Assembly: GCA_963770835.1 (NCBI GenBank)
Contig: CAVYRH010000026.1
Location: 78,811-142,810, forward strand
Length of the DNA stretch: 64,000 nucleotides
Source of the DNA: an uncultured Pseudomonadota bacterium
GTDB taxonomy: Bacteria; Oederibacteriota; Muellerivitia; Muellerivitales; Muellerivitaceae
Reading direction: 5' to 3'
The notes below the pieces were generated by a model. That model was not told the DNA's origin, searched no databases, and saw nothing but the letters and a program-made list of their open reading frames with translations. The position numbers and the translations under genes are program-made. Positions within the stretch are counted from its first letter, which is position 1. Each line of letters begins with the position of its first letter. This document shows positions 1 to 64,000 of this stretch, piece after piece.

Positions 1-295
1 TTCACCGTAAAAGTCGCCGAAGTTAAAAATAGGCTGGGTGTGCCAGCCTTGGAGATAGGCGGCTAAAGCATCCTGGTGGTCCAGGGTCGTCCAATCCAGG
101 GCTGTGGCGACGCTTCCCACGGCAAAAGGGGCAATATTGTCACTGGTGAAAAGGTTCGGCAGGTCATCGACGAGCTTGACGGGAAAATGGGCTAGGGAAG
201 TGTCCGAATCCGGCGAGGTCCAGTCCCCACCCCAAGCCGGCGATAAAAAGAGAAAAATCAGTAAGGCCGGAAGAAGGGTTCTGCCGTTCAGCAAA
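1..295 (-). CDS. Partial CDS running off the window start: N-terminal part of a secreted/exported hypothetical protein (signal-peptide-like LLPALLIFLFLSPAWG)
   Basis: Hand translation of the reverse strand gives an open frame from about 295 (TTG candidate start) to position 1 with no stop: ...LNGRTLLPALLIFLFLSPAWGGDWTSPDSDTSLAHFPVKLVDDLPNLFTSDNIAPFAVGSVATALDWTTLDHQDALAAYLQGWHTQPIFNFGDFYGE. Not in the ORF track because it has no stop in the window. Confidence 0.3.
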
Positions 296-788
296 CTTGG
301 TCGTTTTTGGAGGAAATTCCGGGTTTGAATTTCTTATATGCCCAAACGCCCACCCCGATTCCAATAACGGTCGCGAAGGCGATCAGTTTGCCCTCGCCGA
401 TTTGGGTCAGGGAGGTTCCAGGGCAGGTCCCGGCCAAGGCCCATCCGGCCCCGAAAAGGAAGGCTCCCGCCAGGCGGTTGGGATCCCACTTCAGGGGTTC
501 CAAATCCAGCTTTTGGCCGGAATAGTCCTTGTTTCCACCGCGCCGTAGGAGGAAAAGGCCCAGGCTGACCACGGCCACCGCTACCAGGATCACGCCGTAC
601 AACTGGAACTCACGGCAGCGGAACATGGCGACGATGCTGTCGTAATCCGTGGCGCGGGACTTGGAGAGGAAATAACCGAAAAGAATCCCGAAGGCGATGT
701 AGGGAAAGGCGTTTTCGGTGGCCGAAACCTTGGAGGACTTCCGGCGGGTTAATTTAGGTGCCGCTTTACGGGATTTACGAAGGGCCAT
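288..788 (-). CDS. YeeE/YedE family membrane protein (sulfur-containing compound transporter-like), half-size unit
   Basis: Multi-TM 166 aa with the family's GTCPGT-type motif (AGTCPGTSL); immediately downstream of a second YeeE/YedE-like half gene, stop/start overlapping at 788. Confidence 0.6.
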   Translation of the reverse strand: MALRKSRKAAPKLTRRKSSKVSATENAFPYIAFGILFGYFLSKSRATDYDSIVAMFRCREFQLYGVILVAVAVVSLGLFLLRRGGNKDYSGQKLDLEPLKWDPNRLAGAFLFGAGWALAGTCPGTSLTQIGEGKLIAFATVIGIGVGVWAYKKFKPGISSKNDQVC

Positions 789-1318
789 TAGAACACCGCC
801 TTATAAAGGATATTGGTCACCAGGATTCCCGCCGCCAGGAAGGCGAGGGTGGCCAGGATGGACATCTTACTGCCCAGGGAAACCCCCATGATGGTGTTGC
901 CGCTGGTGCAGCCACCCGCCCACCGGGCACCGAAACCGATCAGGAACCCACTCACCAACAGCCAAAGGATCTTGTAAATCAAGCTTCCAAAAGTGATTCC
1001 GTCCAATTGGCCGTAAAGCCAGGTCCAGCTCCAATGGCCGATATTGGCCAGGAGGCCGCCCAAGGGGAGGCCCAGGATGAACCAAAGCTTCCAGTTGGAA
1101 GGGGAAAGCTGGAAAGCGGAGTCCTTCGTGACGATGGAACAGGCGTCCTCAAATCCGCCGGTCACCCCTAGGCGTTTTCCCGTGAACCAAGCCAGCCCCA
1201 CCGCCGTCAACCCCAGCCCCAAGCCGGCGGCCCACCAGGACCAGGTTTGGGAGAAAAGCAGATGGGACAAATTTTCCAGGAAAACCTGGAAATGAGAGGG
1301 TTGTGCCGCTGGGTTCAA
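788..1318 (-). CDS. YeeE/YedE family membrane protein, partner half-size unit
   Basis: 176 aa hydrophobic protein with a GGCTSG motif (WAGGCTSGNT) typical of YeeE/YedE repeat units; start overlaps the stop of the downstream paralog. Confidence 0.6.
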   Translation of the reverse strand: MNPAAQPSHFQVFLENLSHLLFSQTWSWWAAGLGLGLTAVGLAWFTGKRLGVTGGFEDACSIVTKDSAFQLSPSNWKLWFILGLPLGGLLANIGHWSWTWLYGQLDGITFGSLIYKILWLLVSGFLIGFGARWAGGCTSGNTIMGVSLGSKMSILATLAFLAAGILVTNILYKAVF

Positions 1319-1434
1319 TTGAGACCTCCTTCAAGAGATTGCGCCCATTGTACCGCGATTTCAAAAACGTCCAACAAAAAGGCTTTCACCATGGACTGGT
1401 TGCGCCAAGGGGGACCAATTTTAGATTAGAATCT

Positions 1435-2356
1435 TCAGAAATTGAAATCCCCAAATTTGTGGCCCGTGACGCGCTCGTAGGCTTCCACGTATTTTTCACG
1501 GGTTTTAACGACAATTTCCTCGGGCAAGACCGGACCGGGCGGGGTCTTGTTCCAATCCTTCAGGGTCTCCAAGTAGTCCCGCACGAACTGCTTATCGAAG
1601 CTCTTTTGGGAGACGCCTTCTTTGTATTCATCCTTGGGCCAGAAACGGGAGGAGTCGGGGGTCATTACCTCGTCGATGAGGATGAGATGGCCGTTCAAAA
1701 GGCCGAATTCAAACTTGGTATCGGCGATGATGATGCCCTTGGCGTCCGCCAGATCCCGGCCCCGTTTGTAGACATCCAAGCTCACTTCCCTCACCTTTTC
1801 GGCCAGGCCGTCATCCTTCAGGATCTTTTTCATCTCCTCGAAGGAAATATTGACGTCGTGCCCCTGCTCCGCCTTAGTGGAGGGTGTAAAGATGGGTTCG
1901 GGAATGCGGGAGGATTCCACCAGGCCCTGGGGCAGGTCGATGCCGCAGACTTTGCCTGTCTTCTGGTATTCCTTCAGGCCCGAGCCGGTCAAGTATCCCC
2001 GTACAATGCATTCGGCGGGAAGGGGCTTGGCTTTTTTGACGATCATGGAGCGGTGGATGAGCTGGTCCTTGGCTTTCTGGAAGGGTTCGGGCAGGGTGGA
2101 TATGTCGGTGGAAAGGACGTGGTTGGGGATGACGCCCTCCACCATGTTTGAACCAATAGCTGGAAATCTGGTTCAACACCACCCCTTTGTCGGGGATGCC
2201 GTTGGGCATGATCACGTCGAAGGCCGAAATGCGGTCGGTGACCACGATCAACAGCTTGTCGCCCAGGTCGTAAATGTCCCGCACCTTGCCGCGTTTGGGC
2301 GCGGGCACGCCGGGTATGTTCGTCTGCAAAACAACAGGGGATTGGGTCACGGACAT
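1435..2356 (-). pseudogene. purC: purC, phosphoribosylaminoimidazole-succinocarboxamide (SAICAR) synthase, long actinobacterial-type, interrupted by a single-nucleotide frameshift near 2143-2146
   Basis: N-terminal 70 aa ([48 protein letters not shown]) lie in ORF 1874..2356. The remainder ([13 protein letters not shown]...[16 protein letters not shown]...[11 protein letters not shown]...[13 protein letters not shown]) lies in ORF 1435..2145 in another frame. The two join cleanly if one G is removed from catGgtgg at about 2143. Confidence 0.8.
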
Positions 2357-2357
2357 T

Positions 2358-3323
2358 TCACTTCTCCTGTTTTTGAGTTTGTAACCATTTCACGTACTTC
2401 GCCACGCCTTCCTCCACCGGAAGGAAGGATTCGGAATAACCCGCTTTCTTCATCTTCCCCATCTCCGCTTGGGTGAAATACTGGTAACCGGCGCGGAACT
2501 TCTCCGGTGTATCCACCCATTCAATTTTAGGTTCCTTACCCACGGCCTTGAACAGGGCTTTGGAAACATCCACGAAAGTCCGGGCCTGTCCCGTGCCGCA
2601 GTTGTAGATGCCGGAGGGCGGGTTCTTTTCCAGGCAGAAGAGGCAGAGCTTCACGATGTCGTCCACGAAGATAAAATCCCGTTTTTGCTCGCCGTCCTTG
2701 ATCCCTTCCTTATGGGAACGGAAAAGGGTCTGTTTCCCCGTTTTCAAGATCTCACAGAAGCCGTGGAACACCGGCGAGGCCATGCGACCCTTGTGGTTCT
2801 CATCCATGCCGTAAACGTTGAAAAACTTGAGCCCATACCAGCGGGGCGGGGCGGCTTTCTGCGCCAAGGCCCAAAGATCAAATTCATGCTTGCTCTTGCC
2901 GTAAACGTTCAGGGGTTTGTATTGGGAGGTCTCCTTATGGTCGTCCGAATAGCCTTCCTCACCTTTTCCATAGGTGGCGCCGCTGGAGGCGTAGATGAGA
3001 GGGATTTTCCTCTCCGCGCACCACTGCCAGAGAACCTTGGTGTAGTCGGTGTTCATCTTCCACATATAGGCCTGATCGTGGTTGCCCGTGTCGGTGCAGG
3101 CGCCCAGGTGAATGACCGCGGTAATGTTTTGGAGGCGGGGTAATTCCACTAGCAGGTTCTCACGGTCAATAAAGGGAAGGGATTCTAGCCCTTTCACGCA
3201 AGAACGGTTATCGCGGTATTCAGGCTTGTCGACGAGAAGAAGGTCCTTTTGCCCTTTTTCCAAAAGGGTATGGGCCAAGCGGGCGCCGATGAAGCCATAG
3301 GCGCCGGTTAAAAGTAGGGTCAT
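2358..3323 (-). CDS. hldD: ADP-L-glycero-D-manno-heptose 6-epimerase (NAD-dependent epimerase/dehydratase)
   Basis: N-terminal Rossmann motif [22 protein letters not shown], and the HldD-like block [28 protein letters not shown]; 321 aa. Confidence 0.8.
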
Positions 3324-3487
3324 GCAACATCCTTGAAAACCTTGGAATTAAAGGAGGCATTATAAACAGCCAGTTTTGAATTATGAATTCTTAATTATGA
3401 ATTATGGATTTTTTCAGCCGAAGTTCGGCTGAAAAACGACCACAATTTAAAATTCAACATTCCAAATTTATAATTCCGGGATTGATT

Positions 3488-4642
3488 TTAAATCCCGGCA
3501 ACCGGGTGGGGGGAACGGTCCAAGGCGAAGGGGGTTAAATCCAGCGAAGGCCTTTCGCCCAAGAGCGCCTGGGACATTAATTCACCCGTCACCGCCGAAA
3601 GCAGGATGCCGTGCGTGAAATGTCCTGTGGCTAAAAACAGCCATTCCATTCCGGGCACCTGTCCCAAATAAGGCCAGCCGTCCACCGAGCCGGGCCGCAG
3701 TCCCGCCCAAGTGTCCTCGATCAGCTGTTGGGAGAGGCCCGGCAGCAGCTTCGCCGCGCCGGTCTTTAATTTTTCCATGCCCTCCGGCGTGGTGGCTTTG
3801 TCAAAGCCCGCGTCCTCCAGGGTGCTTCCCACGTATATATGGCCGTCCCGCCGGGGGACGATGTAGATAAAGGTCTTTTGGATTCCGGTGAAAAGGATAT
3901 GACGGAGGGTTTGGGGAGCCGCCCGGAACATGACCACTTGGCCCCGGAAAGGTTTCGTCGCCAAGCGGAGGCCCAGTTTTTCGGCGAGAAGGCCGGACCA
4001 GGCGCCGGAAGCCACCACGACGGCGTCTCCCTCCAGAACCCCCTTGGAAGTCCTGACGCCGGTGACCTGGCGGCCCTTGACCAGGAAATCCTCCACCGCC
4101 TCCAATTCCCTCAATTCCACTTTTCCTTTTTGGAGAACTTGCAGCAAGGCCCGGGTCAATCGGGGTGAACGGACTTGCCGGGTTTCCTTGAGGTAAAAGG
4201 CCGATTGGATTTTGGGAGAAAGACCGGGTTCCCTTTGGGCGGCCTGGGAGGGAGTGATCCATTCTCCCGAAAGGCCGAAGGTTTTAAGGTTACCCTCCAT
4301 CCGGTGGATCGCGGTCTCTTCTTCCCCGTTGAAGGCCAGGTCCAGGCTGCCCGAATCCAGCAGTTCGGGGTCCACACCGCTTTCCTTCTTGAGCCGCGCG
4401 GCCCATTCGGGGAAAAGGTCGTAGGATTTTTTGCAAAGGCTGAAAAAGGCGCCGCCCACGCCGGAGGCGCTTCGCAGGTCCAGGTAACCGGCGCCCGCCC
4501 AGGAAGCCTCCCGCGCGAAGGGGCCCTTCTCCACCACCACGGGCTCCAGGCCCCGGCGCAGGCAATGTTCGGCGATGGAAAGGCCGATCACACCCCCGCC
4601 CACGATGATGACTCGACGGCCCAAGGCTTGTCTCCCTGGCAA
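3488..4642 (-). CDS. FAD-dependent oxidoreductase, glycine oxidase (ThiO)/D-amino-acid oxidase family
   Basis: N-terminal dinucleotide fold VIIVGGGVIGLSIAEHC, DAO-family length (384 aa), C-terminal GHFTHGILLSAVTGELMS typical of ThiO-like enzymes. Confidence 0.6.
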   Translation of the reverse strand: MPGRQALGRRVIIVGGGVIGLSIAEHCLRRGLEPVVVEKGPFAREASWAGAGYLDLRSASGVGGAFFSLCKKSYDLFPEWAARLKKESGVDPELLDSGSLDLAFNGEEETAIHRMEGNLKTFGLSGEWITPSQAAQREPGLSPKIQSAFYLKETRQVRSPRLTRALLQVLQKGKVELRELEAVEDFLVKGRQVTGVRTSKGVLEGDAVVVASGAWSGLLAEKLGLRLATKPFRGQVVMFRAAPQTLRHILFTGIQKTFIYIVPRRDGHIYVGSTLEDAGFDKATTPEGMEKLKTGAAKLLPGLSQQLIEDTWAGLRPGSVDGWPYLGQVPGMEWLFLATGHFTHGILLSAVTGELMSQALLGERPSLDLTPFALDRSPHPVAGI

Positions 4643-4755
4643 GGATTTTGGAAAAAGATATTATAACGGTCCTGTTTAAAGAGGCCGTCTTTCATCCCAA
4701 TAAAAAAGCCTTCCCCCGGATGGAGGAAGGCTTTAAGAAATCCGGAAACGGCTGG

Positions 4756-5385
4756 TTAGTTACCGGTCGTAGTCGCCGCGCCGCCTGCCGGGGGAGTATC
4801 CCCACCGGTGGTGCCGCCGGGCGTTTTCCCGCCTCCGGTGGCGGAGGGAGGTTGCAGGAAAGCGTAAGCGCGGATGGCCCGGGCTTTCCAGCCCTTGCCG
4901 CCACGGTTCACCATAACGCTGTAAACGTGGATGTTCATGGGGCCTGCGGCGTTTCCATCGGGATTCTTCATGCCGGTCACGGTGGAGGTGCAATCCACCA
5001 AGGCAAGGTTGTTCATCACCCAGACGAAGCTGAAATCACTGAAAGCCTGAGTGGTCCCACTCATCGGGCCAGCCAAGTCGGCGGCGATGACCTTTTGGAC
5101 TCCCGCCATGCCCTGGCCTTCCGTTCCCATGGGGTTGATCAAGGTAGCGTCTGAAGTAAAGAAAGAGGCAATGGTCGTGGCATCGCCGGAAGCCCAGGCC
5201 GTGGCAAAGTCCGAAAAGGCCTGTTGGATGCCCGCTTCATCGCCGCCAGCCATGTGGACCTTGGCCTTCTTCGCCGGCGCGGAAGCGGGGGCGTCCCCAG
5301 CAGCGGGGGTTGAGGCTTGGTCCTGGGCTAAAAGCGGGGTGGAGAACAACAACAAGATTGCGGCAACAGCCAAAATTTTCTTCAT
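4756..5385 (-). CDS. Secreted hypothetical protein with SnoaL/NTF2-like (DUF4440-like) domain and Gly/Thr/Pro-rich tail
   Basis: Signal peptide MKKILAVAAILLLFSTPLLAQ; central domain with FSDFATAWASGDATTIASFFTSDATLINPMG... resembling NTF2-like folds; low-complexity C-terminus. Confidence 0.45.
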   Translation of the reverse strand: MKKILAVAAILLLFSTPLLAQDQASTPAAGDAPASAPAKKAKVHMAGGDEAGIQQAFSDFATAWASGDATTIASFFTSDATLINPMGTEGQGMAGVQKVIAADLAGPMSGTTQAFSDFSFVWVMNNLALVDCTSTVTGMKNPDGNAAGPMNIHVYSVMVNRGGKGWKARAIRAYAFLQPPSATGGGKTPGGTTGGDTPPAGGAATTTGN

Positions 5386-5545
5386 AAAATACGTCTCCTT
5401 CGTTCCCTAAGGATGAAAACGGGCACATTATCCCTGCCCTTTCCGGCATCGTCAACTTTTCTCAAGGGTGATCATAGGGGTATTGATCCTCCCGGCCCGC
5501 CGATATACTAACAACCCCAGGTCATGGATTAACTCGGAGGCTTTC

Positions 5546-7456
5546 ATGCGGAAACTTTTAACCATCCTTTTACTTCTTTCGTCCTTTTCGGCGGTTCCCC
5601 GGCCGTCCCAGGCCGCTTCCTCCGATTTCTTCACGGTGAAGTGGAAGGACGGCAAAGCCTGGTTCATCTCCCCCCTCCACAAACCCTTCCTCTCCATGGG
5701 GGTCAACGCCATCGCCGACCAGTCCTACCGGGCCCCCAACGACGATTATTACAACCCGGTGAAAAACCAATACGGCGGCAATAAGAAAGCCTGGATGAAA
5801 GGCGTCTTTATCCGGTTGAAGCGGTGGCATTTCAACACCCTCGGCTGCTGGTCGGACGACGACTTGACGGGTCAGAAGTTTCCCTACACCCCCATGCTTT
5901 ACCTCGCCCGCGGGAACAAGTGGGACGACGTGCTGCTTTCGGTTTTCACCGCCGACTTCGAGGCACGCGTCCGGGAGAACGCCAAACAAGCCGTGAAACT
6001 CAAGGAGGATCCCTACCTCTTGGGCTATTTCCTGGACAACGAAATGCCCTGGTGGGGCGATTACGGCTGGCACGCGGAAGGACAGCAAACCCTGCTGGAA
6101 AAATACGCCTTGGGCGGCGTGGACAACGCGAATAAGGAGGCACTCGAGAAATTTTTCGTGGAACGGTACAACAACGATATCGAGGCCTTCGACACGGCCT
6201 GGGGACTCGACTTGAAGTCCTTTGAGGAGATGGAGGGGCCCGTGACCCTGGCGGTGAAGACCCGGAAACAAAAGGAGGAAGCCAACGCCTGGGCGGGCAT
6301 GGTGGCCGAGCGTTATTTCTCCGTAACCACCAAGGCCCTGCGGGATGCGGACCCGAACCACCTCATCTTAGGCGTCCGTTTCGCGGGGGAGACGCCCTGG
6401 GAGGTCGTGGAAGCCTGCGGCCGCTACTGCGACGTGGTCTCGGTCAACCATTACGCGAAATCCGGCGACATTGACCAGGCGCTCCTGGATAACTTCTACG
6501 CCAAAACCGGAAAACCCATCCTCATCACCGAGTATTCCTTCAGCGCCGCGGAAAACCAAAGCGCCGACCCCAACACTCACGGGGCGGACGTGGCTGTTCC
6601 CACCCAGAAGGACCGCGTGGACCATTTCAACCGTTACGCCCACGGGGCCCTGGGCCTTCCCTATATCGTGGGCCTGCACTGGTATGAGTGGTCCGATGAG
6701 TCCCCCGAGGGGCGCTTCGACGGCGAGAATTGCGACTACGGCCTGGTGGACATCCACGACCACGAATACACCCTCCTGACCCAGGCCCACGCGAAGATGA
6801 ACCTGATCGCGACCTCCCTCCACAAGAAATCGGACATCCCGCTTCCCCAGGGTTTCCAGGAGCCAAAAAGGGTGGATTACCGCAGGGCCGAGGCCGGAAC
6901 AGCCGTGGCGTCGTCGCGGGATTTCCTCAAGATCGACAAGACCACCCATGTGGATACTTGGGGGGACGGCCCCAACGAGGGCAAGGCGGTGGCCGACACC
7001 ACTTCGGGGGTCATCGTCCTGGATTACCAGACGGGCACGGGCTGGGGATGCGGGGCTTCCACCTACCCCAACATTCCGCCCCTGGTGTCGGGGGGGGGCG
7101 CGGATCTTCGCGGCTACAACTTCCTCGACTTCAAGGCCTTTGTGCCGAAGGGGACCAACTTCACCGTGTACATGAGCGAGTCCGGGACGGCCGCGCCGGG
7201 AATGCCCCAGTCCCAGTACGCCGGCCAGAACGGCGCGGACGGCGAATCCTATTCCTTTCCCCCCATGACCGGCACGGGAAAGTGGGAGGACTACCGCGTG
7301 GATCTTTCCGAACTGGAACGCCGCACCACCTGGGGCAACCAGCACGGCAACAACATCCTGGACCTGCAGGCCCTCTCGGACGTGGATTTTTACCTGCCCG
7401 GCAACCAAGGCGCGGGCCGAATGCTGGTGAAGGACCTGGTGTTCCGGGAGAAATAA
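5546..7456 (+). CDS. Secreted glycoside hydrolase, clan GH-A (beta/alpha)8 catalytic domain plus C-terminal beta-sandwich-like domain; family not assignable by eye
   Basis: Signal peptide MRKLLTILLLLSSFSAVPRPSQA (internal Met of ORF 5468..7456); candidate acid/base FLDNEMPWWGD and nucleophile ILITEYSF motifs spaced as in clan GH-A enzymes. Confidence 0.5.
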   Translation: MRKLLTILLLLSSFSAVPRPSQAASSDFFTVKWKDGKAWFISPLHKPFLSMGVNAIADQSYRAPNDDYYNPVKNQYGGNKKAWMKGVFIRLKRWHFNTLGCWSDDDLTGQKFPYTPMLYLARGNKWDDVLLSVFTADFEARVRENAKQAVKLKEDPYLLGYFLDNEMPWWGDYGWHAEGQQTLLEKYALGGVDNANKEALEKFFVERYNNDIEAFDTAWGLDLKSFEEMEGPVTLAVKTRKQKEEANAWAGMVAERYFSVTTKALRDADPNHLILGVRFAGETPWEVVEACGRYCDVVSVNHYAKSGDIDQALLDNFYAKTGKPILITEYSFSAAENQSADPNTHGADVAVPTQKDRVDHFNRYAHGALGLPYIVGLHWYEWSDESPEGRFDGENCDYGLVDIHDHEYTLLTQAHAKMNLIATSLHKKSDIPLPQGFQEPKRVDYRRAEAGTAVASSRDFLKIDKTTHVDTWGDGPNEGKAVADTTSGVIVLDYQTGTGWGCGASTYPNIPPLVSGGGADLRGYNFLDFKAFVPKGTNFTVYMSESGTAAPGMPQSQYAGQNGADGESYSFPPMTGTGKWEDYRVDLSELERRTTWGNQHGNNILDLQALSDVDFYLPGNQGAGRMLVKDLVFREK

Positions 7457-7462
7457 TCTTCC

Positions 7463-8053
7463 ATGGAAATTACCCAAACCCTTTATGTCCATCAGGTGTC
7501 CTATTGGCGCAGGTGGCTCAAGAAAAACCATAATGCCACCCGGGAAATCTGGCTCGTCTATTACAAGAAGGCCAGCGGGAAACCGCGCATCGCCTACAAC
7601 GACGCGGTGGACGAGGCCCTTTGCTTCGGGTGGATCGACTCGACGGTCAAGAAGCTGGACCAAGACCGCTTTTGCCAGAGGTTCACGCCCCGAAAACCCG
7701 GTTCGCCTTGCTCGGAAATGAACAAGGCCCGGGCTCACCGTATGATCAAGGAGGGAAGAATGACCCCGGCGGGCCTGGAGGCATTGAAGGGGGTCCTGGG
7801 CCACGGGGCGAAGATCACGAAGCGGGGAATCCACCATCCCCAAGGCTGGACCGTCCCGCCCGACATCCGGACGGCGATCCAGAAGGACAAGCTGGCGTGG
7901 AAGCACTTCCAAAAATTTTCGGATACCTACCAGCGCATCCGCATCGCCTTTATCGAAGGCGCCCGGAAGCGGCCCGAGGAATTCAGACGCCGTTTAAACA
8001 ATTTCTTGAAAAGGACGGCCAAAAACCAGAGGTTTGGAATGATCCAGGAATAA
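7463..8053 (+). CDS. YdeI/OmpD-associated (bacteriocin-protection-like) family protein
   Basis: 196 aa; N-terminal W..WL..NH...EIWLVYYKK and CFGWIDS motifs typical of the YdeI family (PF13376-like). Confidence 0.5.
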   Translation: MEITQTLYVHQVSYWRRWLKKNHNATREIWLVYYKKASGKPRIAYNDAVDEALCFGWIDSTVKKLDQDRFCQRFTPRKPGSPCSEMNKARAHRMIKEGRMTPAGLEALKGVLGHGAKITKRGIHHPQGWTVPPDIRTAIQKDKLAWKHFQKFSDTYQRIRIAFIEGARKRPEEFRRRLNNFLKRTAKNQRFGMIQE

Positions 8054-8344
8054 GCCGGAGCCTAAACCGTCCGCCCCTTTGGGGTAAAAAAAGTTCCGAG
8101 GGTAGACCCCAAGAGAACCGGAAGTTGGTATTCTTATAAACTCAGGGTTGGGCGGTTTTTCGCCGGCCCTTTATGCTGGATTAAATCTTAAACAGATTGA
8201 TGAAAAAGTCCAAAATATGGACTATTTCATATTTGTGTCGCGAATCACTCCTTGTAAATCAAGGAGTTAAAAACGATTCGCTTTTAGCCCGTGGCTGTTG
8301 ACAGTGTGTAAATGTATTTTTTGAGCACCCTGTAAAGGAATCCT

Positions 8345-11300
8345 ATGGCGATCCAACGAATCTTCCGGGCACTTGCATTCATTCTTTCAGCGTTCCTTTT
8401 GATCTCCGGCCTTGCGAGCAGACCTCTCTTCGCCCAAACAGTCGTCACCACTAATGCCGGGGATGAAAGCGTCAATTCGCTGGGCTGGGCGGTCACCAAC
8501 CTGAACAACCCGGGGGCCGGGGCCATCAGCATTGAGAATTCCGTGGGCCTCATCACCCTGTCGTCATCCCTGTCCGCGTTTCCCGTGGCTTCCCGGGCCG
8601 TAACCTTCCAGGGAACGGCCCCGGGTGTCATCGCCCAAAACGATGCCCAGGCCCAGTTCCTTTTCCAACAGTCTTTTACGCTGGATAATTCCGCCGCCCT
8701 CACGCTGACCAACAACGGGGCTTTGTCCTCGGGGCTGGACGCGGCCATGACCGCGGCTTCCTTCAACCTCTCCTCCAATTCCTCCTTTTCCATTACCGGC
8801 GGTGTTGGTGCCATCAATGCCATCAGCGGAAGCGCCTTTGTCACCCTGGGCACGGCCTCAGCCGCGAGCGGGTCGGCTTTTCAAATCCAGGGCGGAGCGG
8901 GCGCCACCGGCACGGGCGTCGGGGGTGGGAATGGGGGTTCCGCGGCGGTTTCCGCCTCCACCCTGTCCCTTTCGGGCGCGACCGGCATCATCGCCGGCGG
9001 AGCCGGCGGGGCGGATTCCTACACAAACGGCTTTGGGGGGGCCGCCACCCTTTCCGTGGGCTCCCTGAGCCTGGACACCGCGGCCCAATTAACCCTGGCC
9101 GGCGGCAACGGCGGGGCGAACACCGGGGCCGTGGGCAACGGTGGGAACGTTTTTTTGGGCGCCAATTCCGTTTCCTTGACGGGCACGAACACCCAATTAA
9201 CAGTCGCGGGCGGTACCGGGGCCGACACCAATGTGACGAATAACGGGCCCGTCAACGCGGGGAATGGTGGGTCGGTTTCCATCGGGGCGGCTTCCTTGAC
9301 CGTGGACTCCCAGGCCCTCCTCAGCGTGACCGGTGGGTCGGCGGGGACCGTTTTGCCCCCGGGTACAGGCCAGGGTGGAATAGCCGGCGGAGTGACGGTC
9401 GGCCTGGGCACCCTGGCGCTGACCAACGAGGGTTCCATGGGCGTCACCGCGGGGGAAGGCGGCCAGGGAAGCAAGGGGACGGCGGGAGGAAACGCCGAGG
9501 TGACGGCGAACGCCGTGACCCAGGGGACGGGTTCCACCCTCAGCCTCATCACCGGCGCGGGGGGCGGAAACCAAAGCGGCGGCAATTTGTACTTCTACGT
9601 GGGCAGCCAAACCCTGGCCTCAGGGGCCACCTTTATCGCCGCCAGCGGATCGGGCGGCTCGGGAACGGCTATTGGCGGCAGCGGGGGAATGGTTCAAGTG
9701 GATGTGCATGCGGTGAGCCTGGCCTCGGGCTCCCTCTGGGAAATTACGGGCGGCGCGGGGGGAACGGGCACCTCTTCCAACGGCTCGGGCGGGGGCGTTG
9801 ACGCGAACTTGGCCGACCTGGAAGGCCTGGGCGGCACCGTCACCATGGGGGGCTCGGGCCCCCTCACCCTGCAGCTGACGGGCGGTAATTTCGCGGGCGT
9901 GATTGCCGGCGCGGAAGGCCTGCTGGTCAACTCCTATGGCGTGGTGAACCTGTCGGGCAACAACACCTATAGCGGTGGCACCACGCTTTCCAACGGAACC
10001 GTCATCGTCAGTTCGGATGCCAACCTGGGGACGGGGAATATCACTTTGGATGATGGGACGCTGCAAATGGAGGGTCCGCCCGGCATGGGCTTGGTCACCT
10101 CCAAGGCCGTCAGCTTGACCGCGAATGGAGGGACGTTCTACGCGGGTAATACTTCGAGCTTTAATACCTTCTCCGGCGTCATTTCGGGGCCCGGAGGCTT
10201 GGAGATAAACGGGGGCGGGTTGGTTAACTTCGATGCCGTCAACACCTACACCGGTCCGACGACGGTTTTAAACGGAGGACTTTACCTTAACAGCGGCGCC
10301 CAGATCGCCGGGCCCGTGACAGTGGATACCGCGGGGACCCTAATGGGCAATGGGACCGTGTTGGGGGCCGTTTCCAACAACGGAGTAGTGCAAGGAGGGA
10401 CGTCCAATTTCCCCGCGACCCTCACGGTGGCCAGCTACACTCAAACTTCCAACGGCTTTTTGCAGGCCAATCTGTCGCCCACCCAGTCCAGCCTCCTGGC
10501 CGTCAACGGCGTGGCAAACCTGGGCGGCGCGGTGACCGTGGACCAACTGGCGGGGACCTATGACAATTTCCGCTACCGCTACTCGATCCTTTCGGCTGGC
10601 TCCATTTCCAACTCCTTCAACGGTACTTCCGGCACCTATCTGCCGGACTGGGACTCGACTCTCTCCTATAGTTCGGGCCTGGTCAGCCTCATCCTCTACC
10701 GCACCAACGTGGATTACATCCCCTGGGCGGTTGGCGCCAACCAGCTGGCGGTGGCCAAGGCCTTGAACGCGGCCGTTTCCACGGGAAGCGACAGCCTGGC
10801 GGTCAAGCTGAACGAGATCTACGCCCTGCCCTCAGGCCAAGGCGCGGTCCTGGGCCAATTGACGGGCAACCTCTACACGGCCCTTCCCAACGTCCTACTG
10901 GACAACCTCCAGTTCGAGGACAGCCTGCTCTTCGACCGCCTGGACGGCGGGGTGGGAAGCGCGATGGGGGGCGCCCAAGCGGGCCTGGTGCGCGATATCG
11001 TTTCAGCGGAAGTCTCCGGTCCGGCGGGTAACGCGGCGGGGCTGGCCAACCCGGGCGTCGGGGGCTTGTGGGTGGAGAACACCGACAGCGCGGGAACGGT
11101 CAACGGCGATTCCAACAACGGCAGCTTCAACAAGTCCAACTACGGTTTCCTGGCGGGGTATGACACGGAACTTTCAAAGGGTTTCACCGGCGGCATCATG
11201 GGCGGTTATGTGCACACGGACATCACTTCCTCCGACTCCAGCCAAACGGCGGGGATAAACGGTACCCAGTTCGGCCTCTATGGCCGCAAGCAATTCGGCG

Positions 11301-11890
11301 CGTTGGGGGTCGGCCTGGTGGCGGGTTACAGCCTGGACCACTTCACGGCCAACCGCGGCGTTTCCATCGGCAGCGACGTAACCCAGTTAGCGGGGGCCTA
11401 CGACGGCGGCCAGATCCAGGCGGCTCTGCAGGGGGATTACGCCCTGGATTTTTCGGGCTTCACCTTGAAGCCCCTGGTGGGCCTGCAATACGCGCACTTG
11501 AGCGAAAACGCCTTTACCGAAACGGGCTCGGACAGCCTGGCGCTTTCGGTGCCGGCCCAAAGCTACGATTCCTTGAGGCCTTACCTGGGCGTCGAGGGGT
11601 TTCAGTATCTCGCCCTGGACCAGGACCTGGGCCTCCTGCCCCGGGTGAACGTTTCGGTCAGCGAGGAGATGATGGACTCGGCGGCGGGTTTCGCCACGGC
11701 CCTCAACGGAGCTCCCGGCAATTCTTTCACGGTGACCGGCATCACGCCCTCGGCCACCACCATCAGCCTGGAAGCGGGGACAAAGCTGGTTTTCGGCAAG
11801 CAGTTCAACCTCTTCGCCAATTACCAGGGCCACTTCAGCGGGACCGAAAACCTCAATACCTTCAACGGCGGGCTGGACATCGCTTTTTAA
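8345..11890 (+). CDS. Autotransporter (type Va) adhesin-like protein: signal peptide, Gly-rich passenger with autotransporter-associated beta-strand (PATR-like) repeats, C-terminal beta-barrel translocator
   Basis: Signal peptide MAIQRIFRALAFILSAFLLISGLASRPLFAQ. Repeated GGxGG/NGG blocks and PATR-like units (VNLSGNNTYSGGTTLSNGTVIVSSDANLGTGNITLDDGTLQ). C-terminus alternating-hydrophobic, ending ...NTFNGGLDIAF with a terminal aromatic, the beta-barrel signature. Confidence 0.75.
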   Translation: MAIQRIFRALAFILSAFLLISGLASRPLFAQTVVTTNAGDESVNSLGWAVTNLNNPGAGAISIENSVGLITLSSSLSAFPVASRAVTFQGTAPGVIAQNDAQAQFLFQQSFTLDNSAALTLTNNGALSSGLDAAMTAASFNLSSNSSFSITGGVGAINAISGSAFVTLGTASAASGSAFQIQGGAGATGTGVGGGNGGSAAVSASTLSLSGATGIIAGGAGGADSYTNGFGGAATLSVGSLSLDTAAQLTLAGGNGGANTGAVGNGGNVFLGANSVSLTGTNTQLTVAGGTGADTNVTNNGPVNAGNGGSVSIGAASLTVDSQALLSVTGGSAGTVLPPGTGQGGIAGGVTVGLGTLALTNEGSMGVTAGEGGQGSKGTAGGNAEVTANAVTQGTGSTLSLITGAGGGNQSGGNLYFYVGSQTLASGATFIAASGSGGSGTAIGGSGGMVQVDVHAVSLASGSLWEITGGAGGTGTSSNGSGGGVDANLADLEGLGGTVTMGGSGPLTLQLTGGNFAGVIAGAEGLLVNSYGVVNLSGNNTYSGGTTLSNGTVIVSSDANLGTGNITLDDGTLQMEGPPGMGLVTSKAVSLTANGGTFYAGNTSSFNTFSGVISGPGGLEINGGGLVNFDAVNTYTGPTTVLNGGLYLNSGAQIAGPVTVDTAGTLMGNGTVLGAVSNNGVVQGGTSNFPATLTVASYTQTSNGFLQANLSPTQSSLLAVNGVANLGGAVTVDQLAGTYDNFRYRYSILSAGSISNSFNGTSGTYLPDWDSTLSYSSGLVSLILYRTNVDYIPWAVGANQLAVAKALNAAVSTGSDSLAVKLNEIYALPSGQGAVLGQLTGNLYTALPNVLLDNLQFEDSLLFDRLDGGVGSAMGGAQAGLVRDIVSAEVSGPAGNAAGLANPGVGGLWVENTDSAGTVNGDSNNGSFNKSNYGFLAGYDTELSKGFTGGIMGGYVHTDITSSDSSQTAGINGTQFGLYGRKQFGALGVGLVAGYSLDHFTANRGVSIGSDVTQLAGAYDGGQIQAALQGDYALDFSGFTLKPLVGLQYAHLSENAFTETGSDSLALSVPAQSYDSLRPYLGVEGFQYLALDQDLGLLPRVNVSVSEEMMDSAAGFATALNGAPGNSFTVTGITPSATTISLEAGTKLVFGKQFNLFANYQGHFSGTENLNTFNGGLDIAF

Positions 11891-12318
11891 GTCTCCACCT
11901 AAACGTCTATTGGCCGCAAATTTTCGCGAATTTAAAAAACCTCAAGAAAAGAAATTTCATTTTTTTAAGAAATGAGGTGTCGAAGTTTCCTGTAAAAATC
12001 AGCGTCAATCCGTGCAAATTTGCGGCTAATGCCTTTTTTGCTTCAACCGCCGTTTTTAGGCCTCCAGCTTCCGTTTTCGTTCCCCCTTCAAGGGCCTCCA
12101 ACCCGGCATACGACGTCTAAAAGAGGTAACCTCTGAAAGACCCACTTCCGACGCCTAATGTCATCGGAGCGGACCGAAGGGCCCCCGTTTTGATTGAAAA
12201 CTTAGGTTCTTCGTCCGAAAGGGCCTCTGGATGGCAACGACAAGGATAGTTTTTCAGAGGTTATCCATTTATCCAACTCAACCGGTTCGGGGAAGGACCG
12301 GGTCGAAAGGAAAATCCC

Positions 12319-12588
12319 ATGATCTGCAGCGAAAAAGTCGTCGTGAGGCAGCCTTACGGCCTTCATTTGAGGGCCGCCGTGAAGTTGATCCTGGTCAGCC
12401 GGAAATTCAAAAGCCGCATTACGTTCAAGAAAGGCCGGGCCGAGGCAAGCGCCCAAAGCATCCTGGGGATCATGAACCTGGCGGCTGCCCATGGGACGGA
12501 GTTAGAAGTTATTTCGGAAGGGGAAGACGCGGGGGAAGCCCTGGAGCAAATCCGGGATCTATTCGAACATCCCCAGAGTTGGTCTTAA
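12319..12588 (+). CDS. ptsH: HPr-family phosphocarrier protein
   Basis: 89 aa; GLHLRAAVKL (HPr active-site His region, GLHARPA-like) and KSILGIMNL...G.ELEVISEGEDAGEAL matching HPr architecture. No enzyme I or EII genes nearby. Confidence 0.65.
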   Translation: MICSEKVVVRQPYGLHLRAAVKLILVSRKFKSRITFKKGRAEASAQSILGIMNLAAAHGTELEVISEGEDAGEALEQIRDLFEHPQSWS

Positions 12589-12609
12589 TTCGACGGGTTG
12601 CCGCGGAGT

Positions 12610-13452
12610 TCAGGCCGGAATGAGCGAGTCGTAGGTCCGGATCTTGGCGATGACTTCTTCGATCAGGTAATCGGGGGTCGAGGCGCCGGCGGTAATGCCC
12701 ACCTTGTTCTTACCCTCAAACCACTTCGGGTCCAACTCCTGGGCCGTTTCCACGTGATGGGTGGCGTCGGGCAGGTTCATCATGCAAGTATCCGCCAGCT
12801 TGTGGGTGTTGCTTGAGTTCCGTCCCCCGATGACGATCATGATGTCCACGTTCTTCGAGAGCGCGGCGGCGGCGGTTTGGCGGTCCTTGGTGGGCTTGCA
12901 GATGGTATTGATGGGCACCACCTCGGCGCAGCGGGCCCTCAAGAGGCCCACGAACAGGTCGAATTTTTCCATTAAAAGTGTGCTCTGGCAGACCACCCCG
13001 ATCTTGGAACCCTCGGGGACCGTTTGGATATCCTCCTCGTGGTACACGATCAAGGGGTTCTTCATGCGGCTGGCGATGCCCTTCACTTCCACGTGGTGGG
13101 GATCGCCGATGATGACGATCTGCAAACCCTGGTTCTGGAGCTTGATGCCCTCGTTGTAGATCTTGGTCACCAGGGGGCAAGTCGTATCGATGATCTCCAG
13201 GTTCCGGTCTTTCATCTGGCCGATCACGTTGATATCCAGGCCGTGGGCAGTGATGACCACCTTGTTGTCCTCCACCTCTTCCAGCTTGTGCACGATCTTC
13301 TTGTTGAGGGAGGCCAGGCGGGCCACTTCCTGCGGGTTGTGGATGAGGGAACCGAAGATGAAGGCGCGGTCCATGGTTTCGGCCTTCTGAATAGCCTTCT
13401 TCACGCCGAAGCAGAACCCGGCGGCGTTGGCGATTTGGATTTCCCTAGGCAT
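12610..13452 (-). CDS. ispH: 4-hydroxy-3-methylbut-2-enyl diphosphate reductase (IspH/LytB)
   Basis: AGFCFGVKKAI, ITAHGL, IDTTCPLV, VIIGDPHHVEV and GASTP motifs of IspH. Start taken at the internal Met (MPREIQI); the upstream part of ORF 12610..13539 translates an inverted-repeat-rich intergenic region. Confidence 0.85.
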   Translation of the reverse strand: MPREIQIANAAGFCFGVKKAIQKAETMDRAFIFGSLIHNPQEVARLASLNKKIVHKLEEVEDNKVVITAHGLDINVIGQMKDRNLEIIDTTCPLVTKIYNEGIKLQNQGLQIVIIGDPHHVEVKGIASRMKNPLIVYHEEDIQTVPEGSKIGVVCQSTLLMEKFDLFVGLLRARCAEVVPINTICKPTKDRQTAAAALSKNVDIMIVIGGRNSSNTHKLADTCMMNLPDATHHVETAQELDPKWFEGKNKVGITAGASTPDYLIEEVIAKIRTYDSLIPA

Positions 13453-13665
13453 ATTTTCTTCCTTCGGAAGAGTTTTGAGTTCTAAATTTTGAGTTTTAAG
13501 TTTTGGAGGTTTTTCAATCAAAGATTGAAAAACATTCATTAACTTCGAACTAAGAACTCAGAACTTAAAACTGAAAGTCCTTGGCGAGGCCAATTCAAAC
13601 AGTGAAGGGATTATATATAATGCCCGAGCTGAAATGTATCCCCCGAGCAAGCCAAGGACTTTCAC

Positions 13666-16600
13666 ATGCCGGTTTCCCTCTATTTAGGCCCCTACCAGCC
13701 TTTCCTGGAAGACGAACTAGCCTCAGCGGTTAAAACCTTCCGTCAATCCGACCCTTTGTCGCCTTTGGTTGTCCTGGTTCCCAACCGGGCCCTGGTGCGC
13801 CACCTGGGCCAGGCCCTGGCCCGGGCCAACGGATCGGCCGTGAACGTCCGGGTGCTGACCCTGCACCAATACCTCCTCGAATTCACCGAAGAAAAATGGA
13901 TCAAGGAAGAAACCCGGTTCTTGCCGGAGTCCATCGTTCCCTGGGTACTGCGCGAGAACACCAAAAAAATCCGGCCCAAGGGGGACGGGCCTTTCGCGGC
14001 GGTGGACAAGACACCCGGGTTCCCCAAGACCCTGCGGGCCACCCTTTCGGAACTGCGCCAAGGGGGGTTCACGGCCAAGGAACTCGCGGAATCCGCCAAG
14101 GCCATCGGCAAAGCCCGCGACCGCAAGCGCCTGTCCGATAAATTGGCCGAATTCGCCGCTCTTTTGGACGAGAACCAGCAATGGAAAGCCAAGAACCGTT
14201 GGAAGGACCGGGAAGATCTCTATGAGGAAGCGTTGGCGCTTAAGCCCCCCGCCGCCCGGTTTTGGACCTATGGCTTCTATGACGCCTCGTCCCTCCAGAA
14301 GAAGGTCCTTCAGCATCTTTGCGGGAGCCAGGACTCCCAATGGTTCATTCCTTATGAAGGGGACCATCCGGCTTTTGAGTACGCGAAGCCATTCGTGGAA
14401 TGGGCGGGCAAGCTTGGGGAAGTGAAAAAAGAAGGAAAGTTTAAAAGCGGGAAGGGAACGGCGCTGGGAAGACTGCAGGACAACTTATTCAGGCCCGAAA
14501 ATACCCCTCACCCTGCCCCTCTCCCGCAAGGGGCGAGGGAATCTAGTTCTCCTTCTCCCTCGAGGGGAGAAGGAAGGGATGAGGGTGACTTTGATTCTTC
14601 TGACGTAAAGATCCTGCTTTGCCCCGGTGAACCGCGGGAGATGCGGGAGGTGGTGCGGGCCGCCACCGAAGAGGCCGAAAGACGAAAGACCCATTTTTCC
14701 AAATGTGGATTGATTCTTCGCCAATTCGAGACCTACCGGCGCATGATCGTCCCCGCCTTTGACGGCCAGGGCGTCCCCCTGGCCAAGAAGCCTCCGGTAT
14801 TCCTGATGGAGACCCCGGAGGCCAAGGCCTTCCTGCTCCTGCTCGAATGTTTCCAGGCGGAGTTCCCCCGGGAAACGCTGATGGATTTCCTGGCCTGCCC
14901 AAACCTGGACCCCGGGGGGTTCGGGGTGGGGGAAGAGGATTGGAACCCCCACCTTTGGGACCAAGCCTCCAAGGAAGCGGGTGTTGTGGAGGGGGAGGGG
15001 GCTTGGATCGACCGCCTGAAAGAATACGAAAGGCCCAGGTCCGGCAAGAGCTCGTTCGAAGAGGAGGGGATTTCCACGGGAGAATCCATGTCCCTTTCCG
15101 CCTTCCGGGTGAAAGTGCTTCAAACGCTTTTCGACGCAAGGCACAGGTTCGACAAGGAAAAGAATTGGGTCGGGAAGACCGGAATCCTTTTCGACCTGGC
15201 CGAGATGCTTTTTATTAAGTCCGACGCGAAAGAAGAGTTGAAAACCCTGCGGCGGGGAGTGGAGATCCTATCCAAAGAATCCTTCAAGGTGGAAAATGAT
15301 GAAATCAAAGCCCTTCTCTCCGGCCTGATGGAAGAGGTGAAGATTCCATGGAAGACGCCCGAGGCGGGCGGGGTCGAGGTGTCGGACCTCATGCAGGCCC
15401 GGGGCGTGCCCTTCGACGTGCTGGTCCTGCCCGGCTTGGTGGAACAGGGTTTCCCCCGGGTACCCCGTCCCGACCCGCTGCTCTTGGATGAGGAAAGGCG
15501 CATCCTCAATGAACGCTTTTCCGGCAAGGCCAAGGTGCCGGAAAAGGCCGAGGGGCGGCTGGAAGAGAAACTGCTTTTCCTCCTCGCGGTGCGAAGCGCC
15601 CGGGAATGCGTCATCCTCACCGCGTCCCACCTGCATCCCGGCACGGGCGCCCCCCGGGTCCCTTCCAGTTATCTCCATGAAACCCTGCGGGCGGTCACGG
15701 GCGAGCGCCAGGCCCAGTGGGGCGGGGATTCCCCCTATGTCCGAAAGGTCGCGGTGTCCGATTGGGTGCGCGACGGGGGCGAGGTGCGCGTGGACGACCT
15801 GGAAGAAGTCTTGAGCCGTTTCCAGGAAGCCCGGGAGGGGAACCCCCTGCCCGCCCAAGCCTATGCCGCCCGGAAACCCTTCTTCGACGAGGCGCGCAAG
15901 ATGCTCAAAGAGCGCCAGGGAACCCGCAAGTTCACGCCCTATGACGGGGTCTTCCAGGACGCCGCCGCCGTGGAAAAGCTGCGCCAGGACCATTCCCTCA
16001 AGGCCAAGACCCTCTCGGCCTCGCGGCTGGAGACCTACGCCGCCTGCCCGCTGCGGTATTTCTACCGTTATGTGCTGGGGCTCAAGGTCCATCCTGAACC
16101 GGAGCGGGTCTTCCAATTAGACCCGGCGGAAAAGGGCAATCTCATGCATTCGATATTGGAAGAGACCCTGGCCCGGGGCAAGAAGGACGGCTGGCTGAGG
16201 GACCGGGACGGCGAAAAGGCCGCTCGGGCCCTCGAGGAAGAGACCCAAAAGGCCTTCCAAAATTTCGAGAAAGAGGGGGTGACGGGTTCCCAGGCCCTCT
16301 GGCAATGGAGCCAATTCAGCCTGCGGAAGGACCTGCAACGGGCCCTGCGGAAGGTGCTGGCGGATAAGGATTGGACCCCGGTGGATTTCGAGAAGGCCTT
16401 CGGGCGCGAGGGCCAGCCCGAGGTAATTTTTGAGACCCCGGCAGGAACCTTCCGGCTGGAAGGCTTCATGGACCGGGTGGACCTTTCCCCGGACGGCAAA
16501 CGGTTAAGGGTGCTGGATTACAAGTCGGGGAGCAAGACGGGTTTCGCCAATGACAGCGTGAAGGAAGGCACCAAAATACAGATGCCGCTTTACCTTTGGG

Positions 16601-16905
16601 CCTGCCGGACCCTTTATCCGGGAGTTGTTCCTGAGGAAGCGGTCTATGAGTTCCTTACCGCTAAAGGGGACTATGGGTCGGTTTATTTCGAAGCCACCGA
16701 TTGGAAAAAGGTGGAAGAACCTTTGAAAGCACTCCTGACCACGGCGGCGGAAGCGGTGGACCAAGGTCTTTTCCCCGCGGCTGCCAAGGCTTGCGATAAC
16801 TGCGATTACCGGATTTTGTGCGGACCAGGAGCGGAAAAGCGGGGTGCGCGGAAGAAGGAAGATATGAGAGTTGAGAATTATTTCAAGTTGGAGGAATTAT
16901 CATGA
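13666..16905 (+). CDS. addB: AddB/RexB-like helicase-nuclease subunit (inactivated-helicase N-terminus, C-terminal PD-(D/E)XK nuclease with Fe-S cysteines)
   Basis: 1079 aa directly upstream of addA. C-terminal nuclease motif VLDYKSGSK and Cys cluster ...AKACDNCDYRILCG. Carries an in-frame 86-bp palindromic element (14504..14589). The last ~15 codons are low-GC. Confidence 0.75.
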   Translation: MPVSLYLGPYQPFLEDELASAVKTFRQSDPLSPLVVLVPNRALVRHLGQALARANGSAVNVRVLTLHQYLLEFTEEKWIKEETRFLPESIVPWVLRENTKKIRPKGDGPFAAVDKTPGFPKTLRATLSELRQGGFTAKELAESAKAIGKARDRKRLSDKLAEFAALLDENQQWKAKNRWKDREDLYEEALALKPPAARFWTYGFYDASSLQKKVLQHLCGSQDSQWFIPYEGDHPAFEYAKPFVEWAGKLGEVKKEGKFKSGKGTALGRLQDNLFRPENTPHPAPLPQGARESSSPSPSRGEGRDEGDFDSSDVKILLCPGEPREMREVVRAATEEAERRKTHFSKCGLILRQFETYRRMIVPAFDGQGVPLAKKPPVFLMETPEAKAFLLLLECFQAEFPRETLMDFLACPNLDPGGFGVGEEDWNPHLWDQASKEAGVVEGEGAWIDRLKEYERPRSGKSSFEEEGISTGESMSLSAFRVKVLQTLFDARHRFDKEKNWVGKTGILFDLAEMLFIKSDAKEELKTLRRGVEILSKESFKVENDEIKALLSGLMEEVKIPWKTPEAGGVEVSDLMQARGVPFDVLVLPGLVEQGFPRVPRPDPLLLDEERRILNERFSGKAKVPEKAEGRLEEKLLFLLAVRSARECVILTASHLHPGTGAPRVPSSYLHETLRAVTGERQAQWGGDSPYVRKVAVSDWVRDGGEVRVDDLEEVLSRFQEAREGNPLPAQAYAARKPFFDEARKMLKERQGTRKFTPYDGVFQDAAAVEKLRQDHSLKAKTLSASRLETYAACPLRYFYRYVLGLKVHPEPERVFQLDPAEKGNLMHSILEETLARGKKDGWLRDRDGEKAARALEEETQKAFQNFEKEGVTGSQALWQWSQFSLRKDLQRALRKVLADKDWTPVDFEKAFGREGQPEVIFETPAGTFRLEGFMDRVDLSPDGKRLRVLDYKSGSKTGFANDSVKEGTKIQMPLYLWACRTLYPGVVPEEAVYEFLTAKGDYGSVYFEATDWKKVEEPLKALLTTAAEAVDQGLFPAAAKACDNCDYRILCGPGAEKRGARKKEDMRVENYFKLEELS
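14504..14589 (+). mobile_element. Miniature TIR-bounded double-hairpin element inserted in-frame in addB
   Basis: cccctcaccctgcccctctcccgcaaggggcgagggaatctagttctccttctccctcgaggggagaaggaagggatgagggtgact: termini cctcaccct / agggtgac are inverted. Two internal hairpins (ccctctccc-gcaa-ggggcgaggg and ccttctccc-tcga-gggagaagg). No stop codons; encodes PHPAPLPQGARESSSPSPSRGEGRDEGD. Near-identical copy in addA. Confidence 0.7.
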
Positions 16906-17531
16906 GACGAGTGGATAAAAAGTTTATTTTTCTTTATTTTTTTATCGGATTTTCTCCAATCCTTTTCGCGCAAAATGAGTCAAACCAAAATCCTAATCCT
17001 CGGATACCAGAATTACATTCGGACAGTGACGGTGCAATAACACCCACAGCTGTGGAAACTCATCCATATGGAATAGGTATATCTTCAAATCCAATTTGGA
17101 AAACTCGAAACGACGAAGAAATCGTAAGTAAATCCAATGAATTTCTTAAAAATCTGTTCGGCGATAAGTGGTTTGATCACTATTCCGTTTTCAGAATTAA
17201 AAAGAACAATATTCTTAGTCCTGATTATTTTAAAAATTCGAAGGAACATTTAAGCCATGCTTTCGTTGTATTTGTGGAATACAGCTTTTCCGGGCCAAAA
17301 AATTTAAAATCAATAAGTGACGATAAAATCATAAATGGCGTAAGACATGCATGGGTTGGTCCATGGATGATCTTTCATTTGGATTGTACGGAAGCAAATG
17401 ATTCTGGAACTCTGAAGTTCGAATACGGTTCAAATATTGTTCCGCCCTATGATGTCGCTAAGTTGATATCGGCACAAACGCGACAGACACTGCGAAAAAA
17501 GCCGGTTATGACGTTCAATTCAGCTCTTTAA
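16902..17531 (+). CDS. Hypothetical secreted protein encoded in a low-GC island
   Basis: 209 aa with hydrophobic N-terminus FIFLYFFIGFSPILFAQ. Local GC far below the flanking genes; ATGA overlap with the addB stop. Confidence 0.45.
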   Translation: MRRVDKKFIFLYFFIGFSPILFAQNESNQNPNPRIPELHSDSDGAITPTAVETHPYGIGISSNPIWKTRNDEEIVSKSNEFLKNLFGDKWFDHYSVFRIKKNNILSPDYFKNSKEHLSHAFVVFVEYSFSGPKNLKSISDDKIINGVRHAWVGPWMIFHLDCTEANDSGTLKFEYGSNIVPPYDVAKLISAQTRQTLRKKPVMTFNSAL

Positions 17532-17749
17532 GCTTAATAACTACCCCAAAGATGTTGGGAAAAATTTCATTACTTGTTCCCGGCTATTCCTCAGTCTTTA
17601 AAAATTCCGGTATGGTCGAAGTAAATGCGGAAGATTCATCGATTTTATACAGGGGTTTTCCAACGGGGGGACCGATATTAGTTCCTATTACGAGTCAGTT
17701 CAAAAAGAAGTAAGGTCCAAGAAGAAGGAGTTCTTATTGATCTTTGATC

Positions 17750-17883
17750 AACTAATACGGGACCGGGTCACCCACGACCATGAAACCCTTTTCGCGGTGG
17801 ACGCGGGGGCGGGAACGGGGAAGACCACGCTCCTGGTTTCCCGGCTCATCGCGCTCTTGGTCGAAAACAGGATTGCGGCCTAA
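17750..17883 (+). pseudogene. Diverged duplicate of the addA 5' end (Walker A region), truncated by a stop
   Basis: Translates DRVTHDHETLFAVDAGAGTGKTTLLVSRLIALLVENRIAA*. Includes a 32-nt exact match to addA 18830-18861 (accacgctcctggtttcccggctcatcgcgct), but flanks are diverged. Confidence 0.65.
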
Positions 17884-17904
17884 TGACTGTTCTTTTGAAT
17901 CCGC

Positions 17905-17953
17905 TTGATTTTCATTGGTCGCTATGAGAATATGACCATGATATATAGTCATA
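17905..17953 (+). promoter_or_regulatory. Putative sigma70 promoter (TTGATT-17-GAATAT) with overlapping inverted repeat tatgac-N11-gtcata, upstream of the antitoxin gene
   Basis: Read directly: ttgattttcattggtcgctatgagaatatgaccatgatatatagtcata, followed by RBS aaggaga and ATG at 17964. Confidence 0.35.
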
Positions 17954-17963
17954 AGGAGAAACC

Positions 17964-18191
17964 ATGAAAACCATCGCCGCCGGTGAATTTAAGGCCAAGT
18001 GCCTTTCCCTATTGGATGAGGTCAGCCGCGCCCATGAAACCATCGTGGTGACCAAACGGGGGATTCCCGTGGCAAAGGTGGCCCCGGTACTTAAAGAAAA
18101 GGGCGGCCGCCATGCTTCCCTTCGCGGGAGCATTTTGGCAGAGAAAAACCTTATCCATCCGATCGGGGATAGCTGGGAAGCCGAGCAATGA
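17964..18191 (+). CDS. Type II antitoxin, Phd/YefM/VapB-like
   Basis: 75 aa; MKTIAAGEFKAKCLSLLDEVSRAHETIVVTKRGIPVAKVAPV matches the Phd/YefM fold. 4-nt overlap with the downstream PIN gene. Confidence 0.7.
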   Translation: MKTIAAGEFKAKCLSLLDEVSRAHETIVVTKRGIPVAKVAPVLKEKGGRHASLRGSILAEKNLIHPIGDSWEAEQ

Positions 18192-18574
18192 TTCTTTTGG
18201 ATACCCATGCCTGGATTTGGTGGTGCACGGGTTCTTCCAAGATTTCCCCGAAGGCCTTAAAGGCCATTAAAGCCGAAGAAACGGTGGGGATTTGCGCCAT
18301 TAGCTGTTGGGAAGTCGGGATGCTGGTGGCGAAAAAGCGGTTGGTCTTGGACCGGGACGTGGAGGTATGGGTAGACCAGGCCTTGAAATTCCCCAAAGTC
18401 CAGTTGATCCCCCTGACACCCCGGGTTGCCGTGAAAAGCACCTTGCTGGGGGAAGGATTCCATGGGGACCCGGTTGATCGGATCTTGGTGGCCACCGCGG
18501 CGGACTATGGTTGTCCCCTCGTCAGCAAGGATGAGCGAATCCATCGTTTCAAGGGCATCAAGGTGATTTGGTAA
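18188..18574 (+). CDS. vapC: Type II toxin, PIN-domain ribonuclease (VapC)
   Basis: 128 aa; ILLDTHAWIWW N-terminus with acidic PIN residues, typical VapC. Confidence 0.75.
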   Translation: MILLDTHAWIWWCTGSSKISPKALKAIKAEETVGICAISCWEVGMLVAKKRLVLDRDVEVWVDQALKFPKVQLIPLTPRVAVKSTLLGEGFHGDPVDRILVATAADYGCPLVSKDERIHRFKGIKVIW

Positions 18575-18748
18575 AAGATATGCGGAACACACCTGAACCG
18601 AAAAAAGCGCCTGCGGCGGATCAAATCGTCGCTATGGAGGATAAACACCGACAAGGCTACCTTTCTCATCCCGCCACAAAAAAGGAATTTGGGGTTTGGG
18701 AAAAGGAACAGGCTTGGGGGGATGAGTGAAGGTTAATAAGGCGATTTA

Positions 18749-21700
18749 ATGATCTCAGACCAGTCCGTTCGGGACCACATTATCCATGAACATGAGACCC
18801 TCTTCGCGGTGGATGCGGGGGCGGGAACTGGTAAGACCACGCTCCTGGTTTCCCGGCTCATCGCGCTTCTCCTGGAAAAGCAGGCGCCCTTAAGCCGCAT
18901 CGCGGCCATCACCTTCACCGAAAAGGCCGCGGCTGAATTGGCAGAGCGGCTCCGATCCAAGCTCGAAGAGGCTCTCAGTAAGCACCCCGACCAAAAAGCC
19001 CTGATTCTCCAAGCCCTCGAAGATATGGAAAGAGCCCCCATTTCCACCATCCATTCCTTCTGCGCGGGGCTTTTGCGGGAATACCCGGTGGAAGCGGGAG
19101 TGGACCCCCAGTTCACCCTCCTCGACGAAGTGCAATCGGGGGCCTTCGAGGACCAGGCCTGGGACTATTGGCTCAAGAAGAACCTGGCCAAGCCCGTCGA
19201 ACCCTTATTCCAGTTCCTTCGTTTGGGCGGCACCTTCGAGCATGTGGATGAACTCAAGCAGTTCCTGAAGCGCAACCGCACCCTTTTGGCCCTGTCATCC
19301 CCCAAACCCTTGCCTTCGGTCCAATCTTTTAAGTATCAATTCAGTTCCTTCGTGGCTTTGACGAAGAAGGAAGCCACCCAATGCGCCAAGCATGAGGATA
19401 CCCTTTATGTGGCTCTTGAAGCCTTTTGGGCCCAGTGCACGGCTATCGAATCTTTAAATACACCCTCGCCCCTTGGCCGTGGTTTTGAGGGTACACAGGG
19501 GCTCTTCCCTGTGAAAGCTGTTGGGGAGATGGGTAGGGTGAGGGGTAAGCAGGAGAGTCACCCTCATCCCGACCTTCTCCCGTCAAGGGAGAAGGGGAAA
19601 CCAATCGATGGTGACTCACTGTCTGAGGATATTGCCTTTGAGTTGGCGAACTTGAAGGTTCCCAAGGTCGGCAACAAGGGCGCCCAAGGCAATTGGGGGA
19701 AAGAGCGGTTGGCCGCCCTGCGGGAGGGGTTCGTGAAGCTGGCGGAGGACCATCAGACGGCATTTGCCTCCTTCAAAGAGGCCGCCGTCCTGAACCTGGT
19801 CCATTGGATCGGGGGATACCTGAAGGAATGGGAAAGCCAAAAGGCCCAGGGCGGCTTCCTCGATTTCGACGACCTACTCCTCAAGACCCGGGACCTTTTG
19901 CGGGACTATCCCGAAGCGCGGGAAGAGATGAAGCAACGGCTCGACTACCTCTTCGTGGACGAGTTCCAGGATACCGATCCCCTGCAAGTCGAGATTGTTT
20001 TCTTTCTCTCGGAGAAATTGGCCCCCCTACGCCATCCCACTACGCCCGATGGGCTTCGAGGGACAGGCGGCTTCGGGGGGCGGCCTCAAGTTATTGATTG
20101 GAAGAAGATTGAACTTGAGGCCGGCAAGCTTTTCCTGGTCGGCGATCCCAAGCAAAGCATCTACCGCTTCCGCCGCGCGGACGTCGCCATCTATGAGGCG
20201 ACGAAGGAACGCATCCTCGCCAACGGAGGCAGGGTCGAGGTTTTGGCCGAAAACTTCCGCACCGTAGGCGGTTTGGTGGAATGGGTCAACGGCTGTTTTC
20301 CTACCCTCTTCGAGGGCACGGGCATCCACTATCACCCCTTGAACGCGAGCCGGGAGAAAGGAAAGACCGAGGGTACATTGCCCATCCTTTGGGGCTTGAG
20401 CATCCAGGCGTCCAAGGAAGAAAAACCGGGCAAGGCCCTCCTTCGGCAGCTCGAGGCCGAAGGGGTGGCGACCTTCCTGAAAGAGCAAGTGTTGGGCGGC
20501 GGGTTCACGGTTTCGGACCCCAAGACCCACGAAAGGCGGCCGGTCAAGAAGGGCGACATCGCCATCCTTTTCCGGGACCTCTCCAACGACAACGAGGAAT
20601 TCTGGGAGGAAGCCCTCCGTAAACGGGACCTTTCCTACCAGATCGTGGGGGGAAAGAGGTTCTACAACCGCCCCGAGATCGTGGCCCTTTCCACCCTCTT
20701 GACCTGCCTTTCCTCGCCCGCCGACGAGGCGGGCTGTGTTGCCGTCCTCCGAGGGCCTTTGTTCGGTTTCAGCGACGAGGAACTGTTCCTTCACCATGCC
20801 GGCGGCGGGAACTTTCAATTCTTAAATCCCTCAAATTCCGGCAAAGACACCCCTCACCCTGACCCTCTCCCTCAAGGGGCGAGGGTAGCTAGTTCCCCTT
20901 CTCCCTTGAGGGGAGAAGGACGGGATGAGGGTGATTCAAAGGATTCTCCTCAAAGATATAGAGAAAAAATAAAGTTGGCATTCTCCTATCTTAGGGAATG
21001 GCATCAAGCCACCCGAACCTTAGGGGTGTCGGATACTCTCGCGAAACTCTATGAAAGCACCAACCTGCTCGCCGTGACGGCGGGCCAGCCCCATGGGGAA
21101 CAGCGGGTGGCGAACCTGATGAAGGTGCTCGACCAGGCACGGGACCTGGAGACCTCCCAACATTTCACCTACCGGGCCTTCACCCATTGGCTGACGACCC
21201 AACAAGAGGAAGGGACCATGGAGGGTGAGGCCCCCGGGCCCGATTCCTCCGAGGACCGCACCGGTGTCTTTAATGACACCGGCACCGTCAAATCCAGCGC
21301 CTCGGCTGGTAGCCTCGGCGCAGACCGCATCACCCTCATGACCATCCACAAGGCCAAAGGGCTCGAATTCCCAATCGTATTTGTGTCGGGCCTGGCCGCC
21401 GACCCCAAGGACTCGGGGAGCCTGGTGGACCGCAAACATTCGATAGGGGCTTTCAAAGTGGGGAAGGCGGACCTGGGTCTAAGGACCCTGAACTACGAGG
21501 CCGTGCGGGATGAGGAGGAGGTCCAACGCAAGGCCGAGGACACCCGCCTGCTTTACGTGGCGGCCACCCGGGCCCGGGATTGCCTTCTTTTGCCGCATTT
21601 CCAATTCTCACCCGAAAGCAAGACCCAGAATGAGAGCCTTTTCGCTGGGCCGCTGCTGAAGGCCCTGGAGGAAAACAGCGCGCTGGTGCTATCTGCGCCG

Positions 21701-22456
21701 AGGCCACCAGCCGAGGCGCAAGATTTGACGGCACGGGCGTCCTTACAGACGCCGGTGCATTGGGTCGAGCCGAAGGAAGATGCCGAACCCTTGGGCGACC
21801 CCCCGGCCTGGGTGGTGCCCTTGGACGAAAAACCGGGAGTGGCTTTGGAAGTTGAGAAGGAAAAGCTCAAGAACGAGCAGGAAGCCCGTAAGAAAAAACT
21901 CGAAACCTTACGCAGCGAGAAGGATTTCAAATCCGTCACATCGGTCCTGAGTGTGGACGCGGATAAAAAGGAGCGGGAAGAACGGGTCTTTGATGAACCG
22001 GAAGCGGTCTCACCCTGGGGTGGGAAGGACCTGGGTTCCTTCGCCCATCTTTTATTGGAAAAGGGCTGGGATTGGGATAGTGCTACTTTGAAAAAAGCAG
22101 CTTCGTTCTACGCGGAGAAGATGGGGATTCCCGGGGAACAAGCGGACATGGCCGTGGGATGGGTGGAGAAAGCTCTCGGAAGCGCACTCATTAAAAGAGC
22201 CAAAGATTCCAAAAAGGCTTATCGGGAATTACCCATCACCGGAAAGCGGAAGGATGGAACCTACTTGAACGCGGTCATCGACCTGGCTTTCTTCGAAAAC
22301 GATGAGTGGGTTATTGTGGATTACAAGAGCGACCAAGACCCCAAGAAACTCGAGGAAAAATACAAAGAGCAATTGGGCTATTACAGGGAAATGTTGGAGA
22401 CCCTGACCCAAAAGAAGGTCAAAGAAACCAAATTATTGTTCCTCCGAAAACTTTGA
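18749..22456 (+). CDS. addA: AddA-like ATP-dependent helicase/nuclease subunit (UvrD/Rep SF1 helicase plus C-terminal PD-(D/E)XK nuclease)
   Basis: Walker A AVDAGAGTGKTTLL; helicase motifs DEFQDTDPLQ, VGDPKQSIYRFRRAD, TIHKAKGLEFP; C-terminal nuclease VIDLAFFENDEWVIVDYKSDQD. Contains two in-frame repeat-element insertions. Confidence 0.85.
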   Translation: MISDQSVRDHIIHEHETLFAVDAGAGTGKTTLLVSRLIALLLEKQAPLSRIAAITFTEKAAAELAERLRSKLEEALSKHPDQKALILQALEDMERAPISTIHSFCAGLLREYPVEAGVDPQFTLLDEVQSGAFEDQAWDYWLKKNLAKPVEPLFQFLRLGGTFEHVDELKQFLKRNRTLLALSSPKPLPSVQSFKYQFSSFVALTKKEATQCAKHEDTLYVALEAFWAQCTAIESLNTPSPLGRGFEGTQGLFPVKAVGEMGRVRGKQESHPHPDLLPSREKGKPIDGDSLSEDIAFELANLKVPKVGNKGAQGNWGKERLAALREGFVKLAEDHQTAFASFKEAAVLNLVHWIGGYLKEWESQKAQGGFLDFDDLLLKTRDLLRDYPEAREEMKQRLDYLFVDEFQDTDPLQVEIVFFLSEKLAPLRHPTTPDGLRGTGGFGGRPQVIDWKKIELEAGKLFLVGDPKQSIYRFRRADVAIYEATKERILANGGRVEVLAENFRTVGGLVEWVNGCFPTLFEGTGIHYHPLNASREKGKTEGTLPILWGLSIQASKEEKPGKALLRQLEAEGVATFLKEQVLGGGFTVSDPKTHERRPVKKGDIAILFRDLSNDNEEFWEEALRKRDLSYQIVGGKRFYNRPEIVALSTLLTCLSSPADEAGCVAVLRGPLFGFSDEELFLHHAGGGNFQFLNPSNSGKDTPHPDPLPQGARVASSPSPLRGEGRDEGDSKDSPQRYREKIKLAFSYLREWHQATRTLGVSDTLAKLYESTNLLAVTAGQPHGEQRVANLMKVLDQARDLETSQHFTYRAFTHWLTTQQEEGTMEGEAPGPDSSEDRTGVFNDTGTVKSSASAGSLGADRITLMTIHKAKGLEFPIVFVSGLAADPKDSGSLVDRKHSIGAFKVGKADLGLRTLNYEAVRDEEEVQRKAEDTRLLYVAATRARDCLLLPHFQFSPESKTQNESLFAGPLLKALEENSALVLSAPRPPAEAQDLTARASLQTPVHWVEPKEDAEPLGDPPAWVVPLDEKPGVALEVEKEKLKNEQEARKKKLETLRSEKDFKSVTSVLSVDADKKEREERVFDEPEAVSPWGGKDLGSFAHLLLEKGWDWDSATLKKAASFYAEKMGIPGEQADMAVGWVEKALGSALIKRAKDSKKAYRELPITGKRKDGTYLNAVIDLAFFENDEWVIVDYKSDQDPKKLEEKYKEQLGYYREMLETLTQKKVKETKLLFLRKL
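19461..19604 (+). mobile_element. Composite in-frame insertion in addA built from the same hairpin-repeat family (inverted partial copies)
   Basis: caccctcgccccttg (= reverse complement of caaggggcgagggtg), then ggttttgagggtacacaggggctcttccctgtgaaagc (near-identical to 57471-57505), then agggtgagggg, then tcaccctcatcccgaccttctcccgtcaagggagaagg. Stop-free; encodes ...TPSPLGRGFEGTQGLFPVKAVGEMGRVRGKQESHPHPDLLPSREKGKP... Confidence 0.6.
20850..20934 (+). mobile_element. Second full copy of the TIR-bounded double-hairpin element, in-frame in addA
   Basis: cccctcaccctgaccctctccctcaaggggcgagggtagctagttccccttctcccttgaggggagaaggacgggatgagggtga, about 90% identical to 14504..14589. Encodes PHPDPLPQGARVASSPSPLRGEGRDEGD. 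Confidence 0.7.
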
Positions 22457-22461
22457 CCCAC

Positions 22462-24582
22462 CTACCGGCAAAGGGCCAGAAATTTTTTCAAGTCGTACTT
22501 CGGATCAAACTTCGCCGTGCGCTGGAAGCATTCCTTAGCCCGGTTGAAGTCCCCTTCCTTGACGAGGGCCAGCCCCAAGCGGTGGTAAACGCCCGCGAAT
22601 TTTCGGTCCAGAAAGGGGAAGGACCGGATCGCTTCCACCGGCTGACCCAGCAACCACTGGGCCGGGGTCATATCCGAACTCACCAGCAGGATGTCCAAAC
22701 CCTTTTCCAGGACCCAGCTTTTTAAAAGCGGGTCACTCCCACAGGAAGGATAAAGGGCCCAAAGTTTTTCCAAGACGGGCGTGAAGTCGGGATTTTCCAC
22801 CACATAGGGCATCCCGCCGTAGGCATCCTGCAAAACCTGGTGGACCTCCTTCCATTTGAGGAATATCTTTTGCTCTCCGGGTGAGGTGATGGGAACAAGG
22901 ACCAGGCAAAGAATGGGGCCGTTGGCGGCGGGATCGGATAAAACCTCGGACCGCGCCCGGGGAAACCTTTCTTGAAGGGTCTGGACGTAGTGAAGGTCGG
23001 TGAGGATCGCGGCCCAAGAGGCTTTTTCCGGCTCGAGCCGGGGATTGCGGGCCGCGTTGAAAGGGTAAGTGGACACCAGGAGGGATTGGTCATAGGCATC
23101 GGAAACGAAATCGCTGAAGACAAAACCCGGCCCCTGGCTTTCCTCCGTTTCCCTCAACAATTGAAACGCCCGGTAACGTTCCGGGGATTTGATGTGGATG
23201 CCTGGAACCATATTGGCGGACCATTGGTGAAACACCCCGAACAAGTGATAACTGTCCAAGCCAAGGGACAGGGCCAAGACCAGAAGAAAAAGGCTTTTTC
23301 GGGCGGAGGGTAGGAGGGTGGACAGCAGGATTCCCAGCCCTCCCGCCACCGGCACGAGGCACAAGGGCATAATGAGATCGGTGCGGAAGCATTCCAGGGT
23401 GTTGAAGAAAAAAGCCGGCAGAAACAAAAGACCCAGCGCCGCCCACCACCAGCTCCTCCAAGTTTTTCCCAGGAATCCGCGCCAGGTTCCCAGCCCGGTG
23501 AAAAACAAGGCATCCCAGACGGGATTGAAAAATCCGCCCCAAAGGGGGGCGAAACTCCAATAGGAACGGTCGATGGGGCCCCAAAAGACGGCGGTGAAAT
23601 AAGACAGGATGGACGCTCCTTGACGGTCCCAGGGGGTTCCCTGGCGGCTGAAGACGGAATAAGTAAAGACATGCCCTCCTGCGATATTCTTTAGGAACGC
23701 GGCGTCCATCGGCAGGGACAAAAGCACCGCGGGGAAGAGATAGGCCAGGAAAACTTTCCAACCCAGTCCCGGTTTTTTCCGGCAAGAAAGGTAAACCCCC
23801 GCCGTGACAAGGGCAGCCGGGGCCACAAAAAGCATGGAAGCGTAAAAACTTCCGCCCACGAGGAGGCCCAAAAGGAACGCCCGCCGTCCCGAAAGCCTGG
23901 AAGGAGCTCCCAGGAAAAGGCCCAAGACGCCCAACAGGAGGAATTCCACCACCCATTGGAGCACTCCCAGGTAGGCGTCGAATTTACCGTAGTAAAGGGG
24001 CCAAAAACCAAGGGCCAACAGCGCGGCGTAAAGGAAGGAAAAGGATGAAGGGAAAAAACGGCGGACAGCCCACCATCCCAAAGGCACGGCCAACAGCGAC
24101 AGCAAGGCGGGATAAAGCCACATGGAATAAAGGGAAGGCGCAAAAACCCTGAAGAATCCCCCTTGCAGCCAGGTGAAAAGCGGCATGGTTTTTTCATGGC
24201 CGATCAAAAGGGGCCAAGACCCTTTTTCGCAAAGGCCGATGGCGAAGTAACTGTAATTAGCGTCATCCCATGTCGGCCAGACGGGAACGGAAACCAGGCC
24301 GTAAAGCCTCAGGAACAGCGCCAGGACGCCCAAGACCAAAACCATTCCCCTACCGTTCATTTCCAAGGAAGGGAATGGCTTCTCCGGGTTCACTTTGGCG
24401 AAGGCGGGTGAGAAAAAAACCAATGCCAGCTGCAGCACCAATCCCAGGGGGAAAAGCCAAAATCTCTGCCAGACGGTCCAGGGACCCCAAGCCAACAATG
24501 CGTTCAAACCCATGAGGATGAAAAACCTGGCCCAAATCCTCAGAGCCTCCGGCCGGCCGGTTTCCGCGAACAAGAGGGGCAT
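22462..24582 (-). CDS. GT-C fold glycosyltransferase, PMT/TMTC-like multi-TM domain with C-terminal TPR repeats (paralog 1 of 6)
   Basis: 706 aa; >10 predicted TM segments; first-loop acidic motif VWPTWDDANYSYF (DD/DE of GT39-like enzymes); C-terminal TPR-like helices (...YHRLGLALVKEGDFNRAKECFQRTAKFDPKY). Confidence 0.6.
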   Translation of the reverse strand: MPLLFAETGRPEALRIWARFFILMGLNALLAWGPWTVWQRFWLFPLGLVLQLALVFFSPAFAKVNPEKPFPSLEMNGRGMVLVLGVLALFLRLYGLVSVPVWPTWDDANYSYFAIGLCEKGSWPLLIGHEKTMPLFTWLQGGFFRVFAPSLYSMWLYPALLSLLAVPLGWWAVRRFFPSSFSFLYAALLALGFWPLYYGKFDAYLGVLQWVVEFLLLGVLGLFLGAPSRLSGRRAFLLGLLVGGSFYASMLFVAPAALVTAGVYLSCRKKPGLGWKVFLAYLFPAVLLSLPMDAAFLKNIAGGHVFTYSVFSRQGTPWDRQGASILSYFTAVFWGPIDRSYWSFAPLWGGFFNPVWDALFFTGLGTWRGFLGKTWRSWWWAALGLLFLPAFFFNTLECFRTDLIMPLCLVPVAGGLGILLSTLLPSARKSLFLLVLALSLGLDSYHLFGVFHQWSANMVPGIHIKSPERYRAFQLLRETEESQGPGFVFSDFVSDAYDQSLLVSTYPFNAARNPRLEPEKASWAAILTDLHYVQTLQERFPRARSEVLSDPAANGPILCLVLVPITSPGEQKIFLKWKEVHQVLQDAYGGMPYVVENPDFTPVLEKLWALYPSCGSDPLLKSWVLEKGLDILLVSSDMTPAQWLLGQPVEAIRSFPFLDRKFAGVYHRLGLALVKEGDFNRAKECFQRTAKFDPKYDLKKFLALCR

Positions 24583-24665
24583 GAAGCTATTATTTGAAGG
24601 GGGATTGGGTTTTGCCAGTTAATTTTATTCCAATGGAAGAAATGTGAAGAAGGTAAAATAACCTT

Positions 24666-25619
24666 ATGCCCCATTCCCACGAGCATATGCACAGCCGGGC
24701 CGGCTTTCCCCACGACCATGAACACTCCGAGGGGCATGACCATTCCCACGGCCCCAGCCGCCGCGGCCAGATGCTTTGGGCCATTGGCATCACCGGCTCC
24801 ATCCTGGTCCTGGAAGTCATCGGGGGTTTCCTGTCCCATTCCTTGGCCCTCTTGTCCGACGCGGGCCACATGCTGACCGACCTGGCGGCGCTGCTCATTT
24901 CCTTGGCCGCCATGGTTATGGCCGAAAGGCCGGTCAGCGACCGCCATACATACGGTTTCGCGCGCCTGGAAGTGCTGGCGGCTTTCGGCAACGCCATCAC
25001 CTTCTTCGTCATGGTGGGGGCGGTGGGTTGGGAAGCCTTCCAGCGGCTTTCCACGCCCTCCCTGCCCGAATGTAAAACCATGGGCCTGATCGCCGCCATC
25101 GGGCTTTTGGCCAACATCCTCTCGGCCTGGTTTCTCCACGGGGCCCATGAGGACGATCTGAACATGAAGAGCGCCTGGATCCATGTCATGGGGGACCTGG
25201 CTTCCTCGGTGGGGGTGCTGGTGGGTGTGGCGGTCATCGCCAAGACCGGCTGGACCTGGGTGGACCCGGTCCTCAGTTTGGGAATCGCCGCCTTGATCGC
25301 CCTGAGCGCTTTCAAGCTTTTCTGGAAGGCCCTGCATATTCTTTTAGAGTCGGCCCCAAGGGGGCTGACGCCGGAGAGGATTAGTTCCTGCCTGACATCC
25401 CATATTCCCCAGGTCAAGGAAGTCCACCACGTGCATCTTTGGGAAGTGGGGTCCGGGGAAATCCACCTGACCGCCCATGTGGTGGTGGAGGACCAACCCT
25501 TGAGCCGGGCCCAGGACATCCTGGAACGGGCGGTGAAGGACCTGGAAAGGGAATGCGGCATCCACCACGCTACCCTCCAGCTGGAATCCTCAGGGCGGGA
25601 ACTCAAGGGCAATTCTTGA
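24666..25619 (+). CDS. czcD: Cation diffusion facilitator (CzcD/ZitB-like) metal efflux transporter with His-rich N-terminus
   Basis: HSHEHMH...HDHEHSEGHDHSH tail, 6 TM, CDF signature SLALLSDAGHMLTDL and HVMGDL, C-terminal cytoplasmic domain. Confidence 0.8.
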   Translation: MPHSHEHMHSRAGFPHDHEHSEGHDHSHGPSRRGQMLWAIGITGSILVLEVIGGFLSHSLALLSDAGHMLTDLAALLISLAAMVMAERPVSDRHTYGFARLEVLAAFGNAITFFVMVGAVGWEAFQRLSTPSLPECKTMGLIAAIGLLANILSAWFLHGAHEDDLNMKSAWIHVMGDLASSVGVLVGVAVIAKTGWTWVDPVLSLGIAALIALSAFKLFWKALHILLESAPRGLTPERISSCLTSHIPQVKEVHHVHLWEVGSGEIHLTAHVVVEDQPLSRAQDILERAVKDLERECGIHHATLQLESSGRELKGNS

Positions 25620-25739
25620 CCGACCAACCGAATCTTCGCAGGGTTACAACGTCATCGTTCCGGCAGTCGTTTGACAAAACAATGAACCGGGCGATAATGA
25701 ACAACTAATGAGCCGGCTAATTCATCTTCCATCCTCATT

Positions 25740-26960
25740 TTGAAACTCCGTCTGAAAGGCCCCAAGCCGGTTATGCGAAGAATCCAAATCGTCGACATAA
25801 TCCGGTCCATCAGCATCATCCTTGTTATGGGACAACATTTGTTCCTCGTGATGGGTCAACACTTGCTCCCATCGGGTAGATTCCCCGTCGATAAAATCAG
25901 TTTTTCATTAACCCACTTTTCCATCAATTTTTCCAACGGCCGTTTCGGAGTTGCACTTTTTTTTGTCGTCTCAGGATATTTGATCACTGAAATCATTGTT
26001 GGCCGAAGATTTGAAAACTATAAAGTCAACTTTAAGGATTTTTACACGAAGCGGGTCGCCAGAATTTTCCCGCTTTTTTTTGTGATTATTTTCACCGGAT
26101 GGCTGATGCTTCATTTTTTTAACATCCATACCCCGCTTTTCGAGGATTTTTTTAACCACCGGGATTACAAGTGTGATTCCAAATTTTGGTTTTCCTTGTT
26201 TTTGCTTCTTTTCAACTGGACCGTTTGCCTCAAGGGAGAAGGACTGGGCTGGTTTTGGACCGTTTTGTGGTCGTTGGCGGTTGAAGAACAGTTTTATTTG
26301 TCCTATCCGTGGGTTTTGAAGAAAATAAAAAAACTCAATAATTTGCTGCTTTTTCTTGGTGCCGTCATTTTGGGAGGTTTAATCTATCGGATCGTCCTGA
26401 CCTTATTGGGCTGGGGGGATTATGCTCACGCCGTCGTCACTTCCTTTGGATCCTTCGATCAAATCGCCATAGGTTCCTTGCTTTACTTCGTGTCGGAAAA
26501 ATGGAAAGACGAGTTTGCGGGGAAAAAAAGCCAATGTGCAGTGCTTTGCGCGATCGGGTTGGCCGTCATGTTAACGGCTTACATTAATATGACTTCCTCT
26601 TTCCCGACTTACCTAAATTACGGGGTCATTTTCGGCCCCTTTTTCATTTCGGCAGGATGTTTTTTGTTCCTATTGGGCGGGTTTCACTTGAGATTTTTTG
26701 AGTCGAGATATTTGCGATGGCTTACGATTCCGGGACAATTAAGTTATGGCTGTTATCTTTGGCATTTCTTGGTAATTTTTATGCTGTTTCCTTTTTTAAA
26801 AAATTTAGGCCCCTTTACGGCTTTCATGCTAATAGTCTTGGGGACGGTTCTATTCGCTTATGTGAGTTATGCCATCATTGAAAGGCCCGCGAATCATCTC
26901 ATCCGGAAACGATTCGGCCTTGGAAAAGGAAAATCATTATCGATTCCTGGATTAGGTTAG
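25740..26960 (+). CDS. Acyltransferase family 3 (OafA/YrhL-like) integral membrane O-acyltransferase, low-GC
   Basis: RIQIVDIIRSISIILVMGQH... N-terminus and about 10 TM segments typical of PF01757. GC much lower than neighbours. Internal tandem duplication VMGQHLFLVMGQHLL. Confidence 0.65.
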   Translation: MKLRLKGPKPVMRRIQIVDIIRSISIILVMGQHLFLVMGQHLLPSGRFPVDKISFSLTHFSINFSNGRFGVALFFVVSGYLITEIIVGRRFENYKVNFKDFYTKRVARIFPLFFVIIFTGWLMLHFFNIHTPLFEDFFNHRDYKCDSKFWFSLFLLLFNWTVCLKGEGLGWFWTVLWSLAVEEQFYLSYPWVLKKIKKLNNLLLFLGAVILGGLIYRIVLTLLGWGDYAHAVVTSFGSFDQIAIGSLLYFVSEKWKDEFAGKKSQCAVLCAIGLAVMLTAYINMTSSFPTYLNYGVIFGPFFISAGCFLFLLGGFHLRFFESRYLRWLTIPGQLSYGCYLWHFLVIFMLFPFLKNLGPFTAFMLIVLGTVLFAYVSYAIIERPANHLIRKRFGLGKGKSLSIPGLG

Positions 26961-26999
26961 ACTCGCTTCAATCCGCTTTGTTTTCATGAAGGATCAAAA

Positions 27000-28565
27000 T
27001 TGACCCATTCCTCCCAACAAAGCCGCTTTTGGGCCCTGGCCGTCCTGGGTTTGGCCGGCCTCTTGATCGTTTTGGAACGCTGTCACACCTACTCCGAGCC
27101 CCTCGAAAGGGACATCACCACCTACGCGGTCATTGGCGAGGAACTCCTCAAGGGCCGGTCCCTTTACTCCGACCTTTGGGACCACAAGCCCCCTGCCATC
27201 CACCTGACCTTCGCCCTTGCCGAGGCCGTTGCGGGGGAGGGGCCCCTTTCCATCTATCTCTTAAACGTATTGGCGGCTTTGGCTACCTTGGCGGGGTTAT
27301 ACCGGGCCGGAAAAAGCCTGGGCGGTTTGGCTGGGGGCCTTTGGACGGCGCTGATTTGGGCGGCCGTTTCCGGGGACCTTTACCTGCAGGCCAACCAACC
27401 CAACGAGGAAGTTTTTCTCAATGCTTTTCAAACCTGGGTATTCGTGTTGTGGCTTTCGGCTTCCGTGAAAACTTTCGAACCTCGCCGGTGGGTCCTTATC
27501 GGCATCTTTTCCGCCATCGCTTCCATTTACAAACCCTTCGCGGTTTTGGAAATCCTGTTTCTTGGCGCGGTTTACCTGGTTCTCAACCCCAAATCTTCCC
27601 CAAGAAAAACCGCTTTGCGCCAAGTGGGAACCGCCTTTGCCTGCGTCCTAGCCGCTTGGGTAGTTCTCTTCGGCTGGTTTTCCCTCCAAGGAAGATGGAA
27701 CGACTTCAAGAACGCAGTCTTTACCTACAACGTTTATTACAGCGGTTACCATGACGCCAGTTTCCTGGAGATAGTGCAAAACATCGGAGGCCAGGCGCTG
27801 AATTTCCAAACCCTTGCCTGGCTCTTCCTACTCTTCGCGCTGGGGTGCCTGGGGGCTTTGCTTGGAAAAAGTAAAAAAGAGGAGCGGGAGCCCCGGCTTT
27901 TTTGGGGCGCCTTTTTGGTGGCGGCCGAATTGGAAGTCCTTCTTCCCGGCTGGTTCTTCGCCCATTACGATCAGCTTCTGCTGCCGCCGCTCGTCTTGGG
28001 GGCGTCTTGGGGCATTACCTATTGGGGGGAGTTAATTAAAGATAAAAGATGGAAATGCCTGCCCGGCACCCTCTTGATGGCCTTCCTTATTTTCCATGAG
28101 GCGCCTTTCTACCGGCTCACACCCGAGGAATGGGCGAATAAAAAATATTCGGACGGTCCGCTGTTCATTCAATCCTACCAACTGGGCCGCGAATTGGACG
28201 GGATACTCCAGCCAGGCGAAACCTTCTATGAATGGGGAAATGAATCCGAACTTTATTTCGCCGCCCGCCGTTCCCCGCCCAGCGGGGTTTTTTACAGCTA
28301 CCCTCTCCTGAATAATCCCCTGGCTGGTGAGCTTTCCCAGCGGGTCGTGCGAGATTTGGAAAAGCAAAGGCCCGAGGTCATCGTCTTAGACACGGCTTTT
28401 TACTTCAACGGTAGTTTTATCCAGCACCACCCCATCCTTCAATGGGTCCGGGGGGTCCAGGACCGCTACAAGCCCTTCCCCCAAAACCCCTACCGGAAGC
28501 CTTTCCTCCTGCTGATGCTCAAGGGGGGCAACCTGGAAAAACGGCTGGGGATGAAACAGACCTGA
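27000..28565 (+). CDS. Polytopic membrane protein with C-terminal soluble domain; possibly a GT-C-like glycosyltransferase (uncertain)
   Basis: 521 aa, TTG start, about 9 TM segments in the first 330 aa, YSDLWDHKPP loop motif, hydrophilic C-terminal domain. Embedded in the GT-C array. Confidence 0.35.
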   Translation: MTHSSQQSRFWALAVLGLAGLLIVLERCHTYSEPLERDITTYAVIGEELLKGRSLYSDLWDHKPPAIHLTFALAEAVAGEGPLSIYLLNVLAALATLAGLYRAGKSLGGLAGGLWTALIWAAVSGDLYLQANQPNEEVFLNAFQTWVFVLWLSASVKTFEPRRWVLIGIFSAIASIYKPFAVLEILFLGAVYLVLNPKSSPRKTALRQVGTAFACVLAAWVVLFGWFSLQGRWNDFKNAVFTYNVYYSGYHDASFLEIVQNIGGQALNFQTLAWLFLLFALGCLGALLGKSKKEEREPRLFWGAFLVAAELEVLLPGWFFAHYDQLLLPPLVLGASWGITYWGELIKDKRWKCLPGTLLMAFLIFHEAPFYRLTPEEWANKKYSDGPLFIQSYQLGRELDGILQPGETFYEWGNESELYFAARRSPPSGVFYSYPLLNNPLAGELSQRVVRDLEKQRPEVIVLDTAFYFNGSFIQHHPILQWVRGVQDRYKPFPQNPYRKPFLLLMLKGGNLEKRLGMKQT

Positions 28566-28567
28566 GG

Positions 28568-30730
28568 CTATTTCCCGCCCGCCGGGGACCGGCCCATCGC
28601 ACCGAGGGCCCTCAAGTTTTCCGCGGCGGGGGTGAGGTTCACGGGACAGAGGAGGGCCGCCTCGAAAGCCTTCCGGGCGCCCGGGATATCCCCTTGAAAG
28701 GCCAGGAAAGCCCCCCATTCGTTATAAAAAAAGGCGGTGGGGTACCCTTGCTTCAGCCCTTCGCGCAGGGCCCGCAAGGCGGCGGGGTTATGCCAGGAAC
28801 GGTTCCGGTCGCCATAGGCGTTTTCCCAAACGTGGAACTTGAAGGCCCATTCCCAATAGAGGGATTCCAAGAAGGGGTCGCCCCGGAAAAGGGGCTTCAT
28901 CCCCTCCAATTGAGCGAAGACTTCCCGGCGGTCCCCGTCTTCCGGCACGTTGGCCTCGGTCCAAACCGCATCCCGCAGGGCCGCGTCGGCTCGCCTCCAA
29001 CTTTCCACGGGTTCCCTCCCGCCTTCCCCGGGGGGAAGGATTCCCAAAACCAGGTTTGAGCCCGGGGGTCCCGGATGGGCCGGGTCATACAGATCAACCC
29101 ATCGGCTCGCCACGAAGCGCCGTTCCAAAAAAGGCCGGTAATCGGCGTCCACCACGATCCCCATCCAATGCACCTGTTCCGGCGAAATCTTGGGATTGGC
29201 GGTGGCGTTGAAGACGTAGGTGGCCACCGAAAGATCCGGATTGGGTTCGTGGGGCCGCAGTTCAAAGAGGACGACTCCCGGTCCCTTTTCCCCGGCTTCC
29301 GCTTTCAAGTAAGGGAAGGCCTTTGCGGAGGGGGAGGCGGAAGAGGGGAAAGTCAAAAGAACATGGCGCAGGTCCAACAAAAGGACGATGGGAAGGGCCA
29401 GCCCCAAGGCCCACCAACGGCTCCGGGAAGGCAGGGAGAGCAACAGGCGGCCCGCCCCCATCACCGTCACCAGCAAAAGGACCGGAAGCAACTGCATGTT
29501 CCGGAAAAGGTCGAAATTTTTCGTCAGCATCCCCGGAGTCAAGAGTACCAAAAAAATAACGGCCAAAAGACGGGTCCAGGCCTGGTGCCGGAAGCGCCAG
29601 CATTCCAAGGCCCCTAAAAAAAAACAGGCGCCTTCCAAGGGGTTGAGAACGCCGCCCCAAACCGGCCCGTAGGAATTTTGCAGGTCGCAGCCCCAGAAAA
29701 GCGAGGTGAGGTTGGAAGCGGAATCCGTCCATCGGCGAAGGAGGCTGTCCTGTCCGCCGAAGGTCCATAGCCGGCCCAAATGGGCGCTGTTCCGGAAATG
29801 AAGGGAGGCCCATCCGAACAGGAAGAGGAAGACCAGGACCGGAACCCCATAGGCGATGAGGGGGCCGGCCCAGGGCTTTTTTCCCCGGCTCAATCGAACG
29901 GCCACGATGAAGCTCACCACCAGGGCCAGCACCGGCCAGGAAGTGGAAACCCAAAAACCCAATCCCACGGCCAGGCCCAAAAGGAAAGGCATCCTTCCGC
30001 CCCCTTGGGGTGGATTGGATTTTATCCAAAAGGCGAGGAGAGCCAGGACCAAGAATTCCCAAAAAACCAGTAAGGACATATAGCCGCAGAATTTGCCGGC
30101 ATAAAGGGGCCAAAAACTGAAGGCCATCAGAAGGACGAAGAGGAAGCCGAAGGAAGGGGAAAGGAGCCGGCGTACGAGGACCCAGGATAGCAAAAGGCTC
30201 CCCAAAGAAAAAAGCGCGGGGAAAAGCCAAAGGGAAGTGACGGACGGCGGGACCAGGTGGAAATAAGCCGCCATGATCCAGTTCAACAAGGCGGGGTATT
30301 GGGAATTGCTCAGAAAAAAAACCCAATGCCAATGGTTTAAGAGTTCCACCGAATAGTAAGCCACCCGGCTGTCGTCGAAGGTGGGCCAGTTGCCCGGCAT
30401 CCAGACCATCCCCAGGCGCACCGCGCAGCCCAAGGCCAGGATCAGGAACCAGAGGAATCCTGGAGGGCGATGGAAAATTTCCGGGAAGGGAAGAGACTTT
30501 TCTTTTTTGTCCGTTCCAGGCATGGAATGGAGGGCCAGGACGAAAGGCAAGAGCACCCCCATCAGGAAAATCCATAATCGAAGGGCGAGGCCCATGGGCA
30601 CCCAGGAAAGGACGGCGTTGACGCCTGTGAATACCAGAAAATAAACCCAGGCCTTGGCGGGATAGGATGGATTGAAGAAACCAGTCTTTGGGGTCACTGA
30701 TGGGCGCCTTTTTTTAATTCCCCGGGACAT
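28568..30730 (-). CDS. GT-C fold glycosyltransferase, PMT/TMTC-like with C-terminal TPR (paralog 2 of 6)
   Basis: 720 aa; GNWPTFDDSRVAYYSVELL motif; N-terminal 150 aa about 85% identical to paralog 3 (KTGFFNPSYPAKAWVYFLVFTGVNAVLSWVPMGLALRLW...). Confidence 0.6.
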   Translation of the reverse strand: MSRGIKKRRPSVTPKTGFFNPSYPAKAWVYFLVFTGVNAVLSWVPMGLALRLWIFLMGVLLPFVLALHSMPGTDKKEKSLPFPEIFHRPPGFLWFLILALGCAVRLGMVWMPGNWPTFDDSRVAYYSVELLNHWHWVFFLSNSQYPALLNWIMAAYFHLVPPSVTSLWLFPALFSLGSLLLSWVLVRRLLSPSFGFLFVLLMAFSFWPLYAGKFCGYMSLLVFWEFLVLALLAFWIKSNPPQGGGRMPFLLGLAVGLGFWVSTSWPVLALVVSFIVAVRLSRGKKPWAGPLIAYGVPVLVFLFLFGWASLHFRNSAHLGRLWTFGGQDSLLRRWTDSASNLTSLFWGCDLQNSYGPVWGGVLNPLEGACFFLGALECWRFRHQAWTRLLAVIFLVLLTPGMLTKNFDLFRNMQLLPVLLLVTVMGAGRLLLSLPSRSRWWALGLALPIVLLLDLRHVLLTFPSSASPSAKAFPYLKAEAGEKGPGVVLFELRPHEPNPDLSVATYVFNATANPKISPEQVHWMGIVVDADYRPFLERRFVASRWVDLYDPAHPGPPGSNLVLGILPPGEGGREPVESWRRADAALRDAVWTEANVPEDGDRREVFAQLEGMKPLFRGDPFLESLYWEWAFKFHVWENAYGDRNRSWHNPAALRALREGLKQGYPTAFFYNEWGAFLAFQGDIPGARKAFEAALLCPVNLTPAAENLRALGAMGRSPAGGK

Positions 30731-32874
30731 TCCGGGAAGGGAAATTTTTTTTCCATGGCCTCCAGGGCCTTCAAGTTGTCCGCGGTGGGAGTGAGGTTCA
30801 CGGGACAGCGGAGGGCCTTTTCAAAGGCTTCCCGGGCGCCCGGATAATCCCTTTCCAGGATTAAAAAGTTTCCGAGCTCGTTGTAGAAAATCGCCGCCGG
30901 ATATCCCAGCCTCAATTCATTCCGCACGGCTTGCAGGGCCGCCGGAAAATGGACGGCCGTGTCCCGGTCCCCGTAAGAGAGTTCCCACCCTTGAAAATTG
31001 AAGACCCATTCCCAATAGAGGGATTCCAATAAAGGGTCGCCCTTGAACAAGGGATAAACCCGCGACAATTCCTCGAAGACCCCCTTCCGGTCGCCATCCT
31101 CCGGCAGGTTGGCCGCCGCCCAAGTGATGTTCCGCAAGGCCCCGTCGGCCCGCCTCCAGTTTTCCAGCGCCGCCTGGTTTTCGGCCCCGACCGGGATCAC
31201 CCCCAAGGCCAGGTTGGCGTTTTGAAGGTCCGGGTTCACCCTGTCAAAAAGATCAAACCACTTCCCGCCGGCAAAGCGGCGCTCCAAATAGGGCTGAAAA
31301 TCCACGTCCACGATCACCGCCAACCACTTCACCTTTTCCCCGGGGATTTGGGGGTTGACCGTCGCGTTGAACGCATAGGTGGCCATGGCCAGGGTCAGGT
31401 CCGATTCATGGGGCCGCAACTCGAACAACAAAGCGCCTGGCCCTTCCTGGCGGGCTTCCTCCCTTAAAAGGGGGAAGGCCTGGGCGGAAGCGAAGGAAGA
31501 GGGACGGTTGGCGCCCGGGGCCTTTGGCTGGTAAGTCAGCAGGGTTTGGCCGAGGTCGAGGAAAAAGACGCAGGGGAGGGCCAGGCCCAGGGCCCAGACC
31601 CGAGACCGCGGGGAAATAGACAGGAGCGCCCGTCCAGCGCCCAAGGCCGTCACCAGCAAAAGAAGGGGCAGGACCTGGGTGTTGCGGAACAGGTCGAAGT
31701 TTTTGGTGGTCAAACCCGGCGCCAAGAGGAGAAGGAAGGCCGAAGCCAGCAGGACCGCCCAGGGTTTGCGCCGGAAGCGCCAGCATTCGAGAGCCCCGAG
31801 GAAAAAACAGGCGCCTTCCAAGGGGTTGAGGACGCCCCCGGCCACGGGCCCGTAGGCGTTTTGGAGGTCACAACCCCAGAAAAGCACGGTGAGGTTGGAG
31901 GCCGAATCCATCAGCTGGCGCGGGACGTCCATGGGCCTTCTAAAGGCCCAGAGCTGGCCGATATGCACCCCGTTGCGGAAGCGCAGGGACAGCCAGCCGA
32001 ACAACAGGGCGGAGACCAGGACTGGAACCAGGTAGACAACCAGGGACTCCCAAACCGCCTTTTTCCTTTGCCTCAGCAGGAGGGCCACCGTGGCGCTCAG
32101 CGCCAGGGCCGCCACCGGCCAGGAAATGGAAACCCAAAATCCCCCGGCCACGAAGAGGCCCAGGGCCAAAGGCACCACCCAAAGGCGGCGGGAGGGGCTG
32201 GAGGAGGCCCAAAAGGCCAGGGCCGCGAGGGTCAGGCATTCCCAGAAAACCAGGGAGGTCATGTACATGCAGAACCGCCCGGCGTAAAGCGGCCAAAAGT
32301 TGAAAGCCATGAGGAAAACCAGGAGGAAAGCGAAAGAGCGGGAAAAGAGGCGCCGGGCCGCAGCCCCCACGAGAAGAAGCGCCCCGATGGAATAAAGCGC
32401 CGGGTAAAGCCTCAGGGCGGTCAGGGATGGCGGGACGAGCTTGTAAAAGAAAGGCATGACCCAATTGAATAAAGGGGGATGCTGGGTGGGGCTGAAGAGG
32501 AAGACCCAACGCCACCGGTTCAAAAGTTCCACCGAGTAATAAGCGAAGCGGCCGTCGTCCCAGGTGGGCCAGTTGCCCGGAAGAAAGGCCAGCCCCAGGC
32601 GCACTGCCACCCCCAGAACCAGGATCCACCAGAGCCGGGAAGGAGCCTTGAGGAATTCCGCCCTGGGGAGGGGGACTTCCTTTTTACCGGCTTCTTCCAT
32701 GGAAAGGGCGGCCAGGACGAGGGGCAAAAGAACCCCCATCAGGAAAACCCATAATCGAAGGGCGAGGCCCATGGGCGCCCAGGAAAGGACGGCGTTGGCG
32801 CCTGTGAATAGCAGGAAATAAACCCAGGCTTTGGCGGGATAGGATCGGTCGAAGAAGCCGGTTTTGGAGATCAT
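30694..32874 (-). CDS. GT-C fold glycosyltransferase, PMT/TMTC-like with C-terminal TPR (paralog 3 of 6)
   Basis: 726 aa; GNWPTWDDGRFAYYSVELL; same architecture as paralog 2; overlaps paralog 2 start by 37 nt. Confidence 0.6.
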   Translation of the reverse strand: MISKTGFFDRSYPAKAWVYFLLFTGANAVLSWAPMGLALRLWVFLMGVLLPLVLAALSMEEAGKKEVPLPRAEFLKAPSRLWWILVLGVAVRLGLAFLPGNWPTWDDGRFAYYSVELLNRWRWVFLFSPTQHPPLFNWVMPFFYKLVPPSLTALRLYPALYSIGALLLVGAAARRLFSRSFAFLLVFLMAFNFWPLYAGRFCMYMTSLVFWECLTLAALAFWASSSPSRRLWVVPLALGLFVAGGFWVSISWPVAALALSATVALLLRQRKKAVWESLVVYLVPVLVSALLFGWLSLRFRNGVHIGQLWAFRRPMDVPRQLMDSASNLTVLFWGCDLQNAYGPVAGGVLNPLEGACFFLGALECWRFRRKPWAVLLASAFLLLLAPGLTTKNFDLFRNTQVLPLLLLVTALGAGRALLSISPRSRVWALGLALPCVFFLDLGQTLLTYQPKAPGANRPSSFASAQAFPLLREEARQEGPGALLFELRPHESDLTLAMATYAFNATVNPQIPGEKVKWLAVIVDVDFQPYLERRFAGGKWFDLFDRVNPDLQNANLALGVIPVGAENQAALENWRRADGALRNITWAAANLPEDGDRKGVFEELSRVYPLFKGDPLLESLYWEWVFNFQGWELSYGDRDTAVHFPAALQAVRNELRLGYPAAIFYNELGNFLILERDYPGAREAFEKALRCPVNLTPTADNLKALEAMEKKFPFPECPGELKKGAHQ

Positions 32875-33147
32875 CGGTCAGGGGCCCTAACCGGAGTATC
32901 CCGACTCGGACGGAAAACGGCAACAAAAATCATTTGAACCGACGTTTGGACGGGCTCCGGCCCGTGGAAATTCCGGTTCTTTTCCGAGGCAAAGTTTTCC
33001 AGGCCACGCCTCCAATGTTAGAATACACCGTCGTTCAGCTTGCGGGTCCCCGGGCTTTAACCCCTTGTTCCCCGCGTTCAAAATGTATCGGGCGAGGCCG
33101 CCATTTCCCCCACGACAAAGTCCAAGCTCTTTCCCGCAGGCCCCGCC

Positions 33148-34809
33148 TTGGCCGTGGGAGGACTGCTCCTTTTCCTCGCCCTGCAACTGTATTTCTTCAC
33201 CCCTTATTATGAACTGAACGACGACACCTTCAAAACCTTCTTCACCCAGGGCCTGGGGACGGAACTCGCGCCCAGCGAGTTCGCCGGCTACTCCAACCCC
33301 CTTTGGGGCCTGCTGATAAAGTCCCTTTTCGCCCTTTTCCCCCACGTGCCCTGCTACGGCATCGCCCTTGTTACCATCCAGGCCCTGTCCTTCGGGGCCC
33401 TTTTATGGGCTTTTGGCCTCAGCCCCCACCCCGGCTTCAAGGCCCTCCTCTTCGCGGTTACCTTCCTGGGGGCGGGGGTTCATTTTTTCGCCCAAATCCA
33501 ATTCACCGTAACCGCCCTGCTGGCCGTCCAATCCGCCCTTTTCCTCCTCCTCAGCCTTTGGCAAAACAAGCGTTTGGCCGGCTCGCCGGCGGCCCTGGGG
33601 CTTTCTGGATTCCTGCTTTTCGCGGGGTCCCTCATCCGGTTCGAGGCTTTCCTGCTGGCGATCCTCGCCTTCCTTCCCCTTTCGGCCCCCCTTTGGCCCG
33701 GAAAAAATAAAAATTTCCGTGAAACAGTTTCATCGCGGAAAGGTTATTTTTTGGCCCTGGGATTATTGGTCTTGGGCGCCGCCGCCTTCAGCCACTATTG
33801 GTACGCAAAAACCCCGGGCTGGAGCGACTTCAACCGGTTCGACCACGAGCGATTGGACCTCATGGATTACCGCATCGATCCCTACAACGCGGCCACCCAG
33901 CCCTATTTCGACCAGGCGGGATGGACCGAAAACGACTATCAGATGTTCAAGGACTGGTATTTCATGGACAAGGATATCTACGATCCGGACAACATGCGCC
34001 GCCTGGCCGGGCATTTCCCGCGGGTGGGAGCGGAGGGCAAACCCTTCGCCTATCATTCCCTCCCGGAAACCCTCGCGTCCTTTTGGGGCCAAACCTTTTT
34101 GATGTACGTCTTCGCCTTCTTCCTCTGGGTCCCGTTGAAGCCCCTCCGCTTATTGGCCCTTCAATTCCTGTGGATCCTCGCCCTTTTCGCCTTTCTCGTT
34201 TATTTTTGGGGCGCGCGGGACAGGGTGACCCTTCCGCTGCTTTTTATGCTGGTGAACGCGGCCATTTACTTTTCCAATCCCGCCTTGGGGGAAAATCCGG
34301 GCTCCGGGGGGAGGTTCCGGAAGCTCCTCCTCAAGGCCGCCGCTATCTTCCTGGCGGTTTTGTTCCTGCTGGGGATGAATCTTTACTACTACTCCTACCT
34401 GGGGAACCGGGACTTGCGGATCAGGGAAAAGGCCCTGGAAACCTGCCTCGCGGAATGGAAGCCCCGGGAGGACCATCTTTACGTGGTCTGGGACTCCAGC
34501 TTCCCCTACGAAGACCTCAACGTCTTCGACAACTTCGACGCCTTCCGGAAGCTCCATATCTTCCCGCTGGCCGTCTACCAGCGCAGCCCCAACGCCCAAA
34601 AAATGCTGGACCGCTTCGGGATCAAGAACCTCCTGCGGGACCTGGTGGACAATCCAAACGTTTCGCTGATCTGCTGGCCCCAGGAAGGCGCCCTTTACCA
34701 CCAGTACATGCTGGAAAAATACCGGATGGAAATCACCGCTGAAAAAACCTATGACTGCCCTTTCTTCAAGGTGTACCGGATCCATTCAAAACCTTCCCCG
34801 AAGGGCTGA
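33148..34809 (+). CDS. Polytopic hypothetical membrane protein (TTG start) within the GT-C array
   Basis: 553 aa, about 12 hydrophobic segments, aromatic-rich loops (DYRIDPYNAATQPYFDQAGWTENDYQMFKDWYF); no recognisable catalytic motif. Confidence 0.4.
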   Translation: MAVGGLLLFLALQLYFFTPYYELNDDTFKTFFTQGLGTELAPSEFAGYSNPLWGLLIKSLFALFPHVPCYGIALVTIQALSFGALLWAFGLSPHPGFKALLFAVTFLGAGVHFFAQIQFTVTALLAVQSALFLLLSLWQNKRLAGSPAALGLSGFLLFAGSLIRFEAFLLAILAFLPLSAPLWPGKNKNFRETVSSRKGYFLALGLLVLGAAAFSHYWYAKTPGWSDFNRFDHERLDLMDYRIDPYNAATQPYFDQAGWTENDYQMFKDWYFMDKDIYDPDNMRRLAGHFPRVGAEGKPFAYHSLPETLASFWGQTFLMYVFAFFLWVPLKPLRLLALQFLWILALFAFLVYFWGARDRVTLPLLFMLVNAAIYFSNPALGENPGSGGRFRKLLLKAAAIFLAVLFLLGMNLYYYSYLGNRDLRIREKALETCLAEWKPREDHLYVVWDSSFPYEDLNVFDNFDAFRKLHIFPLAVYQRSPNAQKMLDRFGIKNLLRDLVDNPNVSLICWPQEGALYHQYMLEKYRMEITAEKTYDCPFFKVYRIHSKPSPKG

Positions 34810-37024
34810 GGTGCCCCTGAAGCCATTGAAGGAGGGCGGCGGGGGGCGGATTTTGCGGTTCCAACCTGCGGCATTGCTGGAAGTCCCAAAGAGCCTGCCG
34901 GTAATTTTTTTGGTCCATTTCCAATTGGGCCAGGTAGCGGTAAAACTTCGGCGACTCATAACCCGTTTGGAGGGCGGAATGAAACAAGAGGAGGGCCTGC
35001 CGCTCATCGTGTTTAAGGTCCCTTTCGTCCTCCCCCAGCCTTTCCAAAAAATAACCCTTCCGCCACCGCAGGGCCGGGTCCAAACCACAAACCCGGATTT
35101 CCTCCCTCAGGCATTGCATGGCTTCCTCTTGGGGGATCTTGTCCATTAAATCCGCTAATTTTTCCCAATAACAAGACTCCAGGAAAGTGTCACCTTGAAA
35201 AGAGCCCCGGCATGACTTCAAGCTTTCCACGGCCGGCCCGTAGTCCGGGTTCGCGATGTGGTAAGGCATCAAGCCGAAAAGGCCCTGGATTTGGCGGTGG
35301 GCTTCCAGCCATTTTTGGAGCACCGGAGCGGCTTGGCTGTCCAAAGGTAAGAGGAACAAAACCAGGTTGCCTTCCAATGCCGGCAATCCATCGAAGAGCG
35401 GGTAGTTTTGGGAACGGGGGAAGCGGCGGGCGAAGTAGGACCGGAAGGAATCATCGGCCAGGACCGCGGCCCAATGGGCTTTTTGCGGGTCGAGAGCCGG
35501 GTTTCTCGCGGCGTTAAAGGGATAGGTTGAAATCAGGAGGGATTGGTCAAAAATATTGGGCACGAACTCGGTGAGGATCAATCCGGGACCTTCCCTGGCC
35601 TGGACCAGGTCCAGGATCTGGAAAGCGCGGTACCTTTCGGGTGATTTCGAATCGTTGGAATGGGCGCCCGGAACGGCCCACTGATGGTAGGGAAAACCCA
35701 AGTGGCAAAGGTCCAGGCCGGCGGAAAAGCTGGCGGAAAGGACCAGTGCCATGATTCGGCGGCGCTTGGGAAACGCCAGGAGCCATCTCCTCCATCCTAC
35801 GGCGGCCACCACCACCGCCAGGGGCAGGAGGGGTAGGATGCGCATGACCTCGACGTTGGCGGAAAGAACGCCGGGCAGTAGCCCCAACGCCAGGAGCCCT
35901 ACCGTCCCGAAAAAGAAAAATTTCCGGCGATTCCCGAAAATCTCCACGATCCCCAATAAAAAGGCCGCGCCGAGGATGGGATTGAAAAAGCCACCCCAAA
36001 GTGGCCCAAAATTAAAATAGGATTTGTCGACCGTTCCCCACAGCAAGGCCGTGACATAAGAGAAAGAGACCGACAGTTGATGGAGGGAAAGGGGCTGGGA
36101 GAAAATGAGGTAATGCTGTACGTGACCCGCCAGGACATTCCGGAAAATCCCAAGGGAAATCGGCAGGGCCAGGAGAAGAACCGGCAGGGCAAAAGCCAAA
36201 ACCGGCCCCCATCGTCCTGGCTTTTCCCGCAAGGTCTTCCGCAAAGCCCCAACACTTAACACGAAGATAACCGGAATGGACAGTATCCAAACATATAAAC
36301 CTGAACCGAGCCCCAAGCCCAATCCCAAGGCGGTAAAAATCCGGTTTTTTCCGGGGCGGCTTTGAAGGAAAAGCGCGAAGAGGCCCAGACAAAGGCATTC
36401 CCAAGCCGTGAACAATACCATGATTTGACAGAAGGTGCCCAGGAAGAGGGGCCAAAAGCTGAAAGCCAGGATCAAGGCGCAAAAAAAAGAAAGGGATTTG
36501 GAAAAATACCTCCGACAGGCCCAGTAGCCCGCCAACAAGACCAGGATGGACAATAAGCCGGGAAAAAACCAAAGGGAAAAAAGCGAGGGGGGAAACAGCC
36601 TGTAAAACAACGCCAACATCCAAAAAAAGAGGGGCGGATCGGATTCAGAGGAATAAAAGAGCTGCCAGTGCCAATGTTGCGCTTGGCCAATGGAATAATA
36701 GCTGCTGAGGGCGTCGTCCCACATGGGCCAAACCAAGAGGGGGCGCGAGAAACACAACCTCAGCGCGGCCGCGCCCCCCCAAAACACGACCCAAAACCAA
36801 GCCGGGAAGGAAGCGGGGAAATCCCGCCCCTTCCATGGTCCGGCTGTTTTGAAAGCTAAAGCCAAAGGAAGCAGGATTCCCAAGACGCCCACACAGCATT
36901 TCGTGGGAAGACCCGATGGGAGGTAAGCCAGGAAAAAATTGACTGCCAGGAAAATCCCCAAATAGGCACGGGGGTCGTAGGGACGTCGAAGCAGCTGTTG
37001 AATCCTATTTTCGGGGGAGTTCAC
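34766..37024 (-). CDS. GT-C fold glycosyltransferase, PMT/TMTC-like with C-terminal TPR (paralog 4 of 6)
   Basis: 752 aa; VWPMWDDALSSYYSIGQ motif; C-terminal TPR-like region (NYRQALWDFQQCRRLEPQNP). Confidence 0.6.
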   Translation of the reverse strand: MNSPENRIQQLLRRPYDPRAYLGIFLAVNFFLAYLPSGLPTKCCVGVLGILLPLALAFKTAGPWKGRDFPASFPAWFWVVFWGGAAALRLCFSRPLLVWPMWDDALSSYYSIGQAQHWHWQLFYSSESDPPLFFWMLALFYRLFPPSLFSLWFFPGLLSILVLLAGYWACRRYFSKSLSFFCALILAFSFWPLFLGTFCQIMVLFTAWECLCLGLFALFLQSRPGKNRIFTALGLGLGLGSGLYVWILSIPVIFVLSVGALRKTLREKPGRWGPVLAFALPVLLLALPISLGIFRNVLAGHVQHYLIFSQPLSLHQLSVSFSYVTALLWGTVDKSYFNFGPLWGGFFNPILGAAFLLGIVEIFGNRRKFFFFGTVGLLALGLLPGVLSANVEVMRILPLLPLAVVVAAVGWRRWLLAFPKRRRIMALVLSASFSAGLDLCHLGFPYHQWAVPGAHSNDSKSPERYRAFQILDLVQAREGPGLILTEFVPNIFDQSLLISTYPFNAARNPALDPQKAHWAAVLADDSFRSYFARRFPRSQNYPLFDGLPALEGNLVLFLLPLDSQAAPVLQKWLEAHRQIQGLFGLMPYHIANPDYGPAVESLKSCRGSFQGDTFLESCYWEKLADLMDKIPQEEAMQCLREEIRVCGLDPALRWRKGYFLERLGEDERDLKHDERQALLLFHSALQTGYESPKFYRYLAQLEMDQKNYRQALWDFQQCRRLEPQNPPPAALLQWLQGHLSPSGKVLNGSGTP

Positions 37025-37065
37025 CCGGGGATTTTACCTAAAAAAACAAGCCCCCATGGTGGATT

Positions 37066-37425
37066 TCAGGCCGAACAGGCCTCAAGCCATTGGGAAAGGT
37101 GCCGGTCGATGCCGCTCAAGCGCTTAGCCCAGCGGTCATGGAGCTCGGTCGAGAGCAGGTTTTTCCTCAGGCAAAGGCTCATCAAGGGGACGCACTCGTG
37201 GGTCATAGCCAGGGCCTGCTCCAGGAATTTCCCGGTGCGGGCCGGGCTCTTCGAATCCTTTGCTTTTTGGACGGCCTGGGAAAGTTCGTGGACCTGGCGT
37301 TTCAGGCGCGAGACAGCCTCGTGCTTCAAGGCCCAGGGGAGGTTCTGGTAGGTCTTGTTGATCTCCCCGGCCAGGTCGTCGCAGAGGGCGGGAATGTTCA
37401 CATTCAAGTAATCCGATGACGCCAT
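37066..37425 (-). CDS. Small hypothetical all-helical protein between GT-C paralogs
   Basis: 119 aa, predicted helical, no TM segment; position conserved inside the co-oriented array. Confidence 0.35.
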   Translation of the reverse strand: MASSDYLNVNIPALCDDLAGEINKTYQNLPWALKHEAVSRLKRQVHELSQAVQKAKDSKSPARTGKFLEQALAMTHECVPLMSLCLRKNLLSTELHDRWAKRLSGIDRHLSQWLEACSA

Positions 37426-37450
37426 AGGCTTTCCTCCCCTTCTGGGATGG

Positions 37451-39565
37451 TTACGGCGAAAGATAACCAGCGGCTTGGGTCAGGTTCAAGGGAGCCCGCA
37501 TGGCCTTTTCGAAGGCCCGCCGGGCCTCCTGGGGGTGCTGTTCCATCAGTTCCAGCGCACCCAAATGGAAATAAAGATGGGCCGATGGCACCTCCCCCCG
37601 AACCGCCTGTTCCAAGGCTTCCCGGGCCTCTTCCAAGAGCTTTCCACGGTCTTCCACCCGGGCTTCGAACGAGAACTTCAGGTAAAGATCCGACATTTTC
37701 TCCCAATAAAAGGAATTTAAAAAGGGATCGGTTTTGAAAAAGGGATAGGCTTCCCGCAAGGCCTGAAGGGTTTCCTCCCCGTCCTCACCGGAGAGGCGGC
37801 CCAGGCTTTTATCAATAAACGGTTTCAACGAAGCTGAGGCCTTTCCATATTGCTCCAGGAGTTTCGGGCCGAAAGAGTCCGTGGGACAAACCCAGAGCAT
37901 CCATCCCCCGTCAGGGGGAAGGGGCGCGGGGGAAAGGACGTAAGCCTTGGCTTGGGGAAACCGCCGGGCCAGGAAAGGGCGGTCGTTGACGTTGGCTAGG
38001 AAGGCCACCCAATGGGCATCGGAGGCGTGAAGCGCGGGGTTCTGGGCCGCGTTATAGGAATAGGACGCCACCGTCAGCGTCTGGTCGGGGAGGCCCGGCA
38101 CGAAATCAGAAAAGATCACACCGGGGCCTTGTTCCTCTTTTATTTTTTCCAGCAGGCCGTAGGCCCGGTAACGCTCGATGGATTTGGCCCAACCCCTCCA
38201 ATTGTCCACATCGTTCCACAAGCGGCCGTAGATCCCGTACAAGTGAAAGGAATCCAGGGACCCTGAAAGGAGGAGGAGGCCCAAAACAACCGCCATCGCC
38301 CTATTCTTGGGGAAGCGGCCCAGCCAGGCGGCCATCCCAAGGGAAGCCATCCCGAAGAGGATGGGGATGACCGGCACCATGCGGAAAGTTTCCCGGTCCG
38401 AGGTGGCCATGGCTGGCAGCACAAAAAAAATCAGGCACGCCAAGAGCCAACGGTAAAGCCCCTCTTTTCGCCTTTTCCAGGATTCCAGCAGTCCGAGGAG
38501 AAAAAGACTCCCCAATAGGGGGTTCAGCAGTCCCCCCCAGACCGGTTGGTAGGTATGAAAGCGGGGGTCCATGCCCCAAAAGAGGGACGAAAGATAAGAA
38601 AGGGAAACGGCCCATTGATTGGAAGCCGAAAAGTCCCCATGGGAAACGAGGCCTAGGACAAAGCGGCCATATCCATCGAGAAAAACCCCGATCACTATCG
38701 GCAAGCCTAAGAGGGCGCAGGGTCCCAGGAACCAAAAAAAAGCCGCTCTTTCATCCGGCCCAGCCCGCGGCTTCAACCAAGCCAGAACCAGGGTTAAAAA
38801 TACCACCGCCGCCACGATCGGCCAATGGATATGAATCCAAAAACCCAGGCCCGTGGCCGCTCCCAGCATGGCCCCCGCCCGCTTGCGATCCTCCGCATGG
38901 CGGCTCTTCAAGGCGAGGCCCAAAAGCCAGAGGACCAGCGCTTCCCATGTCAGGACCAGGCCGGTCATAAAAGAAAAACGCCCCAGCAACGCGGGCCAAA
39001 AGCCCAGGGCGGTAAAAGCGGTAACGCAGAAGGCAAGGGAACGGGAAAAATACTGGCGTGAAGCGCCATAGGCCAGGGGAATGGCGGCCAGGGAAATGAA
39101 AGCAGGGAAAATCCAAAGGGATAACAGGGAAGAACCGAAGATTTTTAAAAAAAGGGCCAAGCCCCAGATGTAAAAGGGCGGCACCCGGCTGCCACCGTAA
39201 AAAAGACGCCAGGTCCAATGCTCGTCGAGGTTCAAGGCGTAATAACCGTAAACCCCTTCATCATAATGGGGCCAAACCGAGAGGGTGGTGAGCTGGAAAA
39301 ACCGGAGGAAGACAGCCCCTAAAGCCAGAAAAATCCAAACCCAAAAGGGTACCGGCGGAAGAAATTCCTTTTGAAGCAGGTCTTTCGAATCGGATTGAGA
39401 GGGTAAGTAAAAAAAGGCAAACCCGAAAGGCAGGAGGATGCCGAAAAGGCCGATCCAGAGTTTCGCTTCCAAGGAAAAGGAGAAATAGGAAAGAAGGGTA
39501 TTGGCGGCCAGGAATATCCCGAAATAAATCCAAGGGCGGAAGCGGGGAAGCCGCTGGGGGTTCAA
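37451..39565 (-). CDS. GT-C fold glycosyltransferase, PMT/TMTC-like with C-terminal TPR (paralog 5 of 6)
   Basis: 704 aa; VWPHYDEGVYGYYALNL (DE motif); TPR-like C-terminus (HLYFHLGALELMEQHPQEARRAFEKAMRAP); ATGA overlap with upstream paralog 6. Confidence 0.6.
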   Translation of the reverse strand: MNPQRLPRFRPWIYFGIFLAANTLLSYFSFSLEAKLWIGLFGILLPFGFAFFYLPSQSDSKDLLQKEFLPPVPFWVWIFLALGAVFLRFFQLTTLSVWPHYDEGVYGYYALNLDEHWTWRLFYGGSRVPPFYIWGLALFLKIFGSSLLSLWIFPAFISLAAIPLAYGASRQYFSRSLAFCVTAFTALGFWPALLGRFSFMTGLVLTWEALVLWLLGLALKSRHAEDRKRAGAMLGAATGLGFWIHIHWPIVAAVVFLTLVLAWLKPRAGPDERAAFFWFLGPCALLGLPIVIGVFLDGYGRFVLGLVSHGDFSASNQWAVSLSYLSSLFWGMDPRFHTYQPVWGGLLNPLLGSLFLLGLLESWKRRKEGLYRWLLACLIFFVLPAMATSDRETFRMVPVIPILFGMASLGMAAWLGRFPKNRAMAVVLGLLLLSGSLDSFHLYGIYGRLWNDVDNWRGWAKSIERYRAYGLLEKIKEEQGPGVIFSDFVPGLPDQTLTVASYSYNAAQNPALHASDAHWVAFLANVNDRPFLARRFPQAKAYVLSPAPLPPDGGWMLWVCPTDSFGPKLLEQYGKASASLKPFIDKSLGRLSGEDGEETLQALREAYPFFKTDPFLNSFYWEKMSDLYLKFSFEARVEDRGKLLEEAREALEQAVRGEVPSAHLYFHLGALELMEQHPQEARRAFEKAMRAPLNLTQAAGYLSP

Positions 39566-41703
39566 GGCTTCCGCTCCATAGGGGCGGCGGGTGAAAGCTG
39601 GGCCAAAAGCAATCGGGATTCGGTGAAATCCAAGGGAGCCCGGACCGCTTCCTGGAAGAATTGATGGGCCTTGGGAGGATCGTTTAAGGCCAGTTGGAGA
39701 ACCCCCAACCGGTAAAACAAGTGGGCGGCGGGATAACCCGAATGGACCGCCTGTTCCAGGGCTTCCACGGCATCGTTCATTTTACCGGCCTTGACCGAAA
39801 GGTCCGCCATTTTTTCCCAATAGCAGGTCTCCAGGAAGGAATCCTTTTGAAAAAGGCCATGCACCGCGAGAAGGAAAGGACGGACTTTCTCCAGGGGGTC
39901 GCCGCTGTTGTAGTTCAAATTTTGAAGGTAGGCGTCGATGAAGCCGTCCAGGGTCTGGTCCGCCTCCCGCCATTCCAAAAAGACGGGACGGTTGGCCGGG
40001 GAAAGGGGAACCAGCCATAGCATCAAACCGCCGTCCGGGGGATGGAGGTCCTTCGAGAGCCAGTAACTTTTGCCGGGGCCGAAACGCTTGACCAGGAAGG
40101 GCTGCTCGTTCACGTTGGCCAAAACGGCGGCCCACCGGGCCGATCCGGGGTCCAACTTCGGATTAGAAACGGCGTTGAATCCGTAGTCGGCGATATCCAA
40201 TGTCTGGTCACAGCTGCCCGCCGGGAAATCGGAAAAAACCAAACCGGGGCCCTCGGCCCGGGCTTGGGCCTTGAGGACGCCAAATGCGCGGTAATAATTA
40301 ATGGATTTTGTGAATTTCAACCAATAAGCCGGATCATCCCAGACCCGATGGAGGGGTCCGGCCAAGTGGAAAAAATCCAGTCCAAAGGATAATGCCAAGA
40401 GCGCGCCTAAAAGGAGCAAGGGATGCCGGTAGGGGGGCAGGGAAACCACTAAACGGGCCAGGCCCAGGGCCGCCAGCGGCACGGTGATGACGGCGGCGGC
40501 GGCGATGCGGAAAGTTTCGGAGTCATGGCTTAACATCCCCGGAAGCAACAAGAAGAGGAACGCCGCCACCAGCCAACGTCCCAGTGGAGTTCCGGACCGG
40601 ATTGCCTCCAGGAAACCGCAAAAAACGCAGGATCCTAAAACCGGATTTAAGAACCCTCCCCAAATTGGCTGGAAAGTGTAGTACGAAAGCGGCAGTCCCC
40701 AAAAAACGGCGCTCCAATACGAAAGGGAGACTTCCATCCGGTGCCACGAGAGGGGGGACCCTTGATGGGTCCAAAGCATTTGAAGGTAGGGCGGCAATCC
40801 AGCGCGTCCTAGGTGGACCAGAAACGGCAGGATGACCGCGGCTAAAGACAGGCCGAAAGCCAGCGGCACCCAAGGTGACCGCCGGAAAGCCCACGCGACG
40901 GTCAGCCCTACCAGCAGCGCCACCGCCATCCACTGGAAATAAACGGCGTAAAAAGTCAGGCCGACAGCCAATCCCAAAAGAAGGGCCGCAGCCATCCTTG
41001 GGCGGGGCCGGGCCGCGCGGAACAAGAGGGCCAGCGGGATCAAGACAGCTGTTTCCACAAGGGGGATGAGGCATACGAAGCTGGCGAAGCGCCCGATGTA
41101 CCAAAACCAAAAGCCCAAAGCCCCTAGAGCCGCGCAAAGAAAGGAAAAGGACCTGGAGAAGTTCCATTGGCGGCAGGCAAGGTAAGCCAGGGGCGGGAAG
41201 CCCAGGGAAAAAATCAGGGGCGAGGACCACAAGCTCCCAATGGAAGGCCCCTCCAGCCTAAAGCAAAGGCTGAGCCACCATTGGTAAAAAGGAGGATGCT
41301 GGGCGCCGCTGTACAAAAGCCGGTCAATTCCCATCCGCATGATCCGCAGGGCGTAGAAGCCCACGATGCCCTCGTCCGAATGGGGCCACACGAAAAGGCC
41401 CATCAGTTTATAACCGCGAACGAAAATGGCCAGAGCTGCGACAAGGACCCAAACCCAAGGAGGCACCGCCGGCAGGAATTCCTGGAAGTAGAGCGGTTTT
41501 CCGGAGGGGCCTGGAACATAGGTTTTCCATGCCACGAAAAAAAGCAATAGGAGGCCGGGCAGGCCGGTCCAAAGTTTGGTTTCCAAGGGCAGGGGGGCGT
41601 AAGAAAGAAGGAGATTGGCGGCAAAGGTAATGAAGAAGTAAGCCCAGGGATGGTAGGAAAAGAAAAAGGCCTTAAAGGGGGGAAGTTTCAACATCGGAAC
41701 CAT
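39562..41703 (-). CDS. GT-C fold glycosyltransferase, PMT/TMTC-like with C-terminal TPR (paralog 6 of 6)
   Basis: Start taken at internal Met (MVPMLKLPPF...) one nucleotide downstream of the hpnE stop. The ORF-track start at 41841 would overlap hpnE by 137 nt. VWPHSDEGIVGFYALRI motif; TPR-like C-terminus. Confidence 0.55.
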   Translation of the reverse strand: MVPMLKLPPFKAFFFSYHPWAYFFITFAANLLLSYAPLPLETKLWTGLPGLLLLFFVAWKTYVPGPSGKPLYFQEFLPAVPPWVWVLVAALAIFVRGYKLMGLFVWPHSDEGIVGFYALRIMRMGIDRLLYSGAQHPPFYQWWLSLCFRLEGPSIGSLWSSPLIFSLGFPPLAYLACRQWNFSRSFSFLCAALGALGFWFWYIGRFASFVCLIPLVETAVLIPLALLFRAARPRPRMAAALLLGLAVGLTFYAVYFQWMAVALLVGLTVAWAFRRSPWVPLAFGLSLAAVILPFLVHLGRAGLPPYLQMLWTHQGSPLSWHRMEVSLSYWSAVFWGLPLSYYTFQPIWGGFLNPVLGSCVFCGFLEAIRSGTPLGRWLVAAFLFLLLPGMLSHDSETFRIAAAAVITVPLAALGLARLVVSLPPYRHPLLLLGALLALSFGLDFFHLAGPLHRVWDDPAYWLKFTKSINYYRAFGVLKAQARAEGPGLVFSDFPAGSCDQTLDIADYGFNAVSNPKLDPGSARWAAVLANVNEQPFLVKRFGPGKSYWLSKDLHPPDGGLMLWLVPLSPANRPVFLEWREADQTLDGFIDAYLQNLNYNSGDPLEKVRPFLLAVHGLFQKDSFLETCYWEKMADLSVKAGKMNDAVEALEQAVHSGYPAAHLFYRLGVLQLALNDPPKAHQFFQEAVRAPLDFTESRLLLAQLSPAAPMERKP

Positions 41704-41704
41704 T

Positions 41705-43072
41705 TTAGGGTCTTCGCGAAAGATATTCCCGAACTTTTTCCGCGGCGCGGTGGCCCGAAAGGCAGGCGCCTTCCAGGGTGGCGGGAAGGCCCGTGTTGGT
41801 CCAGTCCCCGGCCAGGAAGACATTGGGGTAGGGCGTTTCACAAGGCGGGCGGAGCCTGTCCGTTTCCTTGTTCCAAACGAAAGTGGCGGCCATTTCCCGC
41901 GTGGCCTTGGAATAAAGCACGGAAGCCCCAGCGGCCGCGGGACACTTCGCCCGCAATTCCACCAAGGCCAAGTCCACCAGTTCAGGGTCCTTCAAGCGGC
42001 CCAGGTCTTCCGCTGCGCTGGCCGTAAAGCTCAAGTATTGGCCTTGCCCCTTCCAAGACCAATTGGCGTTGCGGTTGAAAACCCACTCGAACCTGGCGCC
42101 CGAAAGCCCGACGAGATGGCCTTCCATGACCGGCTTGGAAAGGATGACGTGGACGGAAACAATGGGGGATTTTCCCATTTTGGAGAAATGGGAGGTTGTT
42201 TCCCAAGTCCCGGCGGGCCAAAGGGCGGAGAGGGAAGTGGGCGGCACGGCGAAAACGAGGGCATCGCCGGGATAAACGGCACCAGAACGGGTTTTAATTT
42301 CAAATACTCCCTCTTTAACAGTGAATTCCTGGACCCCCTCATGAAAAAGAACCCGCCCCCCTTTTGCTTCCAGGCACTTCCGGGCTTTTTCCGAAACCAG
42401 GTCGCCCAGGGGGAACCGAGCGATCCCTAAGGCGCTGTCCCGGCGGTTCCCGAAGAAGACCCGGTGAAGCACCTCGCCCAGGCCCAGGAGGGGCGCGACG
42501 GCGGGGGGAACGTTCATGACACTATCGCAAAGGGGCACCCAAAAGCGCTCGCGGGAGTGCGGGCCCTGGCCGGTGGTATCGAGGAACTGCGCCACGGTTT
42601 CCGCGCCCGACGGAATCCGAAAAGGTTTTTTCGAGAAAGCCGAAAGGGCCTTCGACATGGAAATTTTTTCCTTCCATGGAAAAGCGTTGGAAGTGAGGAG
42701 ACCCCAAACCAGATGGAAAGGAGCGGGCAGGGGGGCGCATTTCAGCGAGACTTTTTTCCCGCCAGAAGTGAGCCAGGAAAGGGCCAGGGGATCAATCCAA
42801 TGGAAGGCGCCGTTCATCCCGATTCGCTCCAGCATCCGGAGGGTTTCGGCGTAGCAACCCATGAAAAGATGGGGGCCGTTGTCCATGGGCGCGGGGAAGG
42901 TTTCGGAGGCCGGGATGGAATAGGCCCGGCCGCCCAGGGAGCCGCGGGACTCCAGGAGGTCCACGGAAATACCCTCTTCGGCCAGGGCCGTGGCGGCGGC
43001 GATCCCGGCATATCCCCCTCCCACGACGATCACTTTTCCCATCAACGAACTATCCCTTTCCAAAGCCAGCAA
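41705..43072 (-). CDS. hpnE: Hydroxysqualene dehydroxylase (amine-oxidase/phytoene-desaturase family)
   Basis: GKVIVVGGGYAGIAAATALAEEG FAD fold, C-terminal FLAGDWTNTGLPATLEGACLSG; third gene of a canonical hpnC-D-E triad. Confidence 0.75.
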   Translation of the reverse strand: MLALERDSSLMGKVIVVGGGYAGIAAATALAEEGISVDLLESRGSLGGRAYSIPASETFPAPMDNGPHLFMGCYAETLRMLERIGMNGAFHWIDPLALSWLTSGGKKVSLKCAPLPAPFHLVWGLLTSNAFPWKEKISMSKALSAFSKKPFRIPSGAETVAQFLDTTGQGPHSRERFWVPLCDSVMNVPPAVAPLLGLGEVLHRVFFGNRRDSALGIARFPLGDLVSEKARKCLEAKGGRVLFHEGVQEFTVKEGVFEIKTRSGAVYPGDALVFAVPPTSLSALWPAGTWETTSHFSKMGKSPIVSVHVILSKPVMEGHLVGLSGARFEWVFNRNANWSWKGQGQYLSFTASAAEDLGRLKDPELVDLALVELRAKCPAAAGASVLYSKATREMAATFVWNKETDRLRPPCETPYPNVFLAGDWTNTGLPATLEGACLSGHRAAEKVREYLSRRP

Positions 43073-43881
43073 CGGCCAACCACTCCCAAAACCGAAAGCA
43101 GCTTGTCGGCCTTGGAGAGGACGGTGCGCCCCTTCAGAATGCGGTAGGGATTGGCCCTCAATTTTTGGTAAAGCTTCACATAAACGGCAGCGATGGCCTC
43201 GGCGGTCACCAGTTGGGAGCGTTGGAAAAGGCTCAAGGACCCCCGCGCTTTTTCAAGGTAAGACCAGGCGCGGTCCAGTTGGAATTCGACGAAGGGTTTC
43301 CAGTGGGAATCGGTCTCCCCGAGTTGGGCTGGATTTAGGTGGAACCGCTTGAAGTCCTCCTGCGGGAAATATTGGCGATTGAGGGCCATGTCCTCCCGGT
43401 AATCCCGGGTGATATTGACCAACTGGAGGAAAACGCCGAGGTTTTCGGCGTAATCGCGGTGGGCCTGGTCCTTGAAGCCGAAGATTTCCATGCAGGCCAA
43501 GCCGGGGCCCCCCGCCACCTTCAGGGCGTATTGGTGGAGCCCAAGGAATTTTTTGAACCGGACGGGCCTCAAATCCTGTTCCACGCCCTGGATAATCCGT
43601 TCCAAGGGTTCGCGGGAAAGGCCGAAGGCGGGGATGAGGCCTTTCAACCTAAGAAAGAGAGGATGGGTTGCCCGGTCTGCAAAAGCGCTATTCAGGTTCC
43701 GTTTGAAGCGGGACAGCTTGCTCTTTTTTTCGGCGGGCGAACCTGGTCCATCGGCGATCTCATCGGCTTCCCAGCAGAAACGGTACAACACTTCCATGGC
43801 CCGTCTTTGGGAACGGGGTAGGAGAAGGAGGGCATAGTAAAAGCTGGTTTTGTTTTCGAGCGAGCCTTTTTGGGGGTTCAC
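43042..43881 (-). CDS. hpnD: Presqualene diphosphate synthase (squalene/phytoene synthase family)
   Basis: SFYYALLLLP, YRFCWEADEIAD (first Asp-rich motif), NITRDYREDMALNRQYFPQED (second motif). Confidence 0.75.
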   Translation of the reverse strand: MNPQKGSLENKTSFYYALLLLPRSQRRAMEVLYRFCWEADEIADGPGSPAEKKSKLSRFKRNLNSAFADRATHPLFLRLKGLIPAFGLSREPLERIIQGVEQDLRPVRFKKFLGLHQYALKVAGGPGLACMEIFGFKDQAHRDYAENLGVFLQLVNITRDYREDMALNRQYFPQEDFKRFHLNPAQLGETDSHWKPFVEFQLDRAWSYLEKARGSLSLFQRSQLVTAEAIAAVYVKLYQKLRANPYRILKGRTVLSKADKLLSVLGVVGRCWLWKGIVR

Positions 43882-43902
43882 AGGACCTCTTGCTAGTTAT
43901 TT

Positions 43903-44772
43903 TTAAGGATGAACCGCGCCAAATAGGGACCGGAGAGCCAGCGAAAGCTTATCGAATGCGTTCCAGGAGGGCCGGGTTTGGAGCACATTGTAGTCCATGT
44001 CCCTGATTTTATTGAGGATTCCCTGGCCGCCCAAGTAGGTCGCCTTCAATTCCAGTTTCAAGCGGCCGGACACCGATTCCAAGAGGGGGTGGCCTTTTTT
44101 AAAGTAACCTTCGGTGTAATCCACGGCGCTTTTCACCAGGACCCGGACCGCCGCGGAAGCCTTCAAGCCCAGCAGATCTTTTTCACCCACACCCGCCTTT
44201 TTCAATTCCAGCCGGGGGTAATAAATCCGGTTCCGTTTCAGATCCATCGCCGTGTCCTGCCAAAAGTTGATGAGCTGGAGGCCGCTGCAGATGAAATCCG
44301 AGTACCGGTGAAGTTTTTCCTCCCGGATGCCGGAGATATAAAGCACCATGCGGCCCACGGGATTGGCGCTATGGCGGCAATAAAAAAGAACCTCCTTCCA
44401 GGAAGCGTAACGCTTGACGGTCAGGTCCATCCGGTAGGCTTTCAACAAATCCAAGGGAAGGGAAAGGGGGATGCGGAAGGTCTTCAACGTGTTCGCGAAG
44501 GCTTGGAGTTCCAGGGGAGCCTTCTTCCTTTTCAGGGCGTCCTTGAGGCTCTTTTCCCAGCGGTTGATTTCCCCCAGGCGCCGGCCCTCGTATTCTTCCT
44601 CATCCGCGAAGTCATCGGCGGTGCGGGCAAAGGCATAGAGGGCCGCCACATGGGGGCGGGATTGCTTGGGCAAGAGCAGGGAGGCCACGGGGAAGTTCTC
44701 ATAGTGGCCAAAAGTCCGCTTCTGGCATAAGGCGTAAGCTTGCTCAAGGCCGGAGGGGATCGATGAGTCCAT
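43903..44772 (-). CDS. hpnC: Hydroxysqualene synthase (squalene/phytoene synthase family)
   Basis: ENFPVASLLLP, YAFARTADDFADE, LINFWQDTAMDLKRNRIYYP motifs; first gene of the triad. Confidence 0.75.
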   Translation of the reverse strand: MDSSIPSGLEQAYALCQKRTFGHYENFPVASLLLPKQSRPHVAALYAFARTADDFADEEEYEGRRLGEINRWEKSLKDALKRKKAPLELQAFANTLKTFRIPLSLPLDLLKAYRMDLTVKRYASWKEVLFYCRHSANPVGRMVLYISGIREEKLHRYSDFICSGLQLINFWQDTAMDLKRNRIYYPRLELKKAGVGEKDLLGLKASAAVRVLVKSAVDYTEGYFKKGHPLLESVSGRLKLELKATYLGGQGILNKIRDMDYNVLQTRPSWNAFDKLSLALRSLFGAVHP

Positions 44773-44824
44773 AGAAAGGTATTATTCAGAAAAGGGCGGA
44801 TGAAAGAACCGAAAAAGTGGGTGT

Positions 44825-45196
44825 TTACAGGACCGTTGCGGTGTAAATGAGGGCCGCGCAGGCGGTTTTTACAAAAGGACAGATTTTGATGGGAAGAATG
44901 GAAGTCCGTGCCCCGGTGAAAAGGGTCCAAAAGGCCATGAGGATCAGCATGGCGGCGCAGAGGCGGAACACCAGGACCGAAGTGGGATTCAAACCTTGCC
45001 GGAGGGCGACGATGGCCACCAATGCCCCGATAAAAGAAAGAGTCAGACCTTCAGCGACCCATTCCATCAGGATGATTTTTTGATTGTCGGAGGAAAGGGG
45101 GCCGAAACCCTTCACCACGGCGCGGGTGGGGACGATATGGGCGATGCCCCAAACCAACAAAACGACAGAAGCTAGATACAAGAGGGTGGCAGGCAT
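44825..45196 (-). CDS. Small hypothetical membrane protein (4 TM)
   Basis: 123 aa, four hydrophobic segments, no recognisable motif. Confidence 0.4.
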   Translation of the reverse strand: MPATLLYLASVVLLVWGIAHIVPTRAVVKGFGPLSSDNQKIILMEWVAEGLTLSFIGALVAIVALRQGLNPTSVLVFRLCAAMLILMAFWTLFTGARTSILPIKICPFVKTACAALIYTATVL

Positions 45197-45289
45197 CCTT
45201 CATCCTTTAAAACAGATTGAAGGTAACCTACCAAAGCTTGGACCGGGTTCTTATGACACCGCTCATGAACTGGCCCCAAAGAGAGGGTT

Positions 45290-45640
45290 TTATTTTTCTC
45301 CAGATGGGAGGCGGAGGTAGTTGTACAACAACGCGGCGCAAACCGCACCGATCACCGGTCCCAGGACGTAAATCCACATTTGTCCCAACTGTCCCTGGAA
45401 CAGGGCCGGGGCCAGGGAGCGGGCCGGGTTCATGGAAGCCCCGGTCACGGGCCCGCCCACGAAAGCCGCCAGCATGACCGTGGCGCCGATGGCGGCCCCG
45501 GCCATGGTGCCTTCCGCCCGGGTATCGGTGGCCACCGCCATGATGACGAACATGAGGAAAAAAGTGAGGATTCCTTCCCAAGCCAGGGCCTGTGGGTGAT
45601 GGACCGAGGGGAAGGTGGTCCCGAAGGCCCCGCCCGGGGG
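45290..45640 (-). pseudogene. Aquaporin/aquaglyceroporin (MIP family) remnant: C-terminal half only
   Basis: ORF 45290..45808 contains helices 4-6 and the second NPA box (ASMNPARSLAPALF...WIYVLGPVIGAVCAALLY), but its first about 60 codons are unrelated. No first NPA half anywhere upstream; only 218 bp separate it from the next gene. Confidence 0.65.
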
Positions 45641-45713
45641 AAGAAGGCCACCTGGCCGATTTGCAGGGCCGCCGCTTTGGGTTCTACGGTTCCTCCCGGA
45701 GAGAATGTTACAA

Positions 45714-45731
45714 TCTAGAGCATACTCTAGA
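45714..45731 (+). promoter_or_regulatory. Perfect 18-bp palindrome tctagagcatactctaga upstream of the AhpD-like/arsS pair (operator-like)
   Basis: Read directly; 7-bp arms, 4-bp centre, about 125 bp upstream of the ATG at 45858. Confidence 0.4.
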
Positions 45732-45857
45732 GTCAAGGGCCTTTGTTTGTTTCCCCGAAAAACAAGGAAACCTTTTGGAGCGGGGGAGCGTAATAGGGTT
45801 GGAAGCACATCCTCCCCCCATTAAGCTTGCAGGATCAACTTTCGGAAAGGAACTGAC

Positions 45858-46190
45858 ATGAATTATTACGAATCCAAGGACCTGGGCAAGTTCGCCGGCA
45901 TCGGCAAGTTCAAGCCCGAGCTGGCGAAGAAGTTTTTCGATTATTACACCGCGGCCACGGGCACGGACGGCGCGCTGACCAAGCGGGAGAAGGCGCTCAT
46001 CGGCCTGGCCCTGGCCCACGCCAAGCAATGCCCCTATTGCATCGACCAGTACACCACCCAATGCCTGGAGAACGGCTCCAACCCGGACGAGATGACCGAG
46101 GCCCTGCACGTGGCCGGGGCCCTGGAAGCGGGCATGACCTTAGTTCACGGCGTGCAGATGCACAACGTCATGGACCGCACAGGAGCCTGA
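45858..46190 (+). CDS. Carboxymuconolactone decarboxylase/AhpD-like protein of the type paired with ArsS (arsenosugar biosynthesis-associated peroxidase-like protein)
   Basis: 110 aa, AhpD-core motif LALAHAKQCPYCIDQYT (CxxC); immediately upstream of and co-oriented with a radical SAM gene with a Cys-rich C-terminus, the conserved pair architecture. Confidence 0.6.
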   Translation: MNYYESKDLGKFAGIGKFKPELAKKFFDYYTAATGTDGALTKREKALIGLALAHAKQCPYCIDQYTTQCLENGSNPDEMTEALHVAGALEAGMTLVHGVQMHNVMDRTGA

Positions 46191-46191
46191 T

Positions 46192-47214
46192 TTGTCCATC
46201 GACGTCCAAACCTTTGTTTCCAAGGCCGATTACGACCCGCGGTACGACTTCCAGGGAACGCTGGAAAAACACCGGCTGGATTTAAAGCCCGTCTCCATTG
46301 AGACCCTGCAGGTGAACGTCACCAAGCTTTGCAACCAGGCCTGCCGGCACTGCCATGTGGACGCCTCCCCCAAGCGCACGGAGCAAATGGACAAAGCCAC
46401 CGTGGACAAGTGCCTGGAAATCCTGGAGCGGTATCCTGCCATCAAGAACCTGGATATCACAGGCGGGGCACCCGAGTTGAACCCACACTTTGATTATTTC
46501 GTCGAGGAGGCCCGCAAGCTGGGAAAGCACGTCATGGTACGGCACAACCTGACGGTTACGCTGGACGGCAATCCCCAGACCGGGGAATCCAAGGAATACC
46601 TGCCGGGATTTTACGCCCGCAATAAAGTGGAGGTCATTTCCTCACTCCCTTATTTCCAGGAGTATTTCACCGACAAGCAAAGGGGAAAGGGAGTTTTTCA
46701 AAAAAGCCTGGAAAGCATGAAACGGTTGAATGAGGTTGGATACGGAATAGAAGGAAGCGGCCTGGCGTTGAACCTAGTTTACAACCCGGTGGGAGCTTTC
46801 CTGCCGGCCCCCCAGGCGGATTTGGAAAAGCAATTCCGGCAGGAATTGAAATCCAAATACGGCCTCGTTTTCAACCGGCTTTATACCATCACCAACATGC
46901 CCATCCACCGGTTCAAAACCCAACTCCAGCAGATCGACGGCTATGAGGCTTACATGGAAAAACTGGTGAACTCCTTCAACCCCCAGGCGGCGCAAGGCGT
47001 CATGTGCCGGTCCCTCCTGAGCGTGGGTTACGACGGGCGGATTTACGACTGTGATTTCAACCAGATGCTGGAGATGTCCCTCGGCGGCCAAGAACCGTGG
47101 ACGGTCTTCAACTTCGACTTCGAAAAACTGATGGATCGGCGCATCCTTTTCGCCTCCCATTGTTTCGGCTGTACGGCCGGGGCGGGCTCCAGTTGCGGCG
47201 GGGCGACCGCTTGA
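46192..47214 (+). CDS. arsS: Radical SAM protein with C-terminal Cys-rich tail, ArsS-like (arsenosugar biosynthesis radical SAM)
   Basis: CNQACRHCHV (CxxxCxxC) radical SAM cluster motif near the N-terminus; C-terminal CFGCTAGAGSSCGG tail characteristic of this subfamily; 340 aa. Confidence 0.65.
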   Translation: MSIDVQTFVSKADYDPRYDFQGTLEKHRLDLKPVSIETLQVNVTKLCNQACRHCHVDASPKRTEQMDKATVDKCLEILERYPAIKNLDITGGAPELNPHFDYFVEEARKLGKHVMVRHNLTVTLDGNPQTGESKEYLPGFYARNKVEVISSLPYFQEYFTDKQRGKGVFQKSLESMKRLNEVGYGIEGSGLALNLVYNPVGAFLPAPQADLEKQFRQELKSKYGLVFNRLYTITNMPIHRFKTQLQQIDGYEAYMEKLVNSFNPQAAQGVMCRSLLSVGYDGRIYDCDFNQMLEMSLGGQEPWTVFNFDFEKLMDRRILFASHCFGCTAGAGSSCGGATA

Positions 47215-47605
47215 TTTCAACAACATCCAGGGTTCTCCGGCGGCGGTTGGTGGAGCTGGGATCGATGATCTTTTTTGACTTTTCCTAGCCCTATCCTGTT
47301 ACCCGAAGTGGTAAACCGCCTTTAATTTTTCGAGCAGTCCATGTCATCGGACCTTTTTATCCTATGACTTTGAACAAAATCGGTCTCGAACCCTCTTCAT
47401 TACGGTGAAACTGCAGTAAAGATAATCATTTTCGATTTTTTATTTCATTCATGTAAAACATGCCGGTTTCCACCCTCCCGGCTGATATTTAATTCCCAAA
47501 GGACCGGTGATAATTCCTTAGGTTAAAGGAACGTCATGAGGTTGCCCCCGGATCTTTGAAGTCGGACTGCTCCCCCATTGAATCAAGTTGCCAAGGAGAA
47601 TTTTT

Positions 47606-48766
47606 ATGAAATTTAGGATTGCCGCTCTTTTTTCGTTTTTGGTTTTGACATCCGTGCTGATCATCGGCTGTCCCGGTAAGAACAGCCCTTCCTCTCCCTC
47701 GGCGTCCGCACCCACGGATACCTTTACCGCAACCAACACGGCTTGCACGGATGGATCGGGCCATACCTGCACTTTCACCGTGACCCCCACGGCCACTGAA
47801 ACCGCCACCTCCTCGCCCACCGGTACCCCGACCAATACTGCCACTGTCACGGATACCAGGACCCCCACAGCTACAACCACCAATACGGGTACCCCCACCC
47901 TTACCGGGACGCCCTCCAGCACCGCCACGATCACCAACACACCGACCAATAGTGGCACACCCACCCAAACCGGAACGCCCACCAACACTATACCCACGAC
48001 ACCCACCTCTACGGCCACCAACAGCCCCACGGGAACGCCAAGCCCGACCTATTCCCCCACGCCGGATTGCACTGGAACTTATTCCATTTCCGGTAACATT
48101 ACTTATACCGGCCCCACTTCCGGTGGAAGTAGTGCTTATGTATATGCAATACAAAACCCGGGCGGTGGCGGTAACAATTCGTGCAACCCCCCGGGCACAG
48201 GTCTTTCTGGAGGAACATCGGGATCCTACAGCCTCACCTACCTACCATCGGGTTCCTACTATGTGATCGCCTTCTATGGGGCGCTGCCAGGCAACAGTGG
48301 GCCTCCCCTGGGCTCCAATGCCGCCATTTACAATGCCGGAAATCCCGCTTGTTCCTTCAGCCCTTCCGAGAAAGTTAACGCTTCAACCAATCCGACAGGG
48401 ATCAACCTGACCTTTTCGAACACCTACCAGCTTTGGGGCGTCAACGCAGCTGTGACTTATACAGGGTCAAATTCAAACGGAGGCCTTCAGGTTGGGCTCT
48501 TCTCAGGCGTGAACACCTCCACGGGCGCTTATACCTTAATCACGGAAAATGGCGGGAATGGGGGCTCAAATTTCACTACCGGCCTTATTGACACGACCAC
48601 CGTCTGCGGCGGCGGGGGGAACGTTGAAGTCCTGGCTTGGTACGGCAACAGCTCCAACGGGCCAAACGCTGGCGACAGCTATGGCTATTACGGCACGACA
48701 TCGGAAGTGAATAATTCTACTTCAACGATTAGTATTATATTCAGCGACTCGACTACTTGGCATTGA
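47606..48766 (+). CDS. Lipoprotein with long Thr/Pro-rich linker and C-terminal beta-rich domain, hypothetical
   Basis: Lipobox LIIGC after [17 protein letters not shown]; about 100 aa of TPT/TGT repeats; followed by a terminator at 48798..48832. Confidence 0.5.
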
Positions 48767-48797
48767 GTCAAACTTAAATTAGGTTAAAAAAGTAAAC

Positions 48798-48832
48798 GAA
48801 GCCTGGGCCATTCGGCCCGGGCTTTTTTTTGT
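48798..48832 (+). terminator. Rho-independent terminator
   Basis: gcctgggcc-attc-ggcccgggc hairpin followed by an 8-T run. Confidence 0.6.
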
Positions 48833-48990
48833 TTTCTCCCATGTATTGCGAAACCATTCCTCCAAAAAGTCGATTTAGGCTGGTTTTCAGCTAGCTTTGG
48901 GATAAATATCTAACAAATAATCAACAAATGCCAAGGTTAAACGGATATAATTCCACCAACATCGATAGGTCAACCCCTTCAGGAGGATGT

Positions 48991-49821
48991 ATGAAAAAGT
49001 TTTTAGCAGTGATTTCGATATTTTGCGCGACGGCGTTGTTCATGGCCGGCACCCGGGTTTTCGCGGACGACTCGACCCCCGCAGCTTCCACCACGCCCAG
49101 TACCACCTCAACGGGGTCCAAGCATCATGGGAAAAAGAAAGCCTCATTAACTCCCACCCCCCAACCAACGGTTCAAGCGATTCCGCAATCCACAGCGACT
49201 TCCACCGCAACACCGAAAACCGCCACTGCGACGCCCACTCCGATGGCCTTTTTCACCTCCACGCTTTTCTCGGGGAACGTAAGGCTTTACGACCGGATGG
49301 GAGTCCCGGGCGATTTGCAAAAAGCCATTGCCGCTGCGGCAAAGACCACGGGTTCCTCCGTGGCGAAACACGACCGGTCCGTTTTCTTGTGGTTAGGCAA
49401 GGTTACTTCCGGCAGCGACAGTGACCGCGCAAACGCCTATATCCGTTTCAGCCTGGATGGAGTCGCGTTCGATGGGCCGAAGAAACCGTCGTTGGTCCTG
49501 ACCGGCACGGTTTACGACCAATCGGGGAACGTCTGCAAGGCGGGGGATTTCGTCGAAGTGGCAGTGGATTTCCGGAGCATCAAAGTGGATTACGAGGGGA
49601 CCAAGCTGGGGGAGGTCAACAAGGGGAACGACATCGCCGACCAGGTTTTCGACATCCTCAATGGACACTCCTCCTACCAATGGGTCTTAATCGCCCAAGA
49701 TCAGGTCCGGGACCCCCAGGAATCCATGGGCATGCCGACCTTTGTGGTCAAAGCCCAGGATGGTTACGCTTTCCTCCAAGCCCTGGATAGCCATTCCCAT
49801 TCCAGCGCCTCCGATCGCTGA
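48991..49821 (+). CDS. Secreted hypothetical protein (Thr/Ser/Pro-rich N-terminal region)
   Basis: Signal peptide MKKFLAVISIFCATALFMAGTRVFA (internal Met of ORF 48928..49821). Confidence 0.45.
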   Translation: MKKFLAVISIFCATALFMAGTRVFADDSTPAASTTPSTTSTGSKHHGKKKASLTPTPQPTVQAIPQSTATSTATPKTATATPTPMAFFTSTLFSGNVRLYDRMGVPGDLQKAIAAAAKTTGSSVAKHDRSVFLWLGKVTSGSDSDRANAYIRFSLDGVAFDGPKKPSLVLTGTVYDQSGNVCKAGDFVEVAVDFRSIKVDYEGTKLGEVNKGNDIADQVFDILNGHSSYQWVLIAQDQVRDPQESMGMPTFVVKAQDGYAFLQALDSHSHSSASDR

Positions 49822-49828
49822 GGCGGGC

Positions 49829-51340
49829 ATGAAAACAAAATTCGGAAAATTCCTCAGCCGGTGGCTGGCCTTAGCACTTTTGGCTTGCCCCGGATGGGCC
49901 TCCGCCCTGGGGCTTCCTTTTGCCTCGCCCCCTTTGGTCATCGAAGCCAAGGGAATGGGTAACGCGGTGGTCGCGGATGGCACTCTCTTTAACGCCACCG
50001 CTTACAACCCCGCCCTCCTTCAAAATTACAGCGATTTCGGCGAAGTGCACCTGGAACTTAATCTGGGCAACGACGTCTTCGGAATGGCTAATTATCTGAC
50101 TAATTCCGATAACACCAATAACCTCCAGAATTCCTTACAGAACGTGAACCAGTCCTTTCAAGATATCAACAACGGCTTAACTGCCTTCGCCAACGGTAAC
50201 TCAAGTGGGGTCACAACCTTTAACCAGGGCGTCACCGGACTTCAAACCGCCGTCAACAACATCCAAACGGCCATATCTCACTTCACCGACAAGACTATCC
50301 AGTTGGGAGCGGGCCTTGATATCGCCTTCAAAATTGACGACAACTGGGGTTTCCAGGCCTACAACACCAGCCAGGCGGCTTTCCAGGTTTCCCGTGGAAG
50401 CCTAGTCCAAGCCCTCCTGGCCCTTCAAACTCTTCCCACACTACAAACCAACTCCAATCAGGCGGTGACGCAAGCGGCGGTCTCCCTTTATGGGAACGCC
50501 CAGTCGATTTTCAACGCCTTCCTGACCCCCACCCAACAGCAACAGTTGAGTACGGCTGTCTCGACTTTAAAGTCTTCAAATGGAGACAACGCGGCCCTAT
50601 TGGCTTTCGCCAATAGCGTTAACAGTGTCCTATCCAGCGTATCCTCCCAACTCTCGCAACAGGCCCTTTTCAACGACATCGCCCCCATTACGGCCTTCGT
50701 TTACTCCGACACGGTATTGATGGCCACCTATTGCACGAGACCCTTGGAGAGCGACGGAAACCTTACGACTGGGATCAACCTCAAGGCCGTCAACCGGCGC
50801 ATCGCCTCCATCAATTCGATCTACCTGGCCGCCCAAAATACGAGCCAGTTCTCGGATATCGGAAACGACCTCAAGAACGACATTCAGCAATCCACTTGGC
50901 GTTGGGGTGTGGACTTGGGGGTCTTGTATAACTTTGACGATCCAAGGATAGCGGTGGGGGCCTGTGCCACCGACCTGCTACATTCCACGGCCACGCTCAA
51001 AACCCAGTCCAACGACCCGCTTTATGGGCTGGTGACGGACTCGGCACCGACGGTGGTGCGGGTGGGGGCTTCCTATAAACCCCTCAAGGAATTGACTGTC
51101 AACGCAGACATCGACGACCTCTTAGGCAACACCTCTTATTACCAGGGCCTGGATGCCTTCTCTCACGTGGATTTCGGGTTCAACTATAACCTCGGGGGGA
51201 TTCTTCAACTGCGGGGAGGTATCACCAACGACAACCTCTGTGGCGGAGTGGGGCTTCCCTTGGGCATCCAGTATGCCTTTGCCGTGGACAACCTCACCCA
51301 AAGCTACAACCATTACTTGCAGTTCGACGTGGCTTTCTAG
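49829..51340 (+). CDS. Putative outer-membrane beta-barrel protein, hypothetical
   Basis: Signal peptide MKTKFGKFLSRWLALALLACPGWASA; Asn/Gln-rich; amphipathic C-terminus ending ...HYLQFDVAF (terminal Phe, OMP signature). Terminator at 51376..51402. Confidence 0.45.
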   Translation: MKTKFGKFLSRWLALALLACPGWASALGLPFASPPLVIEAKGMGNAVVADGTLFNATAYNPALLQNYSDFGEVHLELNLGNDVFGMANYLTNSDNTNNLQNSLQNVNQSFQDINNGLTAFANGNSSGVTTFNQGVTGLQTAVNNIQTAISHFTDKTIQLGAGLDIAFKIDDNWGFQAYNTSQAAFQVSRGSLVQALLALQTLPTLQTNSNQAVTQAAVSLYGNAQSIFNAFLTPTQQQQLSTAVSTLKSSNGDNAALLAFANSVNSVLSSVSSQLSQQALFNDIAPITAFVYSDTVLMATYCTRPLESDGNLTTGINLKAVNRRIASINSIYLAAQNTSQFSDIGNDLKNDIQQSTWRWGVDLGVLYNFDDPRIAVGACATDLLHSTATLKTQSNDPLYGLVTDSAPTVVRVGASYKPLKELTVNADIDDLLGNTSYYQGLDAFSHVDFGFNYNLGGILQLRGGITNDNLCGGVGLPLGIQYAFAVDNLTQSYNHYLQFDVAF

Positions 51341-51375
51341 ACCGTCCTAGTTCTGGAAAATTTCGGATTTCATCA

Positions 51376-51402
51376 AAGCCCGGCTAAAAGCCGGGTTTTT
51401 TG
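51376..51402 (+). terminator. Rho-independent terminator
   Basis: aaagcccggc-taaaa-gccgggtttttt. Confidence 0.6.
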
Positions 51403-51545
51403 TTTCTTGAAAGAGGTTTTGTTTCCGAATAAACTACGTCCCCCGCAAAAGACCTTGGACATTTACCCGTTGGATCTTTGCCCCAAGGGTGGAATGCCAA
51501 GTCTGTTTTTAGATCAGGCCCCTGGCCCGATTGTTTATTGATTTT

Positions 51546-51621
51546 GGACATTTAGCTCAGCTGGTTAGAGCGTCGCGTTCACATCGCGAAGGTCACTGGT
51601 TCAAATCCAGTAATGTCCACC
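51546..51621 (+). tRNA. tRNA-Val (anticodon CAC)
   Basis: Hand-folded cloverleaf: acceptor ggacatt/aatgtcc, D-arm gctc-agctggttag-agc, anticodon stem tcgcg/cgcga with loop ttCACat, T-arm actgg-ttcaaat-ccagt, encoded CCA. Confidence 0.85.
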
Positions 51622-51630
51622 AACCGCAAA

Positions 51631-51664
51631 AGCCCGTCCCCTTTTGGGTGACGGGCTTTTTTAT
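51631..51664 (+). terminator. Rho-independent terminator after the tRNA
   Basis: gcccgtcccc-ttttg-ggtgacgggc followed by ttttttat. Confidence 0.55.
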
Positions 51665-51731
51665 GCAAAGCCAATGAAAATTCCATGATTCATCTCATTG
51701 TCCAAGGTTAACCCTTTGTTACAATATCCGC

Positions 51732-52421
51732 ATGTGCTCTCGCTTCGTCCTCAAAAGCCCGCCGAAAGCCATCGCCAACATGTTCAAGTTGGAAAAAGCC
51801 GTCGATTGGAAGCCCCGATACAACGTGGCGCCGTCCCAGAAAATCCCCACTATCATCCGCCCCCTCGGGAATAAGACCCGCGAAATGAAGCTGTTGCAGT
51901 GGGGGTTCGTGGCTTCCTGGACCCAGGGGGGAAGGCTTTTAGTGAACGTCCAAAGCGAGAACATCGGCGATAAGCCGATCCTTCAGGAGTCCTTCGAGAA
52001 GTGGCGGTGCCTCATCCCCGTGGACGGCTTTTACGAGTGGCGGCACCAGGCCAAGGAAACCCATCCCTATTACATCCAAATGAAGGACAAAAAAACTTTC
52101 GCCCTGGCGGGGCTTTGGGCCCCGCAAAAGCTGGAGAACCAGACGCTGGAAGTCTGCGCCATCCTGACCACGACCCCCAATGAGGTGGTACGCGTGGTGC
52201 ACGACCGGATGCCGGTGATCGTGGACCCAAAGTATTATGACCTATGGCTGAACTCGGACGACGTCCGGGATTTCAAGGAGATCGAAAAGCTCTTCCGCCC
52301 CTATCCGGGGGAAGAAATGGAAGCCTACCAGGTTGGCGCCTGGGTGAACAACGTCATCCACGACGACGGGAAGTGCATCGAGCCTTCCAACGAACCAGAG
52401 ACGCTGGCCTTCGAGTTCTAA
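51732..52421 (+). CDS. SOS response-associated peptidase (SRAP; YedK/HMCES family, abasic-site processing)
   Basis: N-terminal MCSRF (catalytic Cys2), NVAPSQ, FYEW, ILTT and DRMPVI motifs of the SRAP family; 229 aa. Confidence 0.8.
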   Translation: MCSRFVLKSPPKAIANMFKLEKAVDWKPRYNVAPSQKIPTIIRPLGNKTREMKLLQWGFVASWTQGGRLLVNVQSENIGDKPILQESFEKWRCLIPVDGFYEWRHQAKETHPYYIQMKDKKTFALAGLWAPQKLENQTLEVCAILTTTPNEVVRVVHDRMPVIVDPKYYDLWLNSDDVRDFKEIEKLFRPYPGEEMEAYQVGAWVNNVIHDDGKCIEPSNEPETLAFEF

Positions 52422-52554
52422 CCTAAAACCTCTATTGAACCACCAAGGCACCAAGGGCACCAAGAACAACGAATGACAAAGAAGTGGACCCCCAAAGCAA
52501 AATTCTCTTTTGCTTTCCTTGGTGTCTATGTGTCTTCGCGGTTAAGCATTTTTG

Positions 52555-53034
52555 TTAAAAGTTCCTAAGTTCTTTTCCGCCGCGGAAAACCGCCGAGCTG
52601 TCCGGTGTTTCCCAAAGCGCCACTTCCACCTGCCGCACCTTTTCCTTTTTTAAAAAGGGCTCCAAGCGTTTCCAGATCACCTGGGCCATGTTCTCGGCAG
52701 TGGGCTGGAAGAAGGGGTCGCCCTTGAACGGTTCCACTTCCTTGTTGATGAAGCGGTGGTCGAAGCGGGCGTAAACTTCCCTCTTTAAAATCTCCTTTAA
52801 CACCCGGAAGTCCATGACGAAGCCCGTGACGGGGTCGACGGGGCCTTGGACGGTGACTTTCAACCGGTAGGAATGGCCATGGGGGTAAAAAACGGCCTTG
52901 GGATCATCCTTCCGATACCCCGCGCATTTGCGGAACACCTCCAGGTTCTTGGCCCGGTCCCACTTGGGGTTGTGCAGGTAATGCGCCGCCTCAAAGGTGA
53001 TCTCTTTTGAGATTTCGGCGATGGTCTTTTTCAT
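52555..53034 (-). CDS. queD: 6-carboxy-5,6,7,8-tetrahydropterin synthase (QueD/PTPS family)
   Basis: Starts at internal Met MKKTIAEISKEITFEAAH; contains YPHGHSYRLKVTVQG and FINKEVEPF motifs (CxxHGH/PTPS fold). Upstream part of ORF 52555..53442 overlaps nadE and is non-coding. Confidence 0.75.
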   Translation of the reverse strand: MKKTIAEISKEITFEAAHYLHNPKWDRAKNLEVFRKCAGYRKDDPKAVFYPHGHSYRLKVTVQGPVDPVTGFVMDFRVLKEILKREVYARFDHRFINKEVEPFKGDPFFQPTAENMAQVIWKRLEPFLKKEKVRQVEVALWETPDSSAVFRGGKELRNF

Positions 53035-54674
53035 GCATCTTCCTTGAATTTTTGCGCGATGGGCACCCGTCGGCCCATGCCGAAGGCCTTGGTGGTGACC
53101 TTCAGGCCCGGCGCCATCTGGCGGCGCTTGTACTCGTTGCGGTTGATCTTTCCCAGTACTTCCTCGACCAACTTGGCGTCGAAGCCGGCCTTTACGATCT
53201 TGAAGGGCGGCTGGTTCTCCTCGATATAAAGGCGGAGGATGGCGTCCAAGGTTTCGTATGGGGGGAGGCTGTCCTGGTCGGTCTGGTTGGGCCTCAGTTC
53301 CGCCGAGGGCGGTTTGGCGAAGACCGCCTCGGGGATAAGGTGTTCCTTGCGGTTCACGTGCAGGGACAGCCGATACACCATCCCCTTGGGTACGTCCGAA
53401 ATCACCGCCAACCCGCCGCACATGTCCCCGTAAAGGGTGCAATAGCCCACCGCCAGTTCGCTCTTGTTGCCGGTGGAGAGCACCAATCGGTTGAACTTAT
53501 TGGAAAGAGCCATGAGGATCAGCCCTCGCAGGCGGGCCTGGATGTTTTCTTCCGTCGCGTCCTTCGGCAAGTCCTTAAAAACCGGCTTAAGGGTCCCCAG
53601 TGACTCCTCCAATAACGGCGTAATGGGGACTTCCTTAAACTCCATGCCCAAAGTTTGGGCCAACTGGCGGGAATCCTCAATGGAACCCTTCGAGGAAAAG
53701 GGCGAGGGCATGGTGACCCCCATGACGTTTTCGGGCCCCAGGGCCTGGCAGGCGATGGCCGCCACCAGGGAGGAATCGATCCCACCGGAGAGGCCGATCA
53801 GGACCTTCTCAAACCCGCATTTATGGACGTAATCCCGGGTACCCAAGACCAAAGCCCGGTAAATGTTATCGATCTCAACCGCCGGGGGCACAGCGGGCTG
53901 CAGCGACGGGTTTTCCGTGTCGTAGACGAAGAAGTCCTCCTCGAAAGCCTTTCCCAACCGGAAAAGGTTGCCGGCCGCGTCCATCACCATGCTGCAGCCG
54001 TCGAAGACCAGCTCATCGTTGCCGCCCACCAGGTTGCAGTAAAGCACCGGAGCCTTGGTTTTCTTGCTTACGTCCTTGAGCAGCGTCTGGCGCACGGAGA
54101 GTTTGGCGTAATGGAAAGGGGAGGCCGAAAGATTCAAAACCAGGTCGGGCCTGGCCTTGGCCAATTCCTCCACCGGGTCCTTAGCATAAAGCCGGTGGGT
54201 AAAGACACCCTCGACGTTCCAGATGTCCTCGCAAATGGTGACGGCGATCTTTAATCCCTTATAAGAGAAGGGCGGCTCGGGCTTGGAAGCCGGGGCGAAA
54301 TAGCGGGCCTCGTCGAAAACGTCGTAGTTGGGCAAGAGAACTTTTTTATAAACATACAGGATGGCGCCATCGGCCACCGCCACAGCGGCATTGAAAAGGG
54401 GGTTCCCCGGGTCCTTGTTCTCCTGGATAGTGCCCACCACGGCCAGGATGCCTTGGGCCGCCTGGGCCACTTTCTCCAAGGCCTTCCGGGACTTTTCGAA
54501 AAACGAGAAGCGGTCCAAAAGGTCCCGGGGAGGGTATCCGGTGATGGTCAATTCGGGGAAAAGGGCCAGCCCGCAGCCGGCCTTCCGGGCCTTTTCCAGG
54601 TATAGGCTTATTTTTTCGACGTTGCCGTCGAAGTCGCCCACGGTTGTGTTGATCTGGCAAACGGCGATTTTCAT
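53031..54674 (-). CDS. nadE: Glutamine-dependent NAD+ synthetase (N-terminal CN-hydrolase domain, C-terminal NAD synthetase domain)
   Basis: 547 aa; nitrilase-type N-terminal domain (MKIAVCQIN...LALFPEL...ICEDIW) and PP-loop GLSGGIDSSLVAAIA. Confidence 0.85.
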   Translation of the reverse strand: MKIAVCQINTTVGDFDGNVEKISLYLEKARKAGCGLALFPELTITGYPPRDLLDRFSFFEKSRKALEKVAQAAQGILAVVGTIQENKDPGNPLFNAAVAVADGAILYVYKKVLLPNYDVFDEARYFAPASKPEPPFSYKGLKIAVTICEDIWNVEGVFTHRLYAKDPVEELAKARPDLVLNLSASPFHYAKLSVRQTLLKDVSKKTKAPVLYCNLVGGNDELVFDGCSMVMDAAGNLFRLGKAFEEDFFVYDTENPSLQPAVPPAVEIDNIYRALVLGTRDYVHKCGFEKVLIGLSGGIDSSLVAAIACQALGPENVMGVTMPSPFSSKGSIEDSRQLAQTLGMEFKEVPITPLLEESLGTLKPVFKDLPKDATEENIQARLRGLILMALSNKFNRLVLSTGNKSELAVGYCTLYGDMCGGLAVISDVPKGMVYRLSLHVNRKEHLIPEAVFAKPPSAELRPNQTDQDSLPPYETLDAILRLYIEENQPPFKIVKAGFDAKLVEEVLGKINRNEYKRRQMAPGLKVTTKAFGMGRRVPIAQKFKEDA

Positions 54675-54708
54675 CTAAAACCTTTTGAACCGCGGAGTAC
54701 ACGGAGAA

Positions 54709-54768
54709 CACAGGGTAAAACAACTTTCAATCTTTTGTTTTACCCTGTGAACCCTGTGTCCCCTGTGG
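54709..54768 (+). repeat. 13-bp perfect inverted repeat (cacagggtaaaacaa-N11-ttgttttaccctgtg) followed by three direct ccctgtg repeats, in the nadE / metallophosphoesterase divergent region
   Basis: Read directly; the stem motif cacaggg...ccctgtg resembles the hairpin module of the repeat family near lpd and in addA. Confidence 0.5.
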
Positions 54769-54837
54769 CTAAGATGTTTTTTATTTGAGCGCTTAGTGTA
54801 AGGTGAACGCCGTGTTAAGTCAAAAAGAGGAGCATCC

Positions 54838-55350
54838 TTGATTTTCGGGGTTTTGGCGGACACCCACGGCGTCCTGACGGCGGCCCAAGAGGCGGTTTTG
54901 AAAAAAGCCTTCAAGGGCGTGGACTATATCCTTCACGCGGGGCCCGTGGGGGACTTGCGGGTGCTGGAGCAACTATCCAAGATCGCGCCCACGCGGGGGG
55001 TCTGCGGCAACGCGGAAAATTCCATCATCCGGTCCGAGCTTTACGTGCGGCAGGCCTGGCGGGCGGGCGTCGTCACCCTGGGGCTCGTCCACGGCTACGG
55101 CAAGCCCCACGGCCTGAAAGCCTGGCTCATGAAGCAGTTTGAGGAAGACCCGGTGCAGGTCATCGTCTATGGCCGGAACTTCGAGCCCACGGCCCGTCAA
55201 ATCGGCGGCGTTTATTTTTTCAGCCCCGGCTCCTTTTCCGGCAACCTACCCGAAGGCCAGCATGGCAAAAAAGGCCCGGCCCGCGTAGGATTGTTGTTTA
55301 TCCACGGAAAAAAAGTGGACGGGCAGGCCGGCCTACCGGCCAGCCACTAA
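54838..55350 (+). CDS. Metallophosphoesterase, YfcE/MJ0936-like phosphodiesterase family (TTG start)
   Basis: 170 aa; GVLADTHG, ILHAGPVGD and GNAEN blocks corresponding to calcineurin-like phosphoesterase motifs. Confidence 0.55.
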   Translation: MIFGVLADTHGVLTAAQEAVLKKAFKGVDYILHAGPVGDLRVLEQLSKIAPTRGVCGNAENSIIRSELYVRQAWRAGVVTLGLVHGYGKPHGLKAWLMKQFEEDPVQVIVYGRNFEPTARQIGGVYFFSPGSFSGNLPEGQHGKKGPARVGLLFIHGKKVDGQAGLPASH

Positions 55351-55374
55351 TTCAAGGCATCCGATTGGATCATT

Positions 55375-56061
55375 ATGAATTGGCGCTTGATACCTTCCAC
55401 CTGCTTGCCGAGCCCCGGCCAAATGGCCTATGACGCCGAACTTTTCAAGGGCTTCCAAGCGGGCCAGCCGCCCATCCTCCGGTTCTTTTTCTTTGAGCAA
55501 CCAACCCTGACCCTTGGAAGATTGGAGGCCCGCAGACTGAATTTGGAGACCCTGCCTTACCCCCACCAAATCCGTCCCACCGGCGGCCGGGCGGTTTTGC
55601 ACGGCGGGGGGGACCTCTGTTATTCCATCGTGGCCGCCACCGATGACCCCCTGGTGGGAGGCGCCCTTTTGGAAAGCTACCGCAAGGTCAGCGGGGTCCT
55701 GGCCTACGCCCTTCGCGGACTCGACCGGGAAGTCAGGCTTTCCGACGAAAAACACCCAGGTCTTGAAGCCGGCCATTGTTTTTCCGCGCCGTCCTTCGCC
55801 GAACTCACGCTTCACGGGAAAAAAGTGGCAGGAGGGGCCCAGGCCCGGGAAGGCGGGATTTTCCTGCAACAAGGGGTTATTCTTCTGTCCGTGGCCGAGG
55901 GTTGGAAATCCCTGTTTTCGAATGAGGCCGCTGGGGTCATGGCGGGCTTGAACGATGACAAAACCCTCCCCGCGGTAAGCCGGCTGGACGTGGAGCGGGC
56001 CGTGACGGGGGCCTTTGAGGAAACGGGCGTTGTTTTTGAGAAACATTTTGCGCCAGTATGA
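55375..56061 (+). CDS. Biotin/lipoate A/B protein ligase family protein (lipoate-protein ligase or octanoyltransferase-like)
   Basis: 228 aa; BPL/LPL catalytic-domain-like core (RPTGGRAVLHGGGDLCYSIV...GKKVAGGAQ); adjacent to an lpd-like gene. Confidence 0.55.
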   Translation: MNWRLIPSTCLPSPGQMAYDAELFKGFQAGQPPILRFFFFEQPTLTLGRLEARRLNLETLPYPHQIRPTGGRAVLHGGGDLCYSIVAATDDPLVGGALLESYRKVSGVLAYALRGLDREVRLSDEKHPGLEAGHCFSAPSFAELTLHGKKVAGGAQAREGGIFLQQGVILLSVAEGWKSLFSNEAAGVMAGLNDDKTLPAVSRLDVERAVTGAFEETGVVFEKHFAPV

Positions 56062-56142
56062 TTTTCCTTAGGCCAGGGACGACGCTCACTGGATACAATC
56101 GAGCGTCTTCCAAACTATTGTTTTTTTAGAAAGGCTTTTCCC

Positions 56143-57426
56143 GTGAAAAAATTCGATGCCCTCGTCGTGGGCGGCGGGCCGGGCGGCTATACGGCGGCCC
56201 TGATGCTTTCCCAGCAGGGAAAGACCGTCGCGCTTTTTGAGAAAAGAAAAATCGGCGGCTCTTGCCTGCATGTGGGCTGCATTCCCACCAAGCTTTTGCA
56301 ATCCGCCGCCCACCGCTATTACACGCTTTCCAAGGAAGGCGCGGCCTGGGGCATCGAGGCCGACAACATCCGGTTCAATTTCCAGACCTTGGTGGACCGC
56401 ACCCAAAAGACCATTTCGATCCTCGAACGGGGCATCGTGGCCCAGCTTTCCGCCGCCAAGGTGGAAGTGGTGCAGGGCGAGGCCCAAGTCAAGGGCAAGG
56501 ACTTGGTGCAATGCAACGGCGGGGAATACCAGGGCAGATCCCTCATCCTGGCCATGGGCTCGAGGCCGCGGCGCCTTCCGGCCTTCCCGGTGGGGGGCAA
56601 CGTCGTCACCAGCGACGAACTCCTGGGCCAACCCCAATTTCCCAAGTCCCTTTTGATCGTGGGCGCGGGCGTCATCGGCCTGGAATTCGCCTGCCTTTAC
56701 GCGCAGCTGGGGGTGAAAGTGCGGATAGGCGACGTCCTGCCCAAGCTCCTTCCCAATATGGATGAGGAAATGGGGCAGGTGATCCTGAACTCGGTGCGCA
56801 AACTGGGCGTGGAAGTGGAGCTGGGCCTCCTGGAAGTGGCGCACAAGAATGAGGAGTTGATCCTGGTTTCCGCCGGACGCATGGCCAATTCCGACAACTC
56901 CGGCGTGGGTAACCTGGGCTTGAGGGCGCCGGGGGGCAAGATCGAAACCAACGGCTTCCTGGAAACATCGGTGCCGGGCGTTTTCGCCATCGGCGACCTG
57001 ACGGGGAAATATCCCTACGCCCACACGGCTTATGAGCACGCCCGAATCGTGGCGGCGCGTTTGGCGGGCGGGAAAGAGGAAATGGACGACGCCAAGGTGC
57101 CCCACGTGGTCTTTACCTCGCCGGAGATCGCCTCAGTGGGTTATACCGAAACCGAAGCCAAGATGCGGTTTAAGAACGCGAAAGCCTTGAAGCACAACTT
57201 CGCGGCCAACAGCAAGGCCCGCATCCTTGGGGAAATCGGCGGATGGTCCAAGACGGTTTATGACGGCGACACGGGCGTCATTTTAGGCGTCCACGTGACC
57301 GGCCCGGAGGCCACCGACCTGATCGGTGAGGCATGCGTTCTCGTGAGCCAAAAGATCACCCTTGATGCCCTGGACAAAGTGGTCCATCCCCACCCTACCT
57401 TGAATGAGATATTCGGTACTCATTGA
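56143..57426 (+). CDS. lpdA: Pyridine nucleotide-disulfide oxidoreductase, dihydrolipoyl dehydrogenase-like
   Basis: FAD fold DALVVGGGPGGYTAA, redox-active disulfide GGSCLHVGCIPTK, NAD fold LLIVGAGVIGLEFA, C-terminal dimerisation domain with HPHPTLNE; 427 aa (short for a canonical Lpd). Confidence 0.65.
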   Translation: MKKFDALVVGGGPGGYTAALMLSQQGKTVALFEKRKIGGSCLHVGCIPTKLLQSAAHRYYTLSKEGAAWGIEADNIRFNFQTLVDRTQKTISILERGIVAQLSAAKVEVVQGEAQVKGKDLVQCNGGEYQGRSLILAMGSRPRRLPAFPVGGNVVTSDELLGQPQFPKSLLIVGAGVIGLEFACLYAQLGVKVRIGDVLPKLLPNMDEEMGQVILNSVRKLGVEVELGLLEVAHKNEELILVSAGRMANSDNSGVGNLGLRAPGGKIETNGFLETSVPGVFAIGDLTGKYPYAHTAYEHARIVAARLAGGKEEMDDAKVPHVVFTSPEIASVGYTETEAKMRFKNAKALKHNFAANSKARILGEIGGWSKTVYDGDTGVILGVHVTGPEATDLIGEACVLVSQKITLDALDKVVHPHPTLNEIFGTH

Positions 57427-57639
57427 AGGTGGGGATGGAGGGGGCATGGGGGGGTTACCCCCATGGTTTTGGAAGGGTACACAGGGGAGCTTCCCTGTGA
57501 GCGCGAAGCGCCCATCCTCATCCAACTTTAAATGAGATATTCGGAACACATTAAGGATGTGAGTGAACGGGGAGTGGGGCGCAGCCCCACTGATTCGAGA
57601 CGGGGTATCATTAGGGGGACTTTCCCCTATGAGCGAAGC
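57401..57639 (+). repeat. Two tandem ~115-bp units, each starting with a copy of the last 30 nt of the lpd-like gene and containing two G/C-stem hairpins, ending ...tgagcg(cg)aagc
   Basis: Unit 1 57401-57509 (hairpins catggggggg-tta-cccccatg and cacagggg-agc-ttccctgtg). Unit 2 57530-57639 (gtggggc-gc-agccccac and taggggga-ctt-tcccctat). Unit-1 module matches addA 19481-19511 nearly exactly. Confidence 0.65.
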
Positions 57640-57647
57640 TGGAGGCT

Positions 57648-58058
57648 CTAGGTCCGGTTTTTCTGGACCGAATCCAACAAATCCTTTTGCCGGGGGGTAA
57701 GGGAGGACCAGTGCCTTTGCAGATATCCGGCGTTCTCCACGATTTGATGGAGGTAGAACTGGATGCCGGCTTGTTCATTGTTGATACGTTCCTGGAAGAC
57801 CTGTATTTCATCCGAAGAGAGCTGCCCCGCGGGCATGGCCGCCAAATTTTGCTGAAGGCGGGATAGGTCGACCTGAAGGAAATCCAAATCCGATTCGGCT
57901 TTTTGAAGGTGAGCCGCACGCGAAGGAATGTCCCCTTGAAGCCCGCCCTTTTTCACGTGATAGGCTGCTCCCGCGCTTCCAACGAGGAGTCCGGCACCAA
58001 TCAAAGCTAAAATGAATTTATTGGGTAGGTTCATTAAATGACTATTTGTAAATTCCAT
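57648..58058 (-). CDS. Hypothetical membrane-anchored protein
   Basis: 136 aa with N-terminal TM helix FILALIGAGLLVGSAGAAY and coiled-coil-like remainder. Confidence 0.4.
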   Translation of the reverse strand: MEFTNSHLMNLPNKFILALIGAGLLVGSAGAAYHVKKGGLQGDIPSRAAHLQKAESDLDFLQVDLSRLQQNLAAMPAGQLSSDEIQVFQERINNEQAGIQFYLHQIVENAGYLQRHWSSLTPRQKDLLDSVQKNRT

Positions 58059-58120
58059 GTAAATTAATATACCGCGAAAGAAACAATAAAACCAGGCCTA
58101 TTGATTGTTTTGCCCGAATT

Positions 58121-58645
58121 TTGGCTAAGTATGTCGTTGCTTGGGGAAGCTTACGAATCAGGCGCGGTTGCAGGGAGCCCGCGCAAGAAGCGAGTCCGAT
58201 AGGAAACGAAGGTTGTCCACGACGGGGAGGCGTTTTGTTGGATTCTTTAAAATGGGTGAAATTCCAGCATAAAGAGATTCTATCCGTAACATTCCTTAAA
58301 TGTTCAGAGGAAGAGTCCCTTATCCAACTGAAAAGCGTTGTCCATGAACTTTCCAGCCGGGAAAAGGGCGAAGTGCTGATGCTGGCCGACCTTACCCAGG
58401 CGAGTTTTTGGCCAAGGGTCGCTTTGGAATGGCAAAGGCAGCAGCAGTTCCTAAATTCCAAATGCTCGAAAGTCGCCGTGCTGGGGGCGATGGGTGTCAT
58501 TTCCATCGCGGTGCAGACCTTCCTCAATGTGGCCCAAGCCGGGGGACTCCGGGTCGGGGAAAAGGCCCGGTTCTTTGAGAATCCCGATCTGGCCAAAGAA
58601 TGGCTGGTGAGTGAGGATGGACAATGGCCAAGGATGGTTGGGTGA
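58121..58645 (+). CDS. Hypothetical protein, possibly STAS/anti-sigma-antagonist-like; true start probably downstream of 58121
   Basis: Core EILSVTFLKCSEEESLIQLKSVVHELS...VLMLADLTQASFWP...KVAVLGAMGVISIAVQTFLNVAQAGGLRVGEKARFFENPDLAKEWL is reminiscent of STAS-type folds; weak. Confidence 0.3.
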   Translation: MAKYVVAWGSLRIRRGCREPAQEASPIGNEGCPRRGGVLLDSLKWVKFQHKEILSVTFLKCSEEESLIQLKSVVHELSSREKGEVLMLADLTQASFWPRVALEWQRQQQFLNSKCSKVAVLGAMGVISIAVQTFLNVAQAGGLRVGEKARFFENPDLAKEWLVSEDGQWPRMVG

Positions 58646-58657
58646 GGAGGGTGATGG

Positions 58658-59944
58658 GTGGCACGAAAGACACGAAGCCTCTTAACGTTTCTGGCGGCGG
58701 TTTTCCTGCTGGGCGGGGCCGGGTGCGGGGCTCCCGAATCCAAACCCATCCTGTTGCGCTGGGCCACTTGGGGGGATGTTTCCGGAACCAATATCCTCCA
58801 GGCGGCGGTGGATGGATTCAAGAAAGCCCATCCCGGAGTGGAGGTCCGGTTGGAACGCACCCCCTTCGGCGAATATACCAGCAAACTCTTGGTTCAATAT
58901 TCGGCGGGAATGGCCCCCGACGTCATGGCGGTGAATTGCGACATGCTGCCCGCTTTCGCGGCCAAGGGGGTCCTGGCCGACCTCAAGCCTTACGTGGACA
59001 AAGACCCTTCGATCCAATTAAGCGATTATTTTCCCGAGGCGATTGACCACTACACCGTCCATGGGACTTTAACCGCCATCCCCAGCGACATTTCCCCCAT
59101 CTGCGTTATTTATTACAACAAGAAAAAATTCGACGAGGCCCGGTTGCCTTATCCCAAGGACGACTGGGATGTGGATCGGTTCCTTAAGACCGCTCAACAA
59201 TTGATGAAAAAAGATTCCCAGGGGAATGTCACCCAATACGGCTTTGTGGATGAGTGGCCCCTCTGGGACGCCTGGGTTTACACCTTCGGCGGGCAAATGG
59301 TGGATGACGAGAAAAAACCTACCCGGTGCACCCTGGATAGCCCCCAAGCCATCAGCGGGGTCCAGTTCCGGGCGGACCTGATGAACCGCTACAAGGTGAT
59401 GCCGGGCCCGGCCTATATCACAGCCATGGGGGGGCTGGGAAATTCCCAGCTTTTCATCAACGGGACCGTGGCCATGTACCACAGCGGCATCTGGCAATCC
59501 CCGGCTTTCCGGCAGATCAAGGATTTTGACTGGGACGTGGTGGAGTTTCCCAAGGGGCTCCACGGCCACCGGGGCTTTCCCATGGATGCGGCGGGATACG
59601 GGGTCTTGAAAGGCAGCGCCCATCCCGAACTGGCCTATGAGTTGGCAAAGTACCTGACCGGGGAAGACGCGGAAAAGTACATCGGGGCAACGGGGCTGAT
59701 CCAACCCGCCCTCCAAAAAGTGGCCCGATCTAAGGTATTCCTGGACGGGCAAAAGCCCCGCTCCAAGGGTTTCCTGCCGGGGTCGGTGAAGTACGGCCAT
59801 TACCGGTCTTTCGACCCCGATGTGATGGAGTGGACGAACTTGGTGGGTTCCGAATTGGACCGGGTTTGGGATGGTACCGAGACGGCCGCCCAGGCGCTGG
59901 GGAAGGCCGTCCGGGAAGTGAACGGGAAGTTTTTCCGGAAATAA
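58658..59944 (+). CDS. ABC transporter substrate-binding lipoprotein, carbohydrate (family 1 SBP) type
   Basis: Lipobox FLLGGAGC; 428 aa with type-1 extracellular solute-binding layout (WATWGD...GVEVRLERTPFGEYTSKLLVQYSAGMAPDVM...). Confidence 0.65.
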   Translation: MARKTRSLLTFLAAVFLLGGAGCGAPESKPILLRWATWGDVSGTNILQAAVDGFKKAHPGVEVRLERTPFGEYTSKLLVQYSAGMAPDVMAVNCDMLPAFAAKGVLADLKPYVDKDPSIQLSDYFPEAIDHYTVHGTLTAIPSDISPICVIYYNKKKFDEARLPYPKDDWDVDRFLKTAQQLMKKDSQGNVTQYGFVDEWPLWDAWVYTFGGQMVDDEKKPTRCTLDSPQAISGVQFRADLMNRYKVMPGPAYITAMGGLGNSQLFINGTVAMYHSGIWQSPAFRQIKDFDWDVVEFPKGLHGHRGFPMDAAGYGVLKGSAHPELAYELAKYLTGEDAEKYIGATGLIQPALQKVARSKVFLDGQKPRSKGFLPGSVKYGHYRSFDPDVMEWTNLVGSELDRVWDGTETAAQALGKAVREVNGKFFRK

Positions 59945-60105
59945 GATTCCAGGTGAAAATTGATTTTAGGCCTTATTAAAAGTCAAAAGGACTCACAAAA
60001 CCAACTAGCCACCGCTTGTGCAGTTTTCATTAAAAAAATTATTTAACAGAACTTTTTTTTGATCTTAAGGCAACTTATTGTCATGATCTTCGCGAAGGTC
60101 TTTAG

Positions 60106-62712
60106 TTGAAAGGATTGAATTTGCTAAAGCGACTATCCGTTATTTTTATCTTCTTATCGATCAGCTTTTTCATTTCAATTCCGGCGTCTACACAGACAAA
60201 AGATGTAAAGTTGGAATCCGAGCCTGAGGCCTTAAGCCAAAGATCTCTCCAAGTCTTTAACCACGATGTGACACTGACGAAGTCCGCGCCCGTAAGCTAT
60301 TCGTCCTCCTTCCAAACTTTGTTAAACCGCGTCAAACTTCACCAAGTAATAATAAATTTTAAAAGCATCGCCTCAAATCCCAGTCCGAAAAGCATCCAGC
60401 CTTTTAAATTCAAGATAAACCGCATCAAACCAACCGTCTTATCGGCTGCCCGAAATGGGAGCGGTGTGGCAAAAACCTTCCGGGACAGCCTCATCAAAAA
60501 ATCGGAGCCCGTCCTATTGACCTCCAAAGGCTACGTGCTTAAAAAAATACCTTACCAACTGACGACCTCCGGACTGGCATGGTGGGCGGGCCTGAAGTGG
60601 CATGGGCCGATTACTTGTTATACCTGTGGAAATCCCATCCCCCTCATCGGAACCACCATCTGCCCCTCAACGACTTCCGCGGTTACGGCCGATGATGGCA
60701 TCGACCATCCTTTTTCCGACGATATAAATCAAATGCTTTTGGCGGATAACAATCCCCAGGCGAATCGTTCCTTCGCGTTCCCCTTTGTGACGGAAACCCC
60801 CAATATCACCTTCTGCCTGCCCGCCTATCTTGTCTTTGTTCAACCCGATGGATACCAAAGCATCCAGGCCGATCCAGTCGCCGTCGAAGTTCAATCCTTG
60901 GTTCTTGACGCAGGTGGAAGCTCCATACCCGATTCCAAGGACCCGTCCGGTTTGGAATGGCAGCAGTACCCCGGCTCTTCAATCGCGGTAAGCCCAGGCG
61001 CGGGCGGGTTACCGATCAATTACGCGATTAATACTTTTGGGGATTTATGGGAAGTCAATCTGGGGTTTAATTCAGTCTCCACATCGCCTTTTGCTTTCCT
61101 GGAAGGGAACGCCACTTCCCAACCCGCCAACAATTTGCTCAATCTTTCAATTAACTTAACTAATGTCGCTACGGTCATTAGGTTCGTCATTTCGGATTGC
61201 AGCAAGGGAAATAACTGTTCGGATCCGGCCTCGGCTTCCCCGATTTTGACAACCTCCCCCATTGTCCTGGTGGATGAGCCAACGGCTTTTGCCCAGTTAA
61301 AAGTACAGCCGCTTTTTATCGTTTACGCCCCACCGGGGACTCAAAGCAGTTGTTCCTACCAGTTGGGGCAGTCCATCGTCTCAAGTTTCACCTTGGGGGC
61401 CTCCTCTACTTCTTCCCAGACCGATACCCAGGTCACTCAATCCAGCATCGGTTTTACGGCTTCCGCGGGGGGGGGCGGACAGGATCCCAACTCGGTCGAC
61501 CCAAGCGGAGGCGGGGGTGGCAATCCGGATTCCTTCCCCCTGTCCCCCGGCTTTAATTTCAGCACCTCCAACGGCTGGGACAACTCGACCCAAACGGTCT
61601 CCAGTTCTACTTTGACCAATGGTAATAGCATCCAGTTCGCGACATCCTCAACCCAGCAAATCAGTACCCAGCCGGTTACTTTGGATTCTTCCCATCAGGC
61701 CCCGTTTTGGAACGACCAATATTTTCTTTTGGTCCATCCCCAATATGTTTTATGGAATTTGTTGAACCCAACGGAAGGGCAGACCAGTTATATCCAATAC
61801 AACTTAATAGCCGCGAGCGATACGACCGTCCAGATTTCGGTGTATACATTGGACCAATGCGCCCAGGGGAATTGCGAACAAGCCTCCTTTGCCACGAATG
61901 GTTCGACGGAAACTTTAACACCCCAAGATTGCCAACAGCTTTTGACACTTGACCCTTTTTATGTCAATGGCCAGCACTTCCTCACCAACAACGCGCCGCC
62001 CAACAACACCAGCCCCGTCGGGTCGTGGGTGAAAACATTGACCGTGGGCTTGGGGTCGAAGGAAAATTACAGCGCCTTAAAAACATCCGTCACAGGATAC
62101 TCCGGCTCCTATGCAACCACCCTTACTTCCTCGATTACCTCCAGCACCGGGGTCACGACCTCCCTTGGATTCTCGGTTGGTTCAAGCAGCAGCTTGAAAT
62201 TGGGAATAAATGGAACCATCAGTAATTCCACCACCAACTCAACGACCAACAGCAACGCGAATTCCCAGGGAGTATCCATCAATTTAAGCGCCACTCAACA
62301 GGCCGCGGTATCGTTGATTCCGTCTCCGGGGTTTCCAATTTTCACTAAAATATTCACGAACAACAGTTATGGAACCTTGATGTTTCCAGCTTCGCCCCCC
62401 GCCGTAACCGGTTTATGCCCTTCCGCGACCCCCTACGCCACCGGCTGCCAATCGATAAGTTCGACATCGATGGCGGCTTCCGTCACCTGGGCCCAAGGAT
62501 CCCAAGAGTACATTGTTGGAAGCGGGTTCACGGACACCCAAAGCGTCCTTTTTGGAAGCCAGCCGGCCACTTTTTTAGTGAATTCCGACGACCTTATTTC
62601 CGTCACGGTGCCGACCGTCAACCCGGCCGCGACCGCGCCTTTCCAGTCGGAACTTTTCATCGCAGGGCTAGGGTTTCAAACATTGGACGTCGGACCCCTT
62701 TTCCTTCAATAA
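60106..62712 (+). CDS. Large secreted hypothetical protein (868 aa) with C-terminal IPT/TIG-like domain; lower-GC gene, TTG start
   Basis: Signal peptide LSVIFIFLSISFFISIPASTQT; Ser/Thr/Asn-rich beta-type sequence. C-terminal segment YIVGSGFTDTQSVLFGSQPATFLVNSDDLISVTVP resembles IPT/TIG. GC falls to about 42-52%. Confidence 0.5.
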   Translation: MKGLNLLKRLSVIFIFLSISFFISIPASTQTKDVKLESEPEALSQRSLQVFNHDVTLTKSAPVSYSSSFQTLLNRVKLHQVIINFKSIASNPSPKSIQPFKFKINRIKPTVLSAARNGSGVAKTFRDSLIKKSEPVLLTSKGYVLKKIPYQLTTSGLAWWAGLKWHGPITCYTCGNPIPLIGTTICPSTTSAVTADDGIDHPFSDDINQMLLADNNPQANRSFAFPFVTETPNITFCLPAYLVFVQPDGYQSIQADPVAVEVQSLVLDAGGSSIPDSKDPSGLEWQQYPGSSIAVSPGAGGLPINYAINTFGDLWEVNLGFNSVSTSPFAFLEGNATSQPANNLLNLSINLTNVATVIRFVISDCSKGNNCSDPASASPILTTSPIVLVDEPTAFAQLKVQPLFIVYAPPGTQSSCSYQLGQSIVSSFTLGASSTSSQTDTQVTQSSIGFTASAGGGGQDPNSVDPSGGGGGNPDSFPLSPGFNFSTSNGWDNSTQTVSSSTLTNGNSIQFATSSTQQISTQPVTLDSSHQAPFWNDQYFLLVHPQYVLWNLLNPTEGQTSYIQYNLIAASDTTVQISVYTLDQCAQGNCEQASFATNGSTETLTPQDCQQLLTLDPFYVNGQHFLTNNAPPNNTSPVGSWVKTLTVGLGSKENYSALKTSVTGYSGSYATTLTSSITSSTGVTTSLGFSVGSSSSLKLGINGTISNSTTNSTTNSNANSQGVSINLSATQQAAVSLIPSPGFPIFTKIFTNNSYGTLMFPASPPAVTGLCPSATPYATGCQSISSTSMAASVTWAQGSQEYIVGSGFTDTQSVLFGSQPATFLVNSDDLISVTVPTVNPAATAPFQSELFIAGLGFQTLDVGPLFLQ

Positions 62713-63090
62713 ATCCACTCAATATCCAGTGAGGGGTTTTTAAAAACCTCGATTACAACCAAGTTTTATTTTCTGTCCGTGTGGCTAACCAAAAGCGGCC
62801 AGGCTGGGCTTCCCCTTTTTCCTTTTATCGCAAGAATTCCCCCCGCCGCACACCGTCGAAAACTATTTCCAAAGAGCTTTTCATGGACATGACCCTCCCA
62901 ATGGCGACGCGGGGTGTTACTGGCAAAAATCCGCGTAAACGGAAGGGAGGAACCCGTGGAAAAATCCAGCTGCTGGGACAGGTGGCCGGCAAAACGGCGC
63001 AATTACAGGAACTGTTCATCACGGGACTTGCGCCCGGAGAAATCCCAGCGCCAGTTGGCCCCGGGGATTCGGCCCGGCGCGGCCGGGGCA

Positions 63091-63125
63091 TTGACTCAAC
63101 TGGGATAGGCGGTTAGCATCGTTCC
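63091..63125 (+). promoter_or_regulatory. Putative sigma70 promoter TTGACT-17-TAGCAT whose predicted +1 coincides with the ATG of the NHL-repeat gene (leaderless mRNA)
   Basis: ttgactcaactgggataggcggttagcatcgttccATG; -10 hexamer ends 7 nt before the A of the ATG at 63126; no Shine-Dalgarno sequence is possible. Confidence 0.35.
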
Positions 63126-64000
63126 ATGTCTTTTTCCCTGAAATTCATCGCGGGCCTCGGCACCCTTTGCCTGCTTTGGGCGGCCGCGCCCGGCGCCACA
63201 TGGGCTGATAACGGCACTGGGTCCCCCACAGCCACCCCCACCCCTACCGCCCTGCCCGGCCCGACCCCCACGGCCAGTGCCTTGTCCAGTGGTTGGGTCG
63301 GCGCGAAACTTTATACCTTTGACACCGTCTTCGGGAGCAAGGGCTCAGGCCCGGGCGAACTCGACGACCCCGAGGGCATTTGCGTGGGACCCGGCGACAA
63401 CCTTTACATCGCGGACACCAACAACAACCGCATCCAAGTGTGGAATAGCGATGGAAAGCCCGTCAAAACCATCGGCTCCTTCGGCATCTCCGCCACGTGG
63501 CGCAATGACCCCCAATTCGACCACCCCGCGGGGGTGCTGGCGGTCCCCGGCGGCCAGGTCTACGTCGCCGACACCAACAACAACCGCATCGTGTTGCTGG
63601 ACCCGGACGGGCTCGTCGTGCTGGCCTGGGGAAGCCAGGGAAGCCGCCACCGCCAGTTCAACCAGCCTCGGGTCGTGGCCCAGGACCATTTTGGGAACAT
63701 CTGGGTGCTGGATACGGGGAACTCTCGGGTCAGCAACTTCACTAACGACGGGAAACTCAACTTCGTCTGGGGGAAATTCGGCTCGAAGGACGGCTTCTTC
63801 AACTTTCCGATGGGGATGGCATTGAACCAGATCGACCAGGGCGTCATCTCCGATTCGGGAAACTTCCGCATGCAGATCTTCAACGACCGGTCGCCGTCCA
63901 ACGTCAATTATTCCCCGGTCACCGACGCCACGGGCGCCGTCACGCTGGAGCCCACCCCCGTCGACACCAGCCCCGTCACGGTGCAGGGCTGGTTCGGGGA
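63126..64000 (+). CDS. NHL-repeat (six-bladed beta-propeller) secreted protein, partial (runs off window end)
   Basis: Hand translation: MSFSLKFIAGLGTLCLLWAAAPGATWA (signal peptide), Thr/Pro linker, then NHL-like blades YIADTNNNRIQVW, YVADTNNNRIVLL, WVLDTGNSRVSNF, ISDSGNFRMQIF. No stop before position 64000; absent from the ORF track. Confidence 0.7.
   Translation, partial: MSFSLKFIAGLGTLCLLWAAAPGATWADNGTGSPTATPTPTALPGPTPTASALSSGWVGAKLYTFDTVFGSKGSGPGELDDPEGICVGPGDNLYIADTNNNRIQVWNSDGKPVKTIGSFGISATWRNDPQFDHPAGVLAVPGGQVYVADTNNNRIVLLDPDGLVVLAWGSQGSRHRQFNQPRVVAQDHFGNIWVLDTGNSRVSNFTNDGKLNFVWGKFGSKDGFFNFPMGMALNQIDQGVISDSGNFRMQIFNDRSPSNVNYSPVTDATGAVTLEPTPVDTSPVTVQGWFG

Follow-up and report, generated by a model that had tools for sequence, protein, structure and literature searches.

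The arsenosugar pathway with the radical SAM enzyme ArsS and its TIGR04169 partner was first defined in Synechocystis. The arsR-aqpS-arsC-arsH operon of Sinorhizobium meliloti is an arsenic-resistance operon with an aquaglyceroporin, and AqpN/NIP-like channels located in bacterial ars clusters are reportedly described by Pommerrenig et al. (2020, New Phytol 225:1383, listed in PMC9510833). We analysed a 64-kb stretch of bacterial DNA (hereafter the window, meaning the whole stretch) whose features are collected in Table 1. The reading we favour, at a probability of roughly 85%, is that an intact AhpD-like/ArsS pair lies beside the scar of a deleted merR-arsC-aqp arsenate-detoxification operon, and that a dyad between them is the orphaned site of the lost regulator. 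Overall, our verdict is ordinary gene decay next to a known gene pair.

Table 1 Features of the locus, with positions numbered along the window
Feature	Position	Strand	Details
3' remnant of NIP/AqpN-like MIP channel gene	45290..45646	-	codons 101-218 + stop; Pfam MIP
5' remnant of merR-family regulator gene	45646..45687	-	14 codons; out of frame with MIP remnant
Deletion junction	45646..45648	.	1,076 bp absent relative to L095 (its 5715-6790); 2-nt GG microhomology
Ribosome-binding site GGGAGG	45697-45692	-	read from sequence
Orphan MerR-type promoter	45705..45736	-	-35 TTGACT 45736-45731; 20-nt spacer; -10 TAACAT 45710-45705
7-4-7 dyad TCTAGAG-TATG-CTCTAGA	45714-45731		in promoter spacer; motif TCTAGAGCATACTCTAGA
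Candidate promoter of AhpD-like/arsS pair	45799..45827	+	TTGGAA, 17 nt, TAAGCT; weak inference
AhpD/CMD-fold partner	45858..46190	+	110 aa; CPYC motif; TIGR04169
arsS	46192..47214	+	radical SAM enzyme, 340 aa; TTG start; CX3CX2C motif CNQACRHC; tail CFGCTAGAGSSCGG

The two proteins of the pair had been named in a preliminary description of this DNA as ArsS and its AhpD-like partner, and profile searches bore out both assignments. The radical SAM ORF scored 427.6 bits on TIGR04167 (cut-off 300), matching profile positions 3-302 of 303, and contained the Pfam domains Radical_SAM (PF04055, 48.5 bits) and DUF3641 (PF12345, 182 bits). Its translation held both CNQACRHC and the C-terminal tail CFGCTAGAGSSCGG, which follows the CxxC...(C/U)GG pattern with cysteine at the position where some ArsS members have selenocysteine. 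The upstream ORF, with its CPYC motif, scored 154.6 bits on TIGR04169 (cut-off 120), the family named 'arsenosugar biosynthesis-associated peroxidase-like protein' in NCBIfam, and 54.6 bits on Pfam CMD (PF02627). The TTG start of arsS falls 1 nt past the stop codon of the AhpD-like gene, and the two form an intact two-gene unit in which arsS is translationally coupled to its partner. Purifying selection was apparent on the AhpD-like gene (dN/dS 0.04) and on arsS (0.09-0.16 against the related loci L095 and L097), these between-lineage values (0.04-0.16) being a record of selection and no proof of expression here. In other members ArsS adenosylates DMAs(III) to DDMAA (PMC13598754). By analogy, the enzyme encoded here would transfer the 5'-deoxyadenosyl group of SAM to dimethylarsenite, giving dimethylarsinoyl-adenosine in the first committed step to arsenosugars, and its CxxC partner probably takes part in thiol-redox chemistry or in the handling of arsenic. 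A promoter belonging to the pair itself most likely lies a short way upstream. The candidate matched the consensus at 7 of 12 positions, below the threshold of a sigma-70 consensus scan that returned nothing convincing 5' of the pair and is blind to 20-nt spacers; its blocks were partly conserved with L095 and with L097, a locus entirely without the MerR site.

The pair resembles the Synechocystis-type ArsS/TIGR04169 systems in both HMM scores, the CX3CX2C motif, the DUF3641 domain, the Cys-rich tail and the partner directly upstream, but differs in its surroundings: tblastn found no homologue of ArsM, the TIGR04282/TIGR04283 glycosyltransferases or purine nucleoside phosphorylase within the 64-kb window. 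No ars gene was seen when the window's larger genes were annotated with Pfam, a scan that did not extend to small ORFs (e.g. arsR). Among 80 other genome loci containing ArsS, 58 had an AhpD-like ORF nearby, which tblastn located immediately 5' of ArsS and in the same orientation in 49, and the genes adjoining ArsS included arsM (15 loci), TIGR04282 (26), TIGR04283 (16) and purine nucleoside phosphorylase (5). The pair stood alone in 12 genome loci with full flanks. Because the pair is commonly found without an adjacent arsM, its absence here is ordinary; the preliminary description was correct that arsM is not in view. A MIP gene or a MerR gene occurred near ArsS in none of these other loci (0/80 and 0/80) and an ArsC gene in one (1/80); the linkage is specific to this lineage.

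The MIP ORF, previously placed directly downstream of the pair, is in fact upstream of it and divergent, on the minus strand, with coding sequence from 45646 to 45293 and a stop codon at 45290-45292. It had been described as a C-terminal half with the second NPA box only, and this stands: the ORF covered profile positions 120-224 of 224 (Pfam MIP positions 123-222 of 222), which take in the final transmembrane helices together with the second NPA box. Residues 101-218 of the L095 MIP protein matched the remnant at 80.5% by tblastn, which maps the truncation point to codon 101, and residues 1-100 had no match anywhere in the 64-kb window. The six transmembrane helices and two NPA half-helices of a functional MIP are not all present, and no channel can be made from what remains. 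The remnant is a pseudogene, since it lacks both a start codon and a ribosome-binding site of its own, and no in-frame start follows a ribosome-binding site; public assemblies call the ORF as an 87-aa protein. The remnant was free of stop codons, and its pairwise dN/dS of 0.20-0.22 equalled that between two intact copies (0.21), a lack of detectable decay which suggests that the deletion is recent. Relaxed selection on the remnant was considered and set aside on the same dN/dS comparison, which is uninformative beyond 'recent'.

Comparison with relatives revealed what had been lost. L095 and L096 were collinear with window positions 41585-52711 at ~80% nucleotide identity and carried intact aqp (218 aa), arsC (140 aa) and merR (127 aa) genes divergent from AhpD-ArsS. 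By blastn, window 45311-45647 corresponded to L095 5378-5714 and window 45646-47217 to L095 6791-8359, and the same breakpoint was obtained against L084, L092 and L094. At the junction merR codon 14 meets MIP codon 101, and the flanking sequence is unique in both directions. Residues 1-14 of the L095 MerR protein matched the window from 45687 to 45646 (tblastn), and this remnant was roughly as similar to L095 as the locus is overall (~80%). Its start codon has changed from ATG to GTA (45687-45685) through two substitutions, where six of six relatives keep ATG. A single 1,076-bp deletion took merR from codon 15 on, the whole of arsC and the first 100 channel codons. It spared 14 merR codons, with the ribosome-binding site and the promoter/operator ahead of them, and the out-of-frame MIP codons 101-218; the merR start codon changed afterwards. 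A tblastn search of the 64-kb window found no second MerR, ArsC or ArsI and no N-terminal half of MIP, and no line of evidence spoke against the deletion itself. The locus had been suggested to be a remodelled arsenic-handling locus, a view supported by relatives that carry merR-arsC-aqp at exactly the same position.

The dyad belongs with the lost operon. The motif TCTAGAGCATACTCTAGA occurred once in the window, against 0 expected, with no further copy when up to 3 mismatches were allowed in looking for a regulon. Described initially as an 18-bp perfect palindrome, the motif is real and single but imperfect, with 16 of its 18 positions matching the reverse complement and 2 differing (7-nt arms, 4-nt centre). 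MerR regulators have promoters with 19-20-bp spacers (PMC8113463), and the hexamers flanking the dyad are 20 nt apart. Judged by this layout, the dyad is part of a MerR-type promoter reading toward the merR and MIP remnants, on the opposite strand to the pair. The block CTTGAC[T/C]CTAGA[G/C]TAT[G/A]CTCTAGA was conserved in 7 lineages, the sequence upstream of it being unalignable, and merR lay immediately 3' of it in 6 of 6 aligned relatives. With a full regulator gene in all six of these, and 14 codons lacking a start in the window, the dyad is now without a locally encoded regulator. The site resembles PmerT, ZntR/PzntA and CueR/PcopA in its 20-nt hexamer spacing, in a dyad whose first base coincides with the final base of the -35 and, in the relatives, in an adjacent regulator gene. 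It departs from the mer paradigm in that the regulator gene of the relatives heads the operon that it is expected to activate instead of being divergent from it, in that the effector is presumably arsenite, and in that the regulator gene is gone from the window.

An intact operon behind the same operator was also found in L084, L091, L092, L093 and L094, and some relatives additionally had arsI and a second arsC at this position. The ArsI/CadI protein of relatives scored 137 bits (cut-off 116). Their ArsC pieces matched thioredoxin-type arsenate reductase at 82-88 bits, which is below the cut-offs, the pieces being fragments from a frameshifted long-read assembly. The best matches of the regulator were metal-sensing MerR-family models, at 79 bits and below every curated MerR-family cut-off, and it had a conserved Cys-x8-Cys-Cys motif. 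The genes called here in relatives included neither ArsR nor ArsB/Acr3, as found in a canonical ars operon. In these relatives the MerR-family regulator would bind the 7-4-7 dyad in the 20-nt-spacer promoter and drive a unit consisting of merR itself, the thioredoxin-type arsenate reductase and the channel, which may let the resulting arsenite out of the cell.

To class the channel, we used the complete L095 protein, to which the remnant is 80% identical. It scored 184 bits against rice NIP2;1, 118 against AQP2, 105 against AqpZ, 101 against AqpM and 57 against GlpF; by these similarity scores the relatives' channel is NIP/AqpN-like. JGI calls several homologues 'aquaporin NIP'. Its pore constriction, aligned to rice NIP2;1, is Phe-Ala-Ala-Arg, which we read as wide enough for As(OH)3. 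Set against known aquaglyceroporin ars operons (S. meliloti, AqpN), the channel of relatives is co-transcribed with arsC and closest to plant NIP; the regulator is of the MerR family with Cys-x8-Cys-Cys and not ArsR as in S. meliloti arsR-aqpS-arsC-arsH; and the operon in the window is dead, reduced to its promoter, 14 regulator codons and 118 channel codons. Encoded with arsC, the channel is more plausibly an exit route for ArsC-made arsenite, by the example of S. meliloti AqpS. Arsenite passes NIP-type channels both ways (PMC9510833).

That two-way flux is one point in favour of a different account, put forward in the preliminary description, in which a repressor of the AhpD-like/ArsS pair would use the palindrome as its operator, and loss of the aquaglyceroporin would have been a specific inactivation that reduced the entry of arsenite. 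The dyad does end 126 nt 5' of the AhpD-like start codon, in the shared intergenic region, and in L095 and L096 it has merR on one side and the pair on the other, a geometry in which divergent co-regulation is conceivable. However, the dyad sits between -35 and -10 elements of the opposite strand, ahead of a ribosome-binding site and the start of merR, and this layout recurs in seven lineages, five of which have the dyad and the operon with no adjoining ArsS pair. Conversely, in L097 and L098 the pair is present but the dyad and any trace of the operon are missing. The inactivation was not selective either, as one deletion also took the regulator and the arsenate reductase, and the absence of MIP and MerR genes near ArsS in all 80 other loci weighs further against this account, which we regard as very unlikely.

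It is about as unlikely that the orphan operator is still in use, with a MerR paralogue from elsewhere binding it and modulating the pair or read-through into a 123-aa membrane-protein gene and hpnC. The -35, dyad and -10 are intact in the window, as against two substitutions in the merR start codon, and same-strand genes do follow the remnant at 44825-45196 and 43903-44772. However, the deletion looks recent (no stops and no excess dN/dS in the MIP remnant), so intact promoter elements need no selection as explanation; the merR remnant has diverged from L095 no differently from the locus at large, and the 64-kb window has no second merR homologue. The weakest alternative, a truncated MIP that is an assembly or binning artefact with its N-terminal half on another contig, as the metagenomic origin of the window might allow, can be dismissed because six independent assemblies from different runs (ERZ25039491, ERR11523662, ERR11523672, ERR10755941, ERR10755938 and ERR12916272) agree on the junction at 99.9-100% identity, with both flanks collinear with L095 and unique sequence on either side of the join.

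Related soil bacteria show three evolutionary states of one locus: intact, half-deleted and absent. The case illustrates, cleanly and on a small scale, the loss of an arsenate-detoxification module while purifying selection persists on the adjoining organoarsenical pair. In annotation, the MIP ORF should be treated as a pseudogene remnant and the palindrome assigned to the deleted operon and not to the ArsS pair.

A wider lead lies outside the window: instead of ArsR, the relatives use a Cys-rich MerR-family regulator whose operator is sharply conserved. No characterised MerR-type arsenic sensor was found in the papers searched; AntR was considered as a MerR-type metalloid sensor and rejected, since it is reported to be a repressor of a different type that responds to Sb(III). 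We speculate that the regulator represents an uncharacterised arsenite-sensing MerR branch that activates arsC-aqpN through TCTAGAG-N4-CTCTAGA, with the Cys-x8-Cys-Cys motif invariant and placed before the dimerisation helix, with AhpD-ArsS in the regulon in the lineage of L095 and the window, and with a copy elsewhere that keeps the window operator; taken as a whole this is unlikely. The regulator, if confirmed, would be a new sensor type for arsenic biosensors.

The only RNA element in 44000-52000 was a tRNA-Val. The variable block 45739-51400 had no protein-level homology to the equivalent L084 block, and its only match in L094 was a weak one, to a 532-aa protein.

The locus consists of a known gene pair and, next to it, an arsC-aqpN operon under presumed MerR control that has recently become a pseudogene remnant; this is ordinary genome decay, well resolved by comparison with relatives (contigs L084 and L091-L098). 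The 340-aa protein of the pair covered the whole of TIGR04167 (NCBIfam title 'arsenosugar biosynthesis radical SAM (seleno)protein ArsS') at 427.6 bits (cut-off 300) in an NCBIfam profile search, compared to only 41 bits for the runner-up radical SAM family, and the 110-aa protein scored 154.6 bits against TIGR04169 (cut-off 120), as a preliminary description of this DNA had assigned them. Pfam domains were Radical_SAM and DUF3641 for ArsS and CMD for the AhpD-like protein. The two genes are tightly coupled, with the arsS start 1 nt past the AhpD-like stop codon, and dN/dS values of 0.04-0.16 show that purifying selection acts on both to maintain them (window versus L095 and L097: ArsS, 0.09 and 0.16; AhpD-like, 0.04 and 0.04). 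Other ArsS members adenosylate DMAs(III) to 5'-deoxy-5'-dimethylarsinoyladenosine (PMC13598754). A weak candidate promoter of the pair was partly conserved in L095 and in the dyad-less L097, and was not reported by a consensus scan.

Features of the locus and of related contigs
Feature	Position	Strand	Remarks
Two adjacent ORFs	288-1318	-	Pfam Sulf_transp (YeeE/YedE-like), positions 10-105 and 165-308 of 310
Hopanoid/squalene cluster	41705-44772	-	hpnC, hpnD, hpnE; directly downstream of MIP remnant, same strand
Predicted membrane protein	44825-45196	-	123 aa; between MIP remnant and hpnC
MIP remnant ORF	45290-45808	-	
-10 hexamer	45710-45705	-	TAACAT; 20-nt spacer to -35
Dyad	45714-45731		7-4-7 inverted repeat
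-35 hexamer	45736-45731	-	TTGACT; read from sequence
Candidate promoter of pair	45799-45827	+	TTGGAA, 17 nt, TAAGCT; weak
AhpD-like gene	45858-46190	+	110 aa; CPYC motif
arsS	46192-47214	+	340 aa; TTG start; CNQACRHC; tail CFGCTAGAGSSCGG
Three successive genes	47588-51340	+	392, 297, 532 aa; between arsS and tRNA-Val
tRNA-Val (CAC)	51546-51622	+	just upstream of SRAP gene
ArsI/CadI-family gene, L084	9053-9463	+	
ArsI/CadI-family gene, L094	6726-7040	+	
merR, L095	6449-6832	-	
merR, L092	1276-1662	+	
merR, L084, L091, L093, L094			

With each species represented by one genome, a scan gave at least 587 ArsS relatives, and 80 loci were analysed by clustering the ORFs adjoining ArsS and then confirming their identities. 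The AhpD-like partner adjoined ArsS at 58 of the 80 loci, TIGR04282 at 26, TIGR04283 at 16, ArsM at 15 and purine nucleoside phosphorylase at 5; by tblastn, the AhpD-like gene lay directly 5' of ArsS on the same strand at 49. Twelve loci with full 6-kb flanks held the pair without any other of these genes, and the stand-alone pair is therefore a common arrangement. ArsM, TIGR04282, TIGR04283 and purine nucleoside phosphorylase were not found in the 64-kb window, in agreement with the first report of no arsM in view, and no other ars gene was found in a scan of its called genes and larger ORFs, a size class above that of arsR. A MIP or MerR gene was near ArsS at none of the 80 loci, and an ArsC-like gene at only one.

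The remnant beside the pair matched MIP profiles solely at positions 120-224 of 224; it is a truncated channel gene as first described, lying divergent from the pair on the minus strand and not directly downstream of it. Related loci were reached through the contigs of near-identical AhpD-like proteins and of MIP-fragment homologues, many of which carry the JGI name 'aquaporin NIP'. L095 and L096 (NCBI GCA_030041545.1 and GCA_030051685.1) are collinear with window 41585-52711 at ~80% nucleotide identity and carry on one strand, in order, hpnE, hpnD, hpnC, aqp (218 aa), arsC (140 aa) and merR (127 aa), and on the divergent strand AhpD-like, ArsS, three unannotated secreted-looking proteins, tRNA-Val and SRAP. 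Window 45311-45647 aligned to L095 5378-5714 and window 45646-47217 to L095 6791-8359, leaving the window 1,076 bp short at the sole structural break of the site. By tblastn, L095 MIP residues 101-218 mapped to window 45646 to 45293, which locates the truncation point, and MerR residues 1-14 to 45687 to 45646; MerR, ArsC, ArsI and the MIP N-terminal half had no other match in the window. The junction carries a 2-nt GG microhomology, the MIP and merR remnants are out of frame with each other, and the merR start, ATG in 6/6 relatives, is GTA in the window. Because half genes cannot be ancestral, the window arrangement is the product of a deletion.

An assembly artefact was ruled out as the source of the junction, on which six assemblies agree: public contigs from six runs/assemblies carried the exact ArsS protein and an 87-aa MIP fragment call, three containing window 45200-47300 exactly and the other three matching at 99.9-100% across the junction. 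The remnant has no internal stop codons, and its dN/dS against intact copies (0.22, L095; 0.20, L092) gave no sign of excess decay relative to the two intact copies compared with each other (0.21), in keeping with a recent deletion. A 987-bp contig (P0121, JGI sample 3300047160) encodes a MIP fragment of 107 aa that shares at least 90% identity with the window remnant, has a different, non-MIP N-terminus and lies 73 bp from a divergent gene; in another strain, this channel gene may thus have been truncated independently.

The operon was intact behind the same operator, with the ArsS pair not adjoining, in L084, L094, L091, L092 and L093 (5/5). In L091 tRNA-Val lies only ~320 bp from the MerR operator, a spacing from which a 5.7-kb block including the pair is absent. 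In L084 and L094, contigs of a noisy and heavily frameshifted long-read assembly, the operon also includes an ArsI/CadI-family gene (NF041414, 137 bits; cut-off 116), whose product has a vicinal Cys pair and is possibly a C-As lyase, and L084 has a second arsC. In L097 and L098 hpnC directly adjoins the pair, with no trace of operon or dyad.

TCTAGAGCATACTCTAGA occurs once in the window (0 expected), with no further copy there that would suggest a regulon. Two central positions do not match its reverse complement, making it a 7-4-7 dyad and not the perfect palindrome first described. The minus strand reads CCC-TTGACT-CTAGAGTATGCTCTAGATTG-TAACAT, then GGGAGG-N4 and the merR start, and the first base of the dyad is also the final base of the -35 hexamer. 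The mer operator has the same layout, a 7-4-7 dyad that overlaps the -35 hexamer. Promoters activated by regulators of the MerR family have spacers of a suboptimal length, 19-20 bp (PMC8113463). A CTTGAC[T/C]CTAGA[G/C]TAT[G/A]CTCTAGA block was kept in seven lineages, with unalignable sequence just upstream. This conservation, the MerR-type promoter layout and the merR start downstream mark the dyad as the operator that served the deleted operon. The promoter around it is directed away from the ArsS pair, into the merR and MIP remnants, which speaks against the repressor operator proposed for the pair.

In the relatives, the first gene of these ars-type operons encodes a regulator of the MerR family in place of ArsR. 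The L084 regulator best matched MerR, ZntR, CadR and CueR models at ~79 bits, all below cut-off (151 for the best model), and C-G-[DE]-K-G-L-G-P-C-C was common to all copies read. Three cysteines are the usual As(III) ligand set, from which we infer that this regulator senses arsenite. It may represent an uncharacterised arsenite-sensing MerR branch; this Cys-rich regulator, encoded in the relatives and not in the window, is with its operator the sole lead with novelty. The L084 ArsC pieces matched thioredoxin-type arsenate reductase; their scores fell short of the cut-off since frameshifts in the long-read assembly have left the gene in fragments. A full-length channel from a relative best matched rice NIP2;1/Lsi1 (184 bits; AQP2 118, AqpZ 105, GlpF 57), and alignment to this protein gave a Phe-Ala-Ala-Arg pore constriction. 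NIP/AqpN-like channels are tied to arsenic detoxification in bacteria in Pommerrenig et al. 2020, as listed in PMC9510833. Since arsC shares the operon, the channel likely released arsenite made from arsenate rather than taking it up. The preliminary description was thus largely right in its observations, including the pair families, and its account of palindrome regulation and of an inactivated uptake channel was not supported.

The hopanoid/squalene genes, named from Pfam domains (hpnC and hpnD, SQS_PSY; an hpnE-like amine oxidase), were syntenic in every relative examined. The 123-aa protein had no Pfam or NCBIfam match, and its gene is missing from this position in L095, L092, L084 and L097 and is therefore an insertion limited to the window's lineage. 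None of the three proteins encoded between arsS and tRNA-Val, the first very rich in Thr/Pro, had a Pfam match (0/3); this block is common to L095, and L084 and L094 have mostly other genes there, making it a variable region. Rfam gave nothing besides tRNA-Val in 44000-52000. The window also encodes PMT_2 glycosyltransferases, TPR proteins, a CDF cation transporter, an autotransporter, AddAB-like nuclease/helicase genes, IspH, SAICAR synthetase, NAD synthase, PTPS, SRAP, LplA and a dihydrolipoamide-dehydrogenase-like protein. The two Sulf_transp ORFs, each covering one half of the profile, may represent either one split gene or a form with two genes.

Follow-up and report, generated by a model that had tools for sequence, protein, structure and literature searches.

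Introduction

Integrative elements that use the 3' end of a tRNA gene or of icd, as e14 and phage 21 do, bring a replacement 3' end with them; they are kilobases long and have their own tyrosine integrase. In CTX-phi two inverted copies fold to form attP(+), which mimics the chromosomal target. MITEs have terminal inverted repeats that are constant within a family and make a short target duplication of fixed length.

A different kind of repeat is formed by REP, BIME and REPIN sequences, which occur together with RAYT transposases in Enterobacteria, Pseudomonas and Stenotrophomonas. They are short, G+C-rich extragenic hairpins that lie after stop codons or between convergent genes; they are modular and sometimes tandem, and a role at mRNA 3' ends and movement in the form of single-stranded hairpins have been proposed for them (background in part from PMC3184786). 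Rickettsia palindromic elements and other repeats have been found as in-frame fusions in protein genes (PMC3184786).

We describe here a small hairpin element behind an lpd-like gene in a 64-kb window, by which we mean the whole stretch of DNA that was analysed. A literature search for a bacterial repeat with this layout returned only general reviews of small repeats, and as its coverage was incomplete this is weak evidence for novelty.

The lpd-like gene and the two units

The product of the lpd-like gene matches the Pfam families Pyr_redox_2 (3.7e-52) and Pyr_redox_dim (8.5e-29), and is 72-92% identical to its orthologues. The gene ends with TGA at 57424-57426, and the spacer of 221 nt on its 3' side contains two units, A and B; no promoter was found in a scan of this spacer. 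The features of the region are:

56143-57426, + strand: lpd-like gene (dihydrolipoyl dehydrogenase family), ORF of 427 aa; its 3' end is the insertion site of the element
57383-57394, + strand: X arm, the HPHP codons, partner of X' of unit A (inverted repeat I3, 12/12 complementary)
57385-57426, + strand: tail 1 (X.Y), working gene end of 13 codons and stop, HPHPTLNEIFGTH
57419-57439, + strand: X' of unit A, inverted copy of the gene end (I1, I3), with a perfect 12-nt arm at 57428-57439
57440-57512, + strand: core of unit A (covariance model R1, 71.1 bits, E = 3.7e-15)
57445-57465, 57466-57479, 57480-57499 and 57501-57511, + strand: hairpin 1, spacer, hairpin 2 and mini-hairpin GCGCGAAGCGC of unit A
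57513-57554, + strand: tail 2, displaced copy of the gene end, reading HPHPTLNEIFGTH and stop; 90% identical to tail 1 of L003
57555-57567, + strand: decayed X' of unit B (GGATGTGAGTGAA), 2 positions off the GGATGTGGATGAA of L003 and L162
57567-57639, + strand: core of unit B (R1, 55.1 bits, E = 3.7e-11)
57573-57591, 57609-57631 and 57633-57639, + strand: hairpin 1, hairpin 2 and GCGAAGC mini-hairpin of unit B
57648-58058, - strand: convergent ORF (136 aa) that matches no family and has its stop codon 8 nt away from unit B

Each unit consists of X', a short inverted copy of the HPHP codons, and a core of ~73 nt that is made up of a G-run/C-run hairpin, an ACAGGGG/CCCTGT hairpin and a GCGAAGC mini-hairpin. 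Over the family the constant part is ~73-85 nt long and is ordered as GGGG, the G-run/C-run hairpin, a spacer ending in GGGTA, a hairpin of the ACAGGGG/CCCTGT type and a mini-hairpin of the GCGAAGC type. Once integrated, the order is the host 3' end (X.Y), X', the core and a second X.Y, and since X' is X inverted, X.Y.X' folds as a hairpin that encloses the gene end. In unit A the segment 57428-57439 (GGTGGGGATGGA), which lies after the stop, is exactly reverse-complementary to the HPHP codons (57383-57394), and 57419-57434 prolongs the stem over the stop codon. In unit B the pairing of X' with tail 2 is gone, the test for X' is not significant, and the core has no tail copy on its right.

The sequence-only reading had seen the tandem units, which are there, but had given them a length of ~115 nt; the repeat period is 128 nt, and direct repeat D1 places 57384-57451 again at 57512-57579. 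It had also let each unit begin with a copy of the last 30 nt of the gene. A copied gene end does exist, but it comprises the last 14 codons (57385-57426, 42 nt including the stop), what was taken for the first copy is the gene's own end, and the true duplicate is at 57513-57554. Both G-run/C-run hairpins that had been assigned to each unit are present, with a third mini-hairpin besides.

The two further independent assemblies, L001 and L002, have the same sequence in the tandem region and differ from the window by SNPs elsewhere only, so the region is not an assembly artefact. Tail 1 and tail 2 have eight differences, all eight of them synonymous, and both are read as HPHPTLNEIFGTH and stop. 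A diversity-generating retroelement with template and variable repeats was considered and rejected, because three of the eight differences are C/T, all are synonymous, they are not adenine-limited and a reverse transcriptase is absent. Readthrough of the stop codon into tail 2 was likewise rejected: beyond TGA the frame is closed by a TAA at 57529-57531, and it is not the frame of tail 2.

The units sit between convergent genes. The ORF on their right marks a break in synteny with all relatives, which have a gene on the + strand there, starting MKK.

Copies in related genomes

Copies of the element were also found in related metagenome contigs of the uncultured phylum FCPU426, after lpd, tRNA-Val, tRNA-Ser and terminators, which bears out the earlier proposal that the hairpins belong to a repeat family. 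A general pattern scan of metagenomes has at least 120 matches, and among those listed only about ten loci are true family members, a figure that gives sites and not abundance. The 29 viral contigs that fitted the loose pattern all failed the family profile, and a phage origin was therefore rejected. Within the 64-kb window the covariance model found no full copies beyond units A and B.

The lpd site is filled in 5 of 15 lineages, which are patchily placed on the Lpd tree, and is empty in the other ten, including the closest relative L160 (91% amino acid identity). Beyond the window, lpd-site copies with the same architecture are those of L003, L005, L024 and L162-L164, and in each case examined X' follows the HPHP codons of its own genome (GGTGGGGATGGA in the window, GGATGTGGATGAA in L003 and L162, GGATGGGGGTGAA in L005). 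Even L024, in which the lpd DNA is only ~70% identical, has the same junctions. The same core and layout recur at tRNA-Val (L005, L117), at tRNA-Ser (L087), in L018 and at terminators (L013, L107), where the copies form tandem arrays with nearly identical units within each array. In all, a core of ~75 nt with the same boundaries between the repeats is present at no fewer than eight loci of different genomes, and its orientation is always that of the upstream gene.

Of 13 sites, 11 have a significant right-hand copy of the target and 10 a significant X'. Two copies of the element, unit B of the window and L098, are without a right-hand target copy. The duplicated segment measures ~18-22 nt at terminators, 36-42 nt at lpd and ~70 nt at tRNA-Val, where it includes the terminator. 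X' ranges from 6 to 29 nt and goes 2-4 nt farther upstream than the direct duplication. At the tRNA-Val of L005 the element lies 3' of a complete terminator, the left terminator stem differs from the displaced right one, and the latter is orthologous to the terminator behind tRNA-Val in L003. Displaced tRNA halves bear changes in the T-loop and look like relics.

Comparison with described systems

Like REP and REPIN sequences, the element is made of short imperfect palindromes in extragenic position, after stop codons and between convergent genes. It differs from them in having no GTAG head (the alignment has GGGTA(C/T) before hairpin 2) and no inverted doublet, as the sequences of hairpins 1 and 2 are not related and their order and orientation are constant. 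The 64-kb window contains no gene for a RAYT (Y1) transposase, and two full copies in it are a low density for a repeat of the REP type, which occurs in hundreds of copies per genome. The description of the units as a REP-like array thus holds as an analogy only, and we know of no report of REPs flanked by a duplicated gene end and an inverted copy of it.

The likeness to the integrative elements of tRNA genes and icd is closer in the footprint. The insert lies between two direct copies of the 3' end of its target, the left of which preserves the gene; the copies differ by synonymous or compensatory changes and would come from different lineages, and displaced tRNA halves decay. The insert is however only ~75-130 nt and gene-less, no recombinase is found in the window or the neighbour tables, the length of the duplication depends on the site, and an inverted target copy, X', is included. 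With the folded single-strand recombination sites of integrons (attC) and of CTX-phi (attP(+)) the element shares an imperfect outer stem that closes a variable branched part, the occurrence in tandem arrays, and an X.Y.X' that could mimic the target. Neither RYYYAAC nor GTTRRRY, the attC core sites, was found on inspection of all junctions, where the ends read GGATG...CATCC, CCCGTCC...GGACGGG, or the inverted and direct tRNA 3' end. In contrast to attC and CTX-phi the outer stem varies by locus and copies the host gene, and neither an integron integrase gene nor a dif site is involved. Finally, the element resembles MITEs and such terminator-like repeats as Correia elements and SPRITE in being small, non-autonomous, foldable, located at gene ends and present or absent between strains, but unlike in MITEs its "terminal repeats" (X' and X) differ at each locus and copy the host, and the duplication is ~18-70 nt.

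Origin of the second gene end

The explanation that we prefer, with a probability of roughly 0.45, is that a non-autonomous element without an enzyme of its own, which carries a replacement gene end, has been inserted twice behind lpd. The left X.Y, joined to the gene, would leave Lpd intact, and the right X.Y would be the former end, now displaced. Unit B and tail 2 would be the earlier insertion, common to the close relatives L162 and L003, and unit A with tail 1 a later arrival on the left, with a tail from a more distant, L005-like lineage.

These assignments follow the affinities of the parts. Unit A with tail 1 has its nearest match in the unit of L005 (83%). Of the other pair, unit B is nearest to L162 (X' and core 83% identical) and tail 2 to L003 (90%), and tail 2 of the window stands where L003 and L162 have tail 1. 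The tails of the nearest relatives are closer to tail 2 of the window than to tail 1. The body of lpd, on the other hand, is closest to L160 all the way to the tail, and no foreign recombination tract was found in lpd upstream of the tail; a foreign segment, if there is any, must therefore begin at X.

A rival account is a purely local history, in which the element landed, slippage, template switching or a staggered-cut insertion duplicated the 3' end and made X', and arrays grew by unequal crossing-over, all with no movement between lineages. We regard such a history as unlikely, even if several traits fit it. Two template switches at a stalled fork would be expected to give the direct-inverted-direct order X, X', X, X' overshoots the boundary of the duplication as in templated copying, the X' of L117 lengthens the terminator hairpin into one long stem, the two tails of L003 and of L005 are 93-94% identical, and the units within the arrays of L107 and L013 are nearly identical. 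What speaks against it is the kind of divergence between the tails. When tail is compared with tail at the lpd sites of five genomes there are 27 synonymous and 4 non-synonymous differences, with P = 1.9e-9 against neutral decay of one copy; as the five filled sites are not independent this pooled value overstates the case, and the window alone gives ~2e-4. A simple target duplication with neutral decay afterwards is rejected, since nearly all differences between the tails are synonymous. Target duplication or slippage, which the sequence-only reading had suggested, predicts copies that start identical and of which one then decays, and it disagrees with these counts, with the differing terminator stems at the tRNA-Val of L005 and with the grouping of unit A with L005 and unit B with L162 and L003. 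The nearer resemblance of the relatives' tails to tail 2 and the identical junctions in the divergent L024 count against a local history as well. Synonymous-only divergence, the L005 stems and the differing affinities of units A and B together fit better with a unit that arrives with a gene-end copy of its own.

For the insertion of a unit with its own gene end, the following route may be proposed. The travelling unit would be the gene end with X' and the core. Recombination at the 5' edge of X (the conserved HPHP codons in lpd, the T-arm in tRNAs) would let it in, much as integrative elements of tRNA genes or icd supply a new 3' end. The intermediate is possibly a folded single strand, the enzyme may act in trans, and X' could perhaps have arisen by snap-back copying that lengthened an existing hairpin outwards. 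The host might benefit through termination or protection of the RNA 3' end. Movement of X', core and X only, with resynthesis of the remaining tail on the resident template, was rejected as it would give an identical Y on both sides. Some observations do not sit easily with the insertion of a travelling unit. The spread in length, ~18-70 nt for the duplication and 6-29 nt for X', resembles that of no single site-specific recombinase that is known, the chromosome is a better pairing partner for X' than a hypothetical excised circle would be, the 93-94% identical tails of L003 and L005 are also compatible with a recent local duplication, and the density is low, with two full copies in 64 kb. No genes for a recombinase, transposase or reverse transcriptase were found in the window or adjoining any copy, and no free or circular form was seen.

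Folding and covariation

The working tail folds with X' of unit A into a hairpin (57380-57442) of -17 kcal/mol (z = -5.2); for the displaced tail 2 (57508-57570) z is -0.4 and the hairpin is gone. The core of unit A forms three hairpins with -21.7 kcal/mol (z = -5.4), and in L117 the tRNA 3' end, terminator and X' make up a single long hairpin (z = -6.45). In the hairpin alignment 87% of the cells are paired and 10 of 15 pairs have changed on both sides, a level that none of 500 shuffles attained; in the model-fitted alignment 95.8% of the hairpin cells are paired. A search of the window against Rfam brought only the tRNA to the gathering threshold, and the element matched no RNA family: the best scores below threshold, for FsrA (20 bits against 80) and Clostridiales-2 (16-24 bits against 58.6), are at chance level. 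A scan for terminators gave one weak match, 57449-57462 followed by ATGGTTTTGG, which is no more than was expected by chance from shuffled sequences. A T-run after hairpin 1 is present in L013 and L117 and absent in unit B and L003.

Such conservation of structure raises the thought that the element does not move at all and is a cis-acting structure of lpd and tRNA transcripts, a stem around the stop codon with terminator-like hairpins, inherited vertically and often lost. Its role would be to end transcription, to shield the RNA 3' end or to modulate the termination of translation. We consider this reading quite improbable. In its favour, the X/X' pairing is kept by compensatory changes in four lineages, hairpins 1 and 2 show covariation, all copies point the same way as the gene upstream of them, and 14 G-U cells of the alignment would become A-C mismatches if the opposite strand were read. 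Hairpin 1 of unit A runs into GTTTTGG and was flagged as terminator-like, and the pairing is lost in the displaced tail. But ten of 15 lpd lineages, the closest relative included, do without the element, the same core stands behind unrelated genes and in tandem arrays, one module lies in frame within addA, and at tRNA-Val a complete terminator already precedes it. Nor does a cis-acting structure explain the second copy of the gene end and its preserved coding sense.

On a further reading, which is very hard to believe, the locus is a scar left when a large integrative element between attL and attR, for example a prophage or a genomic island, was almost wholly deleted. Integrase insertion does classically leave partly duplicated 3' halves of tRNA genes and a partly duplicated 3' end of a protein gene, and the left copy keeps the gene intact, but independent deletions would not yield the same ~75-nt core and boundaries at eight or more loci, no integrase is nearby, and the pattern-matching viral contigs hold no family member.

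A proposed mobile unit and its possible consequences

If the element is indeed a mobile unit with its own gene end, bacteria of an uncultured phylum carry a ~100-nt repeat that acts like a miniature genomic island; it would occupy gene ends, supply a replacement end that leaves the gene intact, stack in arrays and mark a break in gene order. Hairpin repeats of the REP and MITE type and the att-site duplications of integrases, which are usually treated apart, would then become linked, and there would be a concrete system in which to seek the enzyme that moves such hairpins. One may go further and propose a new class of gene-less integrative mini-elements, which carry a spare, lineage-derived 3' end of the target together with an arm of complementary sequence. 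The single strand would fold as a mimic of the target, a host or trans-acting enzyme would recombine it into the 3' ends of tRNAs, protein genes and terminators, the old end would be left as a relic, and modules could enter hairpin loops in coding regions. We put this forward as a doubtful proposal.

In annotation, gene callers and island finders can be led astray by the duplicated, still translatable gene tails and by the tRNA halves, and the hairpin-rich units are likely assembly breakpoints.

The addA insert

One module of the family occurs in a coding region of the window:

19454-19624, + strand: in-frame addA insert of 57 codons with several hairpin modules, lacking in P0116, P0117 and P0121
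19481-19514, + strand: spacer and hairpin 2 module of the family, in frame in addA and nested inside the loop of another hairpin repeat

The claim that the family also occurs as an in-frame coding insertion is upheld for one module, which lies inside an insert that has no counterpart in the three orthologues named; those of P0118 and P0120 have partial variants of it. The similarity that had been noted between addA and the first unit holds at 25 of 27 positions (57474-57500 against 19488-19514, E = 6e-5 within the window), but the 3' part quoted with it, GAGCGCGAAGC, is not common to addA. Counted manually, 57464-57500 and 19480-19514 agree at 33 of 35 aligned bases with one 2-nt gap, and the family covariance model finds hairpin 2 only (19483-19513, 20 bits, E = 0.018). 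Judged by these alignments, the similarity is real but limited to one module of the family.

As with Rickettsia palindromic elements, the module and other inserts in addA and addB are tolerated in frame and are missing from orthologues; the organism and the sequence are different, and here the module is also part of an intergenic element with a gene-end duplication. The other inserts in addA and addB are likewise hairpin repeats.

Results

The lpd-like gene stands among genes of ordinary metabolism (NAD synthase, lipoate-protein ligase and lpd itself), and no recombinase, transposase or reverse transcriptase gene is encoded within the 64-kb window. An identical protein is found on two further metagenome contigs, the DNA of which is 99.9% identical to the window, and among species-representative genomes the protein's nearest relatives lie in MAGs that carry the label candidate division FCPU426 (72-88% identity). 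A repetitive spacer of 221 nt, with the same sequence in three independent assemblies, separates the gene from a convergent ORF of 136 aa.

Parts of the lpd locus (window coordinates)
57383-57394: HPHP codons of lpd
57384-57451, again at 57512-57579: direct repeat, spacing 128 nt
57385-57426: tail 1, the working gene end (42 nt)
57424-57426: stop codon TGA of the lpd-like ORF (ORF call)
57428-57439: inverted copy, GGTGGGGATGGA, directly 3' of the stop
57419-57512: unit A, first copy of the element
57513-57554: tail 2, second copy of the gene end (42 nt)
57555-57639: unit B, second copy of the element
57648: end of the convergent 136-aa ORF (ORF call)

The duplicated stretch of the host is here named X.Y; X' denotes an inverted copy of the first portion of this stretch. 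In the window X' is the exact reverse complement of the HPHP codons, the complementarity continues across the stop codon, and the hairpin so formed has a folding energy as DNA of -17 kcal/mol (z = -5.2). Both units then carry, in the same order, a G-run/C-run hairpin (hairpin 1), a spacer, an ACAGGGG/CCCTGT-type hairpin (hairpin 2) and a mini-hairpin of the GCGAAGC type, which is well known and very stable as DNA (PMC13037366); these parts form the core. The sequence-only reading had the outline of these tandem units right, but not their measures, since it gave a period of about 115 bp, a gene-end copy of 30 nt and an inexact extent for the match to addA.

Hairpins 1 and 2 are preserved by compensatory changes. 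In an unguided alignment 87% of the cells were paired and both sides had changed in 10 of 15 pairs, a level reached by none of 500 shuffles; the model-fitted alignment, which leans towards structure, gave 95.8%. Fourteen cells are G-U pairs that would be A-C mismatches on the opposite strand, a hint that folding takes place on the gene-sense strand, either in RNA or in single-stranded DNA. The element matched no Rfam family. In unit A, hairpin 1 has ATGGTTTTGG on its 3' side (57449-57472) and is the sole terminator-like site flagged between the convergent genes; a T-run is also present 3' of hairpin 1 in the related contigs L013 and L117, and is absent in unit B and L003.

The order X.Y, X', core, X.Y is also found 3' of lpd in L003, L005, L024 and L162-L164, and a clean empty site in ten other lineages, among them the closest relative, L160 (91% aa identity). 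Filled and empty sites are interleaved in the Lpd tree, and L024 is a distant filled lineage (lpd about 70% DNA identity). X' follows the synonymous HPHP-codon variants of each genome (GGTGGGGATGGA in the window, GGATGTGGATGAA in L003 and L162, GGATGGGGGTGAA in L005), with 12-14 of 12-14 positions matching. At the empty site of L166 (11240-11296) the Lpd orthologue P0012 ends in ...NEIFGGPLKPF* instead of ...NEIFG.H*, apparently through a frameshift of one base within the final codons, which lengthens the protein by four residues.

A profile built on the core, together with a covariance model, located further copies that share this layout.

Other targets and core copies
tRNA-Val(cac), L005 and L117: X runs from the T-arm to CCA, Y is the terminator of the tRNA
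tRNA-Ser(gga), L087: same layout
Terminators, L013 and L107: three-unit array in each
Further core copies, L018 and L098: core models

Of 13 sites, 11 have statistical support for the right-hand copy and 10 for X'. The element is always oriented as the gene whose end is duplicated, and at terminator targets the left junction lies directly 3' of the T-run. Within the window the covariance model hit nothing beyond unit A (71 bits), unit B (55 bits) and, with a partial match, addA. In L003, 3' of tRNA-Val (5335-5411) and its terminator, 5456-5500 holds an inverted tRNA-Val 3' end (GGGGCATTGCTGGATTTGGACCAGG) and then an apparent 3' arm of hairpin 1, with neither core nor right-hand tRNA half, and is probably a partly deleted element.

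Insertion at a staggered cut, or slippage, leaves two identical copies, of which the one attached to the gene is limited to synonymous change while the other drifts freely. Target duplication or slippage had been proposed for the lpd repeat from its sequence. Both tails however translate to HPHPTLNEIFGTH*, and all 8 differences between them, TGA to TAA included, are synonymous. At the five filled lpd sites together there are 27 synonymous and 4 non-synonymous differences where the null model expects about 34% synonymous (P about 2e-4 for the window alone; the pooled P = 1.9e-9 is too optimistic, as the sites are not independent), and the excess has the same direction in every genome. At the tRNA-Val site of L005 the stem of the left terminator differs from that of the displaced right one, which is the counterpart of the terminator 3' of tRNA-Val in L003; between the two terminators of L117 the stems have changed, but both remain paired. 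The displaced tRNA halves have T-loop changes, as relics would. The mostly synonymous differences, the unlike stems and the relic-like halves all argue against a plain target duplication or slippage. The displaced tRNA-Val halves of L005 (4899-4923) and L117 share an extra T in the T-loop (GGTTCGATGTCC, GGTTCAATGTCC), although lineage-specific T-loop and acceptor bases differ; this may reflect common descent or a mark left by the joining reaction.

Unit A is nearest to the unit of L005 (83% over the whole unit), X' and core of unit B are 83% identical to the L162 unit, and tail 2 shares 90% identity with the L003 working tail. From these affinities tail 2 appears to be the former working lpd end, followed by the old element B, with unit A and tail 1 a later arrival on the left. 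Up to its final codons the lpd body has L160 as its nearest relative, so that any imported part begins at X. In unit B, X' has two changes compared with L003 and L162, and its pairing with tail 2 is lost (z = -0.4). Unit B has no right-hand copy, and gene order breaks exactly at its end (57640-57650; compared with L003, L005 and L160-L172): all relatives have a plus-strand MKK... gene and a Nitr_red_assoc gene after lpd, where the window has the convergent unknown ORF and a SBP_bac_1 gene. The element may mark a rearrangement breakpoint.

The similarity to addA noted earlier is real and lies in an in-frame module, but is limited to the spacer and hairpin 2 (57464-57500 against addA 19480-19514, 33 of 35 aligned bases identical, one 2-nt gap). 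In addA the copy is a 34-nt module placed in the loop of a different hairpin repeat. Orthologues P0116, P0117 and P0121 lack the entire insert of 57 codons (19454-19624); in P0120 the outer hairpin is present and the module is not, and P0118 has another part. Modules of the family can thus move independently and are tolerated in proteins, and in this the addA module resembles the Rickettsia palindromic elements, repeats that are tolerated inside proteins (PMC3184786).

Discussion

Islands that target tRNA genes, and e14 and phage 21, which target icd, bring a replacement 3' end for the gene they enter. By analogy, the pattern at lpd and the tRNA genes is most likely that of such elements: the left copy would come with the insert, and the right copy would be the displaced resident end. 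The whole insert is only about 86-130 nt and encodes nothing, so either an enzyme in trans or ordinary recombination would do the work. We infer that a unit of gene end, X' and core is handed between related lineages and is recombined in at the 5' edge of X, which is conserved for its function (HPHP codons or T-arm), possibly as a single strand folded so that X.Y.X' imitates the target. On the upstream side X' exceeds the direct repeat by 2-4 nt, and in L117 it carries the stem of the terminator on into the tRNA (z = -6.45). These features suggest that snap-back copying from a hairpin already present first gave rise to X'. No free form, enzyme or event in progress was seen. We rank lower a purely local origin of the repeat by template switching, a conserved 3' RNA structure, and the scar of a larger island.

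As judged from sequence comparison, the element would behave like a hairpin repeat of the REP or MITE type and like an integrative element at once, while lacking defining features of each. It differs from REPs in having neither the GTAG head nor the inverted doublet, and no RAYT gene was seen; from MITEs in lacking constant terminal repeats and a target duplication of fixed length; from integrative elements in that a recombinase gene is absent here; and from integron attC in lacking the core sites. A literature search of incomplete coverage gave no bacterial repeat with a flanking direct and inverted copy of a host gene 3' end, which is weak evidence that the layout is novel. The finding is of real interest for research on mobile DNA.

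Both helicase-nuclease genes also contain in-frame copies of a second family of hairpin repeats (addB 14502-14590; addA 19524-19599 and 20849-20934), with the translation ..PHP.PLPQGAR..SPSP.RGEGRDEGD in one orientation and ..GEMGRVRGKQESHPHPDLLPSREKGK in the opposite one. The module order is M1a-M1b-M2 in the first addA copy and, read on the other strand, M2-M1a-M1b in the copy in addB and the second one in addA; this circular permutation hints at circular or tandem intermediates. Two further gene sets of the window are unrelated to the lpd element: two adjacent squalene/phytoene synthase family genes with a flavin amine oxidase (41705-44772, minus strand), which we take to be an HpnCDE-like set for squalene synthesis, and three large paralogous PMT_2-type glycosyltransferase-like genes (27000-37024).
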